From Amphibalanus amphitrite (taxonomy: Eukaryota): 64,000 nucleotides of DNA. Position 1 is the first letter of the stretch; the number at the start of each line of letters is the position of its first letter. The position numbers and the translations under genes are program-made. Where the stretch lies: positions 601,297 through 665,296 of the forward strand of contig NW_024881521.1 in the NCBI RefSeq assembly GCF_019059575.1, written 5' to 3'. The notes under the pieces were generated by a model. The model ran no database searches, had not been told where the DNA came from, and saw only the letters and a program-made list of their open reading frames with translations. Below are positions 1 through 64,000 of the stretch, piece by piece.

Positions 1-440
1 AACGTGTCCCGCGGCGCGCCGTTTGCACGATTTCAATTCCTGTTGTCCGATATATTTCGGTAAATGATGTTATTATCGGCCTGCTCAGCCGGCCTGTCAC
101 TATCCCGATGTATTATGCATACGGGCTGCATACCAGTGAGCTCCAATCGGGGCCGCCGGGGCGGGGCGCCGACAGTACATCCCGAGAGAGGTCCTCGGTG
201 CGGTGAGACGCCGCCGCCGCCGCCGCCCTGCTGACTGCTCAGGGACCGGCATGGATTAATATTGGAGTTGCAATCGGGGAATACTGTCGAGTACTACACC
301 GTGCCATCGCCGGTCAACTAGTGTGAGTCAGATGGGTGTAGTTAGGACTTAGGGGAGAATAGGGCGTCCTTTTCTTTATGCGAAGAGAGATGATTCCCTC
401 CTCGATTCACCAATGACACTCCCCTCCCCCTGATCCTCAG

Positions 441-540
441 GTGACCGGTGTGGTGGGTCGCGCCGAGCTGCTGTCTTCTGTCTTCTTTCTGGCTGCCTTC
501 ATGGCCTATGCTCGGGCTGCCTCCGCACGACAAACGACAG
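441..540 (+). CDS. TMTC-family (TPR O-mannosyltransferase-like) exon; encodes ..VTGVVGRAELLSSVFFLAAFMAYARAASARQTT
   Basis: cctcag acceptor at 438-440, gtacga donor at 541; peptide matches conserved TMTC motif (VVGRAELLSA.FFL.AFL.Y); ends phase 1. Confidence 0.7.
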
Positions 541-1977
541 GTACGAACATAACCAACCGTGTGCGGCAGCTCCTTATGATTCCCAGCGGTCCGTCACGTG
601 TATATCAGACACATATATATTCGTGTTGTAAACCGCACACGGTATGCATAGGTCCTCCGTAACGTATCTCCTCTCAGTAAATGATGCGACTATCAAACGA
701 GACCATTCCATTGCTCTCATCATAACGCAATTGGTGGTGTTGGATACATGTGCCTTCCCCTGGTGTTCCGTCGCTCCATAGCCTCGGCGCCCATCCCCCG
801 GCAGTTACTTCTCGTGTTCCTTCACTCGAACTGCCCTCCATCTGTCCAAAAAGTGACATCGAGCCGTGTCCCGCCCGGTTGTCACTCGACCAGCTTTCAA
901 TGTGCACCTCGTGTCTGTGTGAGAGATGCTGTTCAGGGCTGGTCGGCTGTAATGGACGGATGATGTTGATGGTGTTCGACGCAGTCACCGCTGGTGATGG
1001 CACGTATGTCACCTGGTGACCGCCACCGTATGGAGACGAGTTGGGGAAGATATGTATCATGCGACTGTCTCAATACGGAAACAGTTGTGTCATGACTTGC
1101 TAGCAGGTTGATCGGACGCGCACTGTGTATTACCGGACAGTGGCTGTAAATATTATTATCGATCACTTTGGATGACTCCTTGACCTTCATGAGATTCTAG
1201 AGCTCGTAATCATGCACTTGTGTTTTTGGTGAGTGAGCCACTGATGTGCGACAGTACCTATGTCATCCTCTCGCGTCAGTCTGACGTCTGTGCCGTGCTC
1301 GTGTTATCAATTAAATCCGACTAATTAGTGATGTTCACGAGTCGGTGGCGGCGTAAGCAGATTGCAAGCGATCCTCTCTAGGCCCCATGCCCAGGTATCC
1401 TGTGTTGAACGTGCTTACAAACATGTACAAGGTCACTTTGGGAGCCCCGCTCTAAACTGGCCGGGCCGGGCGCCACGTATGGGCGGCCGGTCCCGACCCA
1501 GCCGCGCTCCTGCTCCGCGGATTAGTGTTTTCATGGCGCCTAATCTGATTTGGAAATTCAAAGCAGATAAGGTGTCTGTGCGGGGTCGTGTAGGCGAGAC
1601 TAGACCGGAGTGGGGCCCGCGGAATGTGCTGGCTGGGCTGCATCAGAGGAACTTGACTGAATGCAAACATGTGCAGCTCCTCAGGATAGTAGGAACTGGT
1701 AAGGGTGGCATGCCGGAAAGTGCAGAGGAAGAGAAAATAGACAGCCAAAGGAAACGCCGGATGTAATTAGGTGCGGAATGGAACATTCAACGTGAGGAAA
1801 CCAGCATTTAATGCTTAAAAAATACTTTTTCCAATCTGTTGTTACACTGCTCGCAACTGATAGGTATTCACGACTGTATGTATTGACTTTTTTTTTTTTT
1901 TGCTCTCTCAGACTGGCGGTGACTTGGGAGGACTGTGTTGTAGTGTGTAACATGTCCGTTACGTTGTGTTTCCTCAG

Positions 1978-2093
1978 ACTGGCGCTGGCTGGGGACGACA
2001 GTGCTGTGTATCACAGCAGCCATGTTGTGCAAGGAGCAGGGCATCACAGTGGTCGGCGTCTGCGGCGTCTACGAAGTCTTCGTTGTCAGAAAG
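1978..2093 (+). CDS. TMTC-family exon (..WRWLGTTVLCITAAMLCKEQGITVVGVCGVYEVFVVRK)
   Basis: tcctcag acceptor, aag|gtgagtc donor; phase-consistent with previous exon; MLCKEQGITV motif typical of TMTC. Confidence 0.7.
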
Positions 2094-2752
2094 GTGAGTC
2101 CGTAAAACATCTGGAAGAAAAATCTCAGCATTCTATGGTGTTGTAACGGTAAATGATACTAACCATTATTAGTTCCTGCTCTCTTTTCCTGCTCCCCGAC
2201 TCGACTTTTTACGCTGTTATCCTGAGTCTAAGCCACTGACGTTCCTCTCACTACTCGCAGTAAAGTACACATTTCAAATTACTAAGGTCCCCGATCCTGT
2301 CTGTATGTCGGAGTTGTCCGGCCCAGATCAGTTCAGTTGTCCGGCCCAGATCAGCTGGGAGCACGGCGGCTCAGCGGCCGAGCCACCGCCCTGATTGGGG
2401 CTTGCCGCACGTCCCTCTGTAATTGGCCGGTGTCGCCCGGGCGTGGCACTAAATCGCCGGCTCTAGACACTCTGTCACCGCGGCTCACGACAGACAGAGT
2501 TCCGAACTGGCCGGATCATCGCGGACTAGTGGAGAGCGCTGGTGCTGCTCTGTATTTGAAGCGCGAGACATGGCTAATTTCCCAGCTGAGCGTTGTTACC
2601 CGTCTGTAGTGTCTAGTGTCGTCATGCGCTTGTGACCGATCGTGACCCTATCGTTTGTGAGTGGTGACCTTAGTGAGAATCTCAATGACTTAAGATCTAT
2701 AAGCCCTCCTGTGACCCTGTATGACCCCATGTCCCCGTGCGTGCTGTTCCAG

Positions 2753-2928
2753 CTGCGCCTGAATTCTCTCCGGGCCGCTGTGGCCGGACTGAGCAGGGCC
2801 GGTAAGGCTCAGCCGCCGGACTGGCTGGGTGCCACCGTCGGCCGGCTGGCTACACTCGCCGTGGCCACCCTGTGTCTGCTCATCGGACGGGTGAAGATCA
2901 TGGGGGCACAGCTGCCCGTGTTTACTAG
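2753..2928 (+). CDS. TMTC-family exon (LRLNSLRAAVAGLSRAGKAQPPDWLGATVGRLATLAVATLCLLIGRVKIMGAQLPVFT)
   Basis: ttccag acceptor, ag|gttagt donor, phase 0 to 2; RAKIMGAQLPVFT is a conserved TMTC motif. Confidence 0.7.
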
Positions 2929-3243
2929 GTTAGTGGTCTACTGATTGTTCGTCGGCTGGTTTGGGGTTGTGTCGGCCGTCACTTTGATTAGAATTGAGAA
3001 TATTTGTTTGATGAATTTGTGAATGCTGACGGACGTTCTGTTGCTGCTAGGAGATATCATATGGAATATGTCTAGGGAAATATTTTGATCGTCCCACTTT
3101 TCAGCGTTGTTTAATCTGAAGTCTTTAATCCGAAGTCTAGCTTGCACGTTTATTTTAGTCAATCTCTATCGTCGCTTACGCCGTTGCGATAGCTCCACCT
3201 AGCCTGACCTGACCTGACCTGACCCTACCGCCTCTCTCCCCAG

Positions 3244-3496
3244 GTTCGACAACCCGGCGTCCACGTCTGACACGGCGACCCGGTGGCTGACCTACAACTA
3301 CCTGTTGGGTCTGAACACGGCCCTACTACTGGCTCCCGAGCCGCTCTGCTGTGACTGGACCATGGGCACCGTGCCGCTGCTGACATCTATCGGTGACCCG
3401 CGCAACCTGGCCACCCTGGCGACCTATGCTGGGCTGGCACTGCTGGTGTGGCGCGCCCTGGCCTCAGAGGATCGTGGATCCGATGTGGTTATCATG
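3244..3496 (+). CDS. TMTC-family exon (RFDNPASTSDTATRWLTYNYLLGLNTALLLAPEPLCCDWTMGTVPLLTSIGDPRNLATLATYAGLALLVWRALASEDRGSDVVIM)
   Basis: ccccag acceptor, atg|gtgaga donor; completes AG+G=Arg from previous exon; FDNPA..DWTMG..DPRNLAT is TMTC-like. Confidence 0.75.
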
Positions 3497-4166
3497 GTGA
3501 GAGCTGGGGATAGTTGTCGGGAAGGGAGAAGGGTGATCATAGCTAAGGTTTGCCCTCGGGTGGGTACTCGGTAGTAGGTGAAATGTGGATTGACTCGGTC
3601 AAAGTTTGTCCGTGTTTGTTGGGTAAGTGCTGTGGGGACGCTATGAAGACACTGAGTGAGTTATTTCAGCGGCGCTAGCGGAAACTTGTCACTGGTGATC
3701 TGATACCGGGGTAGTATGTCAGCGTGACCGACAGTCACTTGGCAGAGTTGTCGGGACCTTCCGCTGCTTTGTCGGTATGGTGACTGGACAGTCCATGCGT
3801 CAGCTAGTGTCATTCCTTCCTCAACATGTCAGGGTTTGCTCCCAGGCGGTCAACGCGGTTAGGCTCCCACGGCTCATCCAGTGTCCCACCAGCCAATAAT
3901 GAAATTGATTGACGATTTCAGCCATGGGAGGATTAGTGATTACTGAATGTTCTACCCTGTGGGAACTAATAATTCCGGGAACTAGCGCATGGTGCTTCTC
4001 AGTTCCCCATACTATTTAAAATTTAGGAGGGAGCCGGGAGACCTACAGACTGGAGCAACTCCCAGTAACGTGGACGGCTGTTGCGACGGTTGTGAACTGT
4101 GAGGTGGGATTCATTTTATCACAGTCTGCGGCACGCACCTAACGGTCTGATCCACCGGAGGAGGGG

Positions 4167-4232
4167 GGAATCGGTCCTGGTTTGGGGAATCGGTCCTGGT
4201 TTGGGGAATCGGTCCTGGTTTGGGGAATCGGT
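4167..4232. repeat. tandem ~20-bp repeat (ggggaatcggtcctggtttg) x4, intronic
   Basis: direct reading of sequence. Confidence 0.9.
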
Positions 4233-4882
4233 CCCGGTCCTGGCCTGACAGCTGGTCTGGTCCGCTAGTGACTGCTGGTGTTGAGGGGAGATAAGACTGC
4301 TGTTGGCAGCTGCCCGGGTGATATCACTGTCACAGACGTGTCAGTGCCTCCCTATCGTCCGATCGTCTGCGGTTGGTGCGGTCAGCTCGGTATTACCGGG
4401 CCGAATATCGCCTCACCAACTGACCGTCTGAGTGGGCTCCAGTTGGACCGAGTACCGTCTCAGATTGGTCCGCGGTGAGGTGGCAGGACGGCTGCGGGAT
4501 TAGTTCCGTACCGGTTATTGATCGGGTGGTGATGGCTGGGGTTCGGTAGTCACTGCTGAGCGAGGCTTGTGAATGATCCGTCCTGCCGTGGACGGCGACG
4601 AAGACGGTGTTATCACCATGGTTATGTGACCCAGATGTACTTGGTCAAAATGTTCCTGCTCGCCTGGCATCGCGTTGCTTTGGTATCGTGTCGTCTAGCG
4701 ACAGTATTTTTTTTAGGCTGATCGAAATTTATAGTAGAGTTTTCCGTTTGGTGGTGATATGTCTTCCTCTCTAGTCTGGTGCTGGCGACTCTCTCCTGGC
4801 TAATAGCCTGTCCCCAGTGTGACTATGACCCCGAGTGTACTGTCTGAGTGTCGCTGTAATTGACTCCGTCCGTCTGTTTCAG

Positions 4883-5031
4883 AGTCTGGCTCTGGTGGCA
4901 CTGCCGTTCCTGCCCGCCTCCAACCTGTTCTTCCCGGTGGGGTTCGTCGTGGCCGAGCGGGTCCTCTACATGCCCTCCATGGGCTTCTGCCTGCTAGTGG
5001 CCGCGGGCTGTCAGCGGCTGGTACAGACCGG
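4883..5031 (+). CDS. TMTC-family exon ([49 protein letters not shown])
   Basis: tttcag acceptor, gg|gtgagt donor; in-frame ORF track 4835..5035; AERVLYMPS motif conserved in TMTC. Confidence 0.7.
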
Positions 5032-5876
5032 GTGAGTACAGCTGACGTTCGGCCCCGCTGCACTGGTTAGCTGGTGGTGACCGGCCGGCCGGGTCCCTGT
5101 GTTTGAACTCGGCGGCGGCCAGCGGCCCTCTGTCCAATTAGCCCCCTGTTTGCCGTTCTCTCTGTCGGGCTGTGTGTCTGTTTGTCTGGGTGTGGGAGGA
5201 TGACAGACGGTCTGTCCGCTTCCTGTTGCCCGGCCGCGCCATTAACCACTCAACCCAGCCCACTACCGATTAAATTCCGCACGACCAAACCCAGCTCTGC
5301 TCTCGTCCATTTGCGGCAGTGCTCGGTCACAGAGCGTCACCGAGCGGTGTAGAGTGCACTCCGTTAATAAGTCACCGCGTCACCGCAGTCGGCGTGTCAC
5401 GTGCGTCGGAAACGACCCCCGCGCGGCCCATTCGTCCCGTCACTGTCCGACCCCCCCCCCCCCCCTCTCTCTACTGTCGCCCCTCAGCTGAACGGGCCGA
5501 TGGGATGATTTGTCGTCGCGCTAGTATCCCGCTGCCGGTAGTAAACTTGGGTATTCGGTGGTATTTTTGGACTCGAGTTGCCAAGAACCCGGAGGTCCAT
5601 CGGGATTCTTCTGGTGCAATGACTGGCCATAAGCGTCTCAAGAGCCCAATTTATCCAATATCGTTGATGGACGAATCCGCGAGATTGACTTACAATTCAG
5701 TATACTCGGATACTGTCAAAGTGGTAGCGCTTTCAGAGCCATTTCATTTAATAATCGTTTAGGACATACCCCATTACGTCTCTGCAGACCTCTTTTTCTT
5801 TGGTTATTTCAGCAGAACTGTTTAACGTGGGTAGTTCCTTGTGCACTGACCCCATTATCATCCATTCTCTCTCCAG

Positions 5877-6098
5877 TCGTCACCGGACGGCTGTCTGGCT
5901 CGGAATGTCCGTTCTGCTGATATCACACGGTCTGAAGACCCACTGGCGTAACTGGGACTGGAGGGACGAGTACTCCATCTTCACAGCCGGCCTGCGCGTC
6001 AACAGGAACAACGCCAAGCTGTATAACAACGTGGGCCACGCGCTGGAGGGCCGGCAGGAGTACGAGCGGGCGCTGGTCTTCTTCCAGCATGCCGTCAG
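5877..6098 (+). CDS. TMTC-family exon, first TPR region (..RHRTAVWLGMSVLLISHGLKTHWRNWDWRDEYSIFTAGLRVNRNNAKLYNNVGHALEGRQEYERALVFFQHAV)
   Basis: ctccag acceptor, cag|gtagga donor; ORF track 5800..6102; phase-consistent. Confidence 0.7.
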
Positions 6099-6963
6099 GT
6101 AGGAATCGTGCCAATGGGGCTGGGTCGCTGCGGATAGGGGATGGGGGGGGGGGTGGACTTGACTGATAGGAGTTGGAAAGTTCACAATGTGATGGATTGG
6201 CTCGTCTTTTATCACGACAGCCTGCCATGAGTGGTTTGAGTCGTAGTCGCTCGCTGAATCGGCCATTTGTCGCTCGCGTTGTGAGTTGCGCCGCTACTGC
6301 GCTCCGCTCTGGCCGTTCGTTTTCATTGAGTCGGAGCGGCGGGCGCGAATATTGCCGAATGAATGGGCGGCCGACAGTGACAAACGGAAACCGATGTGCC
6401 GAATCCCGGCTCGTTGTGATCCAATGCAACACGACGTCGGCGCCGCTGGACCGAAACCATGAATAATCAATGGGTGGCCACATGCATATGCATCATGGTT
6501 TGGCCCATTTCGGCTCGGCGCTGCGACCACTGCGCTGAGTAATGACGGTTGCCACCTCTGAAAACGGCCGCTCATTCACTGGCAGCACCGGGTGTCTGTC
6601 ATTGGTCGCCGCCAGTAATCGGGCACTGTAGTCAGGCATACTGGCCGCTGGTATGTCGGGGAGGGGAATAAGTGCATCGTCTGAATTAGTTATACACACA
6701 TGGGCGAATAGTTGGTTTACAAAGCGTCTCTCGGGCCCCTGTTCGACTGATTCCCGGTTGTGCAGTCTATTCGATGCGGTTGATTGTATTGAATTGTTAT
6801 TTGTGTGAACGCAGACCTATTATTTGAGAACTGTTGCTTTTCTCGATATCATAGTCCCTTGGATTGCCATCGTCGGCTGGTACTGTCTGTAATTGTACTG
6901 CATTTGTACCAGACGATACGGAGACCTATAATTTGTAACGCCGCTCTCGTCCTTCCGTTACAG

Positions 6964-7057
6964 AGTGCAGGAGGACGATATCGGAGCGCATATTAACGTG
7001 GGCCGGACCTACACCAGTCTGCATATGTACGACAAGGCCGAACAGGCGTATCGCACG
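6964..7057 (+). CDS. TMTC-family exon (RVQEDDIGAHINVGRTYTSLHMYDKAEQAYRT), TPR
   Basis: gttacag acceptor, acg|gtaagt donor; phase-consistent. Confidence 0.65.
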
Positions 7058-8358
7058 GTAAGTTCGATCAACTAAGACCGACCGTGGAAGGAGGCGGTGG
7101 GCTGTTCATAGTTTGTCACCATGCTGATTGCTGGGTCTGGGCGGGGTGGACGTGGGGGGTGGGGTCACTCAACCCAGTACTCTTGGGCTCTGGGCGTTAA
7201 ACTCACAATGATGGGCTGTGAGCTAGATGTGGACAGAACGTTGGTGCGAGTCTAAAAGTGGCGCCGGCGTCCCAGATTTCCGAGCTCAGCCTGCGATCCG
7301 CGTTGAAACTTTGGGCGTATCTGAGACAGATCCCGGAGCCGATTAAAGCGACTGCGCCGGCTGCAGCGGCCCGGGTCCCGTATCTCGGCAGCTGGGTCTA
7401 GGAACTGAGCCTCCCCGCCTCTCACCCGGGGCAGACTCGTGGCCGGTCCAAAAGCAGTGGAGCGAATCTCTCCCCCCCCCCCCCCCCATTCCTGACTGAA
7501 GTTTGGTCCAACCGGCCATCCTCAGATGTCCACAGTACATTGACGCCCGCATTGAGATATCGTCAGAAAACTGCCTCGGGTGGCTGACTGCGCAGGGATT
7601 CCTGAGACTCGGACCCGCGAGTTGCCCCTTCCCCACGGCGGTACCCCCACCTCCCCTCCCGCCCCGTTCCTCGGGCGGTGGCCCTGGAGACAGACAGCCG
7701 CGGGTGGTGATTTCAAAGTTGAATGGACGACCACCGATGCCGAGTTTACAGTGTCTTGCTTGGCTGTATTTGCAATGTCAGCTGGGCTCATCACACTATA
7801 TTTGTAACTGGCGCTGGGCATTCATTGCCGGTGGAAGGCCCTACGTAGTTTGCTACAACGGGTCTCTAATAAACGGGTACTTTGCTCAATGACGGATACG
7901 GCGTTAGTGCTTTCCCACTTAAGTAAATCAAAATTAGATATATGTAGCAGCAAAATTATTTGTGGCGTTGATCAGGGTCGTATCGTTGACAATGTCCTCA
8001 TAGTTATATCATAGGTTATTCCGCCATCTCTCGTCCCGGGTAACGGTATAGTAGGCACGCCGAGCTACTCTTCGCCGCGGTTTGTGGTCGTACCGTGCTA
8101 ACTCTGAGCTACAACACGGACGTAAAGTTCTGTAGGTGATGGAACGGCAAGCCGGCGCGGCTGAGGGATGGCTCCAATTTGGTCCGGATTGGTGGCGCCG
8201 GACTGAAGGCTGATCCATCACTGGACGCGCGGCGGTCGGAGCGTGTGCTGCCAATGTGTGTTCAGTGACCGGAAGTTTGTTTTTAGTTTTAGTGTGATTA
8301 GTATTCCTATCTGGTGTTCCCTGCAACAGTGTGTGACTTGCCCCTCTCCTTTTCACAG

Positions 8359-8649
8359 GCGAAGTCGCTGCTGCCTCGCGCCCGGCCCGGCCAAGTGTAC
8401 CAGGCACGTATCGCGCCCAACCACCTGAACGTGTTTCTGAACCTGGCGAACCTCCTGGCGCGCAACCACAGCCGCCTGGAGGAGGCGGACGCTCTCTACC
8501 GACAGGCGATCGGCATGAGGGCCGACTACACTCAGGCCTACATCAACAGGGGTGATGTGCTCATCAAGCTGAACCGTACACAGGAGGCGCGCCGGGTCTA
8601 TGAGACGGCGCTCACATACGATAGCCACAACCCGGACATCTACTATAAC
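8359..8649 (+). CDS. TMTC-family exon, TPRs (AKSLLPRARPGQVYQARIAPNHLNVFLNLANLLARNHSRLEEADALYRQAIGMRADYTQAYINRGDVLIKLNRTQEARRVYETALTYDSHNPDIYYN)
   Basis: tttcacag acceptor, aac|gtgagt donor; 97 codons in frame (ORF 8314..8673). Confidence 0.75.
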
Positions 8650-9705
8650 GTGAGTCAACGGGTCTGTCGGTGATACATTGATCAATGGGTGTTGCTGATT
8701 TTCCCGGCCTCTTCTTTTTCATCAGTCATTTTCCGTGAGTCAGTCCGTTGTTCATTTAGTCGGGTAGTTATTTCAGCCAACCGGTGAGCTAGCCTGCCAG
8801 TCATTCACCGTGTCATTTACCTACCCATTCCCGGCGGCCCAACCCCACCCCTCCATATTCTGGCTGTTGGAGCCTGTTGTGGCTGGGGTTATGTAGACAG
8901 TATACACACTGTCGTTGCGGCGTTCGGTCAGTTGCCGGGCGGTGTCCGGTGGTAGTATTTCCTTTACCACCCTGTTGTGTGCAGTGTGGGCCGATGGCCT
9001 GTCGGCCCGCGATACGGCGTCGGGCGCCGTGTTACCATCCGGGCCGCCATGGCGACTGGGACGGGGTGTGGGGGCCGCCGACCATCCGATTCCCGAGACA
9101 AGGATGTGAGATGGGGTGGCCGCCTGGCGCACACGGCGTGGGCTTATCTTCACTGACGGGCTGTGTGCCAGACGCTATGTTGTGTAGCTCGCAACAGAAC
9201 AAAACGTGATTGATTAGTAAACGTAATGATAACATCCTCCTCTCCGTCTTCGCTTCTTCCTGGGCTCATTTCGCTGTGAAACTACCGCAGTATTTGGTTG
9301 TCTAACACACCATCTCCTCTCCCTTCCTCAGCTGGGCGTGGTGTGTCTGGAGCAGGGCCTCCAGGCCCAGGGACTGGAGTTGTATGCTCTAACACCCCTC
9401 CCTCCCCCTTCTCTCCTCTCTGTTACAGCTGGGCGTGGTGTGTCTGGAGCAGGGCCTCCAGGCCCAGGAACTGGAGTTGCGTACTCTAACACCCCTCCCC
9501 CTCTCTCCTCTGTTACAGCTGGGCGTGGTGTGTCTGGAGCAGGGCCTCCAGGCCGAGGAACTGGAGTTGTATGCTCTAACACCCCTCCCTCCCCCTTCTC
9601 TCCTCTCTGTTACAGCTGGGCGTGGTGTGTCTGGAGCAGGGCCTCCAGGCCCAGGAACTGGAGTTGCGTACTCTAACACCCCTCCCCCGCTCTCCTCTAT
9701 TGCAG

Positions 9706-9987
9706 CTGGGCGTGGTGTGTCTGGAGCAGGGCCTCCAGGCCGAGGCGCAGGCCTACCTGGACAGAGCGCTCGAGCACGACCCCGACCACCAGCAGGCGCT
9801 GCTCAACTCGGCGGTGATTATCCAGGAGGAGGGGCCCCCGGAGCGGCGGCCGCTCGCCTACCAGCGGCTCCACCGGCTCATCGCGCTCCGACCGTCGGCC
9901 GTCGGACTCGACAGGGTCTACTTCAACCTGGGCATGCTGGCCATGGACGACCACGACCTGGTGCCCGCCGAGGCCTGGCTCAAAAAG
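9706..9987 (+). CDS. TMTC-family exon, TPRs (LGVVCLEQGLQAEAQAYLDRALEHDPDHQQALLNSAVIIQEEGPPERRPLAYQRLHRLIALRPSAVGLDRVYFNLGMLAMDDHDLVPAEAWLKK)
   Basis: ttgcag acceptor at 9700-9705, aag|gtgagt donor; this is the last of five tandem acceptor+exon-start copies, and which copy is used in vivo cannot be told from sequence. Confidence 0.65.
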
Positions 9988-10217
9988 GTGAGTAATGCGA
10001 GCCAAGGACTAGAGTGACTGTTCAAACTGTGACTGAGCTCATTTCGGCACCCCGCGTCCATCGTGTAAGTGGTTTAGCGGCGCGGGCTGGTCGGCCAAGC
10101 GGGCAGTTCGAAGTTGAGGTAGCCTTAGTGTTGATGCGTGCCTAGTATGCTCAGTTTCCTCTGTAAAGCCGCGCTGTGTGTTCTCAGTAGGCTGATTCCC
10201 GCCGGTCCCCTCTCCAG

Positions 10218-10412
10218 GCGGTGGAGGTGCGTCCCGAGTTCCGTTCGGCGCTGTTTAACCTGGCGCTGCTGCTGAGTGACGCCGGCCGGCCGCTGGAGGC
10301 CGTGCCCTTCCTCACCCGGCTGGTACAACATCACCCGGACCACGTCAAGGCGCTCATCCTGCTCGGAGACATCTACATCAACAACATCGAGGACCTGGAC
10401 GAGGCGCAAAAG
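10218..10412 (+). CDS. TMTC-family exon (AVEVRPEFRSALFNLALLLSDAGRPLEAVPFLTRLVQHHPDHVKALILLGDIYINNIEDLDEAQK)
   Basis: ctccag acceptor, aag|gtgggc donor; 65 codons. Confidence 0.7.
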
Positions 10413-10692
10413 GTGGGCTGCGTGGGTACGGCAAACCGGTAGGAGGCGTTCTCAGGCTGTCTATGGGTCCCGAATCGGCAGCTTGGTGGCGTGATCAAAA
10501 GTAATGCTGTATGGCTTAATGTATGGCTTAATGAGTGATCAACTATTGCTTGCGTTGCACTGTTTCCGTGGTCGGTCAGTTTTGAACGCCTGAGTGGTTA
10601 GCGGCCGGCGGCGGTGGCCGGTGGATGGCGCTCATTTCCCCCGCGCTCTATCGTTCATTCTCTTACCTGCTCCCTCGCTCTGTCGCCCGCAG

Positions 10693-10917
10693 TGTTACGA
10701 GCAGATTCTGCGCGTGGATCCGGATCACGTGCAGGGATTGCACAACCTCTGCGTAGTCCACGTGAAGCGGGACGACCTGGAGCGCGCCCAGCAGTGTCTG
10801 GAGCGGGCAGCTCGGCTGGCGCCCGACGAAGACTACATACAGCGACATCTACAGATTGTCCGAGCGCGCCGCCAGGCGGCCAAATCGGCAACTAGGCGGC
10901 CCGAGCCGGGCGCATAA
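10693..10917 (+). CDS. TMTC-family terminal coding exon (CYEQILRVDPDHVQGLHNLCVVHVKRDDLERAQQCLERAARLAPDEDYIQRHLQIVRARRQAAKSATRRPEPGA*)
   Basis: cccgcag acceptor; TAA stop at 10915-10917; matches ORF 10594..10917. Confidence 0.75.
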   Translation, partial: CYEQILRVDPDHVQGLHNLCVVHVKRDDLERAQQCLERAARLAPDEDYIQRHLQIVRARRQAAKSATRRPEPGA

Positions 10918-12159
10918 CAGCCGACCGTGGGTGTTGGCTGAACTCTTGGCGCTGTGATAACCCGCGACGCTCCCCGCCCGGGCCTGCGGTACTTTTCGCG
11001 TGTCTGAGACCGCGCGGGCCAGTGGTCGCCCCGCCGGCTCGGAGCGTCGTCCTGCTTTAATCTGTGTAAATCCGCCGGGCCCTGGGGGCATCGGCGGACG
11101 GTCATACGACATGGTATTGTCAGGAACTGTCCTCTGTGAACTCTGTGTCCTAATGACGAGCTGTAATGAGAGCGTTATCACCGGGCTATTTTGATGCTGT
11201 TGTGCTCAATATTTTATGTAAGCTTGCGAGATGATTGTTATTTCTGTGCGAACTGCGATACGTGTTGTGGTAGCACGGTTGACGTGTCGACTGCGGGTGC
11301 TTGTGACAACTGTTGTTCGGTATGGATTGGCACGGTGGTTTTTGTTGTGCACTGTAACAGGGTACATCAGATCAGGAGCTGGTCCCTGAGGGTGACTCCT
11401 CGGCTGGGCGCCGGACCCTGGAGGTCCCGCAGATCGGGCACCGAGGCGCGGCGGGCCCCGTCGGAGCCGATATTGACTGTGATAAAATACATACAGTATA
11501 CATTCCGCTTAATGTGTGGTTCGGGTGTGTGCCCCAGAAAATCCACGATTCTTCCAGTTCATCACATAAGATAAGGAACAACGTTGTATCTTCGCGAACA
11601 ATCAAAGCACAATCAACACACCGTGCACAGACACTCGATGCCGTGAAAGCTCAGGTACAAGCGAGGACGAAGCCGCTAGAGCGCCCGGACGAGCTATGGC
11701 TTTTCCGTCCGAAAGTCCGAATCGGGTGCGTTGATCACGGACGCAGCCGGGGCAACATGTGATGAGTGAGTGTGGTCCATATGGTGGACAAATCCAGGCA
11801 CAAGCGAAAACCCCGGGGATAGTCGGGTGGCAGTTATGAAAATGACATCGAATGCAACGTAATTGTTCAGTATGAGGCGCTACTTTGACAAGCCTGTCAT
11901 CGGTACATCAGAACCACCTCGGTATCAAATCTCACACAATAATCTCATGACGTTGGGCTTAGACAGAAGGTCTGAAGCACCTCTTCGCCAACTGATTCCG
12001 AACTTCAAGCACCGTCCGCGCTCCCAGCACAAAGTCCCGGGTCGAACACTCTCCACCTCGCGGCGCTACCCGCGTTACCTTCCACAGCTTACCAGTTTGT
12101 ACTGCAGGCTCCTCTCACACTCTGAGCCGCGGGGCGCCCGTGGCACGGACCGCGGGCCG

Positions 12160-12267
12160 TCACTGCTGCTGCCGAGCCTGTTCGCGCTGCTCGCGGGCCT
12201 CCTGCAGCTGCAGCGCGCGCTCATACTGCTCCTGCCACTGCTCTGGCTCCACCTCGTCACCCCAGAT
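12160..12267 (-). CDS. NSMCE3: NSMCE3 / MAGE-homology-domain protein, last coding exon (IWGDEVEPEQWQEQYERALQLQEAREQREQARQQQ*)
   Basis: rc translation; ccccacag acceptor; TGA stop at 12160-12162 (minus strand). Confidence 0.7.
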   Translation of the reverse strand: MWGDEVEPEQWQEQYERALQLQEAREQREQARQQQ

Positions 12268-12535
12268 CTGTGGGGAGGGGGGGGGGGAGACGGGACGATC
12301 AACGGCGCTCGCAGGGCAACTAGAATACATTTAGTGATATCGGTGATAATATACACACCCTCTTCGGGACTCTGGAGTTTCTCACTCAACTCCTCCCTCT
12401 AAGCGTCCCGCTTACGTAACTTCCCTTGTGTAGAGTTCCTAAATCAACCCACCACTCGTTAGCTTACCATTCATACTTCCATTACTTTCGAATGCTTCCC
12501 CAATTTCCGTTCACTCAGCTCGAAGAGTGTCTCAC

Positions 12536-12667
12536 CGTACAGACGAACTTGAGCAGGTCGACGGCGTCGACACCCACAGAAGCGGCGTCTCCCCAGAAGA
12601 ACCGTAGCACCGTGACACCCTTCACCACCTCCTCCTCTTTACGCAGGTAGCCGGCGCGACAAAACTC
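12536..12667 (-). CDS. NSMCE3: NSMCE3/MAGE-like exon (EFCRAGYLRKEEEVVKGVTVLRFFWGDAASVGVDAVDLLKFVCT)
   Basis: matches MAGE homology domain C-terminus (..YLEYRQVP..YEFLWGPRA..KMKVLEFVAK pattern); gacag acceptor, acg|gtgaga donor. Confidence 0.75.
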
Positions 12668-13031
12668 CTGTCGACGTCAGAAGCCAGTTAGTCAAATCAT
12701 AGCCGGCGCGACAGAAATCCTGTCGACGTTAGACAAACTACACATTATAGCTGTCGCGACAAAACTCCTGCCAGCGTCAAACACGAAAGATCATAGCCGG
12801 CGTGACAGAACTCCAGTAACACCTCAGTGAGGCGTTCAGCTGCCGTGACAACAGTCATATCAGTCACTTATCAGTCATCAGTCACACCAGTCATTACTCG
12901 TCAGCACGGTCCGCCACCCCTGGTAAAAACCTCGGTCATACGTTCCTGACTAGCCTAATGCACTTCTCACCGGCCTCATAATTAATGGTAGTGTGAAGAG
13001 GCTGACTAGCCTCACAGCCCCATTGACTTAC

Positions 13032-13120
13032 CTCGGTCACCAGTTTCCTCACGTTGCCGAAACACTCGTGCTTATGGTCCTTGTGGACGCCCAGCTTTGA
13101 CAGGAACCTCCACAGCGTAT
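13032..13120 (-). CDS. NSMCE3: NSMCE3/MAGE-like exon (D-TLWRFLSKLGVHKDHKHECFGNVRKLVTE)
   Basis: aligns with human NSMCE3 ..[29 protein letters not shown]; gggtag acceptor, gag|gtaagt donor. Confidence 0.75.
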
Positions 13121-13544
13121 CTACCCGGCGGAATAGGGACGGGGAATCGCTCCCGTTAGTCACACAAATACAGATCCACGGCGGCGCAGCACCAGCGCTC
13201 GGAGCTCAGACTTAAACTAATGAGATTACTGACGGAACCGGTCGTCATGTCGCTCTACCACAGCTGCGGGGAGCGCATCGGTTTCTGTGGCTCATCACCG
13301 CTCCGAACATGTCGGATTCAAAACCGCAGGGGTTCTGTCTATACCCGTTGCCACAGATCCTGATACCTGGAGACGCTAAGTTACACAGGGCCACCATACA
13401 GGACAATGATACTCTTTATTCTTTGATCATTGATTCTATTGTGATACGCAATTCTAACAGCAAAAATAACCCGCATCTGACAGATAACAATGCCACGTAC
13501 CGCGTACGTCCGTCCGCCGCAGTCGCTCTGATTTATCTACGTAC

Positions 13545-13722
13545 CCTCATCCACGCCGGCGTCCCCACTCATGAAGATGAGCGCCAGTATGGCGACGAGC
13601 AGGCCGTGCTTCTGAAGCTCGGACTCTGCGAGCAGTGGCGGCGCATTTTCCACCACGGGGAGCTGGTTAACTAGCAGCAGGTCCCGCTTGTTGGGCAACA
13701 CCTCCAGCGACATACCAAACAC
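13545..13722 (-). CDS. NSMCE3: NSMCE3/MAGE-like exon (VFGMSLEVLPNKRDLLLVNQLPVVENAPPLLAESELQKHGLLVAILALIFMSGDAGVDE)
   Basis: aligns with ..[42 protein letters not shown] of NSMCE3; ccccag acceptor, g|gtacgt donor. Confidence 0.75.
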
Positions 13723-13904
13723 CTGGGGATGACGATGTTAGAGTTAGCACGGCGGGGAGGGAGGGGTAGCTCAGCTGGATAAACCAGCGAAGGGTCCAGT
13801 GATGTCGGATAAGACTTACATTTAGTTAGGGAGAACGAACACTGGTAGCAACGGGAAGCGTACCAACATGTGCCTACAGTGAGAAAGCGAAGTGGGGAGG
13901 GCCG

Positions 13905-13945
13905 AAGGGAGGAGAGAGAGAGAGAGAGAGAGAAAAAGGGAGGGG

Positions 13946-14006
<61 letters not shown>

Positions 14007-14032
14007 GGGGGGAGAGAGAGAGAGAGAGAAAG
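13905..14032. repeat. (GA)n/(CT)n microsatellite, ~125 bp, in NSMCE3-like intron 1
   Basis: direct reading. Confidence 0.95.
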
Positions 14033-14141
14033 GGATGACACACAGGCATAAATCCCAATCTATTACGCCTCATCCGCTCCCCCCAGTTAGCTCAGTTCCC
14101 TACCCGGTCGGCCCAGAGAGGACACACGCCGCCCCACTCAC

Positions 14142-14489
14142 GTCTCTCAGTTTGACGTCGGCCGCCTGCAGCACCTGGTTCACGTAGCCGCCGTGCTGCG
14201 GCTCCAGCGCCAGGCGGCGCACCTTCTCTCGGCGCAGCGGCTCGCCGCGGCCGTGCGCCGCCAGCACGTAGCGCACCACGCGGGCGGCCAGCCGCTCCTC
14301 CTCGACCGGAGACAGGCGCCGCTGAGAGCGCCGCTGGGTCTGCGACTGCGACTGCGAGAGTGACTGCGACAGCGGCCCGTCCTGGCGGCGGAGAGGGAGT
14401 CGCACAGACGGGTTACAGGCGGTGAACGGGTTATCAGGCGGGGAACGGGAGTGACACATAGGTGTTATATGTGGGGGAACGGAAATCAC
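14142..14489 (-). CDS. NSMCE3: NSMCE3/MAGE-like first coding exon (..RLSPVEEERLAARVVRYVLAAHGRGEPLRREKVRRLALEPQHGGYVNQVLQAADVKLRD); start codon uncertain (ATG at 14489 or downstream ATG)
   Basis: ORF 14100..14489 read to gac|gtgagtgg donor; low-complexity SQ-rich N-terminus followed by MAGE winged-helix start. Confidence 0.55.
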
Positions 14490-14683
14490 ACAAAAGCGTT
14501 ACATAGGTATGGGGAACGAGAAGCGTACATAAGCGTCACAGACGGGAAACGGATTTGAACATAGGGGTTATTGACAGGGAGCGGGATCATTTACCTTCAC
14601 AGGTTATACACGGGAAACGATAGCCGCACTCTTGGGTCACCCAGTGCCTGGGCCATTGGGACCGAGGCATCGTCCATAATATA

Positions 14684-16040
14684 CAGGGTGTCCCATAAGT
14701 TCGTTCTCACATTATGTTTGCATGTGAAACAGAGTACATTGCGTTTTGGTATATTTATGACCCCTCAATGTGCTCCCCATTTAATAGGCAAACACATGAA
14801 TGCATGCTGCGGCATGCCAACCGGCATGTTTGGCTGCATAGCAGGCTTAAAGTTAACCCAGACTGACTTGACATGCGCCGTGAGCTCCTCGAGGCTGGAA
14901 CAGCGCTACGCTTCGACGAGCCTCAACTTGAGCATAACCAACAAATTTTTATGAAATTTTGATCCGATGAGGTGCCTGGCATGTGATCTTGCCACAAACG
15001 CCTGTCACAGTCTGCTTGCACCGCTTTTAAGCTTTGCTTGACCTGTGCACTGATGCACTGTCTTGCCTGAAGATGGGCCTACGACCTCCCGGATGCCATT
15101 TTCTCCTCTATAAATGTGTTCATACTCGCGGTTCGAGTTCAGCTTGAGGGCTGAAATTCCTCCTGGATGTTCTTGGAAAAGCACTCTGCTTCCCAAAACT
15201 GTTTCTGGGTTGCCACTTGTAACTTGATCAACTCCAGAACGCCTATAACCCCACAACACAGTGACCCTGGCCTCTTGCATAGGAACATAACGGGACGAAA
15301 TGAAGGCCTCCTCCTTCGCCCTTATGGGGTTGTTTTCGGGTTTGGACGGGTGTTTCATCTCGAACGTGGACTAGTTAGTCCAGATGACCTGGCTGATGTC
15401 ATCAGCCCCCTAGTTTTGTTTAGCCTCAGGCATAACGAAACTCATGTTTGGCCATTTTAAGACGTTTTTGACTGTTTTGTGCCCTCCGGTAAGCAAAGCT
15501 TAAGTCACCTTGAGTTATGTACCCCGAAAGAACACTCTTAGACAGCTGGTAATCCATCCTGAAAAGTATGTTTACCAACTTTCTAACCCTTTGACCTTTT
15601 TGATGGCCACTTTGGCGCCACACAGTTTTGGCCACTTGGCTCATTCCTGAGGGCTGGCTAGAAAGAGGATAAACTTGCAGTGATTGACTCCCAACAAATC
15701 ATCGGCGTCACTTGCTGACTGTGCGTCCAGTTAGCGATGGATATTGGCTACAGACTGGTAGGCCTCAATCACCCTCAATCGTCGCGAATGGTCACGTGCT
15801 GACTAAATACTGAGACGTACCCGTATCGGAGACCTCTATGTTGCGGCGTTAGCCGTGTCTGTAGGAAGCGGGCTCTCTAGCAAAAACTATTTTGTCTACA
15901 GAAATTAGCTACTGTGGAGCATATTTCTACCACCCATGGCAACCATGTAAGCTCAGTTACGAACCAATTTCAGCGTGCCTTTAAGCAAGAAAGCCTAAAA
16001 ACGTAAAATTTAGGTGAGAACGAACTTATGGGACACCCTG
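14684..16040. mobile_element. non-autonomous Tc1/mariner-like DNA transposon (~1.36 kb), 27-bp TIR CAGGGTGTCCCATAAGTTCGTTCTCAC, TA TSD
   Basis: perfect 27-bp inverted termini at 14684-14710 and 16014-16040, each abutted by TA (14682-83, 16041-42); no intact transposase ORF. Confidence 0.8.
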
Positions 16041-17579
16041 TAGATAACATAGACCGTTACAGACGGGATAGGGACGGACAAGACCGTCAGTATTAGACTG
16101 TCGCACCAGCTGTCGTCAGCGGATAATCAGTTGGATGCCCGGTGAGTCAGTATTGGGGACGACCGTCACTCACGTCATCATCCTGCGTGGCTCTGGTCCC
16201 ATTCTGAGACTGTCTCGGTCTTCCTCGCGGCATTCTTAGAAGCCTGCAAACAAAACAGGTGAGATGAAATCACACGCATGGGTTGTCACCCATTTCCAAT
16301 AAAAATGAACTCAATTATACTGGGTGATTCATTGGCCAATAAGGAAAGAAGTTTACAGCTAAAGCTACGCAACATAAGTTAAAAAAACACACACACATGT
16401 GCATGGACACTGGACAGTAGAGTCGCAACATTAATTGACAAGGGTGAGTTCGTCGTGCAGCACCATCGAAAAAAAAAATCGTTTTCATCTGAGAATCATA
16501 CCGTGAATAAAAGATGCATGCTAAAATAAATGCAAAGCACACTTCTTAAAAATGGCAAACATTCATCCACACACACACCAATGAGCCCACTTACAGACAC
16601 ACACAACCGTCCCTCGCAAAGATAAAGCAAAGTCCGTACCGAATAAAATCGTGTGGCATGGCATACAGGACTAACTAGGCAGTTCACGGATCCAAAGTGC
16701 AGAGCGATCAAGCTGCGAGGTGCGAACCATATTGCCCAGGAAGCCAAACTCGGTTGCATCTCCCCACGCCGAGGGGCAGAGCACTCAACGTGAACGTGAA
16801 CAGCGTCCCACCAAAGCGTCTGGAGTGTAATGTAGAAATTATTATTAGACCAAAAGATGGAAAGGCTTTCGCCGTGATTCCCCGATGTAACAGACTACCG
16901 GTCCCTTATGACGACCCTGCACATGAAATGACTGAAGCCACTGTGCTCAAAAGTTATCTGCATCGCAGCAGCTCTGCAGCCACGGGCGTCACTTTATTGA
17001 TGAAATTTTAGGATAGGGCTCTAATGGTTAACTTTAGGATACAAAAGCCATTCTCACCATGCAGCACCCTGGGGATAAGGTTAAAATTGTGAAATATTTG
17101 GTACGGCTCGGGTCCTACCAAGCCTATACCATAGAGCACCCATGTCTGCAGCCATGTGAAGGTGATGCCCATAAGTGAAATCAAGCAGCTGGAGGTGCAG
17201 GAAGCCCGTGAGGAATGCGATCATAAACTTACCCACGTGGTATATTCCAAGCATTGGTACCAGTGGTCCCTGACTGAGACTCACCAGATGGGCCAGCAGG
17301 ATGGAGTTGCTGGTTATGAGATGAGCTACGCTTAGGAGGCATCTGGTGGGTGTGTATACTATAAACAGTAGGTGTTGGCAGCTTATGGTGGTAATAGTAT
17401 GACTATAGGTAAGACAGCTAACAATAGACCTAGCCAATGCCACACTCAACTGACAGTACCTTTTCTGTATTTGACTATATTTAATCCAATTCCAACAGTA
17501 GGTATTGTTGACCAGGGGTCACCAATAGAAAACCAAACAGCAAACTCCAGAATCTGGCAGTGCACATAATACATATTAC

Positions 17580-18100
17580 TGAGAGCTGTTCACGGGTCCT
17601 CTGTGCGGTCGGATCGTACACAGCCTCCAAACTCCGCCCACCGCGTCCCTACGTCATCCCTCCGTCACCGCACACAGCGACCGCTGTGGTCGGTCGGAAC
17701 ACGGAGGGGTGTTCATGGGAACTGCAAACTGCTGAGGGAGGTGTGTGCGGTGTGTGCAGCAGGCGTGGGGGTAGGGGATGGGTAGGCGGTTCTGTTCTGA
17801 CGTCACGGCTGCGTGCGGTGACAGTCCGCTGTGGCCAGTCCTGACCGGCCACAGCGGTCGCTGTGTGCGGTGACGGAAAGCTGATGCAGGGACGCAGTGG
17901 GCGGAGCTTGGAGGCTGTGTACGGTCCGATCGCACACAGGGCCCGTGAACAGCCCTCGGGACCGGCCACAGGGGACCGTCCACCGAACGCAGCCGTGACG
18001 TCAGAACCGCCTACCCATCCCTTACCCCCACGCCTGCTGCACACACCGCACACACCGCCCTCAGCAGTTTGCGGTGCCCGTGAACACCCCCTGGTCCAAT
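17580..18100. repeat. complex inverted-repeat element: segments X(17580-17690) Y(17715-17815) X'(17845-17955) Y'(17985-18090), where X' and Y' are reverse complements of X and Y
   Basis: direct comparison of the four segments; the long 'ORFs' here on both strands are artefacts of the palindromic GC-rich repeat. Confidence 0.75.
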
Positions 18101-19519
18101 CAATAAATTTTTGAATGACCGCCTTCCCACTGAGCTAGACTGGAAAAATCTATACACTACGCCGGACGCCTAAGGGACCCTCAAGCGCCGAAATTCGGCG
18201 CAAGCGGTTTTGCGTAGAAATTTTAGCACAATTCGTGCCGAAAGTTGAAGCTTATTCGTGTCATATTGTGTCTACCTTTTTACCATTCACGCACCTACAC
18301 ATGCTTATCTATGCCACCAACGTTAAAAAGTTAGATAACAAATAACAAAGAGACTGGATAAAAAGCATTGAACAAGAATGCTTTCCCGACAAGAATGTTT
18401 TTCTGTCGCTATAGTCACGGCTCAAAGTACGGCTCTAGCGAGATTAAGCGGTAGGTTTTGCACTTTTACATTTCCGGTTATATCTCAGAAACTAAACGAT
18501 CTACCATGAAGCCATTTTACACGATCATGGCCGGCTTGTTACCCAACAAGTCGATCGCATCTTCAACACTTAAAAGCTTAGAACGACGAAGATATAGTCT
18601 GAAGTACACTAAATTTTCTAGGTGCAAAACCTACCGTTAAACCCGCGAGACCTGTACCTACTTCCAAAATGAAATGAGAGATGACATGAGCCTGCGATAT
18701 GGATATGGCACTTATAAAACCATGACATTTTCGCGAGCAGCCCGTAGGGCGGTATTGTCTCATTCATTCCAGGACATAAAAGACATAAAGCTCGGGAATA
18801 TCACTCGACATAGCAACAGCACTGGATAATAGACAATCATCCAGAGCACTGAACATTGATCATCAAACTGAACTGCATGCAAAACTTCTGAATGTATCTT
18901 CAGACGACTCAGCGAACAAGCTTCCTCCTAATGTAATTGCACCCCACATTACAGGGCATGGACAGGAACCTTAGGTCTAGTAGTTTGACAAGTCTTCTTG
19001 GGCCCTGTGAAACCCCACTTATAGACTGTTTACTATGGCTGCAGACACAACTTCAGCAATTAGGAGCCTGAAGATCAACCAGCCCAGTCTGCATTTTAGC
19101 TCCAATCATCTGACAGCTGTCACAAATGCAAACCCAGGGGGCTTGGGCAGGGGCAGACCCAGTCACCGATCAGTACTTGACCTGGGCTAATGATTTGAAA
19201 GTAGAGTGCAGCAATTGAAGTGAGCTAAGGTTGGTCTAAGGTAAGTTCTTGCCATCTTGCACAGAAATTTCTAATATCATCTGTTAGTGGCTAGTGCCAA
19301 AATTTCTTTGTCCACCCATGTGCCAGAATTTTTGTGCAAAATTACACCAGAAGCTGCACCAAAATTTCAGCGCATTCTGTCCATCACTCAAAACATGTCA
19401 AAGGCAACATGGATCATCTGGTCACTAAAATGGCTAATGCAACTTCTGCAGAGATGTTCAAGCCATGCTTGACAAATGCTAGGCTGACTCCTTAACCTTG
19501 GGCAGCCTGAGTGATGAGC

Positions 19520-19720
19520 AAGAGGGTTGTTCACGGGCACCGCAAACTGCTGAGTGCAGTGGCCGGTGTGTGCAGCAGGCGTGGGGTTTAGGGGATGGGT
19601 AGGTGGCTATGACATCACAGTGTGGTGAACGATTCCATGTGGCCAGTCCCGATCGACCACAGCGGTTGCTGTGTGTGGTGACGGAAGGCTGACGTAGGGA
19701 TGCGGTGGGTGGAGCTTAGT
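19520..19720. repeat. second copy (Y-X' arrangement) of the 17.6-18.1 kb inverted-repeat family
   Basis: gttcacgggcaccgcaaactgctgag...ggagcttag shares about 85% identity with 17715-17910. Confidence 0.7.
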
Positions 19721-20879
19721 TCTTAGCTGCTACTTCTTGGCTCCTCATTGGTCGAATTCAACTTATTCAGCCGGTGGTCTATTCGTTAGACCAATGACTA
19801 ATGAGACGAGGCCAAGAAGCGCCAGCAATAATTTCCTTGTATGGGGAACGCTGACAGCATGCTGATATAAAAACAGCGACCAAACAGAGCTAAGACTGAC
19901 TGAACAAATCTAATCCAACTACAAGGTTATACTGATACTACCAGTTCATCACTCAATAACTACACTCAAGGCCACTTCACTTTAAATTTATGATTATTTC
20001 TATACTGCTTTCTAATCCATTGGCCTTGCCTGAGATTTTTTGCTCCTCTTTTTAGCTCAATGGCAGCTCAATGGCTCATAGTCACCGTGAATGGCTCACT
20101 TGAGTTGTTGTTGTTGTTGTTGGAATAGGACGCCGGCTCACTTGAGCTCCTACCTAAAAGTTTCATTTAACGTGCTAAAGACGCTCATGGCGCAGGGCGT
20201 ATTATGTTCGCTCACAGGATTTGCAGTTATATTGCATTCGCTAAGTATCTTCTAAGCCAATTGTATGCGAGAAATGTTACAATTCAAACAAACTGCTAGG
20301 CAACAGGTTGCTACTACTTTATCTTCTGAACAGCGACGCTTACCACATACCCGTCAATACCGTTGGCCTTGGTTCAACTCGTTCAACTTGGGTTCAACGG
20401 CTAAAGCGAGAGAAGGAATTCGGAATTTTTCTTATTTTTTTTTTAAATCAGTGTGTACATTTCAATTTCAATTGCTTGAGTTACCTCAGGAAGTCAGGAC
20501 TTCTAAGCTTTTTGAACTGCCAGCCCAAGCCGGCCCGGGGATAAAGCACTATTTGAATATTTTGCTGGATATTTTTCTTCCAAGCTCAAATTGTCTTAAG
20601 TGTTTACCTAAAAGTGTGTTTGTGTGTGTTTGTTCATGTAGACCAAGATGGGTTATGAGTGAACATTGCTTTTTTACAGTACCTACCTACCTATTGGGCG
20701 ATGAGCCTTGCTGGATGTTTTACCTTAACTATAACAGTTGCAAGTGGGTTGCGCTGATGTGGGCTGTGGCCTTGTCATTGACAATTACCTTACCTACCTT
20801 ACCTTCAAGGTGTTCGGGTTAAAGAAGGCCACTTGGCCTGAGGATCCCGCTCTCATCAAGCTCGTGAGGATGTACATAC

Positions 20880-21720
20880 TGGACTCTTAGGGTAAAGGGA
20901 TGTCATACATCTTGTTCTTCCAGAGTTTGTCCAGTCGCGCCTTGAATTGGTTCACCGACGTCGCTGACACCACAGAGTCTGGAAGTGTGTTCCAGTCGTT
21001 GACTATTCTGATACTAAAGGAGTTTCTGCTCACAAGTTTTCTAGCATGTGGTTTGCCCAGCTTCCATCTGTGTCCTCTTGTCCGGTCAGACTCGTTCAAT
21101 GTCAGAAACTTCTCCGGTGTCAGCGCCATGCCTCCGTGCAACAGCTGGTACGCGGTGATCATATCTCTTCGGCGGCGGCGGCAGAACAGTGAAGGCATTC
21201 CGAGGCTATGTAGTCTTTCTCGATATGGCAAGTGTCTCACGGACGAGACCATTCGGGTCGCCCGGCGCTGAACTCGTTCCAGCCTCTTCTGGCTGCCTAT
21301 AGGTACTGAATGGTCCCCATATCGTGTTACCGTATTCCAACAACGGCCTGACCATAGCATTAAAAAGCAATGGTAGCGTGGACTCGTTGATGTTCGCAAA
21401 AGAGCGTCTCAGTACAGCCAGGGTTTGACGAGCTTTTGACACGGCCGCTGATGCCTGTTTCTTGAAGTTCAGGTCGCTGTCGATCACGATCCCAAGGTCC
21501 TTTTCCTCGTCGCTCGCTTCAATCGGGGTACCGTGCAGCGTGTAGGTCAGGTTTGGATGGTGATGGCCAGTGTGCATTACCTTGCATTTCGCGACATTGA
21601 GCGGAAGCATCCATTTCCGAGACCACTCACCAAGCGCATCGATATCGGCTTGCAGGCCCACGTCATCCCGGTTGCCCACCATCCGACGGTAAATCTTCGT
21701 GTCGTCGGCGAAGAGCTTGC
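20880..21720 (-). mobile_element. 5'-truncated, frameshifted CR1/L2-like non-LTR retrotransposon fragment (RT C-terminal thumb plus tail)
   Basis: rc ORFs 21206..21682 and 20887..21399 encode ..FADDTKIY..GLQADIDALGEWSRKWMLPLNVAKCKVMH.. and ..LERVQRRATRMV..LPYRERL..RTRGH..RIVNDWNTLP, typical CR1/L2-clade RT 3' region. Confidence 0.85.
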
Positions 21721-22187
21721 ATCAAATTTGCATGCTGTTAAATGATTTTAAGCCTTTACCTACCTAACCTACCTACTTGAAGTTGCATATAACAGCAGCG
21801 AGAGGTACACAGACTATAATGCACAACATTGTATTACCTGACGACTGTCAGTGAGGTGGGGCTATGCCTAATTTATGATGTGATGCCTCTGCAGTTTTGC
21901 TGCTGTGTCAGGAAGCTGTTGCATATCTTATTTGGAGCTGTGCTAGCCTTACCTCAGTGCAGTGCTTATCGAGGTTATGGTGGCTGGTGCAACATGGCCA
22001 AAGATAATGGTCATTGGGACACAGCATGAGCACACTGCAGTCTGCTGTCCCCTCAGGAAGCTATTGGTCTTTTAGCACTCTTAGATATCTTCCAAGCTTT
22101 GGGGACCAAATTCAAGGCCACATTGAGGTTGGTTTTATTTTCTTAGTTTTCCTAGATGTATTCTCTGAGTAGAGGCATGTGATGCAT

Positions 22188-23534
22188 ACAGCGTGTCCCA
22201 GAGTTGACCGAACGCTGTTAATCAGTGCATAAGTTAAGGGAAAAATAATTGCAGTTTTTTTTTCTTTTTATCGTCCGATATAGCCAGTGAGGGTAGCTTC
22301 GAAATGGCACATGCAATAGACACGCTAGCTACAACATTAGCCGACAATTGTAGCTAAATGCCAGACGATGATGGCTTCAGTCGTTTTACGGGTCTCCCGA
22401 AACTGGTTGTAAGACGGTTTTCATTGACCTCTTGCCGGTGGATACTATAAATATTTTCAATTAACTTTGCATCCAAACTGTTCTCAGGCCATGAGGCATT
22501 TTCTCTCAAAACCAAAAACTCTGCCTACACCACTGTTGCGCTGTTTTTTGACATCTGAAGTGGAGAGCCTCCATGCCTGAACATGACGTGACCTTTGGCT
22601 TCCAACAGATTTGGTTTCCAAAACAAACCCGTTTATGGCCATTCAGTTCACGACAACCAGTTTTTGTAATGCGTGAATATTACCGCAGTAGCAATATGTG
22701 TTAACGGTCGTCTTTGGGGCATCGTATCAAGCTGAATGAGTGCACCGTGGCTCAAAATGCCTCACACTTTGATTTTCGACGAGTTCCTGGCCGTCTCCGC
22801 TGTTGGGGCGTTGTCACCATCTGACGTCCACACACGACTTTTTATGTCGCTTCAAAGGGCAGAATACCTTCGTAGGACCACAAAGTGTGTTTCCATTCAC
22901 TTTTTTGTTGCATATGTTATGATTTATGGCTGCTTTGTAGTGATTTGCGCTGTCTTTCCGTTAGTTTTGGCATATTTTTCAGATGAGGGGCCCCAAATTC
23001 CAAAATTTTGTCGAAGATAGTGGTCAAAAGTAGACTGATGTTTCGTAGCTAACCCTGATCTGTCGTTTAGCTTGTTTTTGGGTAGATGGGTGACGTTTGT
23101 TGTCCATGACATGGCAACCACCCGCTTGACGACTGGTGCATGCTCTTTTTTGGTCGCGGCCCAGGCTTGACGATCAGCTTATCTCTTGCTCTCTTTGGCT
23201 TCGCTCGCTGATATAACTGCAGTTTGCTCACCCCTGCCTGCTTGCAAATGAGCTACTGGAGCTCTGCAGCAAGAACCATGCCGAAAGTCCGTTTACGAAC
23301 TTCAGAATTATTCACCATGAATTTTTTTTTGGTTGCTGAGGCTGAAAACGAAAAAGGACTAGTCTTTGCTGACTCTGGATAATAACTGACTCGAGTCGTG
23401 ACCGGTCACCAAAAACACACAGTCTCCAAGCTCGATAGCTAAGGCATGTCTTATAAAAGTATATCTAATTAGAATCGAGCGCAATCGTACTTTTAGCCAG
23501 GAAATGAATGTTCGCTCAATTCTGGGACACCCTG
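22188..23534. mobile_element. non-autonomous Tc1/mariner-like element copy A (~1.35 kb), TIR CAG(C/G)GTGTCCCAGA(G/A)TT.., TA-flanked
   Basis: termini cagcgtgtcccagagttgacc / caattctgggacaccctg with TA at 22186-87 and 23535-36. Confidence 0.8.
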
Positions 23535-23548
23535 TACATTGTCATCTA

Positions 23549-24900
23549 CAGGGTGTCCCAGAATTACCCGGACATTGTTAATTAGCGTATAAAATAAGGC
23601 AAACATGATTGCGCTTTTTTCTTTTTGTCGTCCTATATAGTCAACTAGGGTGGCTGTGAAATAGCACATGCAATAGATACGCTTGTTACAAGATCAGCCG
23701 ACAATGATTGAAAATGCCAGCCATTGCTGGTCTCAGTTGTTTTACGGCTCTCCCGAAACTGGGCGAAGGCCTGTTTTCTTTGACCTGTTGCCGGAGGATA
23801 ATACGATCATATAAGATAAACTTAACATCAAAGTGTTCCCGGGTCATAAGGCTTTATCCCCCAAAACAAAAATTGCTGCCTACACCACTTTTGCCGCGTT
23901 TTTTACATCTGAAGTGGAGAAGCTCCATGTCTGAACATGGCGGGACCTTTGGCTTCCAATAGATTTGATTTCCAAAACAAACCCGTTCATGGCCATTTGG
24001 TTTACGGCATCCAGTTTTTTTACTGGTAGAATATTACCGCAGTAGCACTTTGTGCTAACGGCTGTCGTTGGGCCATCATATCAAGCCCAATGAGTGCACG
24101 GTGGCTCAAAATGTCTCACAATTTGATTTTCGACGGGTGCCTGGCCGTCTCTGCTGTTGGGGCGTTGTAGCCATCTGACGTTCACACAAGCCTTTTTCGG
24201 GCGGTTCAAATGACAGAATACCTTCGTTAGACCACAAAGTGTGCTTCAATATAATTTTTGTTGTATATGTTATATTTTTGGGATGAATTGTAGTGATTTT
24301 CGCTGCTTTTCCCGTAGTTTTCGCATCTTTTTCAGGCGAGGGACCCCAAATTCCAAAATTTTGCGAAGATAGTGGTGGAAAGTAGACTGATGTTCTTTAG
24401 ATAATCCTGATCTATCGTTTTGCTAGTTTTTAGCTAGATCAGTGACGTTTGTTGTCCATGACAAGCAACCACCCGTTTGACAACTGGTGCATGGCCCTTT
24501 ATGGCCGAGCCCAAGCTTGTCAATCAGGTTTATCTCTTGCTCTCTCTGGCTTCGTTAGCTGATATAATTGCGCTTTGCTCAATCCTAACTGCTTGCAGAT
24601 GAGCTGCTGAAGCTCTCCAGCGAAAACCATGCCGAAAGTCCGTTTACAAAGTTGAAAACGGGAGTTGATTGACCATCGTTGCCTATAAGTGGCTTAAGCT
24701 GAAAACGGAAAAGGACTACTCTTACTTGACTCTAGATAATACTTGACTCGAGTTGTTACCGGCCACCAAAAGCACACAGTCCCCAAGCTTGATAGCTTAG
24801 GGATATCTTATAAAAGTATGATGCTTGTATATCATTAGAATCGAGCGCAATCGTACTTTTAGCCAGAAAATAAATGTCCGGGTAATTCTGGGACACCCTG
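23549..24900. mobile_element. non-autonomous Tc1/mariner-like element copy B (~1.35 kb), direct tandem neighbour of copy A, 10-bp spacer
   Basis: termini cagggtgtcccagaattacccggacatt / aatgtccgggtaattctgggacaccctg, TA at 23547-48 and 24901-02; internal sequence about 80% identical to copy A. Confidence 0.8.
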
Positions 24901-25326
24901 TAGCTTCATGTCCAATTTATCGTGTTAAAGGTTGCATTATCATGCAGAAGCCTTCACTTTCATCACCTGGCTTCTGCATGTACTCACCCTAACAATAGAC
25001 CAACCAACCAGGCCCTGTGTACCAGGCCAGCCTTGTTGAGGTCACATGCTATTCATGTAGGTATTTAGATTTAACACTGAAGAAACTGGGGTTGTTTTGG
25101 AATCGTCATTATGGCCAGGCTCCAAGTTCCACCACAGGCTAAGGTGGATCAAATGTTTTGTAATCCAATATACCTACCTAATCTATGGGACAAATGATAA
25201 ACTAGTTGACAGTCAGTCTGACTGAATGTGAAATGCCCATTTAGAGAATTGTATAATATTTTTACCTGTCAATGCCCAGTAGCTGAATGTTAACTTTTGT
25301 TTCAGAATTGAAAAGGAGACTGCAAA

Positions 25327-25410
25327 ATGATCATCCGGTCCTGCTGGAGTCCTTGGATGTTTTATGACAACACCAGACAAGGAAGCCATGCTGTGGCCGC
25401 ATACTGCTTG
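25327..25410 (+). CDS. LAPTM4/5-family (lysosomal-associated 4-TM protein) exon 1 (MIIRSCWSPWMFYDNTRQGSHAVAAYCL)
   Basis: ATG at 25327, ttg|gtgagt donor; ..R.G....Y.VMN.LA.. resembles LAPTM4 N-terminus ([23 protein letters not shown]). Confidence 0.6.
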
Positions 25411-25816
25411 GTGAGTGTCTGGAGCACTAGTTTCCTGTCTAGGAGCTTCTGGTGATCCATTTTTTTAATATATTGTCCTTTGTACATTGAATATGAATTA
25501 TGCATTGCTATTTGGTACTAATACAGGTAGGTACCCAATGAGCAGAAGAACTGCATTTATTCAATATTCGTGACTATCCTGCTTCTATCCATCCTAAACT
25601 ATTTCTGCGTCACCTATTTTATGTGTAGTTGATTACCGCTCATTCCTTGGCTGACAATGGCCACCATGTGACTGACTTCTTTTTTATAACTTAGGTACTG
25701 ATGTTGTGCATCGATACCCCGTGATGACTTAATTATTCACTTTATCATTATCAGCCTATGCTGTGGATCCGCTCGCTTCATGTCTCACACCGTCCGTCCA
25801 CTGTCTGTGTTCCCAG

Positions 25817-25925
25817 GTGATGAACATCCTGGCGATTGTGTTCGTCATCTACCAGATGGCCGGCGGAGAGTCGTCCCAGTTCTACCTGCCGCTCTTCGAG
25901 AGCAACAACGGCGGATATAGTAACT
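25817..25925 (+). CDS. LAPTM4/5-like exon 2 (VMNILAIVFVIYQMAGGESSQFYLPLFESNNGGYSN)
   Basis: tcccag acceptor, aact|gtgagt donor. Confidence 0.65.
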
Positions 25926-26211
25926 GTGAGTGCTGGGACGGCGGCTGAGGCTGGATTGCTGGGCGGCAGCGGAGGCGGGATAGATGAGGCTAGGCCGACT
26001 GGCTTTTAGTTTGGGTCTTTATTATATATGTTTGACTCTGTGACTTGGCTGTGTCTCGGCAACCGCGCCTCCGTCTGTTCTTGTCGACTTTCAAGATTCG
26101 TTTGCTCTTATCTTATTTGATAGGTAGTTAATATGCAGTCAATAAATGACCAGTCAGCTCACGATCGCTATCTCTGAGCCGTTTCTTACCTGACCGTCTG
26201 TCTACCCACAG

Positions 26212-26399
26212 CGACGTTGGGCTGGGGCCTCGGTCTTATCCTGTACTTTGTGATTTTCGCCTCGCTCACGCTGATGATGTCGTCGGGCGTAAAGCGCGAG
26301 CTGCGCTTCATGCTGCTGCCGTGGATCATCTACAACTTCCTGTTCGTGCTGCTGATGCTCGTGTTCGGTGGCTGGCTCGTCTACACGTACTACTCACTG
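26212..26399 (+). CDS. LAPTM4/5-like exon 3 (STLGWGLGLILYFVIFASLTLMMSSGVKRELRFMLLPWIIYNFLFVLLMLVFGGWLVYTYYSL), TM2-TM3
   Basis: cccacag acceptor, ctg|gtgggt donor; phase-consistent. Confidence 0.65.
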
Positions 26400-26536
26400 G
26401 TGGGTATACACATACTGCATCGCGGATCGTTGCGTTGGTAGTGGTGGACTGATTTGACTCTCTCGGTGTGAACGTGTATTATTCATATAAGCTCAGAATG
26501 GGTCAGACGGTTTTATTTGGTGACCGTGCCGGTTAA

Positions 26537-27436
26537 CCCTCGCCCGCACATGGGGGGGGTGGTTGCCACCCCCCCCCCAGGTAGTCTTTCTGCTCTGCAC
26601 TCAACATTTTTAGAGCTAGAAGGCTGATTTTTGGTATAGCTGCTCCTCTATTCTTTCTTGATGTCCACTGAAAATTTCAAGTTTCTGTGATTTTTGGTTT
26701 CGGAGATATGACCTTGTTTTTCAGGTCATGTCATGACCCAAATGGCCAATTCTCAACATCTTGCGTTTGCCATGGGCCTTATGAGCTTTTGACACCCTGA
26801 TTTCGGCCTTTTTTGCCAGTCTTACCTCCTACCTATCATGGAACATGTTGTTCGACGATGTACAGGGGTCAAGGTCAGGGTCAAGGTCAACCTAGGTCAC
26901 CTAAGATAATTGCGTTTTAGGCAAGCTGAATTTACTTTTTTTGAAGTTTTTTGACTGCATTTTTGGTAAAAGCTTCTCAGATCATGATTTTATGTAATAT
27001 GGACCCAAAAACAATCGGTGCACACATCAGTATACACACAGACACACACAGACATACAAACACATATAATTGACCTTGACCTAACTTGACCTGAAATGAC
27101 CTCAGCAGCAAAATTCTGGTCGGGTAGTGTGACAAAGAGGTTCTAGCTGGCTTGGCACCAGAAAACAGCATCGTCATCGGTATTTGATAAGCAGCACACT
27201 TGATATCCAACGGTGACCCAAAACAGCAACATTTTTTAGTTTGACCTGACCTGGAAGGTCAATGACTGACCTGAGAAGGTAAAACTGGGTATCATTGGAT
27301 TCGTCTCTTCCCAAAGAATCTTTTTGGTCTTTACTGCTAAGCTCTATCTCCAACAGGAACGAAATGGCGCGGGGGGGTGGCAACCACCCCCCCCATGTGC
27401 GTTCTAGGATGGGAAAATGGCATGTGCGGGCGAGGG
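26537..27436. mobile_element. piggyBac-like non-autonomous element (MITE, ~900 bp) in LAPTM4-like intron 3; 16-bp TIR CCCTCGCCCGCACATG, TTAA TSD
   Basis: ggTTAAccctcgcccgcacatg at 26531-26552 and catgtgcgggcgagggTTAAgt at 27421-27442; additional subterminal inverted G-rich motif. Confidence 0.8.
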
Positions 27437-27650
27437 TTAAGTCAAGGGTGCCGACATGTGTGAATTAAATTGTTTCAGTATTAGATCGGACGGCACTTCG
27501 GTTGTAGCGTCCAATCGATGACATACTGCTAACGTAACGCCTATATACGACTGGCTGATGGACCACTGATGTACCGTAGACGCTACACATTGATTGTGTA
27601 CCTCTTGATTACCTACTGCGCCGCTGACACTACTACCACTGTCGTTTCAG

Positions 27651-27791
27651 CTGTACTCGGTGATGGCGCTCGTCATCCTGTACCTGTTCGCGGCGCTGCA
27701 CTTTTACTGCCACCTGTGCGTCTACTCGCAGTACCAGCTCATCAAGTTCAACCAGATGCCCATCATCGAGGTGTACTACCCGCAGCTGTGA
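27651..27791 (+). CDS. LAPTM4/5-like terminal exon (LYSVMALVILYLFAALHFYCHLCVYSQYQLIKFNQMPIIEVYYPQL*)
   Basis: tttcag acceptor, TGA at 27789-91; C-terminus resembles LAPTM4 ..CYKYINNRNVPEIAVYP. Confidence 0.65.
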   Translation: MYSVMALVILYLFAALHFYCHLCVYSQYQLIKFNQMPIIEVYYPQL

Positions 27792-29299
27792 GCGCCGAGT
27801 GCGGTCATGGTTTCGAGTGCTCATCGGTGGCACGCGGCGCTAGCGCTGGGTGCCCGAGGCAGTGATGGGTATTACGGTCACCAGTTGGGACTCGGCCTGC
27901 CCTGCCGCCGTTGGGAGAGATGTGGTAGCGGCTGGGTCTACTGCTTTTAGTGATCGGTTGCTGATGAGTGCTCTGGTCGTCGCTGCTACTTTCAGACGAT
28001 CGGGATAGGTGTTGACTGTTGACCGATCCACAGAACGTGTTCTGAGGAAACGGAGTTTTCTCTCCCTCATGTATCTACCTGCCCGTTCTGCGCAGTGTTG
28101 AGGCTTGTATCGAGGCGGGCAACAGGCTCGCGCCTCCGTCCGTCCGTCCGTCCGTTTGTTGTCTCCAGCGCTGTGTAAATACGTCCGTCCATCGGCTTTC
28201 TGCCGAACATCCATTTTGTCTGAATCTCCCCGGCAGTCAGCGTTATCGAGACTGTTTGTAACATTCCAACTTGTCGGGTTGCTTCTGATAGCCGAGGTAT
28301 TACTGCTGGTATGTAATTGATGTCACCAAATGTGTCGACTCTGGAAGCGTGCTGGGACGTAGCTAGCTGTTTGTGTAATCCATTCGCAACTCGCATGCTT
28401 GCGAGTTCATCTGGAGTGCTGGTGGCTGCTGATTTAGTCCGTCCAATGCACCCGCAGTGAATCAATAATTGATGTGCGTTGTTTTTTAATTAAGCTCGTA
28501 CGTTGCACACCCCGTTCGTAGTTCTGTTTTAGATTTGCACGCTGAGCTTTTTGGCTAAATATCGCTTACCATTCCCCGTGAAATACGCTGGGATTGCTAG
28601 AGAATCTCATCGCTTATCATATTTCATCGTAGTTTTCTACGCAGTACGCGTATTTTTGGAATATACTGCCTATTATACAATCGGCGTTTGCGTCGGTCTA
28701 CAACTTTTGTGGAAGAATCCGAGTGGAGAACACACGCGGGATATATGATCGGTTGAGCTTTCACCGTTGTCCTAGCACTTCGACAAGCGTAATCTGAAGA
28801 GAATGAAACTAACCTCTGGTGATGAGAGCTTTCAAAAGCTGCGTGGCTTTTCCCTGGTTCTGGATTTTGTTGTGAAAATTCAAATAGGCAAAGCACGCAA
28901 TTTTATTCAACTGAGTAAATGCGGCGTTGTTGGTCCAAGGACAAAAGACAAGCAGACAAAACGACAATTGCTTGGCATGGAATACACGATTTTGCAGGAT
29001 ATCTATCAGCATGATATTTACTACACCAGCAGAGATGCCACAATACACCCCTCCAAAATAACGAGAGACCGCCAACGCAAGCGCCAAACCCGTGCATTAT
29101 ATCACCTGGCACAAACATGCAGCCACAGACACCGATTTACATGACTAGTCAGATCTCTCGACTACGTTCGCTTCGTTCGAGCCCGGCCTGACGTGGCGCT
29201 AATTTATCACAAGGCGCGTCGGAGCGGTGCGTTGTCCGTGCCGCCCGGTTTTCTCCGTCAGCTGGAGGTCCCGGGTGGCGGTGGTGGCCTCTCGGCAGG

Positions 29300-29470
29300 T
29301 CAGGCGGGCGCGGCGGCCGGCCGGCGGCAGGCGCCCGGTGACGGCGGCCCCGTCTCGCGCTCCGTGAGCCCGGCCTCCAGGCGGGCCACCATGGCCGGCA
29401 GGTGGCAGAAGTAGCGACTGGCGGCCACGTGCCGCAGACGCACCCGCTGACACAGCTCCGGCCCGTACCG
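29300..29470 (-). CDS. terminal coding exon of IQ-motif gene (RYGPELCQRVRLRHVAASRYFCHLPAMVARLEAGLTERETGPPSPGACRRPAAAPA*)
   Basis: ccccggcag acceptor; TGA at 29300-02 (minus strand); phase-consistent with upstream exon. Confidence 0.55.
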   Translation of the reverse strand, partial: RYGPELCQRVRLRHVAASRYFCHLPAMVARLEAGLTERETGPPSPGACRRPAAAPA

Positions 29471-29756
29471 CTGCCGGGGAAGAGGAGTACAGCCACAAAA
29501 CGGTCAGTACCGCTGTGAGGGAGATGAGGTACGGTCACACTCGTCAGTACCGCTACTGGGAAGAAAGGAGAGGAGCACACCGGTACCTGATACATATATT
29601 ACAGGCCGTACTGCTAGCTGGAGGTGGGAGAGTTTGGACAAAGCACACACTGGTCACGCGAGAAGTATAACGAGACACTGAAATCATGATTGGTATAGCC
29701 GTCTCGTTCCTGGATCGTCATCCACTTTAAGAACGCACGCGCACCTCCAGGTGTGT

Positions 29757-29942
29757 CATCACTGACCTGCTGCGGCTTTCCGAGCTTGTAGTGCGCCTCG
29801 GTCTCGTCTCTGGTGAGCAGGACGCAGTTCCAAGGCGTCCAGGGCTGTTCCACGTCCCAGCGGCAGAGCAGCAGCTCATAGAGGTCCGGATCGGCGCTCA
29901 GGCAGGACTGGCCGCCCCACAGCGACAGCACCAGGTGACGGA
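29757..29942 (-). CDS. IQ-motif gene exon (ESDFRHLVLSLWGGQSCLSADPDLYELLLCRWDVEQPWTPWNCVLLTRDETEAHYKLGKPQQ)
   Basis: tgttacag acceptor, cag|gtcagt donor; ORF 29614..29961. Confidence 0.65.
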
Positions 29943-30361
29943 AATCAGACTCCTGTAACACATGAAAGACAGAGGTGGTATGTCAGACAGGACTGACCGC
30001 CCCACAGCGACAGCACCAGGTGACGGAAGTCAGACTCCTGTAACACACAGACAGAGGTGGTATGTCAGACAGGACTGGCCGCCCCACAGCGACAGCACCA
30101 GGTGGCGGAAGTCAGACTCCTGTCACAGAAACAAATACATGTGTCAGACTCATTAACCTGTCCCATACCCAGATCATAAGTCACACGTAGGCCTCGCACA
30201 CACATGGGTAGCGAAAGTCGTACACCTTTCTCACACCGTATGTAGCGAGGAAAGACTTGCCAGTGACCAAACCCCACGCACGCTCCCCGTACTTCGACTG
30301 CAGGCTGTCCTCTCTCACATATACTAGAGTACCACTGACCCGTCAGTAATCCTCCGCTGAC

Positions 30362-30497
30362 CTGTATGAGGCAGACGGCTGCCGAGCCCGGTGACCGGTT
30401 CTGTTCGTCACGGCGCAGCTCTTCCAGCATCTTCCCGAGCACGTTGTTGTCGTGACGCCGCAGCGCCCAGTTCTGCAGCTGTTCACACATACGGCAC
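30362..30497 (-). CDS. IQ-motif gene exon (R-CRMCEQLQNWALRRHDNNVLGKMLEELRRDEQNRSPGSAAVCLIQ)
   Basis: ccctcag acceptor, cag|gtcagc donor. Confidence 0.6.
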
Positions 30498-30777
30498 CTG
30501 AGGGAAAGTAGCGGGACGGAGCGGTAAGGATGGTTGGTGGTTAGTGGTTACACATCTAACTAGAGTTGAAGCCAACGACAGAGGCACTCTGTACTGCGCA
30601 CAAGTCACCACTAGGCTGTAAAAAATAAGACAATAATGGCATTCGCTAGCTGCATTATTTATGACGGCATAAGTCCTTAAGTCTGATATGGGACATCAGT
30701 TCATTCACGACCCCTAAATCAATATCCATCCCACTGCACTTTCCCACACCCACCAATTCCCCGCCGCTCTGACGTAC

Positions 30778-30890
30778 CTCCTCAGGGTAACGTCGCTGGC
30801 GTCCACCTGGAACTGGTGTCTCGGCAGACAGCGGTGGCACGAGGTGCACGTGTTGACGTCACCGCGGATCGACTCTGGGTCCAGCGGTAC
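30778..30890 (-). CDS. IQ-motif gene exon, Cys-rich (VPLDPESIRGDVNTCTSCHRCLPRHQFQVDASDVTLR)
   Basis: gtgcgtcag acceptor, ag|gtacgt donor. Confidence 0.6.
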
Positions 30891-31155
30891 CTGACGCACG
30901 TCAAAACAAGGCACACGTCAGTCGGGGACAGTGATGGTGACGGCAGACATCATCCAAAAGCAATAAGGCGAGATGAGGAAAATTTACAGGCAGTGAAGCA
31001 ACATGTGTAAGCATCATAGAGTATTAGCAAACATCATGAAAAAACGCGGTAAATTATGTACATTTTTATCAGCCAGGATAGTATCAAAAGTGGACCCTGT
31101 TAGCTAGCCATGCCAGACCCAGCAGAACTCCTAGCCACTGTGGCCTAGGACGCAC

Positions 31156-31341
31156 CTTCTGGCATTTGGCCGAGGCCGGGTTGAAGTTGACATCCCTCAG
31201 CAGTCGCCAGAAGAGCTGCAGGGAGCGGTGTCTCAGGCCGGCCAGGTGCCGCGGCGTCACCCCGCGCGACAGCAGGTCCATCTCGCGCTTACAGAGGTCC
31301 CGCAGCTCGTGGTTATCGGCCGAGAACGGCAGGCCGGCGAT
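31156..31341 (-). CDS. IQ-motif gene exon (IAGLPFSADNHELRDLCKREMDLLSRGVTPRHLAGLRHRSLQLFWRLLRDVNFNPASAKCQK)
   Basis: tccgcag acceptor, aag|gtgcgt donor; 62 codons. Confidence 0.65.
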
Positions 31342-31682
31342 CTGCGGACGGATGGGCGTTAGAAGCCGAATAGGAGGGAGAAGCGCGGATATGTCGCACA
31401 TCTGACTGGCTAACAATCGACCGAATAAAATGATGGTTACCAAACTCACTCCGCATGATAACGTATTACTCCTCTTATAATATGAACACCAAAACAGATT
31501 CAACAGTGCTCACGGTAACCGAAACAACACATTTTAACAAAAAGATGCCCACCATATGGTCCCACCCCCCAAAACCTGACAACTTCCATAACTCAACGTA
31601 TTGACACCTGTCACATGATTGCGCAAAATACACGTAATCGTGCGCTGATTTTCTCACCCTCCCAAGTCCGATCCAGTCTCAC

Positions 31683-31847
31683 CAGGTCGGCCAGCGTGGC
31701 CAAGATGTCTGACCGCTCGTCGGCGCTCAGCCCGGGCAGGGTCAGCGAGGTGTGAATGTCGCGCAGCTGACGCGCCCACAGCGTCACTGAGTTGTCCACC
31801 GAAATGGGCTCGCCGTCACGGCCCTTCCAGCGCAGAGGTGCCTGCGT
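31683..31847 (-). CDS. IQ-motif gene exon (TQAPLRWKGRDGEPISVDNSVTLWARQLRDIHTSLTLPGLSADERSDILATLADL)
   Basis: cttgacag acceptor, ctg|gtgaga donor. Confidence 0.65.
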
Positions 31848-32159
31848 CTGTCAAGAGAGGGGAGTAAAGGGCTTAGACACAGTGTAACTGCTGATACAGG
31901 CACAGCATAGGCGACTCGCTGTCATAGAGAGGAGTAGGCAGCAACACAAAGTACGTATGCCTGACCCTGCTTTAAACGACGCAATGCAAGTTTGATTTGA
32001 CGAGCCGGCCTGTGGTAGGCAGTGCCATTCAAAAGTGTCCATGCAACGTCGACTTATGATTCGATAACTATTTTCCCGAACCAAGAGCGTTGATCTGAAA
32101 TATCATTACATGTTGAGTTCAATCATAGTACCTATTAGACCAATCCAAACTTCACGTAC

Positions 32160-32426
32160 CTTCTCCAGCAGCCGGTGTATGCGTTTGGCCTGTCCGCAGG
32201 CGGCCGCGCGGCTCTGATGGCCGTTGATGGCCTTCAGCATCTCCGCCTCCTGTTCCAGCAGCTGACACAGCGCCGCCTTCAGCTCACCACCCGACTTGGT
32301 GGAGTAACAGTAGGCGATGGCCTTCTTCCGCCAGGCCTCCAGCGAGCTGAACAGAATGTCGAAGTCGTTCTTGCTCTTGGGGTCCATCTTCCGCTCGACG
32401 ACTCCGGCGCGACGCTTCAGCCGAGC
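32160..32426 (-). CDS. IQ-motif gene exon (ARLKRRAGVVERKMDPKSKNDFDILFSSLEAWRKKAIAYCYSTKSGGELKAALCQLLEQEAEMLKAINGHQSRAAACGQAKRIHRLLEK)
   Basis: ORF 32106..32462; gtcccag acceptor (one of several possible), aag|gtacgt donor. Confidence 0.6.
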
Positions 32427-32669
32427 CTGGGACCCAGGCCGAATACAGGTCAGCGTCGGCAATAACGAACAGAATTACAGCAACAGCTGCAGATAAGAGG
32501 AGGAAATGATCGCCATGAGAGAGATAAGCTACAAAGAAAACATTAACAACACTAAATCTAAGATAGGTCAATTAGTGTTCAGTGTGAGCGTTGGTCACTC
32601 GACTAACGTTGCAATGCCGCACTCCGGAGTCTCTGGTGACCTCCGATGACCCAATGACCCGTATCTGAC

Positions 32670-32789
32670 CTGTTTGCGCCGTTCTGCGTCGTCCACAATC
32701 CACTGGAGCACGACATCCCGCTCCCTGGCCATCCGCTGTACCCGGCGACGGGCCAGCCAGCGGCGCCAGTACTTCTGTAGAAGAATCGC
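32670..32789 (-). CDS. IQ-motif exon (AILLQKYWRRWLARRRVQRMARERDVVLQWIVDDAERRKQ)
   Basis: IQxxxRGxxxR-like calmodulin-binding motif (LQKYWRRWLARRR); ccaccacag acceptor, cag|gtcaga donor. Confidence 0.65.
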
Positions 32790-32904
32790 CTGTGGTGGAG
32801 AGCGTGAATATCGTCAGACAGGGGAGTAACACGGGCCAACCAGCGGCGCCAGTATTTTTGTAGAACGATCGCCTGTGGTGGAGAGGGAACATCGTCAGAC
32901 AATT

Positions 32905-35450
32905 GGGGCCTATTGTTGTTGTTGTTGTTGTTCCCCCTGGGACCTCCTTACGGAGGACCATAGCCGAGAGGCTCCCTATGGCGAAGGTAGCCGGCCTCCA
33001 AGGCAGCCACCAGGTCGGCGTCCCGCAGCCGCGACGGGTCGACGTGAATGCTGCCAGTTAGCCGCAGGCGGGCGCCAGCGAGGGCCGGGCAGCGGAGCAA
33101 CACGTGCTCCGGCACGTCCGCCTCTTCCCGGCACACGGCGCAGAGCGCCGTGGGGCACCGCTTATCGGGGCACTGCAGGCATGCCACGGAGGGGTGGCGG
33201 CCGATCCGGTGCAGGTATTGGAGCGAGCGGCCCCAGTGGCCCACCCTCCACTGGTGCACCGAGATGGCGGCCTCTCGGTCCTCTCCGGGGATGGGGAGCG
33301 GCAGGGTGCTCCCGAAGATAGCCTTGAAAAAGGAGTCGGGCCAGTTTTCGCGCCACTGACGTGTGGTCGTCCGATGAACTGCCCGTGTCAGGGGCCGAGC
33401 GTCCGAGGGCACGGCGCCCTGGGGCAGGGTGGCCGCTTGCTTGGCCAGGGCGTCAGCGCGCTCGTTCTCCGCCAGCCCGCAGTGAGCAGGGACCCACTGC
33501 AGGGTCACCTGCCGGCGCTCGGCAATGTCCAGCAGCGTCCTCCAGATCGCCGCGCCGAAAGTGGAGGTCTGGGCGGCCGCTCCCGCGCTGAGGAGGCTCA
33601 GGGCGGCTCGTGAGTCAGAGCACGCCACCAGCGGGGCGGGGGACGGCTCATCCCGGACCCGCTCCAGCGCCGCCCTCAGGGCGAACAGCTCCGCACGGGT
33701 GCTGGAGCAGAGGTCTCCCGCCACCACCTCAACCTCGAGAGTCTCCCCCGACGCGGTAAAGATGATGGCGCCGCCCCCTCGCCTCGCCTGACCCCAGCGT
33801 CCGCAGAGCCGTCGGACCAAATCCACGTGGCCTGGGCTGGGAGCGCCGCCAGGTGCTGCCGCGCGGCCTCTCGTCGCGTCTCGTTGGAGGAGGCTCGACG
33901 ACCGCCGGGTCCCACGTCCAGATTGAAGGCGATCGGGCGGCAGGTTGTCCACGGGAGGAGGGGAACCTCGAGGCGCGGCTCCACCGTCACTCCCTCGGCG
34001 CCCGCCTCGATCAGCGCCGATCGCCCCAGTTGTCGCCAGCCGGTGGTAGACCGCAGTCGAGTGGGTGGGTCGGCCTCCGCGACGCGGCGAAGAGGGTCGT
34101 CCTCCGGCAGGGCGAGCGCTCGGCAGAGCGTTCGCGCGGCCAGCGTCTTCCTGGTGGACCATGCTGAAGGGATGCCAGCCTCGGCCAGCAGGGGATCCCT
34201 GGGGGTGGACCTTGGGCATCCGGTCACCACCCGGGCTGCCGCCAGCAGCTCGCGCTCCACCAGCTGAACGTGTGACGGGGACGCGGCCGGGAGCCAGGCA
34301 CCCGCTGCGTATTCAAGGGCTCCCCGGACATACCCGTTCGCGACTGTCCTGAGCTGCGCCTCGCGGAGACCCCAGGCCCGGCCGGTCATCCTCCGCAGCT
34401 GTGCCGTCCGCGGCCGGACCTTCCGCCGCAGCAGAGAGTCGCAGTGGTCTTTAAAGTGTAGAAGTCTGTCGAAGGTCACCCCCAGAAGATGTAGGCTGGT
34501 GCCACCGGTGACCTGCGTGCCGTTCGCCAGGAGTTGCACGCCGCGCTCGTCCCTGCTCCGCTGAGTCAGCAGCAGCGCCTGGGTCTTCTGTCCGGCGATG
34601 GACATCTTCCAGTGCCTTGCCCATCGGGCCAGGGCGTCGGCCGACTTCTGGGCGCGAGCCACCGCAAGCTCTACGGTGGCTCCAGCGCTCAGTGTGGCCC
34701 TGTCGTCCGCATACATCAGGACGTCCGTGCGGTCCGAGGCGTTCCGCAGGGTCTCGATAAGGTCCGCCGCCCAGAGCGTGTAGATGGTCGGTGCCAGGAC
34801 CGAGCCCTGCGGCAGGCCCGCGCGGAACACGCGCTCGCTGCTGTGCGCGCCGTTGACCTCTACGCGGGCCCGCCTGCCGCGAAGGAACCGGAATTTCCAG
34901 GTCGCGAGACATCTGGGGAGGAGCTTGAGGAGCTTCAGGTGCAACATCCGGTGATCGATCGTGTCATAGGCACGGGAGAAGTCGAACGCCAGGAGGACAA
35001 AGCGGTCCGCCGTCACGCCATCCTCCGGGCCTCGTCTCGGCTTGGGGCGATTCCAGCCATCTTGAACCGTTTGGACCAAGCGGGCCAGACTGTCCTCCGC
35101 CGACCTCCCGCGGCGGAACCCGACCTGTTCGGGGGGCACCAGTCGGTCTCGCTCGATGAGGTAGGTCGTCCGGGCCGCGATCATCCGCTCCGCTAGCTTG
35201 GCGATGTGACTCGTGAGCGCGATCGGGCGGTAGCTGCCCACTTGTTTGGGGTCTTTGCCGGCCTTAAAGATAGGGATGATGGTCGCCCGTCGCCATGAGG
35301 CGGGCGTCTCGAGGTTGGACCACGATCTGTTGATGAGTGCCAGAAGGGTCCGGTAGGCCGTCGGTCCGAAGTGCCGCAGGTGTTCGGTGCATACCCGGTC
35401 CGGTCCTGGCGCCTTCTTCGTCCCGAGGTGTCGGATTTGGTCGTCGGATT
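32905..35450 (-). mobile_element. 5'-truncated, frameshifted RNase-H-containing non-LTR retrotransposon (I/R1/LOA-type): RT, RNase H, C-terminal CCHC finger
   Basis: rc ORF 33676..35676: RT motifs (GPD.., FADD-equivalent YADDRA..); rc ORF 32948..34219: RNase H (..WVPAHCGLAENERADALAK) and C..C..H..C finger; (CAA)n 3' tail at 32918-32936; ~70% GC, unlike the host introns. Confidence 0.85.
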
Positions 35451-35883
35451 GGGGCCTGTCTGTGGGAGAGACACACAGCCCAACAAACGACGCCAGTACT
35501 TCTGCAGAACGATCGCCTGCAGAGACAGCGGGAGCATAGTCAGACGCGGGGAGACAGTCACACGGGCCAGCCAGCGACGCCAGTGCTTGTGAGGAACGAC
35601 TACCTGTGAGGGCGAGGGGAAGACTGTTGGTGCGTGTGGGGGGGGGGGGGGGGCACGGCATATCAGCGAGAGGCACAGATTGTCGCTGATATGGACCAGA
35701 CCACTGTCAAGTGTCAAAATAAATTATTTTTACAAGCTAAGCGAAATATGTGAGGGTACTTGATTGTTTATGAATGGTTAAACATAGCGAAGCTAGTTAT
35801 AATTTCCAAAATCCCACACCATGGCTGTAATACTGTTTGTGAGCATGCCGCCAGTGCAAGACCCAGCGCGGCGCCGCTCTCAC

Positions 35884-36065
35884 CTTATCGGTTCGCAGCT
35901 GGAGCAGTTCGTCAGCCGTCTGGTAGGCGCCGCTGTAGGACAGCACCCGCTCGCGCCGGTGGTCCTGCCACACACCCGGTTTGGGCATCTGGGTGCACGT
36001 GTCGCGGTTCGTCTGCACGGCCGCCGGCAGGCCCCATGCTGTCTGCGCGTCCCGCTCGTGGCGCT
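35884..36065 (-). CDS. probable upstream exon of the IQ-motif gene (..RHERDAQTAWGLPAAVQTNRDTCTQMPKPGVWQDHRRERVLSYSGAYQTADELLQLRTDK)
   Basis: tcgtccag acceptor, aag|gtgaga donor; phase-compatible with exons at 36.5, 37.1 and 37.5 kb and with the IQ exon. Confidence 0.5.
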
Positions 36066-36428
36066 CTGGACGAACGGACGGTTAAGATCAATGGCGCTGA
36101 CAATTCACGACCTGACACGAGTTGCGAACAGGCGTGGGTCGAGGACAGGCCCGTTGGGTCGAGATTTCGAGAATATGGGTCAAAGATCACGATAGCACAT
36201 GGTTCACGGACAACGGTCACAGACGCGGATCACAGAAAAATGGCACGGACACGGTCCTGAACACGGATCACAGTCTAGCACGAGGTTCACAGAGGGTTAA
36301 AGACACGGATAGTGGGAACCAGTCAGGGACACGGGCCACCGACGGTTTAACACGCGATAAGCATAACTTCAACGTAGCTGCCGGTAGAGTCCGCGGCACT
36401 CCGCGCTGCTCCGAACTGAAAGACTCAC

Positions 36429-36587
36429 CATAGGCGTAGTTTCTGAAGGGCCGAGTGTAGGTCTGCGCGGTGGCGTGCAGGTACTCGGTGCCGTCCCGTT
36501 TGTCCCGGTATCCGCCTAAGAACGGTTTCTCGCCGTCTCCCGGCTCGATAGCCACCGAAATGGTCCGCCGTCCGCCGTCCTCCCCCT
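36429..36587 (-). CDS. probable exon (..GEDGGRRTISVAIEPGDGEKPFLGGYRDKRDGTEYLHATAQTYTRPFRNYAY)
   Basis: ctgtgcag acceptor, g|gtgagt donor; ORF 36268..36555. Confidence 0.5.
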
Positions 36588-37079
36588 CTGCACAGGACAG
36601 AGTGGCGAATAGGTCAGATATGTCACGCTGAACTCAGGGCAAGGTATTGGTTCAGTTCGTAAGGTATAGCTGATACCCTAGGAAGTGTCATTAAACTGTC
36701 GTTGAGAGGCACCCCAAGTAGCCAGCACCATGAATGAACAACATTCGCGTTTGCATAAGGCTTACCTTTACCAGGAGGCATGAATGGGGAATGCTTAGTC
36801 ATTAATTGAGCAAATCAAACCATCTAGAACGGTCAATAGACTGAGACACCAACTTGAAGTGTCCGGTATGACTCCACGCTTCTACGGTACAATTCTACGG
36901 TATTTCATGTGCAGATCTACCAAAAAGTAGTAAAAGATTGGGCAAAGACCATGCAACTACAAAGGACTAATCCCAAAACATAGCTCACAACCGAGTCTAC
37001 GAGAGGGGACCCTAAGACCTACCCTCCACAAGGCAGCTCACTGTGACTAACCTGCACGGCGGAAGCTCCGGGGACCGAC

Positions 37080-37257
37080 CTGTGTGCACGGTGACGGTCC
37101 GCACGCCGCCGCCGCCCGCTCCCGGGCCGTCAGACGAGGACGGTCGCCGGCGCACGATCCTCTCCAGCACATTCAGCACGAACCCGGGCTGTTCGAGGTC
37201 CAGTCCGGCCAGCACCAGACTGTCCGAGACCGGCTCCGTGCCAAGGTAGATCTCCAG
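37080..37257 (-). CDS. probable exon (LEIYLGTEPVSDSLVLAGLDLEQPGFVLNVLERIVRRRPSSSDGPGAGGGGVRTVTVHT); donor position uncertain
   Basis: tctcacag acceptor; weak gtcggt donor chosen for phase compatibility (alternative gttagt donor 27 nt downstream). Confidence 0.4.
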
Positions 37258-37454
37258 CTGTGAGACAATCACAAACGAGGATGGAAGGTCACAAGCAGAC
37301 TAAGACGATCTGACAAGTAACCTCACATCACTGTCTACGTAGAATTGCACAAACAACCACAATCGTAACATTTTTAACTGTAACATTGACTGTCACCGAA
37401 CAGTGGCTGTATTTATCCCGTTTAGCCGCCGTCCTGTGCCCCCACGCCACTCAC

Positions 37455-37622
37455 ATCATCCGGATGGTAGTTGAGGTCGCCAGCCAGCACGGCCAGCACC
37501 TCGCGCATGTTGTAGTTGATGTGGAGCTCCTTCACGAGGCGCCGGCCACCGGCCACCACGAACGGAATGGCAACCTTGGGCGCAGAGTTGGTCCGCTGCA
37601 GACTTCGGTGCACCCCAATACC
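37455..37622 (-). CDS. probable exon (GIGVHRSLQRTNSAPKVAIPFVVAGGRRLVKELHINYNMREVLAVLAGDLNYHPDD)
   Basis: cctccag acceptor, gat|gtgagt donor; 56 codons; looks like an enzyme/Rossmann-like segment, family not recognised. Confidence 0.5.
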
Positions 37623-40099
37623 CTGGAGGCGGGGACATGGAACTGAATGGTAAATAGGCTACTGAGGATGAGCCAGCTTCACTGCCTACTGCACAGATTG
37701 GCCTGGCACCATCCTGCCTGAACGGCAGTGACATGCAATTTGTATGTAATATTAATTCATTATGGCCAGTCACTGCAATTAAATTTTGAAAATTAGCAGA
37801 AGAATGGGTTAAGTTTGACTTTTACAAAAAGTTCACACTGAAAGCAGAATGGAACTCCTGGTCATATGTGAGAGGAATAACCTCAAACCACATTTTGAAA
37901 AATCCAGAGTATGCAGTATAAATGAATTGTCGTTCACAAAACGAGAAAAGTGCAAATGCATGGATCAATTTATAAAATATGATAGTGAAAGACAACAAAA
38001 CAATTATTACTGCATTCACAAAACCACAAAACTTACATTACGGTCTTGGTGAGTTGAGTTGACCGCCATCGTCACCCTCAGTCAGCTGGAATGTTGATCT
38101 CCAGATGGTTCACACTCTCCCTGAAAAGGATATTACAATCAATAACAAAGCTAAAGCTTAAGAGTCAAGTGTTAATTTTTTTTCAGCCCGGCAGGGTGGT
38201 CCATTAACTGATTTTTATCATGGCTAATCTTAGTCTCTACAGGCTGTCGCACGCAATACTGCTGGTCTTTGAATGATGGCCCACCAAGCCGATCCCGGGA
38301 CACGTCAGTCGTCCAAGCCCGCCAGTATTGGGGCGCGTCATTCGTCCCATCCCACCTGTCCCCGAGCCAGCACACGTCATTCGTTCCACCCTGAGGCCTG
38401 ACCTGACCCCAACGACACCGGGGCAAGTTATTCGTCCTCCGCCTATTGAACATTGGAGTTCGTAGGTTTGGGGCTTTCTGAGAAAATATGAAATTCATTT
38501 TTTTTAAAGGAGCGATAAATGAGATCCCATTGCAGGAAGCAGACAACAGGACCCAATCGCGTCCCCGCATCAGATACTTTTTCTCAAATCACGTCAGTCC
38601 CGCAGCTCAGTTGGTGGAGCGTTGAGCTCAACGGGTGACAGCCCGGTTTGTTCACATTCGCTTTTTGGATCGCGCGAGCGCTCCGTTCCTATGAAAGCAT
38701 CGCGCGACGCCTCACCCCACCATTGGAGACGCCATTTCTGGCGAATACGCGGCCGGGAGGCGAGGACGGAGCCAAACGCTCCATCGGTGCAGAGTCCACC
38801 GAGCAGCCCCAGCCGATTTCGGCGATATCGGCTAGCTGGCTGCAGTTTCGAGTAGTACCAGGCAAAGAAGCTAAACAGTATGATCATATTCATGCTGGAC
38901 ACCCAAAATGGAATGTGAGAGAGGATTTACATGCCTAACCAGAACAAACCCATTTGGGTCTTGACCCATTTGGGTCTTGATCAGCTTCCACATAATCAGT
39001 GCCCTACACTAGAGCTATCTTCCACTCTGACAGGATCCCCAAAATCTGCCCCACTGGCAGGAAGCCATGAAACTGTCTAGTGTCACTTGTCAGCATTCAT
39101 GAGTCAAGTGCACCAATGCCAATACCATTGAGCCCCAGTGTGTAAACCAGTACTTGCTGTGATATTATGCATGCTGGGTGCTGGCAGGGTAAGGGATAAG
39201 GGCTATGTTCAGCAGGGACATTGGCAATTGACAGTGTGAGGATACACTTTAGATTAATCAGTGCACTGCAGATCCAGACTGCAAAGCATGGCAATGTTAA
39301 TTGTTAATAGGATCTTGTCAGTGCACAGGCAAACAGGTGGTGCATGGTGCTGTGCTGATTTCCAATGTTGGAGTGTGGATTTTGCTTGGAGCTGTACAGC
39401 TGGCCCCAATGTGCCACTATACTGAACTGCTGTCCTTGCACATTCACGCCCACGGGCATCACTTTTCCAAAATTGGTAGGGCTCTAATGATCAATTATAG
39501 ATCAAAAACTCTTACTCTGACTCTGGGCAAAAGCAAAACTGCTGACTCCAACTGACTCAGACCCCGGCCCCTAGCGGCCATCCCTGACCCTGCAGTTGAT
39601 GACTCTGACTCCAACTCTGCAGCACTAGTTTTGATATCATAAGTGCATATATCTCGTGCATTTGGGGGCAAAAATTAATGGGTCCTGTTGGGTACAGCCT
39701 GGTGTGGCTTTCTGGTGTTTGGCATGGGCTGGTGCAGATTTGTCGAATGAGCTTGTGAGTGTCATTGTCTCTGTTGTCTCACTTTGCAGTGCAGGTGCAG
39801 TCTGCCCGGGCCCTGGAGAGTGGTCAACAGAACAGCCCAATTAACCATGAATCACAATGAAAATGCGGTATCGGTAAAGCTGGCGTCACCCTCACCTCGT
39901 TTACTCTTCTCGTTGGTTCCTGCATATCTTTGGAGTGGTTTCAAAGGACAGTCAGAGAGGAAATGAGGAACCCGCACTGCTCGAGACGCGCCAGTCATCA
40001 ACGGAAACAATGCACATGTTAACATTCGCTAAGAGAATGACTGGTATAGTGCGCCTCCGGTGACATTATTACCAAAACATTGTCAGGCTTTCTGGAGTT

Positions 40100-41100
40100 A
40101 TGCCTAGTTACATTGTTAGGTTACACAATTACAAAAGAAAACAATGTGTGTACATAGTCACAACATGGCATGATTCAGTCAACGTAAGAAAACAGTACAT
40201 CTGGAATGCAGGCATCCAACATTTTTTTTAAAGTTCTGTATACTTTGGGCATTCACCACATAATCTGGCAGCGAGTTCCACGTATCAATCACCCTCACTG
40301 AGAAAAAACGTTGTCTGGTGGACGTGTTACCGTGTGTGCGATGAATCTTGAAACTATGGCCTCTGGTGCGGTTCAAGGGAGTGGTAAGGAAAAGATCATC
40401 TGGAGAGATGAAGGACTGTCCATGGAAGATTTTCCAGCACAGGAGAAGATCGGCCCGCTTCAGTCTGCCCTGGACAGAGTACAATTGCAATGACTGGAGA
40501 CGATTAGCATAACTGAGAGTTTCAAGTCCAGAGATCCGTTTAGTCCAGCGTCGCTGCACCCTTTCCAGTAGCCGGAGGTCCTGCAGGTAACCTGTGTTCC
40601 AAAGGCTTGAACAATAGTCTAAGATAGGTCGGATGTGTGTTTTGAGCAAAAACAACATAAACTCCGGAGAGCGGCTTACCGTTGATCTGAGAAAGTTCTG
40701 AGCAAGACCGCCAGCTTTGTGGCACACGTTTTGAATATGGGTGTGAAATTTCAAATCAGTATCGACCGTGACTCCCAAATCTTTAGCTGAATTGGCCCGA
40801 GGGATTTCTCTGCCATTCAAGAAGTAAGCTGGAGCATCGCTATTGCGCCTCCTAGAAAAACTAAGGACTGCACATTTTGAGACATTCATATGAAGACCCC
40901 AAGATAGAGCAGTGTCGTGGAGTGAGTTGATGTCATCCTGGACACATTGGTGGGATACCGCTGGCGTCTCAGACAGTCGTGTATGATTCACGCATGCGTA
41001 AATCTTGAGGTCGTCAGTGAAAATTTTGTATTGGCACTTGAGGGTGGACGCCACACTATTAATATTGATATACACCAGGAAGAGTAAGGGCCCCAGGACA
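40100..41100 (-). mobile_element. 5'-truncated CR1/L2-like non-LTR retrotransposon fragment (RT C-terminus plus 3' UTR), same clade as 20.9-21.7 kb
   Basis: rc ORF 40179..41075: ..FTDDLKIYA..LSWGLHMNVSKCAVL..LERVQRRWTKRI..RTRGHSFKI..RVIDTWNSLP. Confidence 0.85.
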
Positions 41101-41243
41101 GAGCCCCACCATCACCACTAACAGCTAAATGTGTAGATGAAGTTAGAGTAAAACACATAATCTAACCTGACCTAGCCTTACCTACTTACCTACAACCTAC
41201 CAGCCTACACACTTTGAACCAACCAGCCTACAACCTACAAACC

Positions 41244-44200
41244 CAGTAGGCGGAACTATGGTCAAGCGTACCCATTTTCGGGAACGCATTTTCGTTCCCA
41301 TGTTTGGGAACGATAAACCCAAATATGGGAACGCCATGTAGGCATTATTTAAAACAAGAAAAAGAACCGTTAAATGACGTCCAAAAAAAAAAAAAAACGA
41401 TCGTGAACCGCCTGATATTTGTCCCAATATTGTTGGGAAAGAGTTTGATATTGTAAGGCCCATCGTAGTTTCAAATCGTTCCCCTATTTCTAAAGCAGTC
41501 CATCATCCGGGCCGCGAGCCCAAATTTGGGAACGCTCTCGTACACTGGCGCTGCAAGCGTTCCTTATTATGGGAACGGCGTACCCAAAATTGGGAACGAT
41601 TTCACCGACGCCTTTCAGGGGCTCTTTTCATTAACAAGCATCACGTCCAACGCCGCAAATTATTGTTAACGCAACAATCATCAGATGACCTTTCCGGCAA
41701 GACCGTCGCATGTTACGCCCGGTCTTCTGCGCTTTTATTCCCGTCGATCTCGCAGCGGGCACGCCCCCCTCTGCAGGATTACGTAGTTCACAACGCTCAG
41801 CGATGTTCAACAAGGTCTTCCATACCTATATCCACCGTCCGCGCCGAGGGTGGAGACATGTCAAGCACCTGTCTGTTTATCACCGATAGTTGACGAGCAC
41901 AAGGAAGTATCCAAAAATGGGAACGCTGAATATGTTACACCCTCAAAACACCTAGTCCCAATGAAAATCTAGTTTTTTCCTTTCTTGATGGGTGTAAGTG
42001 GCAAAAGGCCTGGTAGGATGGGCACGAGGAATGATCGAGATCAGCATAAAAATTATAAATAAGCCACACAAAGCGACCTATATAAGAGAAATTCCCCCAA
42101 AACGATCGTGCTTAGAAACACGGAAGACAAAAATCACGCTCATGACGCTCCTTATAAAACAACGCTTAAAGGGACTGTCCCACCTTAACATTAGATTTGA
42201 GTTGAGATAGCCATCTTGATGGACGTTCTTTGAAAATCAGTGCCGTGAAAACCGTTTCTCCAGCAATTACTTCATCGCAAAGAAATTTGAGTTTGATTTT
42301 GACATCTGTGCAAATAAGTGCCACAATGTATTGGTATAGGCACTTAAATCTGATGACGTCATCAGGCTTTCGAACGTCCGTTAAATGTTTGACTAAAACG
42401 TTTTGTAGCACGCGGTGGTATATGCTGCGTTGCGCGCAACAAATGCCGCACTTTTAAATAAAGTCGCTAGGAACAGCGGAGATCCCAAAAAGTAAACAAA
42501 AGTAAAAGTCTAATATCTTCAAAACCGGTGAATATTTTTCGGTGAAATTTGGTAGATATTCGTTTTCGCTCTTTCTGAACCGAGCGACATCACTTTCATG
42601 CCAATTCATAAACTTTTTTAAAGGTGGGAGGGTCCCTTTAACAGCTAGCATCCAAATAAAATATGTCTTTCCGGGATGATAAAATACAGCTGAATAATTT
42701 TAAACCACTGAAACCGAGTTTACAACAGTAGTTCGGTAAAATCACTGACGTTCCACGCGGTCGTGCGCCCCGACACCAAAAGTCAACAATATTACCTCGG
42801 GACTGTCCGCGTGTTCGCTTGCATATGTCAGCATCTGGTGTCGCTAGTATGAAACTTCATAACCAGGCGAAAATTATTGTACTTGACCTCAAAATGTAAA
42901 AAACGCTTCATTTTCCTTAAAATTGCAAGTTAAATGTAGTATAACCCATGTTTTCACCATTCCGTCATTTCAAAAAATCATTAAAAATATCATTCGACGG
43001 TCAATTTCCTTGTGCAACGGTCAGATTAAAGATAATTTTATAGAGACTTAGTACGTAACCGGACAAATCTTCGTATGGCAATTCTTCGTCGCGCAATTCC
43101 TCGTCCGCATTTCTTCGTCCGCAAATCTTCGTCGGCGCATTTATTCGTGTCGCATAACTTCGTCTCGCATTTCTTCGTAAGCGCAAATATTCGTAGCGCA
43201 TTTTTTCGTATCCGCATTTCTTCGTACGCGCATTTCTTCGTCAAGCATTTTTTCGTCCACGCATTTCTTCGTCTACGCAAATCTTCGTCCGCATTTCTTC
43301 GTCCACGCAAATCTTCGTCTGCGCATATCTTCGTCCGCAAATCTTCGTCCCCGCAAATCTTCGTCCGCAAATCTTCGTCCGCATTTTTTCGTCCACGCAT
43401 TTCTTCGTCTACGCAAATCTTCGTCCGCATTTCTTCGTCCAGCAAATCTTCGTCCCGGCAAATCTTCGTCCGCAAATCTTCGTCCGCCAAACTTCGTCCG
43501 CAAATCTTCGTCCGCAAATCTTCGTCCGCATTTTTCGTCCACGCATTTCTTCGTCCACGCAAATCTTCGTCCGCAAATCTTTGTCTGCGCATATTTTCGT
43601 CCGCAAACCTTTGTCTCCGCTATCTTCGTCTCCGCAAACATTCGTCCACAAATGTGGTTCAATAAAACCATGAAGAAATATCAGACCATCAAGTGATTGA
43701 CGAATTTAATGCATGGAATGGATGATCGAAACTTTTGAAGTCAGGTAGATGGGGTCTGTCCGGTGAAGCTATTGTATTTGGGAGCCGAGAATTGAAACAT
43801 TCCATATCATGTGTCCCGGACATTCTTTTTTCGCGGTCGATGAATGACAATACAATCTCTTGTACCCTCGCCGGCATAGGCGGCGGAACGGGGAGGGCAC
43901 CGGGGCACCGTTCCCCTCTTTAATTTTGGCCTTTTAACAGTAGCCCTATGGGCGTTGCATGGAAAGAATGGGACTAAAAGTCGGCAGTGCCGTGCCCCCC
44001 CCCCCCCCCTAATTGAATGTGTTCCGCCGCTACTGCTCGCCGGACCTATTTGTTTTCTACATATACGCCGGCCGAGGGGGGCGGGTACGACCCCCCCCCC
44101 CCCCCATCGCCGTTTCGCCACTGGTGGAGCTAGCGCGTCGCGGAAAAAACGAGCGTGTGCGCCGTTACGAGACGCAGAGGTTAATACCCGATTTTAAGGC

Positions 44201-45925
44201 CTTCTAGGTCAGGGGTCGGCTTACAGCCCGCGGGCCGGATCCGGCCAGGAGGGTGACGGTTGGATCCGGCCCGCGACCATCTGACGTCCGGCCCGCGCAA
44301 GTTTTGTCTAGAAGTAGAATTAGACAAAAACACCCGCAAATGGTGTTTATAAACTCATGAAGTGTGCGAAGGAAGAACTATTGTGCCAAAGCACATTTAA
44401 GTCACTTTTATATCGGAGTCGATTTCTGAAGGAACCGCGGGCCGGAACACGATGTAAGTCGATGATACCAGCCGCGGGCCGGACGTCAGATGGTCGCGGG
44501 CCGGATCGAACCGTCACCCTCCTGGCCGGATCCGGCCCGCGGGCCGTAAGCCGACCCCTGACCTAGAAGGCCTTAAAATCGGGTATTAATCTCTGCGTCT
44601 CGTAACGGCGCACACGCTCGTTTTTTTCCGCGACGCGCTAGCTCCACCAGTGGCGAAACGGCGATGGGGGGAAGGGGGGGGGGGTCGTGCCCGCCCCCCC
44701 CCCTCGGCCGGCGTATATGTAGAAAACAAATAGGTCCGGCGACGGCGAGCAGTAGCGGCGGAACACATTCAATTAGGGGGGGGGGGGGCTTGGCACTGCC
44801 GACTTTTAGTCCCATTCTTTCCATGCAACGCCCATAGGGCTACTGTTAAAAGGCCAAATTAAAGAGGGGAACGGTGCCCCGGTGCCCTCCCCGTTCCGCC
44901 GCCTATGCCGGCGAGGGTACAAGAGATTGTATTGTCATTCATCGACCGCGAAAAAAGAATGTCCGGGACACAAATGATATGGAATGTTTCAATTCTCGGC
45001 TCCCAAATACAATAGCTTCACCTGACAGACCTCATCTACCTGACTTCAAAAGTTTCGATCATCCATTCCATGCATTAAATTCGTCAATCACTTGATGGTC
45101 TGATATTTCTTCATGGTTTTATTGAACCACATTTGTGGACGAATGTTTGCGGAGACGAAGATAGCGGAGACAAAGGTTTGCGGACGAAAATATGCGCAGA
45201 CAAAGATTTGCGGACGAAGATTTGCGTGGACGAAGAAATGCGTGGACGAAAAATGCGGACGAAGATTTGCAGACGAAGATTTGCGGACGAAGTTTTGCGG
45301 ACGAAGATTTGCGGACGAAGATTTGCCGGGACGAAGATTTGCGTGGACGAAGAAATGCGGACGAAGATTTGCGTAGACGAAGAAATGCGTGGACGAAAAA
45401 ATGTGGACGAAGATTTGCGGACGAAGATTTGCGGGGACGAAGATTTGCGGACGAAGATATGCGCAGACGAAGATTTGCGTGGACGAAGAAATGCGGACGA
45501 AGATTTGCGTAGACGAAGAAATGCGTGGACGAAAAAATGCTTGACGAAGAAATGCGCGTACGAAGAAATGCGGATACGAAAAAATGCGCTACGAATATTT
45601 GCGCTTACTAAGAAATGCGAGACGAAGTTATGCGACACGAATAAATGCGCCGACGAAGATTTGCGGACGAAGAAATGCGGACGAAGAATTGCGCGACGAA
45701 GAAATGCCATACGAAGATTTGTCCTGGAATCGACTTAGTAGATACTTAAATTAGCGTGCACTTTTTTGAGACGTGATGCACTAATGAGTTTTAGTGGGCG
45801 AACGGCCGAAAAATTAACTTCCGTTCTCATAAATGGGAACGCCCGTTCCCATATTTGGGAACTCCGTTCCCAAAAATGGGAACGTTCCTATATTTGGGTA
45901 CTCATGACCATAGTTCCACCTACTG
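41244..45925. mobile_element. ~4.7 kb non-autonomous TIR DNA transposon; ~30-bp TIR CAGTAGG(C/T)GGAACTATGGTCA(A/T)G(C/A)GTACC and GGGAACG subterminal direct/inverted repeats
   Basis: left terminus 41244-41273 is the reverse complement of right terminus 45897-45925; multiple T(T/A)GGGAACG motifs at 41285-41620 and 45815-45890; no transposase ORF. Confidence 0.7.
43061..45735. repeat. Foldback-like long palindrome (~2.7 kb, arms ~1.3 kb, centre ~44390); arms consist of a minisatellite of ~12-13 bp units (cgcaaatcttcgtc / cgcatttcttcgtc); centre is itself a GC-rich hairpin
   Basis: 43061-44200 is the reverse complement of 44570-45735; the RKSSSA/ADEDLRTKICG 'ORFs' on both strands are translation artefacts of the tandem array. 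Confidence 0.85.
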
Positions 45926-48900
45926 AACCCACAACATAACCTACCTACCTACCGCCGACGGTGACGCCAGCTTTACCGATAGGTACCGAAAATGCTAGGA
46001 TACGTCAGCACCTCTGACCAGTCGTTAGATTTTTATCTACTTGGACTTCATCTTCACATTTAATAGTGTGTGCCCACAATTATCAATTCACACTTAACAC
46101 TGAAAATGTCATTGGTTAAAATCAAAATTGAAATAGACGCCAATCGCCATATCTACTCACCAGCCGCAGAGCGAGTGTAGGACGCCTCAGCAGTCAGCCT
46201 CCGTCGTCATCGTTATTTCGTCGAAGAAAACAAAGACGAAATGAGGGAAAACACCATTAATGCATTATGCATATTTAATGGAAAATATAAATATCCGGCA
46301 GTGTCTAGTACGTCCCCTCCCACTCTTTTTTCTCTCTTTGAAAAGACCAAGGCCCTATATGAAAAGACAAAAAATGTGTGAGCGCTCAGGGCCGAATACA
46401 ATGCAGTGTTCCAAATAAACTACAGAATAAATATGACGTCATAGGCTCGATCTTGTTTTGATCTGATATGACGTCACATAGAGTTTGGTACAAGACTGTG
46501 TAAACAGCATCGAGGCTATATAAACGATAAAGTTGATTTAAAGCTGACTAAAATATTTGACTTCTTAAGAAAAATTTAAAACTGTAGGCAGGCTTAAATT
46601 GATAACAGTTTTAAAAAAATGCATGCTGATCCTTAAACATCTCATTTGCCTTGCTACCTTTGCCATTTCAACGTTTTTTAAACAATTAAGCATAAGATAT
46701 CATAAACCAAGCTCTTTTTGGCAAAATAAGCAAAGCAAAGCATATCTATTCCATGATTTTTAACTTTCCAAAGAAATAACTTTTAAGTAATACGTCATTT
46801 ACAAAGGCTTATATTATCGTGATTGGCGCGATTTCTAAACTAATGCGCCATGGTCGTATAAATTTTCCCGCTGAGGATGCGCACACAACACACACATTTT
46901 GATATTTGCAATTGTGTAATTTGTTGATAATAAATGCACTATATTGATATAGTTATTGATCTGTATCCTTTCTTATATTATTGTTATTGTGCTATGTTAT
47001 TTATGTGCCTAGTACCTTCAGCAAAGGCTTTAAGCTGTTTCTGTGATGACATATGATCAGGGCCAGTGTTGGAAAAGTTGCCGTTTTCTGGTATCAGATG
47101 CGCCAGGAATTTTGTACTCCACTGGAAAATGACAATTTTTGTACTCCAATGACTACGCGTCCCACACAAATAAAAGGGTGTGAAATTTGACAATGAACTG
47201 CCCATACTCCCTTGTGTTACAGGTACCCAGTGGAAACACAGCTTCTGCAATAACTGCATCCCAGCCCGGGGGCCCAACCCAAGTCAGGGCAAAAACTACA
47301 AGTACAATGCACAGCATAATGAAGATCGAAGAGCCAAATATCCTGCATAACATCCACCAGCCGTGATGAACAACTACCAGAACTGATACTTGTACTGGTA
47401 CATTGCTGTGTTATGCTTAACAAATTTGAATTATGTGCTTACGTGGTCCTGTAGACAATGTACCTACATGAAATAAACATACATGCAAAGTGTTGTATTT
47501 TGTGAGCTTAATAACTAAGAATGACTTGCATTTGTGCCAAGTCCAAATCCAGGATGATGATGAGGTACAAAGTTATCAAAAACGCCATGGAGTACCTATT
47601 GGTCTGGACCAGGGTCTGGACTAAACGCTGCATGTGTACCTATCGTAATAGGGATCATAGGGATATCCGGATATCAACTCACAGGCCCGACCACAAAATG
47701 AATGAATATACGTCGCAAGGTATATAAAAACACTTTACTAATTACTATACAATAATACACTATACATCTCATTATGATGCGTCGTATATATTCCTATCTC
47801 CATGCCGCTACCTACCACAGCAAAAATAAGTGCGCAATGATTGTCTTTTTGTTAGAGATGATCAAGTCAGCACAGCTTCTGTGGAGTCGCTGATTCAGTT
47901 CTCCTAAGGATGGAATTTTAAATGGTTTATGATCGGGAGACGACTTGGAATCTTTCGACATTTGCATCGTAACTGTTGCTCAAATAATGATTGTTTGTGG
48001 TTTAAAAAAAGGAGAAAAATACAACCTTTCAAAATATGACCAATTTTTTCCAAATGAAATGCCGTAACTGTTAATATTGAAGATTTTCTGAACTGGAAAC
48101 TCGATGATAAAACTTAAAGTGCAGATCCAGTACTCCTTTGCCAATTGTATGCTCCACACAGCTCCGTTTCTCATGGCCCGGCTATGACAGATACAAAATT
48201 GAGCCTGCTTTCTGATGGTAGGCAGTTTTTGGCCAGAGGACCTATGGTTATTGTGAAATTGGTGTTCAAAGGCTGTACTCCGACCTCTGTCTCCGGGTCC
48301 TGTTGCCGTAGCGTAATCGCGATTCCGTGGTATGTGCTGTGCCAACTCTATCGGGCCGCTTATTTCGCCGCGCCGATATTTGTGCCGCTGGTGCCGCCGG
48401 CGGCGTTTTCCACATTTTCGAAGCTGGCTGAAGTAATTATATTTTCGTTTGTTTTCCATTGTTGCCTGTTTTCCATGCTATGAGTATAGTTGTAAGAACA
48501 ACCTAACAGGTTTTGTCTTTTGTAATTGTAATCAAGCGTGGGCCGTGGCCGTGGGCATTGGCATTAGCGGTGGGGTAAGTGAACGTTCCACTTTGATTTT
48601 GGTCTGGTTCCTTTCATGATAGTAAATAATAAATATGTACTATGATGACTATGATGATTGATTGATAATTTGACTGTTACCTGGAGTGGAGTTAATATCA
48701 CTATCATTAACCTCCCAATTGTCTTTGCTGATCTAGGTACTATCATTTCTCTGACCCTGAATCAGAATATTCATTCTTATTTTAAGTCATAAGCATGATT
48801 CAACAAAGTGAAGTCCTATACATAAGTTGTCTAACAAATTCAGATAATCTTGCTTTCAGTTATAGCTTGCATTTCATTATATTGCATGACTAAGTAGTGC

Positions 48901-49257
48901 TTCCTGGTGCATACGAGAGCACCAATTTTTGGTTCCAGACTCTCGTCCCTACTTCTAGCTGCTAACCTAATCCTTACTATGACCACTAACCACTCAGTTA
49001 TGATCACATGATACTTGCCACTCTCAACAAAAAAGTTCTAGTTGATCGTCTTGCTGCGTCACTCGATAAACATTGTTTTCCACACTGTATTGTTTATTCA
49101 CATGCTTACAATTCTACATACATAGGTACAAAGAAAAACACTGCACAAAAAAATACACTATGCAGACGCAATTGACCACCCCAACGCTGTACAGTTGTAC
49201 TCCACTGGCCCAAAAATTTTGTACTCCACTACCAGAACAAAAAAGTGAAATTCCAAC

Positions 49258-49560
49258 CCTGATCAGGGCTGCGGAGTCGATGGATTTTCGGCGACTCCGA
49301 CTCCGACTCCGGCTTTCAAAAACCAGCTCCGACTCCGACTCCGACTCCGGGCAGAATTGTCAACTCCGACCGACTCCAACTCCCAACTCCGACTCTGCAG
49401 ACCTAGCAGGGCTGCGGAGTCGACAGATTTTCGGTGACTCCGACTCCGGCTCGGGTTTCTAAAATCGACTCCGACTCCGACTCCGACTCTGGTCACAACT
49501 GTCGACTCCGACCGACTCCGACTCCGACTCCGACTCCGCAGCCCTGCATATGATCATGAC
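49258..49560. repeat. two tandem ~150-bp units, each bounded by inverted CAGGGCTGCGGAGTCG / CGACTCCGCAGCCCTG termini and filled with (GACTCC)n hexamer repeats
   Basis: direct reading; hairpin-forming minisatellite or MITE pair. Confidence 0.8.
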
Positions 49561-50900
49561 AATCAACCATTCCTGAGTAATTGCCTCCACCTATGACCGA
49601 TGTGGACATCAAATAGACCATCGTCTAATCCTAGTCCACTGAACCTATACCTATACCTATTCCTATCTCGAGACCAAGACAAGGCAAATAGCCGCGTTGT
49701 TTGGATAAGATCATAAGATAAGCCCTAGTTGCATCACATTTTTCAAAATGAATGAATTTGATTAGCATTATTAAATTACAATCCAATCATCCCAAATTGA
49801 TCAGTGCATTAGTCAAGGGAGAGTAGGCATTTCAACTTAGATAACAGGATCTAAGTTTGACAAGGGATCTTGATCTAAGAGATCTAAGAGGATCCAAGGA
49901 TCTAAGAGACAAAGGTCGACCTTTGTGCAGTATTAAGTATATATGCTGAAAGAAATAAACAGATGGCCTGATACAGATAGCCAGGTGATAACACTCAATC
50001 ACAATCATGGGGCTCAACAGTTTTGACTTGTGATGACCAAATATTGATTGATATTGACACTGTGTTTGTTCCAATGTCACAGGTTTTTTTTTACTTAATT
50101 CTTGGTGCCCTTTTGCTTTGGTTCTGTCCCAAAAAAGTGCTAAAAGTTTATAAAGTAAAGCTAGGTATTTCTATTTGCTTTTATGTGACCCAGTCATGAT
50201 CCAGCCATTTGTTGGGTGCTTATTATCTTTTTATGATTATCTGCTTTCTTCTAAATGCTGCACATTTTCATGTGTGCAAGACTAAGGCATTATTTTAATT
50301 GCATTTGCAGATAACTTGTGGCATTTCATTCTTAGAGGATGTCAAGCTGAGGTGCAATAATTGAATGGATAAGATTAATGTAAGAGGAAGAAAGAATTCA
50401 AATTGCTGTGTTAGATACACTAGAACTTCTGTATTTTGCACCAGTTGCTACTTGATATATTCACTTAGAAATGGTAAGTTTCTTCTTGTAAATAAAATTA
50501 CTTGTCCTGCTACTATTGTATTAGGCATGTTCACCACCTTGAATGTTCTCAGGTTACCTTGTTTATCATAAAAGCTGCCTAGATTTATTGTTTGATGGGG
50601 ATCAATGAGTGATGCTTAGATTGTAAGCATGCATATAACATCAATTTTAACTGCAGGTGATGGTAATGCCAGCTCCATAGTCCATGCTCATAATATTAGC
50701 ATGTGAGAATGGCAAATGCTTTTTCATGTGTGGCTTTCAAAAGCCTTTTGTCTTTCAGAATTTAGAGAGTCCATCAGCCCCACAGCTGTTGTGGCCTGTG
50801 CTCATGCAATATATACATTCAAATCATGGTCAATACCAGAGTAGGGTCATTTTTAGTTATGCTTCATGTATTAGCTGACACCGATGCCCGCTCTCTGCAG

Positions 50901-51083
50901 CGTCGGAGTCTGGCGCCGAGTCAGTTCTCGGCGCTGAAGCGGCGCTCGGACGAGTCCTGCTCCCGGGCATCTGGCAGGAAGCAGCCGGCGCTGGAAGAGG
51001 ATGGCGCCGCCGTGGTCCGCTCCCCGCTGCAGCCCATTAACGTGCCGCTCGGCGCGTCGCCCACCGGACCCGTCTCTGACTAT
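50901..51083 (+). CDS. RAD54L: RAD54L first recognisable coding exon (RRSLAPSQFSALKRRSDESCSRASGRKQPALEEDGAAVVRSPLQPINVPLGASPTGPVSDY); initiator is either the in-frame ATG at 50859 (unspliced) or lies in an upstream exon
   Basis: human RAD54L begins MRRSLAPSQLAKRK..; tctgcag acceptor at 50900, tat|gtgagt donor. Confidence 0.7.
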
Positions 51084-51407
51084 GTGAGTCGCCCTCGCGG
51101 AACCGTAACACACTAAACCCGTATGTTAATTAAACGTCAGTCGCTTGCTTGACGTGTCTGGGACACGGTGAGTCACCGATTATCTGAATCGTCCACCGGG
51201 CCCTTCTCCGTATGTGAGTCGGCGACTGGTCCCGGACGCGATGTTTAGCGCCGCCGGACCAAAGCTACGCGTAGCACACGGCAGCACACCGTAGCTACGG
51301 TTTGCTGCATGGACGTCTGTAAAGGTACACACCCATCCTGTCCCAACGGACGGGTGAGACACCCCACATCGCCCTCTCACTGCTCAATGTTCCCACTCTG
51401 TCTCCAG

Positions 51408-51611
51408 GAGGCCCGTCTGCGTCAGATCCTGTCTCGACCGTTCAAGATCCCGATCCCGAGTTACAACGGCGCGCGACTGGCGGACCGCCGACTGGGGGTG
51501 CGGCGCACGGGTGCGCGTCAGCCGCTGCACGACCCCGACGAGCCGGGCGCGCTGGTGCTCTACAGTCCGCCGCAGCTCAGCCAACACGAGCAGCTCACCA
51601 TGCAGGCGTCA
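51408..51611 (+). CDS. RAD54L: RAD54L exon (EARLRQILSRPFKIPIPSYNGARLADRRLGVRRTGARQPLHDPDEPGALVLYSPPQLSQHEQLTMQAS)
   Basis: matches human ..[61 protein letters not shown]; 3' boundary (gtgatg donor) uncertain. Confidence 0.75.
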
Positions 51612-51932
51612 GTGATGGGGAGGGAGAGGTCGGGGCTGGGGAAGCCGGAAAGGGGAAACTAGTCTGGGTCATGAGCTCCTATTCAAAAGAGAATGTTGAT
51701 GGCTGACTCGTACTTAACTCTGCCTGAGTCACTTTTGGAGTGATGGGGCAATCACTCGTTTTGACCTCGTTGATTCAGTTACACATACCCTTCCTGTCTC
51801 TTTTTTTATACAATCATTTCATTCCAGTTTTTTTACGATAGCATTTTGGAGTTTTGCAATTTTTCCGAATGTGCACTGCTGAACTCTGCTGCTGAATTGT
51901 GCGTGCCCGCCCCCTGTTTCAGTGACAAGCAG

Positions 51933-51992
51933 CTGGTACACGTGGTGGTGGATCCGGCGCTAAGTAATGTGCTGCGGCCCCATCAGCGGGAG
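51933..51992 (+). CDS. RAD54L: RAD54L exon ([20 protein letters not shown])
   Basis: matches [21 protein letters not shown]; acceptor aagcag (alternative tttcag 10 nt upstream), gag|gtgagt donor. Confidence 0.75.
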
Positions 51993-52248
51993 GTGAGTCG
52001 CCCTGTCTTCTCTCCTCCCCCTCTCCCAGAGTCGGTTTTGTAAGGAAGTACGTTACGTCCCAATCCCTCACAGGGCTGGAATTATTAGGGGTCGTATAAA
52101 GTTTGTCCGCCTGTTCGTCGGTGACAAAGCATGAGTCAGCTTTTGTCCATGATAGGATTTGTCTGCATGATCTGTTTCTGCTCATCGCCGTGCCCTACTG
52201 CTCACAACAATCCCCGCGGCATCACGTTCACCTGTCCGTCTCCTCCAG

Positions 52249-52443
52249 GGCGTCAAGTTCATGTACGACTGCGTGACCGGGCGCCGGATCGAGGGCAGCT
52301 TCGGCTGCATCATGGGCGACGAGATGGGTCTGGGCAAGACGCTGCAGTGCATCACCCTCATGTGGACACTGCTGCGACAGAGTCCCGACTGCCGGCCCGA
52401 GATCGATCGCTGCATTGTCGTCACACCCAGCAGCCTGGTCAAG
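52249..52443 (+). CDS. RAD54L: RAD54L exon, SNF2 ATPase motif I ([65 protein letters not shown])
   Basis: near-identical to human [65 protein letters not shown]; ctccag acceptor, aag|gtcggt donor. Confidence 0.9.
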
Positions 52444-52715
52444 GTCGGTGGCAGGGCGACGTGGATCTCGCGAGATGCTGCATTACGTACCGGTAGATAG
52501 CTAGTGACGATTTTCATCGGCTGTTCCTAGTTCTTTTCGAAGATGTTCTGCCTATAACAGAGCTTCGGTCAGTTTGCTATAGAAAGCCCAACTCAGGTCA
52601 TTTTTCATTTGCGACTCGTCTGTATCAAATGTGATGCCAGTCTGTTGTGATTACGTTTTTGCACCTATCATAATATGTCCTTACGATGTCTTTCTATGCC
52701 CGCGTTTTCCACCAG

Positions 52716-52934
52716 AACTGGTACAACGAGATCAGCAAGTGGCTGTCGGGCCGGGTCTCGGCGCTGGCGATGGACGGCGGCGGACGGACGGAGGTGGTCC
52801 GACAGCTCGAGGGGTTCATGACGCGCACCGGCCGCCGGCCCGTCAACCCCATCCTCATCATCTCCTACGAGACGTTCCGCATCCACGCGGCGCTGCTGCA
52901 CCGCGGAGAGATCGGACTCGTGCTCTGTGACGAG
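52716..52934 (+). CDS. RAD54L: RAD54L exon ([73 protein letters not shown])
   Basis: matches [73 protein letters not shown]. Confidence 0.9.
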
Positions 52935-53186
52935 GTGAGAGGGTGATGAGAGGACTGGCGAGACTAGGGGTCGATGGCAGGATGTGAGAGTCGGTGCAAG
53001 AGCTGGGACTCTGTAATGGAGTGAGAACGGTGGTGAGATATTTGGTGATTGTCAGATTGGGATGTCGAGTGGGTTAGTGAGAGGGCTGGTGCTCTTGTAG
53101 TAGTGGCAAATGTCAAATTTATTTTATCGTCTTACATCGATGGATGATGGCCTGATCAGGTGTCTTCCTCCCTTCCCTGACAATAG

Positions 53187-53327
53187 GGTCACCGTCTGAA
53201 AAACCACGAGAACCAGACGTACTCGGCACTGATGAGTCTCAACTGCCGACGGCGTGTCCTGCTCTCCGGCACACCCATCCAGAACGATCTGCTCGAGTAC
53301 TTCAGTCTGGTGCACTTCGTCAATGAG
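53187..53327 (+). CDS. RAD54L: RAD54L exon ([47 protein letters not shown])
   Basis: matches [47 protein letters not shown]. Confidence 0.9.
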
Positions 53328-53577
53328 GTAAGGCTGGGTGTGGCGACAGCATATTGCACTTGATGTGTCACGAGCAGCAGATGGCTCTTGGTTTGGCGAA
53401 ACCCCGATAAACAAACGGCGATAACATAATGCGACAGTGAGTGGGTGTGGCGACCATAGTGGCGACAGCATAGTACGGCTGACCGACGCGGCATATGGCT
53501 GGTGATATCTCCAATTCTCACTCGCATGTTGGAGCCTTTCACAGCGACCTCTCTCGACCCTCTTCGTCCCTCCACAG

Positions 53578-53714
53578 GGCATTCTGGGCACTGCGAGCGA
53601 GTTTAAGCGTAAGTTCGAGACGCCGATCCTGCGGGGTCGTGATGCTGACGCCACCGATGACGAGCATAAGAAGGGCAACGAGCGCCTCCAGGAGCTGCTG
53701 TCTATCGTCAACAG
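53578..53714 (+). CDS. RAD54L: RAD54L exon ([45 protein letters not shown]-)
   Basis: matches [46 protein letters not shown]; ends phase 2. Confidence 0.9.
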
Positions 53715-54113
53715 GTGGGCGAGACTGGGAGGCGGTCGGTAGAGGAAAGGATATTTTAGGTGGGGTGGCTTACGAGCAGTTTTCAAAGGATAGGCATTCT
53801 TATTCAAAGAAATCAAATGAGTTCTCTGCATCTGTTATGGTAGCTATGACACAGTAATCTTACCATCTTGACACAAATATCTGGGATCGAATCCTAATTA
53901 CAGAAGCTGCTTGGCTTTTGGGGTTGTATTATGCTCATTTCGTTGACTGATAGCAAAAAGGCGCTCTTCGAGCATCTACCCAATTTTCCCGACGATCATT
54001 GACATCGGATCAACCGTCAATCATCAAACGACCAATCAGCCATTTTCCGGTTTATTTTCTCTATCAGTGAAGCGTTTTCACCATGACTGACATGCAACTG
54101 TCGCTGCCCTCAG

Positions 54114-54274
54114 GTGTATCATCCGCCGCACGGCAGCGATTCTCTCCAAGTACCTGCCGGTGAAACAGGAGCTGGTGGTGTCCTGTCGTCTCACCGACTG
54201 CCAACTGGCGCTCTATGACGCCTTTATACGCTCGGACGCCGTGCGTCGGAGTCTGATGGGACAGAAGGGCAGCG
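54114..54274 (+). CDS. RAD54L: RAD54L exon ([54 protein letters not shown])
   Basis: matches [40 protein letters not shown].. Confidence 0.85.
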
Positions 54275-54703
54275 GTACGTACAGGGTGCTGAGATGCAGA
54301 TAACGATGCGCGGGGAGAGAGTCGTGATTTGGGCGTGACTTCTGCGTCGATTGACACTGATGTATGGACTTACTTAGCTCTATTATTTAGATAATACGAG
54401 GGTCAGTGCTTGTCTGAAACTAAAACTGACTACCACCGCGAGTCGCGAATGCTTATAAACATAAGTGTCGATTTCTGCTGAGTTGCGGGTGCCCGTACAC
54501 TACAGATCCTCCGCGACCCTAGCAGTGACCTTGACCCGCACCGTCTGTTATGGCTCAAAAAGTCAAGCCGGAGTTGAATTGGGAGAGCTTGGCCACCTCC
54601 AGTTCAGCAAAAATCGTTACCTATGCCTAAGAATGTGGAGTGGATTAAATGGCGCGGGCTGGTAGCGATTCTAGCCTATCATTTCACTTTTCTGCACCGC
54701 CAG

Positions 54704-54854
54704 GTCACGGCAAATCGACTCAGTCGGCGCTGTCCGCCATCACCAGTCTGAAGAAGCTGTGCAACCACCCGGACCTGATCTACGAGAAGGTCACTGAGCC
54801 GGGCAGTGAGCTGCGCCATCTGCTGCAGCTCTATCCAGACGGACACTCGACAAA
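54704..54854 (+). CDS. RAD54L: RAD54L exon (GHGKSTQSALSAITSLKKLCNHPDLIYEKVTEPGSELRHLLQLYPDGHST-)
   Basis: matches ..SSITSLKKLCNHPALIYDK..; cgccag acceptor, aa|gtgagt donor. Confidence 0.85.
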
Positions 54855-55396
54855 GTGAGTCGGGGACTCGGGAGGCAGAGCTAACTCAGACAGTCAGACG
54901 GACACTCGACAGAGTGAGTTAGAGAGTCAAGACGAACTCAGACAGATACTCCGTGAGTTTGTCAGGGATGACAGTCCTGCCCAGACGGACTCGCGATATT
55001 AGAGGCTGTCGGAAACTAGCAAGGTCCGTATAGGTTACAAAGTAGGGGCATCCCGTGAAGCAACTGAATGACTAACCTGCAAACACCACCACAGTATATC
55101 ATTCTCCCCTCCTGTGTCCACCAGGCGTGTCCGCGTCCACTCGTATCTGAAATTCCGCAGTCCGCACCCGCCTGTCCGCCAGACGAGTCCGTCCGGAGCT
55201 GTCCGGCAGCTGGGTGTCTGTGTCAATATCTACCCGCCCCTGTCCTCCAGGAGAGTCCGTCCGGACCTGTCCGGCAGGGTGTCTTTGTCCTCTAATATCT
55301 ACCCGCCCCTGTCCTCCAGGCGAGTCCGTCCGGAGTTGTCCGGCAGGGTGTCTGTGTCTTCTGATGTGTCTAATACCCCCTCCCTGTGTCCACTAG

Positions 55397-55595
55397 ACGC
55401 GTCCGTCCGGAGCTCTCCGGCAAGGTGTCGGTGCTGGACTACCTGCTGGCCCTGGTGAAGACGCAGACCAGCGACAAGGTGGTGCTCGTCTCCAACTACA
55501 CGCAGACACTCGACCTGTTCGAGACCCTCTGCCAGATGCGCAGCTACTGCTTCGTCCGGCTCGACGGCAGCATGACCATCAAAAAACGCGCCAAG
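55397..55595 (+). CDS. RAD54L: RAD54L exon ([67 protein letters not shown])
   Basis: matches [65 protein letters not shown]; acceptor (cactag) is the last of four tandem copies. Confidence 0.85.
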
Positions 55596-55847
55596 GTGGG
55601 CGATCGCCCCACAAGGGTTAGATACATATTTGTTTGAGGTCGTTTGTGTTGGTGGTATCGCCACACAAGCTATATGACTGGGTTTTGACGCTACTGTCGG
55701 TGTTGGAGCATAGGGCAACTGGCGAAACGCCCTAAGGTCCAATAATTATCATTGATCTTTGCACTCTCTTGGTTAGTTCGATAATATATTTTACCAATTT
55801 TCCGGCTTCCTCCCCACGACCGCCAATCCCGCTCTGCCCGTTTCCAG

Positions 55848-56054
55848 ATAGTGGACCGGTTTAACGACCCCTCGTCTCCCGAGTTTATCTTCATGCTGAG
55901 CAGCAAGGCGGGCGGCTGTGGGCTGAACCTGATCGGCGCCAACCGCCTGGTGATGTTCGACCCCGACTGGAACCCGGCCAACGACGACCAGGCCATGGCG
56001 CGCGTCTGGAGAGACGGACAGAAGAAGCCCTGCTTCGTCTACAGACTGCTGGCG
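55848..56054 (+). CDS. RAD54L: RAD54L exon, helicase C motifs ([69 protein letters not shown])
   Basis: near-identical to human [69 protein letters not shown]. Confidence 0.92.
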
Positions 56055-56321
56055 GTGAGCATAGAGCCGACGTTCAATGTGTCCATAACAGGCTGCATTT
56101 TCCTGTGTTGCATGTCGAGCGCCGATGTTTAATTAAGTCCAGGCGTATTTGCTTCGGTAGTACATAAACTGATCCACCTGGGACGGCGTAAATCAATACT
56201 CATAGTCATTGTCGTATGCGGCATCATGGTAAAGTGGTTCGACATGCAGCCCCTGTAGCATTTTCCCCAACCTCAACATGACTTTCTCGATCTGACGGAC
56301 CTCAATCGTTACTGCTGTCAG

Positions 56322-56482
56322 GCGGGCACCATCGAGGAGAAGATGTTCCAGCGTCAGACGCACAAGAAGGCGCTCAGCTCGTGTGTCGTTGATAACGAGG
56401 AAGACGTACAGAGACTGTTCAGCGTGGCGGAGCTGAAGGAGCTCTTCAAACGCGAGGACACCATCTGTGATACGCACGACAG
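56322..56482 (+). CDS. RAD54L: RAD54L exon ([53 protein letters not shown]-)
   Basis: matches [42 protein letters not shown].. Confidence 0.9.
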
Positions 56483-56948
56483 GTGAGCGAGAGGTGACGG
56501 TCGGTCCGGACTCCTGATGCACATGGCATAGGTCACGGACGGCCGTGGGCTATCCAGGCTGGGATTACAGCGTTCGTGAGACTTTCACAAATCGAAGGTC
56601 CGGCTGTCATGAAATCATGTTTCAGGCTTTGCCGTAAGTCATCGGTGAATATTTCAGCTGTGATGGCTGCATTCCAGTTGTGGGCCTATAGTCTGTTCCA
56701 ACTCAAGCTTGCGGTCGGAGTTTCTTCGGCAGATCGCTCCTCCGCTCAAGAATTTCGTCTTGAAATGTAAGAGCTGTAGTTATATACGGAATTCACGCAC
56801 TGCTTTCAGCAGGACACTTCGGCTGCAAGCTTGAAACGGAACAGAGTATAGTATCAGCAGTCTTATCTATATTTGCCGCTACTCTGCTTCCTCTAGCCAT
56901 GCACAAATCATCGCTTTACGGCCGACTGACCGCTCCCTCCCTCTCCAG

Positions 56949-57153
56949 GTTGAAGTGCACCCGATGCGTGAACGGTACCCAGTTCCGCCCGCCGCCCGAC
57001 GACGCCACCTGTAACGGCGACCTGTCCCAGTGGCACCACGCGGCCGCCGCCGGCCGCCGGCGCGTGCCCGACCCGCTGCTGAGGGCCGCCTGGGACGCCG
57101 GGGTACTGTTCGTGTTCCACCAGCGCAGCCACGACCAGCTGGTGACACCCTGA
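56949..57153 (+). CDS. RAD54L: RAD54L terminal coding exon ([68 protein letters not shown])
   Basis: matches [54 protein letters not shown]; TGA at 57151-53. Confidence 0.88.
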
Positions 57154-57844
57154 GGGGGGGAGGGTTCGCAGGGGGGAGGTGGGGACTGGGGATGTTGGAA
57201 AGGAAGGGACCATGGCTAATGTATGTTTCGGAGGCTTGATGAGGTAGCTTTGGCTGTGGAGACGGACAAACGTGAAGACAGACGCATTTGTGAGACTTCG
57301 TAGATTATGATGAGTTTACCGAGCATGAGCTCGTCTGAGGTCGTGGGTGCCTGAAATCTCTAAATGACTGTTGCACTTGAGGAACGTCTTTTGTGATGTG
57401 TGGGGGATGGGAGGGTCGGAATGCTTGTGTCTTGTGGGTGACCGTCAGTCATTACCTTATGACGAGTAGTCTAGAGTAAATGGTGAGCGAATTCTTTTGT
57501 AACTGCGCAACGTGTCTCATGTCTGAATGAAACGACATGCCCATCGCCTAGTTCGAGTATCATTGGTCCATGACGCCGAGAAGGCGAGAAGTAATCGAGT
57601 CCATCGTGCGACGCTAAGCGTATCGAATCGTCGAAGCAGGTGTCGTCGCTAACTGAACCGCAACACTGCCGTCTGTTGGCTGGCTCAACACTCAACAGGT
57701 CATTGTTTTTGTTCTGTGCATACCGTCTGTGTCACGCCATTTATTTGGACCACTCAGAAGCAAGTATTTGTCTAGATATGTAGTGACGATATGTGTAAAG
57801 CTGCCATTGAGACTGTGAAGCGGCACAAATCTCATGTGATATTT

Positions 57845-57850
57845 AATAAA
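57845..57850 (+). promoter_or_regulatory. RAD54L: candidate AATAAA polyadenylation signal for RAD54L (~700 nt 3' UTR)
   Basis: only canonical AATAAA in the AT-richer stretch downstream of the stop. Confidence 0.3.
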
Positions 57851-58205
57851 TGCTGTGTGTGATGAACTGATAGTTTTAGTTCTAACTCCAGAAGCGTGAG
57901 GGCCGCCTATTCCGTGTTCCACGAAACTGAGGTCGATGAATTACCCACTCTAGATCCATCCAATTCAGAGTCGGGATTGTTTTGCAACAAAATAACATGT
58001 ATTGCATCATGTATAAACAGTTGTATAGATGACGCAGGGATGGCGGACGGCGGGTGGGCGTACCGGGCCCTCCCTTCCCGCCGCGGCTGGCACTGGGCTG
58101 CGGCCGACGCGGCCGGCTACACACGTTCAAAAACTGTCTGGTCGGCTCACACACACACACGGACATACTGTACAGGCAGGAGGCGCCGCGGGGAGCGTCA
58201 GAACG

Positions 58206-58238
58206 GGTACTGCTGCCGCTGCTGCTGCTGCTGCTCCT
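58206..58238. repeat. (GCT)n microsatellite
   Basis: direct reading. Confidence 0.9.
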
Positions 58239-59714
58239 GCTGCAACCGCTGCCGCCGACGCAGCTGGTCTGGAACAGGCGACAAGTCACTGTCAAACAAA
58301 GCTGTTGCCATGGTTACGGTAACAGCCATCACAGTCTGGCATGGTAGTTGGGCAACTCGGGTATGGTTACAGCATTTGGCAAGATAGGTTGCAAATGCAG
58401 ACTGAGTTTAGAACGTGTGCAAGCAGCTGACCGTTTATCTCTCTCGCCACGTACCGGCCTGACTGAGGTGCTGGGCGCCATACTCTCCCAATTGGTCCAG
58501 GAACTGCTGGTGGTACAGGCCCGACGGCTGGCGAGACTGAAAGGAGCGAGAGACATGGTAAGTAACGGTCAAGACAGGGCGCACTGGGTTCCAGCGAACG
58601 AATATGTGAAGTGGCATTCGAGGATGACCTGGTTAGTTCGCATTTCTGGTTGAGCATACACACAAAAATACATAGGTGGAACTTTGTGCCAAGATTGGGG
58701 CTGCCCGAGCTCTCCCAATTCCACACCCGCTTGGCTTTGGAGCCGCAACAGACGGCGGAGGTCAAGGTCACCGCTAGGGCGGCGGCGGATTTGCTGCGCC
58801 CGGGCACCCCCAGCTCAGCACAAAGCCACCTATACAAAAGAATATAAAACACCATCGCTAGGGAACGAATGTCACCCAGTGTTCTAAAATTGGATATTGG
58901 TTGGGTGTGCCGATGAAGAAAAAAAACCTAGGATGAGAAAAAAAGAAGGAAAATAACTGCAGTATTTTTGTAAAATGGTGTAATGCCAATTTTTATGCTA
59001 ACTGATAAACCAGGATTTCATGTCAGGATCTTGACAGGGTGTGGAACAAAAGGATGCGGGTGCATCAACTGTCAAGTGACAAGTGAACTGGCTGTTGGGA
59101 ATACATGAAACTCTTTTCAGAGATGAAGTAAAGTCGGTCATTCATATTTTAGGGATGAAAATATTTTCCCCATTAGGTGTGATTTGCCACCAAAAAGGCT
59201 GAAAAATGAAACACTGCCATAAGCAGGCTGAAATTCCCACCCCACTCCCCTACTGACCAGATCTGGCAGTGCAGCCGCGCCTCGGAACTGCTGCGGCTGC
59301 GAGGTGACCGCCGTCTGGAACTGCGGCAGCAGACCGGCCGCTGCATAGTCGCGCTGCTGGGAGAGCAGTGCCGCCGCCGCGGCCGAGGAAGGGACGACGC
59401 CCGTCCGGCCGGCCAGCAGCGCGTCGGAAGCCGACGGACGCCGAGGGGACACTGCGGAGGAGACACGGGCAACGTCAGGTGGGAAGACGGAGGACGTTAG
59501 ATTGGCCGCTATCGTCGAGCGTATACGGAGTAAGAAAGCCGATCAGTGAGAACCGTAGACAAAAACGTCTTAAGTGCAGCATATTGGTTCAAAAATGTCA
59601 TGTAGCAAGGCCCAACGCATTGAAATAACAACCTATCTCCAAATCACGGAGCGGGAGATATGCGCCTGCCATATATTGTCTCATGACCGTGACCGAAGCA
59701 ATGTGTTGACGTGT

Positions 59715-62700
59715 TTATGTCATTGCTCTCCCTCGTCCGACACTCCAGCGGACCAACTCACCGTCCGCAGTGTAGTACGAAGGCATCCGCTGAGCAGCAC
59801 TCGCTGCCGCACTACTCCTCTCTGGCGCGGCTGGGGAGCCGTCCACAATCCGTCGCTGCTGCTGCTGCTGCGGTGCCGGCCGCGCCGCCGCCGGGGCTGC
59901 CGGCCGGCCGCCGAGCGCCGCACTCAGCGCTGCACTGAGCACATCCCTCGCCGGCTCACCAGCCGCGTACAGTCCCGACTGACCGCTGGTTGGGGCCGAG
60001 TCCTGACGGGGCAGCGAGCTGCGGCGGCCCGCCGACCCGGCAGATACACCCGGGTAGTGGGGCTGCGCGCGGCCTGCCGCCTGGCTCAGCTGGGCCAGGG
60101 GGTCGGTCCGGGAGGCGGCCGAATCGTGACGAGACACGGCGTGACCGAGCAGGTCGTGACGTGACGACGCCGAGCCGAGATCTCGAGACAGATGACCAAG
60201 GGCGGGGTCATGTCTGGAGGTGGGCTGACTCAGGGAGTCACGCCGGCCGCCGGACTGACTCGGGAGCGACTCTGGGCGGAGAGTCGACTGACCGAACGAG
60301 TCCCGCCGTGAGCTGAGTCCCAGTGGTGGCTCCTGTCGTGGCGAGCCATGTGAGAGCTGAGAGTCGGAGCGGGAAAGGCGACTCTCCTGGCGGGGACTCT
60401 GGTGAGAGAGCAGGTGGGGGTCCTGACGGGAGCTCTGATGGGTGAGATGGGGGTCCTGGCGGAGTCCCTGGTGAGAAAGGTGGGGCTCCTGCCGAGGACT
60501 GGGGTGATTCAAATGGGAATCCTGCCGAGGGCTGGGATGATTCAAATGATGATCTTGGCGAGGACTAGGATGATTCAAATGATGGTCCTGACGGGGACTA
60601 GGGTGATTCATATGGGAATCCTGGCGGGGACTGGGATGGTTCAAATGATGATCTTGCCGGGGACTCGGGTGATTCAAGTGGGGATCCTGGCGGGGACTGG
60701 GCTGGTTCATGTAGGACTCCTGCCGTGGACTCGGATGGCCCGCATGAGGCTCTTGCCGCGGACTCCTCTGAATAAGCTGCGGCTCCTGCCGCGGACTGCG
60801 ATGGCTGAAATGCGTCTCTTGGCGAGCACTGGGCTGGCTAAAATGCGACTCCTGCCGTGCACTGGGTTGGCTGAAGTGTGGCTCCTGCCGCGGACTTGGC
60901 TGGCTGAAGTGAGGTTCTTGTCGCGGGCTCGGCTGACTGAAATGAGGTTCTTGCCTCGGACTGGGCTGGTTGAAGTGCGGTTCTTGCCTGGGGCTGGGCT
61001 GACTGAAGGTGGAGTCCCGCCGCCCGCTTTGTTGGCTGACCGCCTGCTCATGTCTCGAGCCGAACCCACCCGTCAGCTGGGGGTCCGCGCGGCCCACGCC
61101 GTGCTGCGCGAACACCGGCGGGCGGTGGTGTGGCGAGGCCGGTGACGGCGGGTTGGGCGCCGGCGGCGGCGGCGCCGGGTCAGCGCGCGGCGCAAAGTGC
61201 GCCATCAGACCCTCGGCCTGCTCAATCCTGGAGCGGGGCGCCGGATCGGCGCGGGCCCCGCCGCCACCCGGCCGGTGTCCGCCGCCGTACGGGTCCGGAC
61301 TGAAGGCTGAGCGGGATACAGCCGGCTGCTGCTGCTGCGGCTGCTGACGGGTCGGCTGCTGAGGCGCCGAGCCGCCCTCAAACGCTGCCAGAACCGCAGA
61401 ACGGGACGGCGCAAAACCGCTCTGAAGATTGGTGGCCACAGATCGTGCCGGCGATACTGGCTGCATCTCCGGCGAGAACGGCGACGAATGGGTGCCACTG
61501 AACGGCGAGCCCACTGACGTGCCCTCCGGGGAGAAAATGTCCGCCTGGCGCGCCGCCAGCTGGAGAATGCTGCTGCGTGCCGGCGGAGAGGCTGCCTCCT
61601 TCAGCTGGTTGAAGCTCATCAGGTCCTTGATCACACAGTCGAGCTCCTCGTTCAGCTGGCCACCGCCACCAGACAGGTCCAGACCCTGGTCGGCGGGCGG
61701 CTCGGGCGGCGGCGGGGGCGGCTGGGGCGGGGGCGGCGGCGGGGGCGGCGGCTCGGCGGGCGGCTCTGGCACCGGTGGCTGCCGGCGGGAGTCTCCGCCG
61801 CCCCGACCGTCCGTCAGACTGGAGCGCCGGCCGGCTCTGGCGGTCTCAGCCGGCTCCGACCAGCACTCACCACTGGGGCGGCGCTCCCCGTCCGTCAGCG
61901 GCGAGAAGAAACTGTTTGTGATACTGTCCGTGCTCGCCTGCCGACCGCTCAGGATCGCATCCATGGCGGCCGCTCCCACACTGTCCGCACTGGCTGTCCG
62001 GGCCCGCTCGGGCGCCTCGTCCCTGACACCACTGTCCTCCCCGCCCCCTCTGCTGATCACCGAGCCGCCGCGGTCGCCCCCGACAGTCCGTCCCCCTATC
62101 ACCTCCTCCTCCCAGGGTGCTGATACACGGCCGTCACCGGCGCTGTCCAGCGCCGCCAGCCGCTCCGTCAGACTGTCCGTGCTCGGCCGGCGCACAGACA
62201 GGTCGGCCGCAGCCGTGGTCGGAGTGCCAGACTCCGAGCTGGTGCGTCGCCGGCCCACCGTCGGCTCCGGGCTCACACACAGCGAGAAGTCTGCCTCGCT
62301 GCCACCCATGATGGAAGCCACCGCGTCGTTCATTTCGGCTTCATTGATCTCCCGGAAGCGTTTCTTTTTCTCTGCCTCCGCGGCGGCGGTTGCAGCTGCG
62401 GCTGCTGTCGCTGCCTCGTCGTCCGTCGGCTCGACCCCGGCCGCAGCCGTCGGCTGGCTCTGAGATCTGCCATACAGGTGGATCTTCTTGGGGCTGTGGT
62501 GACGGTCGGCGGCGGGCTGCTGCGGCGCGGCCGGCGCGCGAGGCTCGGCGGCCCGCAGCTGCTCCGGGGACGGCAGCAGCGGCGGCCCGCCGGCGCCACT
62601 GAGACTGGCGCGGCGCGGTGGCGACCGATCGGCGGGGGTGGCGGCGGGAGCGGCAGATGAGGCGTTAGCAGCGGCAGCGGCGGCGGAGGCATTAGCAGCG

Positions 62701-63249
62701 GCAGCCGCCTCCTGCTGTCGTTGCTCGTGAGAACGCTGAGCCGAGCTGCTCATCCCCTGCCGCAGTTTCTCCAGCTCCAGCTGAAATCCTGACGTCACCG
62801 CCGGAGTTTCCACCGGAGGTACTGTTGCGGCAGGGGGCGCCGCCGCGGCCACCGGCGCAGCGGGCACGGCGCTCGGGGCAGAGGTGACGGCAGGACTGGC
62901 TGCAGCCGGATCCCTGGCCGGCGCGGCGGGAGGGGTGGCAGCGGGCGCAGAAGGCGCCGCCGCAGCCGCCGGCGGGGTCCCACCGTTCTGGAGCCGGTGT
63001 TTCGGGCTGGTAGGCCGGGTCGTCTGATGAGCGGCCTGATGGGCGGCTGGAGGTGCAGAGCTCCGCTCAGATCCGCCGCTTGAGGGATGCGAGTGCTTTG
63101 GTCGCTTCTCGCCTGGTTTGCGGCCGGGCCCCGAAGGCTTTGAGCTATCAGACTCCGGCTTTGGACTGCGCTTCTTCTTCATCGTCTTTCGTTGTAAGTT
63201 GGTGGCGTCATCAAAGGCAGTCTGGAGCCGTTTCAACTCCGCCTTATAC
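59715..63249 (-). CDS. 3.5-kb terminal coding exon of a Pro/Ser/Ala-rich low-complexity protein (~1178 aa from this exon); contains tandem 11-aa coding repeats (QPSPRQEPHFS x~7, then NHPSPRQDHHL x~7)
   Basis: rc ORF 59715..63263 with no stop across 3.5 kb of 70% GC sequence; upstream tttgtctgtttacag acceptor at 63250-63264 implies the exon begins at about 63249 (phase 2); stop at 59715-17. Confidence 0.7.
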
Positions 63250-63462
63250 CTGTAAACAGACAAACACGGAACCCGTCAACTAATGAAGAATCATCAGGCA
63301 AAACATGCCCATGTGCGATATCATCAACATTCGCGACGCGTAGTGTTTCCCTCTCGTTCTCTTCTTCCCCTTCCCTCTAACTACCTGACGACCTCAGTAC
63401 TGCTGTCCTCCGGTACCCGCGCCCTCCCTCACTCACTCTCTCCAATCTAGGCATCCACCCAC

Positions 63463-64000
63463 CTGACGATCTCTGGACTGCTCTGGCCTCCAGTATCGGC
63501 CATTTTCCGTGCCAGATGTGAGCGCATTTCTCGAATCTGCTCCTGTAACAGCAGCGCCATCATTTCCACGGACATAGACGGCGTGAACGACTTCCAGAGC
63601 TGGTCGAGTGGCGGAGGACCGGCCACCATCACGGGTTTCTCGTCGGCAGGCAGTTTGGTCTCCGCCGCCGCGGCTGGCGTGGGGGTTGGGCCAGTTGCGG
63701 TAGGTGACGCCCCGTTGGCCGCCGAGGCTGCCGGCGCCTTGCCCGGGTCAGACTGGCCGGCGGTGGTGGGTGTTTTACTCGGAGAGGCTGCCCGTTTGAC
63801 GGGGGCGGCTAGAGGTGGCGCCGGCGCCGGCGGTGCGGCAGCGGGAGCCGGGGCCGCCGGCCGGTCAGGGCTGCTCGGCAGGATGCGGGCAGCGGCCGGA
63901 GGCGGCGGCGCCGGCTGTGGGGAGGCGACGCGGGCCGCCTTGGCCGCCGGACTGGTCGGTCGTGGTCGTGGCGAGGCCGTGCGCGCTGCGTGCCTGGAGC
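63463..64000 (-). CDS. upstream coding exon(s) of the same low-complexity gene (..AAAETKLPADEKPVMVAGPPPLDQLWKSFTPSMSVEMMALLLQEQIREMRSHLARKMADTGGQSSPEIV-); open to the window edge, 5' end not in window
   Basis: rc reading frame is open from window end to the ag|gtgggt donor at 63462; phase 2 matches the downstream exon. Confidence 0.5.

Follow-up and report, generated by a model that had tools for sequence, protein, structure and literature searches.

The end of a RAD54L coding exon and the donor site that follows it occur a second time inside the adjoining intron: as the initial annotation of this DNA had claimed, a second copy of the exon end and the 5' splice site is present there, and alignment and shuffled controls indicate that it is homologous to the authentic junction. 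We consider it likely that this copy is a decayed, lineage-specific duplicate of the RAD54L donor junction, originating from the same local process as seven other exon-border repeats of the window, i.e. the whole 64 kb stretch of DNA that has been analysed. Under this reading, a local duplication process would have copied the segment made of the exon end and the donor into the intron, in the manner of a mirage-type junction minisatellite; the copy next to the exon would have stayed the coding end and the donor, and the downstream copies would be left to drift in the intron. The RAD54L copy is probably an inert, neutral pseudo-donor relic of a process that shows marked activity in this genome.

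The host gene, a metazoan RAD54L, is located on the + strand of the window at approximately 50.9-57.2 kb, where human RAD54L, used as a tblastn query, matches in 12 collinear segments with 40-89% identity; its introns are 250-542 nt long when they are set by frame-keeping GT-AG junctions. The GC3 of the gene is 0.84 and the GC content of the window is 0.526; the GC3 and GC of amphioxus lie well below these values. The coding exon under study is located at positions 50901..51083 (+), with an uncertain 5' limit, and its translation (RRSLAPSQFSALKRR...PTGPVSDY, beginning with RRSLAPSQ) fits the N-terminus of RAD54; it ends in GACTAT at position 51083, and the donor GT follows at 51084-51085. The intron that contains the pseudo-junction copies occupies positions 51084..51407 (+; 324 nt, phase 0), and the next exon, which starts with EARLRQILSRPFKIPIPSY, occupies positions 51408..51607 (+). 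Only the donor at 51084 preserves the reading frame into this next exon, the start of which has been set by tblastn and by two intronless relatives.

These relatives are RAD54L-derived copies on two contigs of one ENA metagenome assembly, called L001 (9879-10839) and L002 (1170-1916); the copies are intronless and partly lost through internal deletions, and they are 68-86% identical in DNA sequence to the RAD54L exons of the window. At their exon-exon join, GACTAT (in L002) or AACTGT (in L001) is located directly before GAAGCGCGGCTGCGT, so that the canonical junction GACTAT/GAAGCG (the slash marks the border) is present in an intronless RAD54L copy of a relative; because both contigs join the two exons directly, the RAD54L junction 51083/51408 is confirmed in a relative, though these are the relative's intronless copies and the relative may lack the duplication. 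Protein searches with RAD54L, in a database that covers eukaryotes unevenly, have returned no close named relative, and an exact look-up of ten open reading frames of the window in the protein collection has matched none of them; when an orthologous intron was sought, the RAD54L-like copies obtained by protein search were all intronless, and a scan of JGI metagenomes returned only distant homologues, with 37-62% identity. A 142-nt CGACTC-rich repeat is located at positions 49264-49545, 1.4 kb upstream of the RAD54L exon, and is 73-78% identical to positions 378-707 of L002, which precede the intronless copy in the corresponding place; because of this match, the L002 copy is perhaps a duplicate of the locus and not a simple retrocopy, but the repeat may alternatively be just a common element.

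The exon had initially been labelled exon 1, and this label is doubtful. At positions 50471..50479 (+) there is an ATG/GTAAGT, a candidate upstream exon end that contributes only the start codon; joined to the acceptor-like cccgctctctgcag (its cag at 50898-50900), this ATG gives the canonical MRRSLAPSQ, and exon 50901..51083 would then be exon 2. ATG/GTAAGT matches occur twice in the window, compared to an expected 0.28. On the other hand, both intronless relatives can be aligned over approximately 30 nt upstream of position 50901, to about 50871, and since this stretch is common to the two of them, some transcripts are suggested to include it.

The best local alignment pairs positions 51057-51091 (TCGCCCACCGGACCCGTCTCTGACTATGTGAGTCG) with positions 51189-51221 (TCGTCCACCGGGCCCTTCTCCG--TATGTGAGTCG), with 29 matches in 33 aligned positions, four mismatches and one 2-nt gap (88% identity). 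The homology covers the last 27 bases of the exon and the first 8 bases of the intron, and its limits are sharp on both sides. Copy 1 (51057..51091, +) is the authentic junction, consisting of the 27 nt of exon and GTGAGTCG, with the donor GT at 51084-51085; copy 2 (51189..51221, +) is the pseudo-junction, consisting of a decayed exon end and TAT/GTGAGTCG, with its GT at 51214-51215. The donor GTs of the two copies are spaced by 130 nt, and the 35-nt segments are 130-132 nt apart. The duplicated junction is therefore, as was originally noticed, a donor, with the GT intact in the copy; the position that had been assigned to the second copy (51195-51225) is off by one and should read 51194-51224, the copy itself being real.

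The self-alignment that had been proposed as a check has been run, and its score of 39 lies well above the shuffled controls: 5000 dinucleotide-preserving shuffles gave 16.5 +/- 2.4 with a maximum of 34, none of them reaching 39 (Gumbel p ~4e-6), and after roughly 800 comparable comparisons across the window, an estimated p ~0.004 is left. The objection that the identity would be no better than chance for GC-rich sequence has thus been tested and does not hold. The part of the objection that concerns the donor consensus can be followed more closely, since a shared consensus could in itself produce some resemblance: the 11-mer TATGTGAGTCG, i.e. TAT/GTGAGTCG, located at 51081-51091 and at 51211-51221, is not significant alone (20 out of 100 shuffles give at least two matches), and GTGAGTCG, which occurs four times in the window, always on the + strand within RAD54L, belongs to three real donors (51084, 51993 and 54855) besides copy 2, and so starts two other RAD54L introns. 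For these reasons, it is the exonic part that carries the signal, and upstream of the donor it matches at 18 of 22 positions. This exonic agreement, the position of the full alignment above all shuffles and the fact that copy 2 follows the exon of the window's lineage and not that of the relatives, leave chance resemblance a negligible probability; the match of copy 2 is no artefact of composition. As a separate observation, the introns that start at 51084 and 51993 share their 12 initial bases (GTGAGTCGCCCT).

Repeats of comparable strength are found in 4.8% of the 81-nt blocks of the window, which have a local repeat scoring at least as high as this one, so that local duplication is a frequent occurrence in this genome. 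The top-scoring blocks are mostly located within tandem arrays that are listed by TRF.

The 35-nt segment is probably present a third time, in weaker form. The initial annotation had reported a partial copy at 51168, which exists but, at positions 51167-51178, starts one base below the coordinate that was given for it, its GT being at 51168; the similarity is longer than was seen then, comprising positions 51150..51176 (+), with the sequence GACGTGTCTGGGACACG/GTGAGTCACC, inside the spacer between copies 1 and 2. Compared to positions 51067-51093, it matches at 19 of 27 positions, which is marginal (P = 0.014), and the k-mer self-similarity that remains without copy 2 is marginal as well (P = 0.05-0.08).

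The spacer, which we refer to as B, comprises 97 nt (51092..51188, +) and is unique in the window, the layout of the locus being A-B-A' (35-97-33 nt) and not a head-to-tail array: TRF over positions 50500-52000 has detected no array at the junction, even at score 30. A BLAST search with the spacer against the window and the two contigs has given only chance-level hits of at most 14 nt, and the alignment of the spacer with positions 51222-51407 is no better than that of shuffles, so no second B follows copy 2. This result rules out a simple 132-nt tandem duplication. Since B has no counterpart, a single slippage or unequal-exchange event is not sufficient to produce A-B-A', unless it was followed by deletion or replacement. 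There are three routes by which the layout could have arisen: an old array of units of approximately 42-46 nt, the middle copies of which have decayed (with the GTs at 51084, 51168 and 51214, and the weak copy in B, as its traces); a 132-nt tandem duplication and subsequent loss of the second B; or a short templated insertion during break repair.

The same layout bears on whether the duplicate shares its origin with the other repeats of the window. It could be equally neutral and have arisen by another route, either as a templated insertion of approximately 33-35 nt or through a 97-nt filler or mobile insertion with a long target duplication, and the unique B within A-B-A', the sharp limits of homology at exon position -27 and intron position +8, and the lack of a TRF array at the junction would all fit such an event. 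The spacer, however, has no second copy in the window or at the related loci and is not bounded by terminal inverted repeats; when it was considered as a transposon with a target-site duplication, neither a terminal inverted repeat nor another copy was found in the 64 kb and the two contigs. It also appears to hold a decayed junction copy, which fits an old multi-unit array better, and seven plain tandem junction arrays are located nearby. We therefore regard a separate origin as unlikely, and a shared local process remains the preferred reading.

The polarity of the changes between the two copies has been read with the intronless relatives L001 and L002 as the outgroup. Copy 2 and the exon of the window share CCACC and (A/G)CCC, at which the two relatives have CGGCC and ACCT, and the duplication has therefore arisen in the window's own lineage. 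Derived changes in copy 2 are GGA>GGG, GTC>TTC and a 2-nt deletion; the only change of the exon itself relative to the relatives is a synonymous one, TCC>TCT, and the direction of the fourth difference between copy 2 and the exon is ambiguous. As far as the letters can tell, this pattern is what would be expected of a coding copy under constraint and an intronic copy that drifts.

The reading frame downstream of the exon limits what the additional donors could do. Read-through from the exon gives ...SDYVSRPRGTVTH and then a TAA at positions 51114..51116 (+), 31-33 nt into the intron, which is the end of the open reading frame 50826..51116. If the donor at 51168 were used, the exon would be extended by 84 nt, and if the donor at 51214 were used, by 130 nt with a frameshift; both extensions retain the TAA, and any use of a downstream site would be expected to yield a transcript with a premature stop. 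Because the in-frame TAA is kept and the 130-nt extension shifts the frame, the downstream GTs are pseudo-donors that give no protein isoform, and we infer that the duplicate has no role other than to make the intron longer and to provide cryptic sites.

Considered as donors, the downstream sites are not weak. According to an approximate Shapiro-Senapathy matrix, the real donor and that of copy 2, which have the identical 9-mer TAT/GTGAGT, both score approximately 72, while the donor at 51168 (ACG/GTGAGT), the most consensus-like in the intron, scores approximately 85 and a GTGAGA at 51354 approximately 78; GTGAGT occurs in the intron at three sites (51084, 51168 and 51214). By analogy with the VNTR of human F7 and with the mirages of amphioxus, the spliceosome would pick the upstream site at 51084, but the stronger appearance of the 51168 donor speaks against the silence of the pseudo-sites. 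A proximity rule for duplicated donors, said to come from Reed and Maniatis in 1986, would favour the downstream site.

If copy 2 acted as an alternative 5' splice site or as a decoy for U1 binding, the output of RAD54L could be tuned by unproductive splicing and nonsense-mediated decay, or a weak donor could be defined by it; the shared 9-mer, the stronger site at 51168, the presence of three GTGAGT and of the GTGAGA at 51354, and the better preservation of copy 2 compared to its flanks are consistent with such a function. Nevertheless, the TAA at 51114 would stay in the transcript whichever downstream site were used, and the 2-nt deletion and the two further changes that only copy 2 carries are what neutral drift would be expected to produce. 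The structure searches also give no sign of a regulatory element: RNA folding is not significant for 51050-51420 (z = -1.3) or for 51240-51325 (z = -1.2), and Rfam gives no match at gathering score across the window and none at E <= 1 for positions 50800-51500. The published analogues are silent as well (PMC3087553; PMC3902484; PMC1557585). A function in splicing is thus very unlikely in our judgement, and we retain the reading of copy 2 as a neutral relic. Elsewhere in the intron, there are two palindromes, a perfect one of 12 nt, GCTACGCGTAGC (51264-51275), and a near-perfect one of 28 nt without a loop (51281-51308); the RNA fold predicted for this region is not significant.

The RAD54L donor is one of eight exon-border duplications in the 64 kb, the other seven being located on the acceptor side in six cases and on the donor side in one; it is thus one local instance of a habit of the whole genome and is not peculiar to this exon. 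Two of the other seven are found within RAD54L itself. In a scan in which each junction of the 12 mapped introns of the gene was compared with its own intron, a significant copy was obtained for only three junctions, with z = 9.4 for the donor under study, z = 12.4 for the donor at 54854 and z = 17.7 for the acceptor at 55397. The repeat on the donor side of the later intron (54836-54996, +) has the sequence CAGACGGACACTCGACAAA/GTGAGT, the real exon end being at 54854; a copy that matches at 24 of 25 positions is located 59 nt downstream, at 54895, with intronic tails that can be aligned (77%), and a partial third copy is located at about 54982. The acceptor array (55094-55439, +) consists of units of approximately 69 nt that continue up to the real acceptor at 55397 (TRF: 55171-55362, 2.8 copies, 86%); each unit comprises a CTAAT-like branch motif, a pyrimidine tract, the AG and roughly 38-39 nt from the start of the exon, and the pseudo copies still encode RVRPELSG-like peptides.

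The remaining five are acceptor arrays outside RAD54L, for which only open reading frames and splice signals indicate the exon. Two belong to the same TMTC-like gene on the + strand, namely 1898/1964 (1898-2007), with two copies 66 nt apart, and 9307-9745, with five copies that alternate between 90 and 97 nt and reach identities of up to 100%; in both arrays, the last copy enters an open coding exon. The three arrays of the - strand are located at 12644-12817 (four copies), at 29882-30131 (three copies) and, next to an IQ-motif exon, at 32748-32901 together with 35475-35616, with periods of 46-52, 82-85 and 83-87 nt, respectively; the last of them is split by a LINE, which must therefore have been inserted into an existing array. 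In every case of the window, the authentic site is the copy adjacent to the exon, and the identity between the real and the pseudo copies at the other loci, mostly about 77-91%, is comparable with the 88% that is found here.

Of the eight arrays of the window with an intrinsic period of at least 40 nt, six are acceptor-junction arrays, the other two being the CGACTC-rich repeat (49264-49545) and a repeat in coding sequence (60480-61008). In the six acceptor arrays, the unit has an intronic part of 28-57 nt and an exonic part of 20-54 nt, and its start precedes a branch-point-like CTRAY/TAAC motif by 0 to about 20 nt, in most of them by no more than about 10 nt.

Several further elements of the window have been noted. 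The LINE mentioned above is a GC-rich (~70%) non-LTR element located at 32948-35676 (-), with RVT_1 and RNase H domains; the best named relatives of its reverse transcriptase (33.7-35.7 kb) are from the barnacle Amphibalanus amphitrite (54-60%), followed by spiders (29-39%), and the search has given no hit from Branchiostoma, in a database that covers eukaryotes unevenly. Together with the GC3 of RAD54L, this result makes an amphioxus origin of the DNA, which the mirage pattern had suggested, unlikely, and a crustacean origin possible. One ENA metagenome fragment is 97% identical to the LINE over half the query. Two arrays of approximately 590 nt, located at 43064-43653 and 45131-45721, are built from a unit of 14-16 nt (CAAATCTTCGTCCG) in inverted orientation and flank approximately 1.5 kb of GC-richer DNA, an arrangement similar to that of subterminal repeats in DNA transposons. 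The protein encoded by an open frame of 1182 codons at 59715-63263 (-), with approximately 70% GC, is of low complexity and comprises about 25 tandem 11-residue repeats of the type SPRQEPHxxQP; its sole Pfam match is a weak one to TFIIA.

Taken alone, the RAD54L locus is of minor consequence: one intron has become longer by about 130 nt and has gained two cryptic donors, from which only stop-containing transcripts can result. The density of junction repeats, in a genome that may not be that of a cephalochordate, is more interesting than the single locus, since eight duplicated splice junctions in 64 kb constitute a dense sample, where previously only a handful of amphioxus genes had been available. 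In such arrays, identical sites are in competition in cis, which makes them natural experiments on how a splice site is chosen; they also provide material from which new exons, displaced intron borders and cryptic splicing can develop, and gene prediction can be misled by them.

A bolder view of the same repeats would be that junction-anchored duplication is a directed, genome-wide mutational process acting outside cephalochordates, possibly in a barnacle-like crustacean, of which the copy at 51189-51221 would be one footprint. The make-up of the acceptor units suggests that the mechanism might be linked to transcription or splicing, and the duplications might then arise from repair templated by splicing intermediates or from breaks at R-loops over exon borders. 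We put this view forward as rather improbable.

To our knowledge, the class of repeats known as mirages has been described in cephalochordates only. Mirages of amphioxus are tandem duplications that span exon-intron boundaries, at 5' and 3' boundaries alike, and leave normal splicing undisturbed; their copy number differs between haplotypes, and the mechanism of their formation is unknown (PMC3087553; PMC3902484). Many genes are affected, and the reported cases are Adh3, troponin C, the globins BflGb6 and BflGb9, and PGBD5; the similarity among the copies is 81-100% in BflGb6, and the copies of PGBD5 are imperfect (PMC3087553; PMC3902484). The RAD54L repeat resembles them in that its unit crosses the border between exon and intron and contains the splice signal, and in that the authentic site adjoins the exon and the extra copies are located within the intron; the seven other loci of the window show the textbook head-to-tail form. 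It differs from them in its A-B-A' layout with a unique 97-nt B, which is not head to tail, and in its host, which is probably no cephalochordate, so that the term mirage is used here for a structural class and is not bound to a taxon. Because contiguous tandem units are absent, we file the RAD54L copy as a degenerate member of this class.

The closest parallel for the donor side is found in intron 7 of human F7, where the first unit of a 37-bp VNTR spans the donor of exon 7 and identical pseudo-donors follow downstream (PMC1557585). Only the most upstream donor is used in splicing, even when the downstream ones are strengthened, and it is this selection of the first site that keeps the pseudo-donors silent (PMC1557585). 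In F7 as in RAD54L, the first element spans the boundary, and the donor sequence of RAD54L copy 2 is the same as that of the real donor; the F7 array, however, is contiguous and polymorphic, whereas RAD54L has two good copies 130 nt apart and a weak one, and the silence of the F7 pseudo-donors is experimental, whereas that of the RAD54L sites is suggested by analogy. A relation can also be drawn with the Rogers model, reportedly taken up by Hellsten et al. in 2011, in which the tandem duplication of an exon segment that contains AGGT is said to create an intron. In both settings a local duplication adds splice signals; there, however, a new intron is formed within an exon, while in RAD54L an existing intron has been lengthened and the coding sequence is unchanged.

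Follow-up and report, generated by a model that had tools for sequence, protein, structure and literature searches.

Tandem copies of both splice junctions within one RAD54L intron of the barnacle Amphibalanus amphitrite

The end of one exon of a barnacle RAD54L-type gene, together with its GTGAGT donor, appears again several times inside the intron that follows it. The locus raises the question of how an intron comes to carry repeated copies of its own splice junction and what such copies mean for the gene. The whole stretch analysed, hereafter the window, comprises 64,000 nt of animal DNA with a G+C content of 52.6%. A LINE reverse-transcriptase open reading frame at 33676-35676 on the minus strand was 96-98% identical to Amphibalanus amphitrite proteins, and 2.3 kb of the window showed 98% nucleotide identity to A. 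amphitrite contigs, which places its source in this species or a near relative of it. Rfam (at the gathering threshold) and tRNA scans over the window gave no matches.

The RAD54L-type gene was located on the plus strand, at approximately 51.4-57.2 kb, as 12 collinear exons found by tblastn with a human RAD54L query. Joined across GT-AG introns, the model forms a single uninterrupted reading frame with the C-terminus ...FVFHQRSHDQLVTP followed by the stop codon. The intron of interest (54855-55396) is 542 nt long, the longest among the ten RAD54L introns modelled, most of its neighbours being of 250-270 nt. Its flanking exons and its central part are as follows (here and below, a slash marks a splice junction).

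54704-54854, plus strand: upstream RAD54L exon, ending ...LLQLYPDGHSTK (tblastn against human RAD54L; uninterrupted open reading frame)
55013-55102, plus strand: central intron segment without repeats (diagonal scan, blastn self-comparison)
55397-55595, plus strand: downstream RAD54L exon, starting (K)... (tblastn and exon model)

Alignment of each junction with its own intron, carried out for the ten RAD54L introns, gave scores of 45 at the donor and 50 at the acceptor of this intron, against null scores of about 14-16 (maxima 22-27). Neither the donor nor the acceptor pattern was detected by this alignment in the other nine modelled introns, whose scores were within the null.

On the donor side, the following units were recognized.

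54836-54894, plus strand: donor unit 1, authentic, CAGACGGACACTCGACAAA/GTGAGTCGGGG..., cleavage between 54854 and 54855 (sequence, repeat family, exon model)
54895-54938, plus strand: donor unit 2, decoy, CAGACGGACACTCGACAGA/GTGAGTTAGAG, GTGAGT intact (exact 17-mer, 85% identity, shuffles)
54939-54979, plus strand: donor unit 3, degenerate, CAGACAGATACTCC/GTGAGTTTG, GTGAGT intact (p = 0.036; unit alignment)
54980-55012, plus strand: donor unit 4, CCCAGACGGACTCGCGATATTAGAGG, exon-like part retained and donor gone (3 mismatches; shuffles; unit alignment)

The final 19-25 nt of the upstream exon constitute the exonic part of the authentic unit 1. The initial annotation had described about three degenerate copies of the exon end and its donor further downstream, and alignment, shuffles and a 17-mer scan confirmed that such copies exist; their number holds with a gradation among them, copy 2 being strong, copy 3 marginal when taken alone, and copy 4 significant but devoid of a GTGAGT donor. 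The junction sequence was also as described there, while its placement at 54827-54860 was slightly off, the actual position being 54836-54865. Copy 2 (54895-54928) shares a 17-mer with the authentic junction without mismatch, at +59 nt, and over 34 nt, GTGAGT included, its identity is 85%; its local-alignment score of 45 compares with a shuffle null of 11.3 ± 2.1, and none of 2000 shuffles scored as high. In copy 3 (54939-54961) the exon part is weak (score 16, p = 0.036) and GTGAGT is intact, while copy 4 (CCCAGACGGACTCGCGATATTAG, 54980-55002) has lost GTGAGT and reached a score of 22, again equalled by 0 of 2000 shuffles. The copies are arranged head to tail with start-to-start spacings of 59, 44 and 43 nt. 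With up to 3 mismatches allowed, the 17-mer was found at three places in the 64 kb, all of them in the donor array, against 0.18 expected. The array was picked up by an ungapped diagonal scan, which gave none in shuffled windows, and was missed by TRF (minimum score 30) and by blastn self-comparison.

The 3' end of the same intron mirrors its 5' end, with an array of acceptor plus exon start that was absent from the initial annotation. Its units are listed below.

55103-55170, plus strand: acceptor unit 0, degenerate pseudo-acceptor, cctgtgtccaccag/GCGTGTCCGCGTCC (29 nt at 86% and 31 nt at 81% to later units)
55171-55384, plus strand: acceptor units 1-3, of 68, 69 and 77 nt (TRF, blastn, unit alignment)
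55385-55433, plus strand: authentic acceptor unit, ...tgtgtccactag/ACGCGTCCGTCCGGAGCTCTCCGGCAAGGTGTCGGTG, cleavage between 55396 and 55397 (exon model, blastn, unit alignment)

TRF reported a repeat at 55171-55362 with a period of 69, 2.8 copies and 86% identity, and blastn self-comparison aligned 205 nt at 81% (E = 4e-50). The array is head to tail, with unit offsets of 68, 69 and 77 nt. In each of units 1-3, a pyrimidine tract leads to CAG, after which the opening 37 nt of the next exon are repeated (CAG/RCGAGTCCGTCCGGAGCTGTCCGGCAGGGTGTCT). The template of these copies is the authentic acceptor, ...tctaataccccctccctgtgtccactag/ACGCGTCCGTCCGGAGCTCTCCGGCAAGGTGTCGGTG, which has TAG, and the similarity stops 37 nt into the exon. 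A candidate CTAAT branch site is located upstream of the unit-3 AG and of the authentic AG, and is degraded before the unit-2 AG (gtcaatatc). The copies show a synonymous difference from the real exon, with CGA in the copies and CGC in the exon. The acceptor array is younger and clearer than the donor array.

Only the pairing of the authentic donor (D1, 54854) with the authentic acceptor (A4, 55397) yields an open RAD54L frame. The resulting protein, ...YPDGHSTK/..., aligns without gaps with human and crab RAD54L and has the same length, residue for residue. The upstream exon ends in phase 2 (ACA AA/), and its frame continues into the intron as AAG TGA; use of any decoy donor further downstream would therefore bring in an in-frame stop at once. 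The pseudo-acceptors would insert 77, 146 or 214 nt, none of which is divisible by 3. Acceptor units 1-3 share one frame because the period of 69 nt equals 23 codons, and the pseudo-acceptor frames all end at the TGA at 55456-55458 (open reading frame 55114-55458). The pseudo-acceptor sequences are CAG/ACGAGT, CAG/GAGAGT and CAG/GCGAGT, none of them with GT. A recursive splice site (ratchet point, YAG/GTRAGT) was considered and rejected, as no GT follows the pseudo-acceptor AGs and the intron is just 542 nt long. Judged by their motifs, the pseudo-acceptors (CAG/G behind a good pyrimidine tract) seem no weaker than the authentic TAG/A.

The age of the intron was assessed by comparison with other animals. 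The intron of this region interrupts the Gly codon of LSG^K, in phase 1, in the turbot, in the anemone Actinostola and in the ctenophore Bolinopsis. In the barnacle the coding sequence is continuous at G^K and the intron lies 23 nt upstream, in phase 2. In the RAD54L copy of the crab Petrolisthes manimaculis (locus L006), the acceptor gtgtgacag/ACATTTGCATCCAGAG (in a longer excerpt, gtgtgacag/ACATTTGCATCCAGAGCTGTCAGGGAAG) coincides exactly in position and phase with that of the barnacle, and G^K is free of an intron. Since crab and barnacle share it, this position goes back at least to the last common ancestor of barnacles and decapods. The repeat units are 85-90% alike, in unconstrained sequence; the intron thus far predates them, and the duplications did not create it. 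The units also carry intronic splice signals besides exon sequence, and therefore the intron existed before the copying. Intron nucleotide diversity in Balanus glandula is approximately 6.5% (bioRxiv 10.64898/2026.04.27.721231), and the divergence of the repeats would be about twice the within-species diversity if A. amphitrite resembles that species. The closest RAD54L match in a first protein search, at 83% identity, was locus L005, which is intronless, partial and retrocopy-like and begins downstream of this junction. A protein search with open reading frames from the intron and its antisense strand gave no matches, nor did an exact 26-mer scan of metagenome contigs (0 matches).

These data also bear on the idea that the duplications made the intron, by coding tandem duplication and subsequent intronization (Rogers / Hellsten), the arrays being the footprint of intron gain or sliding. 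The intron does lie off the ancestral metazoan position (23 nt downstream, phase 1, in turbot, sea anemone and ctenophore), where the window has uninterrupted coding sequence. The two positions form a nearby intron pair in the sense of Lehmann et al. 2010 (at most 32 nt apart in orthologues and never together), the crustacean one being 23 nt upstream. Yet the Petrolisthes acceptor at the exact barnacle position and phase dates the relocation before the barnacle-decapod split, and the copies include GTGAGT, a pyrimidine tract and AG, all of them signals of an intron. Copies of the exon end lie towards the 5' end of the intron and copies of the exon start towards its 3' end, the reverse of what the Rogers model predicts, and the insertion point is AAA/ACG, without an AG/GT proto-splice site (spliced junction ACAAA/ACGCG). 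Intron birth by duplication is largely refuted on these grounds, and its probability is almost negligible. The 23-nt shift of the intron position itself is unrelated in age to the repeats.

To establish whether such arrays are peculiar to RAD54L, the window and four further A. amphitrite loci (L007-L010) were considered, the latter chosen for an unrelated reason, namely gene models containing LINE fragments. The diagonal scan was ungapped, with a 30-nt window, at least 25 matches and offsets of 20-300. It detected 15 local direct-repeat loci in the window and none in shuffles; 6 of the 15 span splice junctions, and the other 9 are simple repeats, transposon parts or coding repeats. The arrays at splice junctions and other gene boundaries are the following, with coordinates given within the window or within each locus.

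Window, 54831-55000, plus strand: RAD54L donor array (diagonal scan, shuffles)
Window, 55103-55433, plus strand: RAD54L acceptor array (TRF, blastn)
Window, 1907-2004: transmembrane/TPR-type gene, acceptor, 2 copies
Window, 9303-9745: TPR exon of the transmembrane/TPR-type gene, acceptor, 5 copies
Window, 29893-30136, minus strand: IQUB exon, acceptor, 3 copies (E = 1e-13 to PDB IQUB)
Window, 12645-12820, minus strand: putative exon, acceptor
L007 (XPO4), 5036-5186: donor, 2.3 copies
L008 (HPS1), 2310-2496: acceptor, 4-5 copies
L008 (HPS1), 2567-2733: donor, 2 copies
L008 (HPS1), 30260-30553: acceptor, 4 copies
L008 (HPS1), 30682-30808: stop codon / 3'UTR, 2 copies
L009 (SPAG6), 26151-26556: donor minisatellite, about 14 copies, units of 26-30 nt
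L010 (RNF13), 16989-17101: acceptor, 2 copies, RING-domain exon
L010 (RNF13), 18070-18351: whole mini-exon, 4 copies
L010 (CFAP161-like), 28649-29125: acceptor minisatellite, about 20 copies

Pfam and PDB searches gave no identification for the putative exon at about 12.6 kb. In total, 13 junction-spanning arrays (9 acceptor, 4 donor) were found in approximately 190 kb, at least 11 of them outside RAD54L; besides these 13, one array lies across a stop codon and another consists of copies of a whole mini-exon. Several arrays hold numerous complete decoy sites, with about 14 donors in SPAG6 and about 20 acceptors in the CFAP161-like gene. Arrays confined to introns or to intergenic DNA were also observed (L009 at 30317, L010 at 23243 and L010 at 27438). 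Half of the arrays within genes (9 of 18) span a junction, compared with 3.2 expected under a uniform model with deliberately generous junction counts, an excess of about 3-fold (P ~0.001) in a sample that is small and rough, with one of its five genes ascertained through the RAD54L finding itself. This excess is a lead and not a result. That tandem duplications in A. amphitrite are preferentially born or retained at exon edges is a possibility considered less likely than not. If it were true genome-wide, it could reflect a mutation process targeted to exon edges, for example repair or recombination tracts ending where a conserved exon meets a hyper-polymorphic intron. Alternatively, it could reflect a strict outermost-site rule of barnacle spliceosomes, to which perfect upstream decoy acceptors would be invisible, a rule that would be unexpected for 3' splice sites.

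Taken as a whole, the arrays are most probably the product of local tandem duplications straddling the splice junctions, generated by slippage or unequal exchange; they are tolerated because splicing at the outermost sites takes the copies out. At the 5' end, the head-to-tail duplication would have involved about 59 nt, made up of the final ~19-25 nt of the exon, the GTGAGT and some 35 nt of intron, which would account for one authentic and three decaying units today. At the 3' end, the duplicated segment would have measured about 69 nt, with ~32 nt of intron that include the pyrimidine tract and AG, followed by 37 nt from the start of the next exon; the best-preserved units would also have taken along the CTAAT branch-site-like motif, and one authentic unit with 3-4 upstream units would be the present outcome. 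Replication slippage or unequal exchange would be the generating process, and the extra units, placed inside the intron, would have roughly doubled its length. The copies leave with the intron when the outermost donor and acceptor are used, so that the protein is unchanged. They would be by-products of this process, either selectively neutral or slightly deleterious. The same architecture at other genes favours a general mutational process over a device specific to RAD54L.

Several points sit uneasily with duplication as a neutral process. With perfect GTGAGT in decoy donors 2 and 3, and with strong pseudo-acceptors, pure neutrality needs a rule of site selection. Acceptor choice on a first-come-first-served basis, or by scanning that starts at the branch point, would favour decoys upstream of the authentic site, which counts against the neutral reading. 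Arrays at both ends of one intron are a coincidence under independence, and this too counts against it; the approximately 3-fold excess of junction-spanning arrays over the uniform model is likewise unexplained by a purely random neutral process. The decoy sites would have to be silent, or their products degraded. In a different reading, the decoys are functional and divert some of the pre-mRNA to frameshifted transcripts with premature stops, which are degraded, tuning RAD54L by regulated unproductive splicing, or they act as enhancers recruiting U1 or U2AF close to the true sites. This reading draws on the retention of GTGAGT by donors 2 and 3, and of pyrimidine tract and CAG by the pseudo-acceptors, despite 10-15% divergence elsewhere, on the premature stop that follows from every decoy choice, and on the over-representation of junction arrays in this genome. 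A mutational process nevertheless fits better with the same architecture in unrelated genes (the TPR-repeat gene, IQUB, XPO4, HPS1, SPAG6 and RNF13). Donor copy 4 and acceptor unit 0 are decaying, and in the human F7 precedent the pseudo-sites are functional but silent (PMC1557585). A regulatory role for the decoys is accordingly considered improbable.

Pairing between the two sides deserves consideration as well, because the left units (CCAGACGGAC...TCG) match the reverse complement of the right units (CGAGTCCGTCCGG). The arrays might pair in the pre-mRNA, looping out the intron, or as a replication-stalling DNA hairpin that caused the duplications. Six inverted matches of 11-15 nt are 87-92% complementary, the best left-right duplex is better than 99% of dinucleotide shuffles, the minimum free energy of the whole intron is -225.8 kcal/mol (z = -2.06, from 20 shuffles only), and the arrays occupy both ends of one intron. 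On the other hand, the gain in energy on cofolding the left and right halves was no better than in shuffles (p = 0.45), and a purine-rich left half with a pyrimidine-rich right half favours generic pairing; the core complementarity, noticed post hoc, amounts to just ~9/10 nt between two stretches of coding sequence, and other genes have one-sided arrays without a partner. Such pairing is thus very unlikely to explain the arrays. Two related candidates were discarded: an 11/11 complementary match, GATATTAGAGG / CCTCTAATATC (54995 / 55289), with a BLAST E of 0.27, was treated as chance, and homology of left and right units through one ancestral exon-spanning unit was rejected since the similarity of GTGAGTCGGGG... 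and RCGAGTCCGTCC... is too weak. Even a little less credence is given to a transposable element in the intron (a MITE or foldback element with subterminal inverted repeats) or to an assembly artefact. The inverted similarity between left and right, the presence of a real foldback-like element at 43054-45721 and of LINE copies in the window, and the high heterozygosity of the genome, by analogy with Balanus glandula (pi ~5%; bioRxiv 10.64898/2026.04.27.721231), would suit these explanations. The units, however, copy the adjoining exons, with a 17-nt exact match on the donor side and 37 nt on the acceptor side; they differ by 10-15% with indels, unlike assembly stutter, and contigs of assembly GCA_009805615.1 contain analogous arrays at other genes. 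The ~180 kb of barnacle DNA searched, namely the window and ~120 kb of further A. amphitrite sequence, held no second copy of the intron, and a search for dispersed intron copies in the window, L005 and L007-L010 gave a best match of 20 nt (E = 0.31).

For RAD54L itself, the array is probably inconsequential, leaving the protein unchanged, and the arrays are most likely harmless. The intron represents a natural experiment in splice-site choice, as the splicing machinery meets three GTGAGT donors of equal quality and four or five complete acceptors in one short intron, with a single productive pairing. Donor arrays in human F7 have served to show 5'-to-3' scanning for the first donor; acceptor arrays, in which the last site is the productive one, pose the reverse problem. 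Should the excess of junction arrays in a hyper-polymorphic barnacle genome prove real, it would bear on the growth of introns and on the origin and survival of tandem duplications at exon edges. The arrays are also an annotation hazard, since two annotated A. amphitrite models (HPS1 and RNF13) take decoy copies as coding sequence.

Several known systems can be compared with the RAD54L intron. In the Rogers model, an intron arises when an exonic AGGT segment is duplicated in tandem (Hellsten et al. 2011, PMC3265369; Lehmann et al. 2010, PMC2891723; PMC3443670). A tandem duplication near a junction and an mRNA restored by splicing across the duplicate are shared with RAD54L, while the defining features of the model, namely an AG/GT site, purely exonic copies, the expected layout and a young lineage-specific intron, are absent. 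The internal gene duplications of Gao and Lynch (2009; PNAS 106:20818) reportedly copied splice sites and created new introns or exons. They resemble the RAD54L case in being small intragenic tandem duplications that include exon-intron boundaries and leave latent splice sites; in RAD54L, unlike those cases, no new intron or exon was formed and an existing intron was enlarged. Tandem arrays are also said to give rise to alternatively spliced introns in human genes (Zhuo et al. 2007, PNAS). Each repeat unit of those arrays likewise has a sequence similar to a 5' splice site, but they make alternative introns within the repeats, whereas RAD54L has only one frame-compatible pair of sites.

The closest counterpart is intron 7 of human F7 (IVS7), in which the first monomer of a 37-bp VNTR lies across the exon 7/IVS7 boundary (Borensztajn et al. 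2006, PMC1557585). The F7 pseudo-donors are identical, functional but silent, and the most upstream site is chosen by 5'-to-3' scanning; similar minisatellites are present in IFI6 (6-16) intron 2, CBS IVS13, LMNB2 and PDGF intron 4 (PMC1557585). As in the F7 type, the RAD54L donor array starts in the exon, with the authentic 5' site followed by reiterated intronic pseudo-5' sites, and short units stand head to tail with the authentic junction in the terminal monomer, in RAD54L at both ends of the intron. In both, only the most upstream donor gives normal mRNA, by usage in F7 and, as predicted from the reading frame, in RAD54L. The RAD54L donor units are longer (~59 nt), fewer (4) and far more diverged than those of F7, and the RAD54L intron, unlike the F7 type, also bears an acceptor-side array; no description of acceptor-side arrays of such a kind was found in the literature searched, the coverage of which was incomplete. 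The SPAG6 array (L009) is an almost exact structural analogue of the F7 type. The donor-side kind of repeat is thus already known from a few human genes, and the RAD54L case adds to it.

Tandem arrays across donor or acceptor junctions were found in several other genes of Amphibalanus amphitrite, namely XPO4 (locus L007), HPS1 (L008), SPAG6 (L009), RNF13 and a CFAP161-like gene (both in L010), in assembly GCA_009805615.1. Decoys are copies of a splice site lying within the intron, beside the authentic junction; in the annotated protein models P0172 and P0214 such copies are translated as coding sequence. The arrays of these genes are as follows:

L007 5036-5186: XPO4 array
L008 2310-2496, 2567-2733 and 30260-30553: HPS1 arrays
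L008 30682-30808: HPS1 array across the stop codon
L009 26151-26556: SPAG6 array, with about 14 decoy donors
L010 16989-17101: RNF13 array
L010 18070-18351: RNF13 array in which a whole mini-exon is repeated
L010 28649-29125: CFAP161-like array, with about 20 decoy acceptors

Within the window, a neighbouring gene of transmembrane/TPR type carries two further tandem arrays at acceptor junctions, and two acceptor arrays were located on the minus strand (the slash marks the splice junction):

1907-2004, plus strand: two-copy acceptor array, ctcag/ACTGGCG..., offset 66 nt
9303-9745, plus strand: five-copy acceptor array, unit of about 97 nt, ctctaac...ctgttacag/CTGGGCGTGGTGTGTCTGGAGCAGGGCCTCCAGGCC...
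12645-12820, minus strand: older array of about 3.5 copies, ...gacgtcgacag/GAGTTTTGTCGCGCCGGCTA, period 48-52 nt, identity 72-78%
29893-30136, minus strand: three-copy tandem array, ttacag/GAGTCTGACTTCCGTCACCTGGTGCTGTCGCTGTGGGGCGG..., period 82-85 nt, identity 93%

The upstream copy of the array at 1907-2004 contains an in-frame TGA, and the last unit of that at 9303-9745 leads into an exon of TPR type (Pfam TPR_2, E = 9e-7). At 29893-30136 the final copy runs on into an exon of an IQUB ortholog (E = 1e-13 against PDB chains 9fqr and 8j07). The array at 12645-12820 precedes a putative exon that reads EFCRAGYLRKEEEVVKGVTVLRFFWGD.../GTGAGA, for which Pfam and PDB searches gave no identification.

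Mobile and dispersed repeats were also present in the window, as well as a large open reading frame:

32948-35676, minus strand: jockey-like LINE ORFs encoding RVT_1 and RNase H domains
43054-43653 and 45131-45721: two arrays of about 600 nt, 14-16/30-nt unit CAAATCTTCGTCCG and its reverse complement
49264-49545: 142-nt duplicated element, (CGACTC)n-rich
59715-63263, minus strand: open reading frame of 1182 aa, G+C content of the DNA 68%

The LINE ORFs showed 97-98% nucleotide identity to copies within annotated A. amphitrite genes (L009 and L010), and it was by this match that the source species of the window was recognised. The two 600-nt arrays are inverted relative to each other and separated by about 1.5 kb, which is how a foldback-type transposable element is built. 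The element at 49264-49545 matched L009 12322-12607 with 94% identity and is therefore a dispersed repeat, not a local duplication. The 1182-aa reading frame contains internal 33/66/99-nt repeats at 60373-61039, and its sole Pfam match was weak (TFIIA-like, E = 8e-4), under the curated cut-off.

Regarding RAD54L itself, the exon model with an intact ORF places a donor AAG/GTCGGT, not GTRAGT, at 52444-52449; it may be an unusual yet tolerated donor. An intronless stretch with 88% nucleotide identity to the barnacle RAD54L coding sequence was detected in an ENA ERZ25070917 contig (L005, 974-1535); it spans three exon-exon junctions, is 3 nt shorter through a deletion, carries some unusual substitutions, and is probably a processed retrocopy from a related barnacle in the metagenome sample.

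The comparison of window 55397-55420 with the RAD54L loci of turbot, Actinostola and Bolinopsis (L001-L003) and the Petrolisthes copy (L006) showed that the intron position varies by lineage. In turbot, Actinostola and Bolinopsis the intron is in phase 1 and lies inside the Gly codon of LSG^K. In the barnacle and the Petrolisthes copy it is in phase 2 and lies 23 nt farther upstream, with G^K itself free of an intron. The two positions form what Lehmann et al. 2010 call a "nearby intron pair".

Follow-up and report, generated by a model that had tools for sequence, protein, structure and literature searches.

RAD54L of the barnacle Amphibalanus amphitrite carries a head-to-tail repeat of the 3' end of intron 9 together with the first bases of the tenth coding exon. 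We read this array, with a probability of roughly 0.78, as a mirage-type minisatellite, that is, a young and lineage-specific tandem duplication across the intron 9/exon 10 junction, whose upstream copies are non-coding decoy acceptors. Only the last copy is continuous with the rest of exon 10; therefore, only the acceptor at 55397 can yield a functional RAD54 protein. Unless another sequence is named, coordinates are those of the window, the whole 64-kb stretch of genomic DNA analysed here, and the features of RAD54L lie on its + strand.

The repeated boundary of RAD54L intron 9

The open reading frame translated from 55397 matched zebrafish Rad54 (PDB 1z3i) with an E-value of 4e-26, and a 670-residue protein built from the window is 99% identical to P0121, the annotated RAD54-like protein of A. 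amphitrite; both results back the RAD54L identity put forward in the original prediction. The same assembled protein is 90% identical to P0122, the RAD54-like protein of Pollicipes pollicipes. Exact spliced mapping of P0121 onto the window gave 13 coding exons and 12 GT-AG introns. Coding exon 9 (54704..54854), which was also located by tblastn, reads ..LKKLCNHPDLIYEK..LQLYPDGHSTK, and its final ~19 nt (CAGACGGACACTCGACAAA) belong to a donor-side repeat unit. Coding exon 10 (55397..55595), placed by the mapping and by the 1z3i match, encodes the helicase C-terminal lobe. Between them, intron 9 (54855..55396; phase 2, GTGAGT...cTAG) spans 542 nt and exceeds the other 11 mapped RAD54L introns, which measure 250-466 nt; boundary-derived repeats fill over half of its length. 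Exon 9 ends in phase 2 (ACA AA|), and joining it to 55397 gives exactly the annotated protein sequence, in which HSTK is followed by the exon 10 residues; the annotated protein thus uses the acceptor at 55397. The same exon 9/10 junction is present in Pollicipes P0122, in a genomic contig without intron 9 (L027), and in P0015, P0018 and P0025, RAD54L-like fragments on other barnacle-derived contigs that lack introns and may be processed.

Two side observations concern the gene as a whole. Intronless RAD54L-like fragments with indels and truncations (P0015, P0018, P0023, P0025 and P0054) were found on 10-20-kb metagenome contigs; all of them have the canonical exon 9/exon 10 junction, and they are probably processed pseudogenes of other barnacle genomes. 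Half of the RAD54L introns (6 of 12; window 51084-56948) measure 250-272 nt and none is shorter, which suggests a sharp lower bound on intron length in A. amphitrite. The introns of Daphnia RAD54L (L029), at ~60 nt, are unlike those of A. amphitrite RAD54L, which are at least 250 nt long.

At the acceptor side of intron 9, TRF reported a repeat at 55171-55362 (period 69, 2.8 copies, 86% matches, score 277), and the repeat self-comparison revealed five in-register copies that start at 55094, 55152, 55220, 55289 and 55366, with spacings of 58, 68, 69 and 77 nt. The five head-to-tail units occupy 55094-55433, and each joins ~32 nt of the 3' end of intron 9 to up to ~37 nt of exon 10-like sequence, so that in every unit a pyrimidine tract and a CAG or TAG precede 26-37 nt resembling the start of exon 10. 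The exon-like part begins at 55125 in decoy unit A1 (55094..55151; ..ctcccctcctgtgtccaccag|GCGTGTCCGCGTCC..), at 55183 in A2 (55152..55219; ..cgcctgtccgccag|ACGAGTCCGTCCGGAGCTGTCCGGCAGCTGGGTGTCTGTG), at 55251 in A3 (55220..55288; ..cccctgtcctccag|GAGAGTCCGTCCGGACCTGTCCGGCAGGGTGTCTTTG) and at 55320 in A4 (55289..55365; cctCTAATatctacccgcccctgtcctccag|GCGAGTCCGTCCGGAGTTGTCCGGCAGGGTGTCTGTG). The authentic unit (55366..55433) contains the branch motif CTAAT at 55370-55374, a pyrimidine tract, a cTAG that ends at 55396, and the first 37 nt of exon 10 (ACGCGTCCGTCCGGAGCTCTCCGGCAAGGTGTCGGTG); only this copy, with its exon start at 55397, runs on into conserved RAD54 sequence. The tandem copies of acceptor plus exon start that had been predicted from the sequence are therefore borne out by TRF and the self-comparison, as four upstream copies plus the authentic one. 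The predicted placement at exon 10 also holds in that the array unit combines the intron 9 3' end with ~37 nt of the tenth coding exon's start, and the pseudo-ORF at 55114..55458 exists as described. The original prediction had counted three copies with ccag acceptors; in fact, the CAG is kept in all four upstream copies.

The copies differ in age. The central copies A3 and A4 are 83-93% identical, and for the edge copies identity to the reference copy is 60-75%. A1 and the authentic copy share an intron end, ..cctgtgtccacYag, which is the ancestral one, and otherwise diverge more. In A1, the oldest decoy unit, the 3' splice region resembles the authentic one and the exon-derived part has decayed. 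An interior that is turned over while the edges age is the usual pattern of minisatellite turnover. Within the 64 kb, the 32-nt core of the unit is confined to 55253 and 55322, and it had no match in 100 shuffles, indicating that it is neither a chance similarity nor a dispersed repeat. A transposon-derived or dispersed (introner-like) repeat was rejected as a candidate, given that the core 32-mer, with up to 3 mismatches, is confined to the array within the 64 kb and the unit comes from local exon sequence.

Minisatellites are error-prone in assemblies, and mis-collapsed or mis-expanded reads or haplotype stitching might in principle have made the array. Over 7 kb, a second A. amphitrite record (L005, GCA_009805615.1) agrees with the window at 99.97% identity, with 2 differences, neither in the repeat; because of this near-identity it is not an independent allele, and its agreement does not count against such an artefact. 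However, the copies differ from one another by 7-60% and by indels, unlike collapsed or duplicated reads, and analogous arrays are found in independent assemblies of other barnacles, one of them in two samples whose sequences (L002 and L003) are identical over 1404 nt. We consider an assembly artefact very improbable.

The donor side of the same intron is also affected. Self-comparison and a donor scan revealed a donor-side decoy at 54895..54928 (CAGACGGACACTCGACAGA|GTGAGTTAGAGAGTC), a copy of the exon 9 end and its 5' splice site, which is 85% identical to the original at 54836-54869 (exon 9 end + GTGAGT) and lies 59 nt downstream of the real donor with its GTGAGT core intact at 54914. Read-through of the real donor leads to an immediate TGA, and use of the decoy donor adds 59 nt and shifts the frame. 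Further into the intron, 54981..55005 appears to be an inverted partial copy of the central acceptor unit without the 20-nt pyrimidine tract and the AG. Complementary bases number 13/14 with 55320-55333 and 11/11 with 55289-55299, and the duplex energies of these two arms are -23.9 and -13.9 kcal/mol. The gapped inverted-alignment score of intron 9 was equalled in 14 of 200 shuffles and is thus not above them, so the inverted copy is defined by its two ungapped arms only; alternatively, 54981-55005 can be read as a degenerate third donor-type copy.

Under the minisatellite reading, a tandem duplication across the junction would have come first, followed by expansion and homogenisation of the interior copies. 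Replication slippage, template switching or unequal exchange may have been the origin; the inverted partial copy and the direct duplicates at both ends of the intron favour slippage or template switching over simple unequal exchange.

Reading frame, splice signals and predicted RNA structure

Joining exon 9 to 55320, 55251, 55183 or 55125 adds 77, 146, 214 or 272 nt, respectively. None of these lengths is divisible by 3, and each junction leads to a premature stop within or before exon 10; consequently, the repeats give no protein isoforms by simple alternative site use. This settles the question of frame that the original prediction had raised, as no upstream acceptor keeps it, and its fallback, a non-coding minisatellite, fits the frameshift and stop that every decoy produces better than a source of isoforms would. 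In-frame isoforms were accordingly rejected as a candidate on the frames, no decoy offset being divisible by 3. For all four decoys the stop lies upstream of later exon junctions, and decoy-spliced transcripts would be candidates for nonsense-mediated decay (NMD). Use of a decoy would thus give an mRNA lengthened by 77-272 nt, with a shifted frame and a premature stop, which would be expected to be removed by NMD, and the decoys would be tolerated because the outermost site still gives the correct mRNA. The array is probably neutral or mildly deleterious rather than regulatory.

A coding role for the repeats themselves was also considered. The copies translate to RVRP(E/D)LSGRVS, and all three 31+28+28-nt segments together make 87 nt, which is in frame as counted from the sequence, so that a protein-coding repeat or cassette micro-exons might insert RVRPELSG-like peptides. 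This is hardly credible: no single decoy acceptor restores the frame, the internal GTs that follow ..GGCAGG reach donor-matrix scores of less than 2, the insertion would hit the conserved helicase lobe 2, and the extra residues are present in no homologue among the top hits. Recursive splice sites were rejected as well, because a GT at +1/+2 is missing from every decoy (cag|GCGAGT, cag|GAGAGT, cag|ACGAGT and cag|GCGTGT).

Acceptor strength was compared on a crude weight matrix, for which the 23 remaining RAD54L acceptors of A. amphitrite and Pollicipes served as training sites. The authentic acceptor scores 0.6, against a leave-one-out mean of 8.6 for the training sites (sd 3.9, minimum 1.4), while the decoys score 7.4-10.2 on the same rough 23-site matrix. 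At position -3 the authentic acceptor carries a derived T, where 22 of the 23 training sites have a C, as do the intron 9 acceptors of L001, L002, L004 and Pollicipes. The AG is kept in 4/4 decoys despite 36-60% divergence elsewhere in the unit. A branch motif of the form yTnAy is found, ~24 nt upstream, only in A4 (CTAAT, 55292-55296) and in the authentic copy, and is missing from the other three decoys. A4 is therefore the main competitor, being the sole decoy that combines a canonical branch motif, a pyrimidine tract and a CAG. Going by signal strength alone, the decoys ought to compete, and a purely neutral reading leaves that unexplained. From the annotation and the protein conservation, we infer that the cell mostly uses the authentic site at 55397; a protein search across the exon 9/10 junction returned no transcript-derived fragments of A. 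amphitrite.

The strong decoys could alternatively serve regulated unproductive splicing, in which the cell would turn to them deliberately, outside the germ line for instance, and NMD would tune the dosage of RAD54. In line with this, a CAG and a pyrimidine-rich tract are present in all four decoys, whose scores exceed that of the authentic site; each decoy shifts the frame and brings a premature stop; and A4 has the complete set of branch motif, pyrimidine tract and AG. Regulatory poison splice sites are normally conserved, however, and the array is absent from Pollicipes, L004, L001 and L002. Arrays of the same type occur in unrelated genes, and the yTnAy branch motif is lacking in 3/4 decoys. 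A regulatory function is unlikely on this evidence.

Another way to reconcile strong decoys with a weak productive site is RNA structure. In the predicted RNA ensemble of 54826-55445, the branch motif of A4 is paired with 54995-55005 in the inverted partial copy (helix probability ~0.95, unpaired ≤0.05), and the adenosines of the authentic branch site stay unpaired (0.96-0.99). A further predicted helix, with a probability of 0.8, joins 54838-54844 at the end of exon 9 to 55401-55407 at the start of exon 10. Hypothetically, an RNA helix would mask the branch site of the best decoy, A4, and this would explain the site choice. Extended to a rival explanation, helices would pick the authentic splice-site pair and mask the best decoy, and duplication would prefer exon/intron borders. 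The predicted exon 9/exon 10 pairing, the 11/11 helix that buries the A4 branch motif with the authentic branch adenosines left free, and the placement of the RAD54L arrays at junctions in 8 of 8 cases would favour it. Against it, the structure is a thermodynamic prediction with a minimum free energy (MFE) z-score of just -2.4 on 20 shuffles, the gapped inverted score is within the range of shuffles as given above, and the three other arrays in which inverted partial units were sought, as a general device for masking decoys, have no comparable inverted copy. Moreover, chance alone would put an estimated 40-50% of tolerated duplications across a junction. We regard this combined explanation as quite unlikely and retain the minisatellite with non-coding decoys.

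Separately, exon 9 closes with CCAGACGGAC and exon 10 opens with GTCCGTCCGG, two sequences that are reverse-complementary at 9 of 10 positions (54834-54848 vs 55397-55411). Complementarity of the exon ends, read by eye, is seen in L004 too (3093-3102 vs 3469-3478), that is, in the balanid-like sequences and not in Pollicipes. It may be due to chance or to an intron-bridging helix.

Boundary arrays in the window and in other barnacles

The RAD54L array is not the only one of its kind. Self-comparison of the window revealed 12 local direct-repeat clusters, six of which straddle a splice junction, namely the two in RAD54L and four acceptor arrays. The first of these, in a TPR gene (9329-9745, + strand), has five tandem copies of 90-97 nt, each made of a pyrimidine tract, a CAG and ~40 nt of exon start; exon-like starts lie at 9332, 9429, 9519 and 9616, the authentic one lies at 9706, and a full-length TPR_2 match crosses the junction made with the last copy. 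The decoy at 9616, 90 nt upstream of 9706, is in frame and open, and could add 30 residues. At a probable exon on the - strand (12648-12814), three to four copies of 48-52 nt contain an acceptor and ~20 nt of exon start (EFCRAGYLRKEEEVVKG..), with exon-like starts at 12767 and 12719, the authentic one at 12667 and a GTGAGA donor at 12535; this exon had no Pfam match and is recognised by its open frame and splice signals.

The other two arrays are found in one gene on the - strand, which encodes the annotated 601-residue P0242. At 29898-30131, three copies of 82-85 nt carry an acceptor and ~55 nt of exon start (ESDFRHLVLSLWGG..), with exon-like starts at 30119 and 30037 and the authentic one at 29952. 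P0242 reads ..AAVCLIQ|ESDFRHLVLSLWGG.., indicating that the last copy, at 29952, is used, and the 93% identical P0241 ORF has a decoy and a real copy at the same 29952-type junction, with a 90-nt unit. At 32748-32901 and 35450-35620, four copies (exon-like starts 35603, 35516 and 32872; authentic 32789) repeat the start of an exon that encodes an IQ motif (AILLQKYWRRW..). P0242 reads ..LRTDK|AILLQKYWRRW.., so that the last copy, at 32789, is the real acceptor. This array is split by a ~2.5-kb non-LTR retrotransposon with a reverse-transcriptase ORF (33676-35676) and a (CAA)n tail; on either side of the element, at 32902-32911 and 35448-35457, lies the 10-bp target-site duplication AGGCCCCAAT. 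The authentic last copy is thus confirmed in three arrays outside RAD54L, by the TPR_2 match, the IQ motif and P0242. The like architecture in unrelated genes points to a generic mutational process, with the RAD54L array as one instance of a genome-wide habit.

Two further repeat-rich features of the window were noted. A pair of ~590-bp arrays with a 14-16/30-nt unit (CAAATCTTCGTCCG..) at 43064-43653 and 45131-45721, in opposite orientation and with ~1.5 kb between them, resembles a foldback-type element with long satellite-like inverted termini. Downstream of RAD54L, a 1182-residue low-complexity ORF on the - strand (59715-63263) contains 33/99-nt coding repeats (..SPRQEPHFSQP..) at 60385-61008; L001 and L004 have ORFs in a similar position (1280 and 1269 residues).

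Barnacle host DNA within metagenome assemblies yielded four additional versions of intron 9. In L001, whose exon 10 protein sequence is 98% identical, a 75-nt unit consisting of the last 54 nt of exon 9 and the donor is present in 12.4 near-perfect copies, alongside a single acceptor. L002/L003 contain more than 10 donor units of ~38 nt, and L004 and Pollicipes (L006) have one donor and one acceptor in intron 9. In L027, a TARA metagenome contig, exons 9 and 10 are fused (225-580) and introns 8 and 10 are present, and the absence of intron 9 is most simply a loss. Decoy acceptors are absent from L001, L002, L004 and Pollicipes L006, which indicates that the acceptor array of A. amphitrite is young and lineage-specific. 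The copy-number invariance named in the original prediction does not hold for intron 9 across barnacle species, as the number of decoys ranges from 0 to about 11, and boundary arrays have arisen in this intron repeatedly, with different units. A scan of JGI metagenomes with GTCCGTCCGGANNTNTCCGGCA gave 20 single-match contigs, none with a RAD54 exon, and these are chance hits.

Other introns of the gene are hit as well. Pollicipes has nine copies of a 44-nt unit (14 exon nt + donor) in intron 8 and a donor-adjacent array in intron 7, and L004 has 2.6 copies of a 33-nt donor unit in intron 4 and a donor-adjacent array in intron 5. In the four other barnacle sequences, every RAD54L tandem array starts at or spans a 5' splice site (L001 593-1520; L002 1-450; L004 312-397 and 756-850; L006 6265-6393 and 6769-7166), with units of 33-75 nt in up to 12.4 copies. 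Across five barnacle sequences, all eight arrays within RAD54L gene bodies therefore touch a splice junction. Repeat arrays at 49264-49545 of the window, 5888-7159 of L001 and 8909-9119 of L004 have no junction assignment. RAD54L of amphioxus (L028) and Daphnia were uninformative as controls: the former has small deep-intronic arrays, upstream hairpin-type repeats and no mirage, and the latter has short introns and one small array.

Placement of all eight arrays at junctions may exceed what random placement and selection would give. The estimate of ~40-50% junction-spanning by chance assumes introns of ~250 nt and units of 40-80 nt, and the sample is too small to tell a targeted mechanism from duplication at random followed by selection. 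A bolder and doubtful proposal starts from the frequency of barnacle boundary minisatellites, with six in the 64-kb window in addition to every RAD54L array in five sequences. It holds that duplication is targeted to borders and that RNA structure, namely an exon 9/10 helix that closes the intron and an inverted partial unit on the branch site of the strongest decoy, keeps the spliceosome on the weak authentic acceptor. Border targeting might come about by template switching during repair where allelic homology drops, from a conserved exon to a hyper-divergent intron.

Implications and comparison with known systems

The minisatellite reading would extend mirage minisatellites from cephalochordates, to which they were thought possibly specific, to an arthropod, and the arrays described above suggest that they are common in barnacles. 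Amphioxus and barnacles are both very polymorphic, and with two distant marine invertebrate lineages to compare, the origin of mirage arrays becomes testable. The RAD54L array is also a natural experiment in 3' splice-site choice: the authentic site, which has to be used, is weaker than the four intact decoys that precede it, one of which combines a complete branch, pyrimidine tract and AG module with a better consensus. More generally, boundary arrays provide material from which new exons, intron sliding and in-frame insertions can arise, as illustrated by the in-frame decoy of the TPR gene, and the pseudo-ORFs and pseudo-splice sites they create can mislead gene prediction in barnacle genomes.

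In the model of Rogers (1989), as discussed in PMC3087553, introns are gained or slide by tandem duplication of an AG|GT segment. The RAD54L array is similar in that an internal tandem duplication yields extra, potentially usable splice signals beside an exon. Unlike in that model, intron 9 pre-exists, being at the same position in Pollicipes, and the duplication lengthens it. As in NMD-coupled alternative 3' splice sites and NAGNAG acceptors, several acceptors share one donor and non-canonical use leads to a premature stop. However, the spacing is 58-77 nt and not the 3 nt of NAGNAG acceptors, and unlike NMD-coupled alternative sites, the RAD54L decoys are not conserved between species and are whole duplicated branch-to-exon modules.

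In intron 7 of human F7, a 37-bp VNTR duplicates the 5' splice site, and among the identical donors the most upstream one wins by 5'-to-3' scanning (Borensztajn et al. 2006, PMC1557585). The main RAD54L array instead duplicates the 3' splice site and its most downstream site is the productive one; hence, the F7 rule is not transferable, and the array is an acceptor-side counterpart to the F7 donor model. True analogues of F7 are limited to the small donor-side duplicate (54895-54928) and the donor arrays of L001, L002, L004 and L006.

The closest parallel is found in amphioxus, where mirage minisatellites were described in the globins BflGb6/BflGb9 (Ebner et al. 2010, PMC3087553) and PGBD5 (Pavelitz et al. 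2013, PMC3902484) and, as these two papers relate, in Adh3 (Canestro et al. 2002 NAR 30:2871). No report of mirage minisatellites in barnacles, in any arthropod or otherwise outside amphioxus was found in the searched literature. The amphioxus arrays are head-to-tail, with units of 10-160 bp that span an intron/exon boundary, either 5' or 3'; their AG/GT signals are mostly intact and splicing is reported as normal, with the terminal authentic copy being spliced (PMC3087553, PMC3902484). Their central copies are homogenised to the exclusion of the edge copies, haplotypes differ in copy number, and allelic as well as somatic instability is described (PMC3087553, PMC3902484). The RAD54L array shares the head-to-tail arrangement, a period (69) within the 10-160 bp range, and units made of intron edge, splice signal and exon edge, and its terminal copy at 55397 is the authentic boundary, continuous with the exon; the donor-side unit, with the exon 9 end and GTGAGT, is alike. 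Unlike the amphioxus mirages, the RAD54L array resides in an arthropod, a thoracican barnacle, where both ends of one intron are hit and an inverted partial unit is present.
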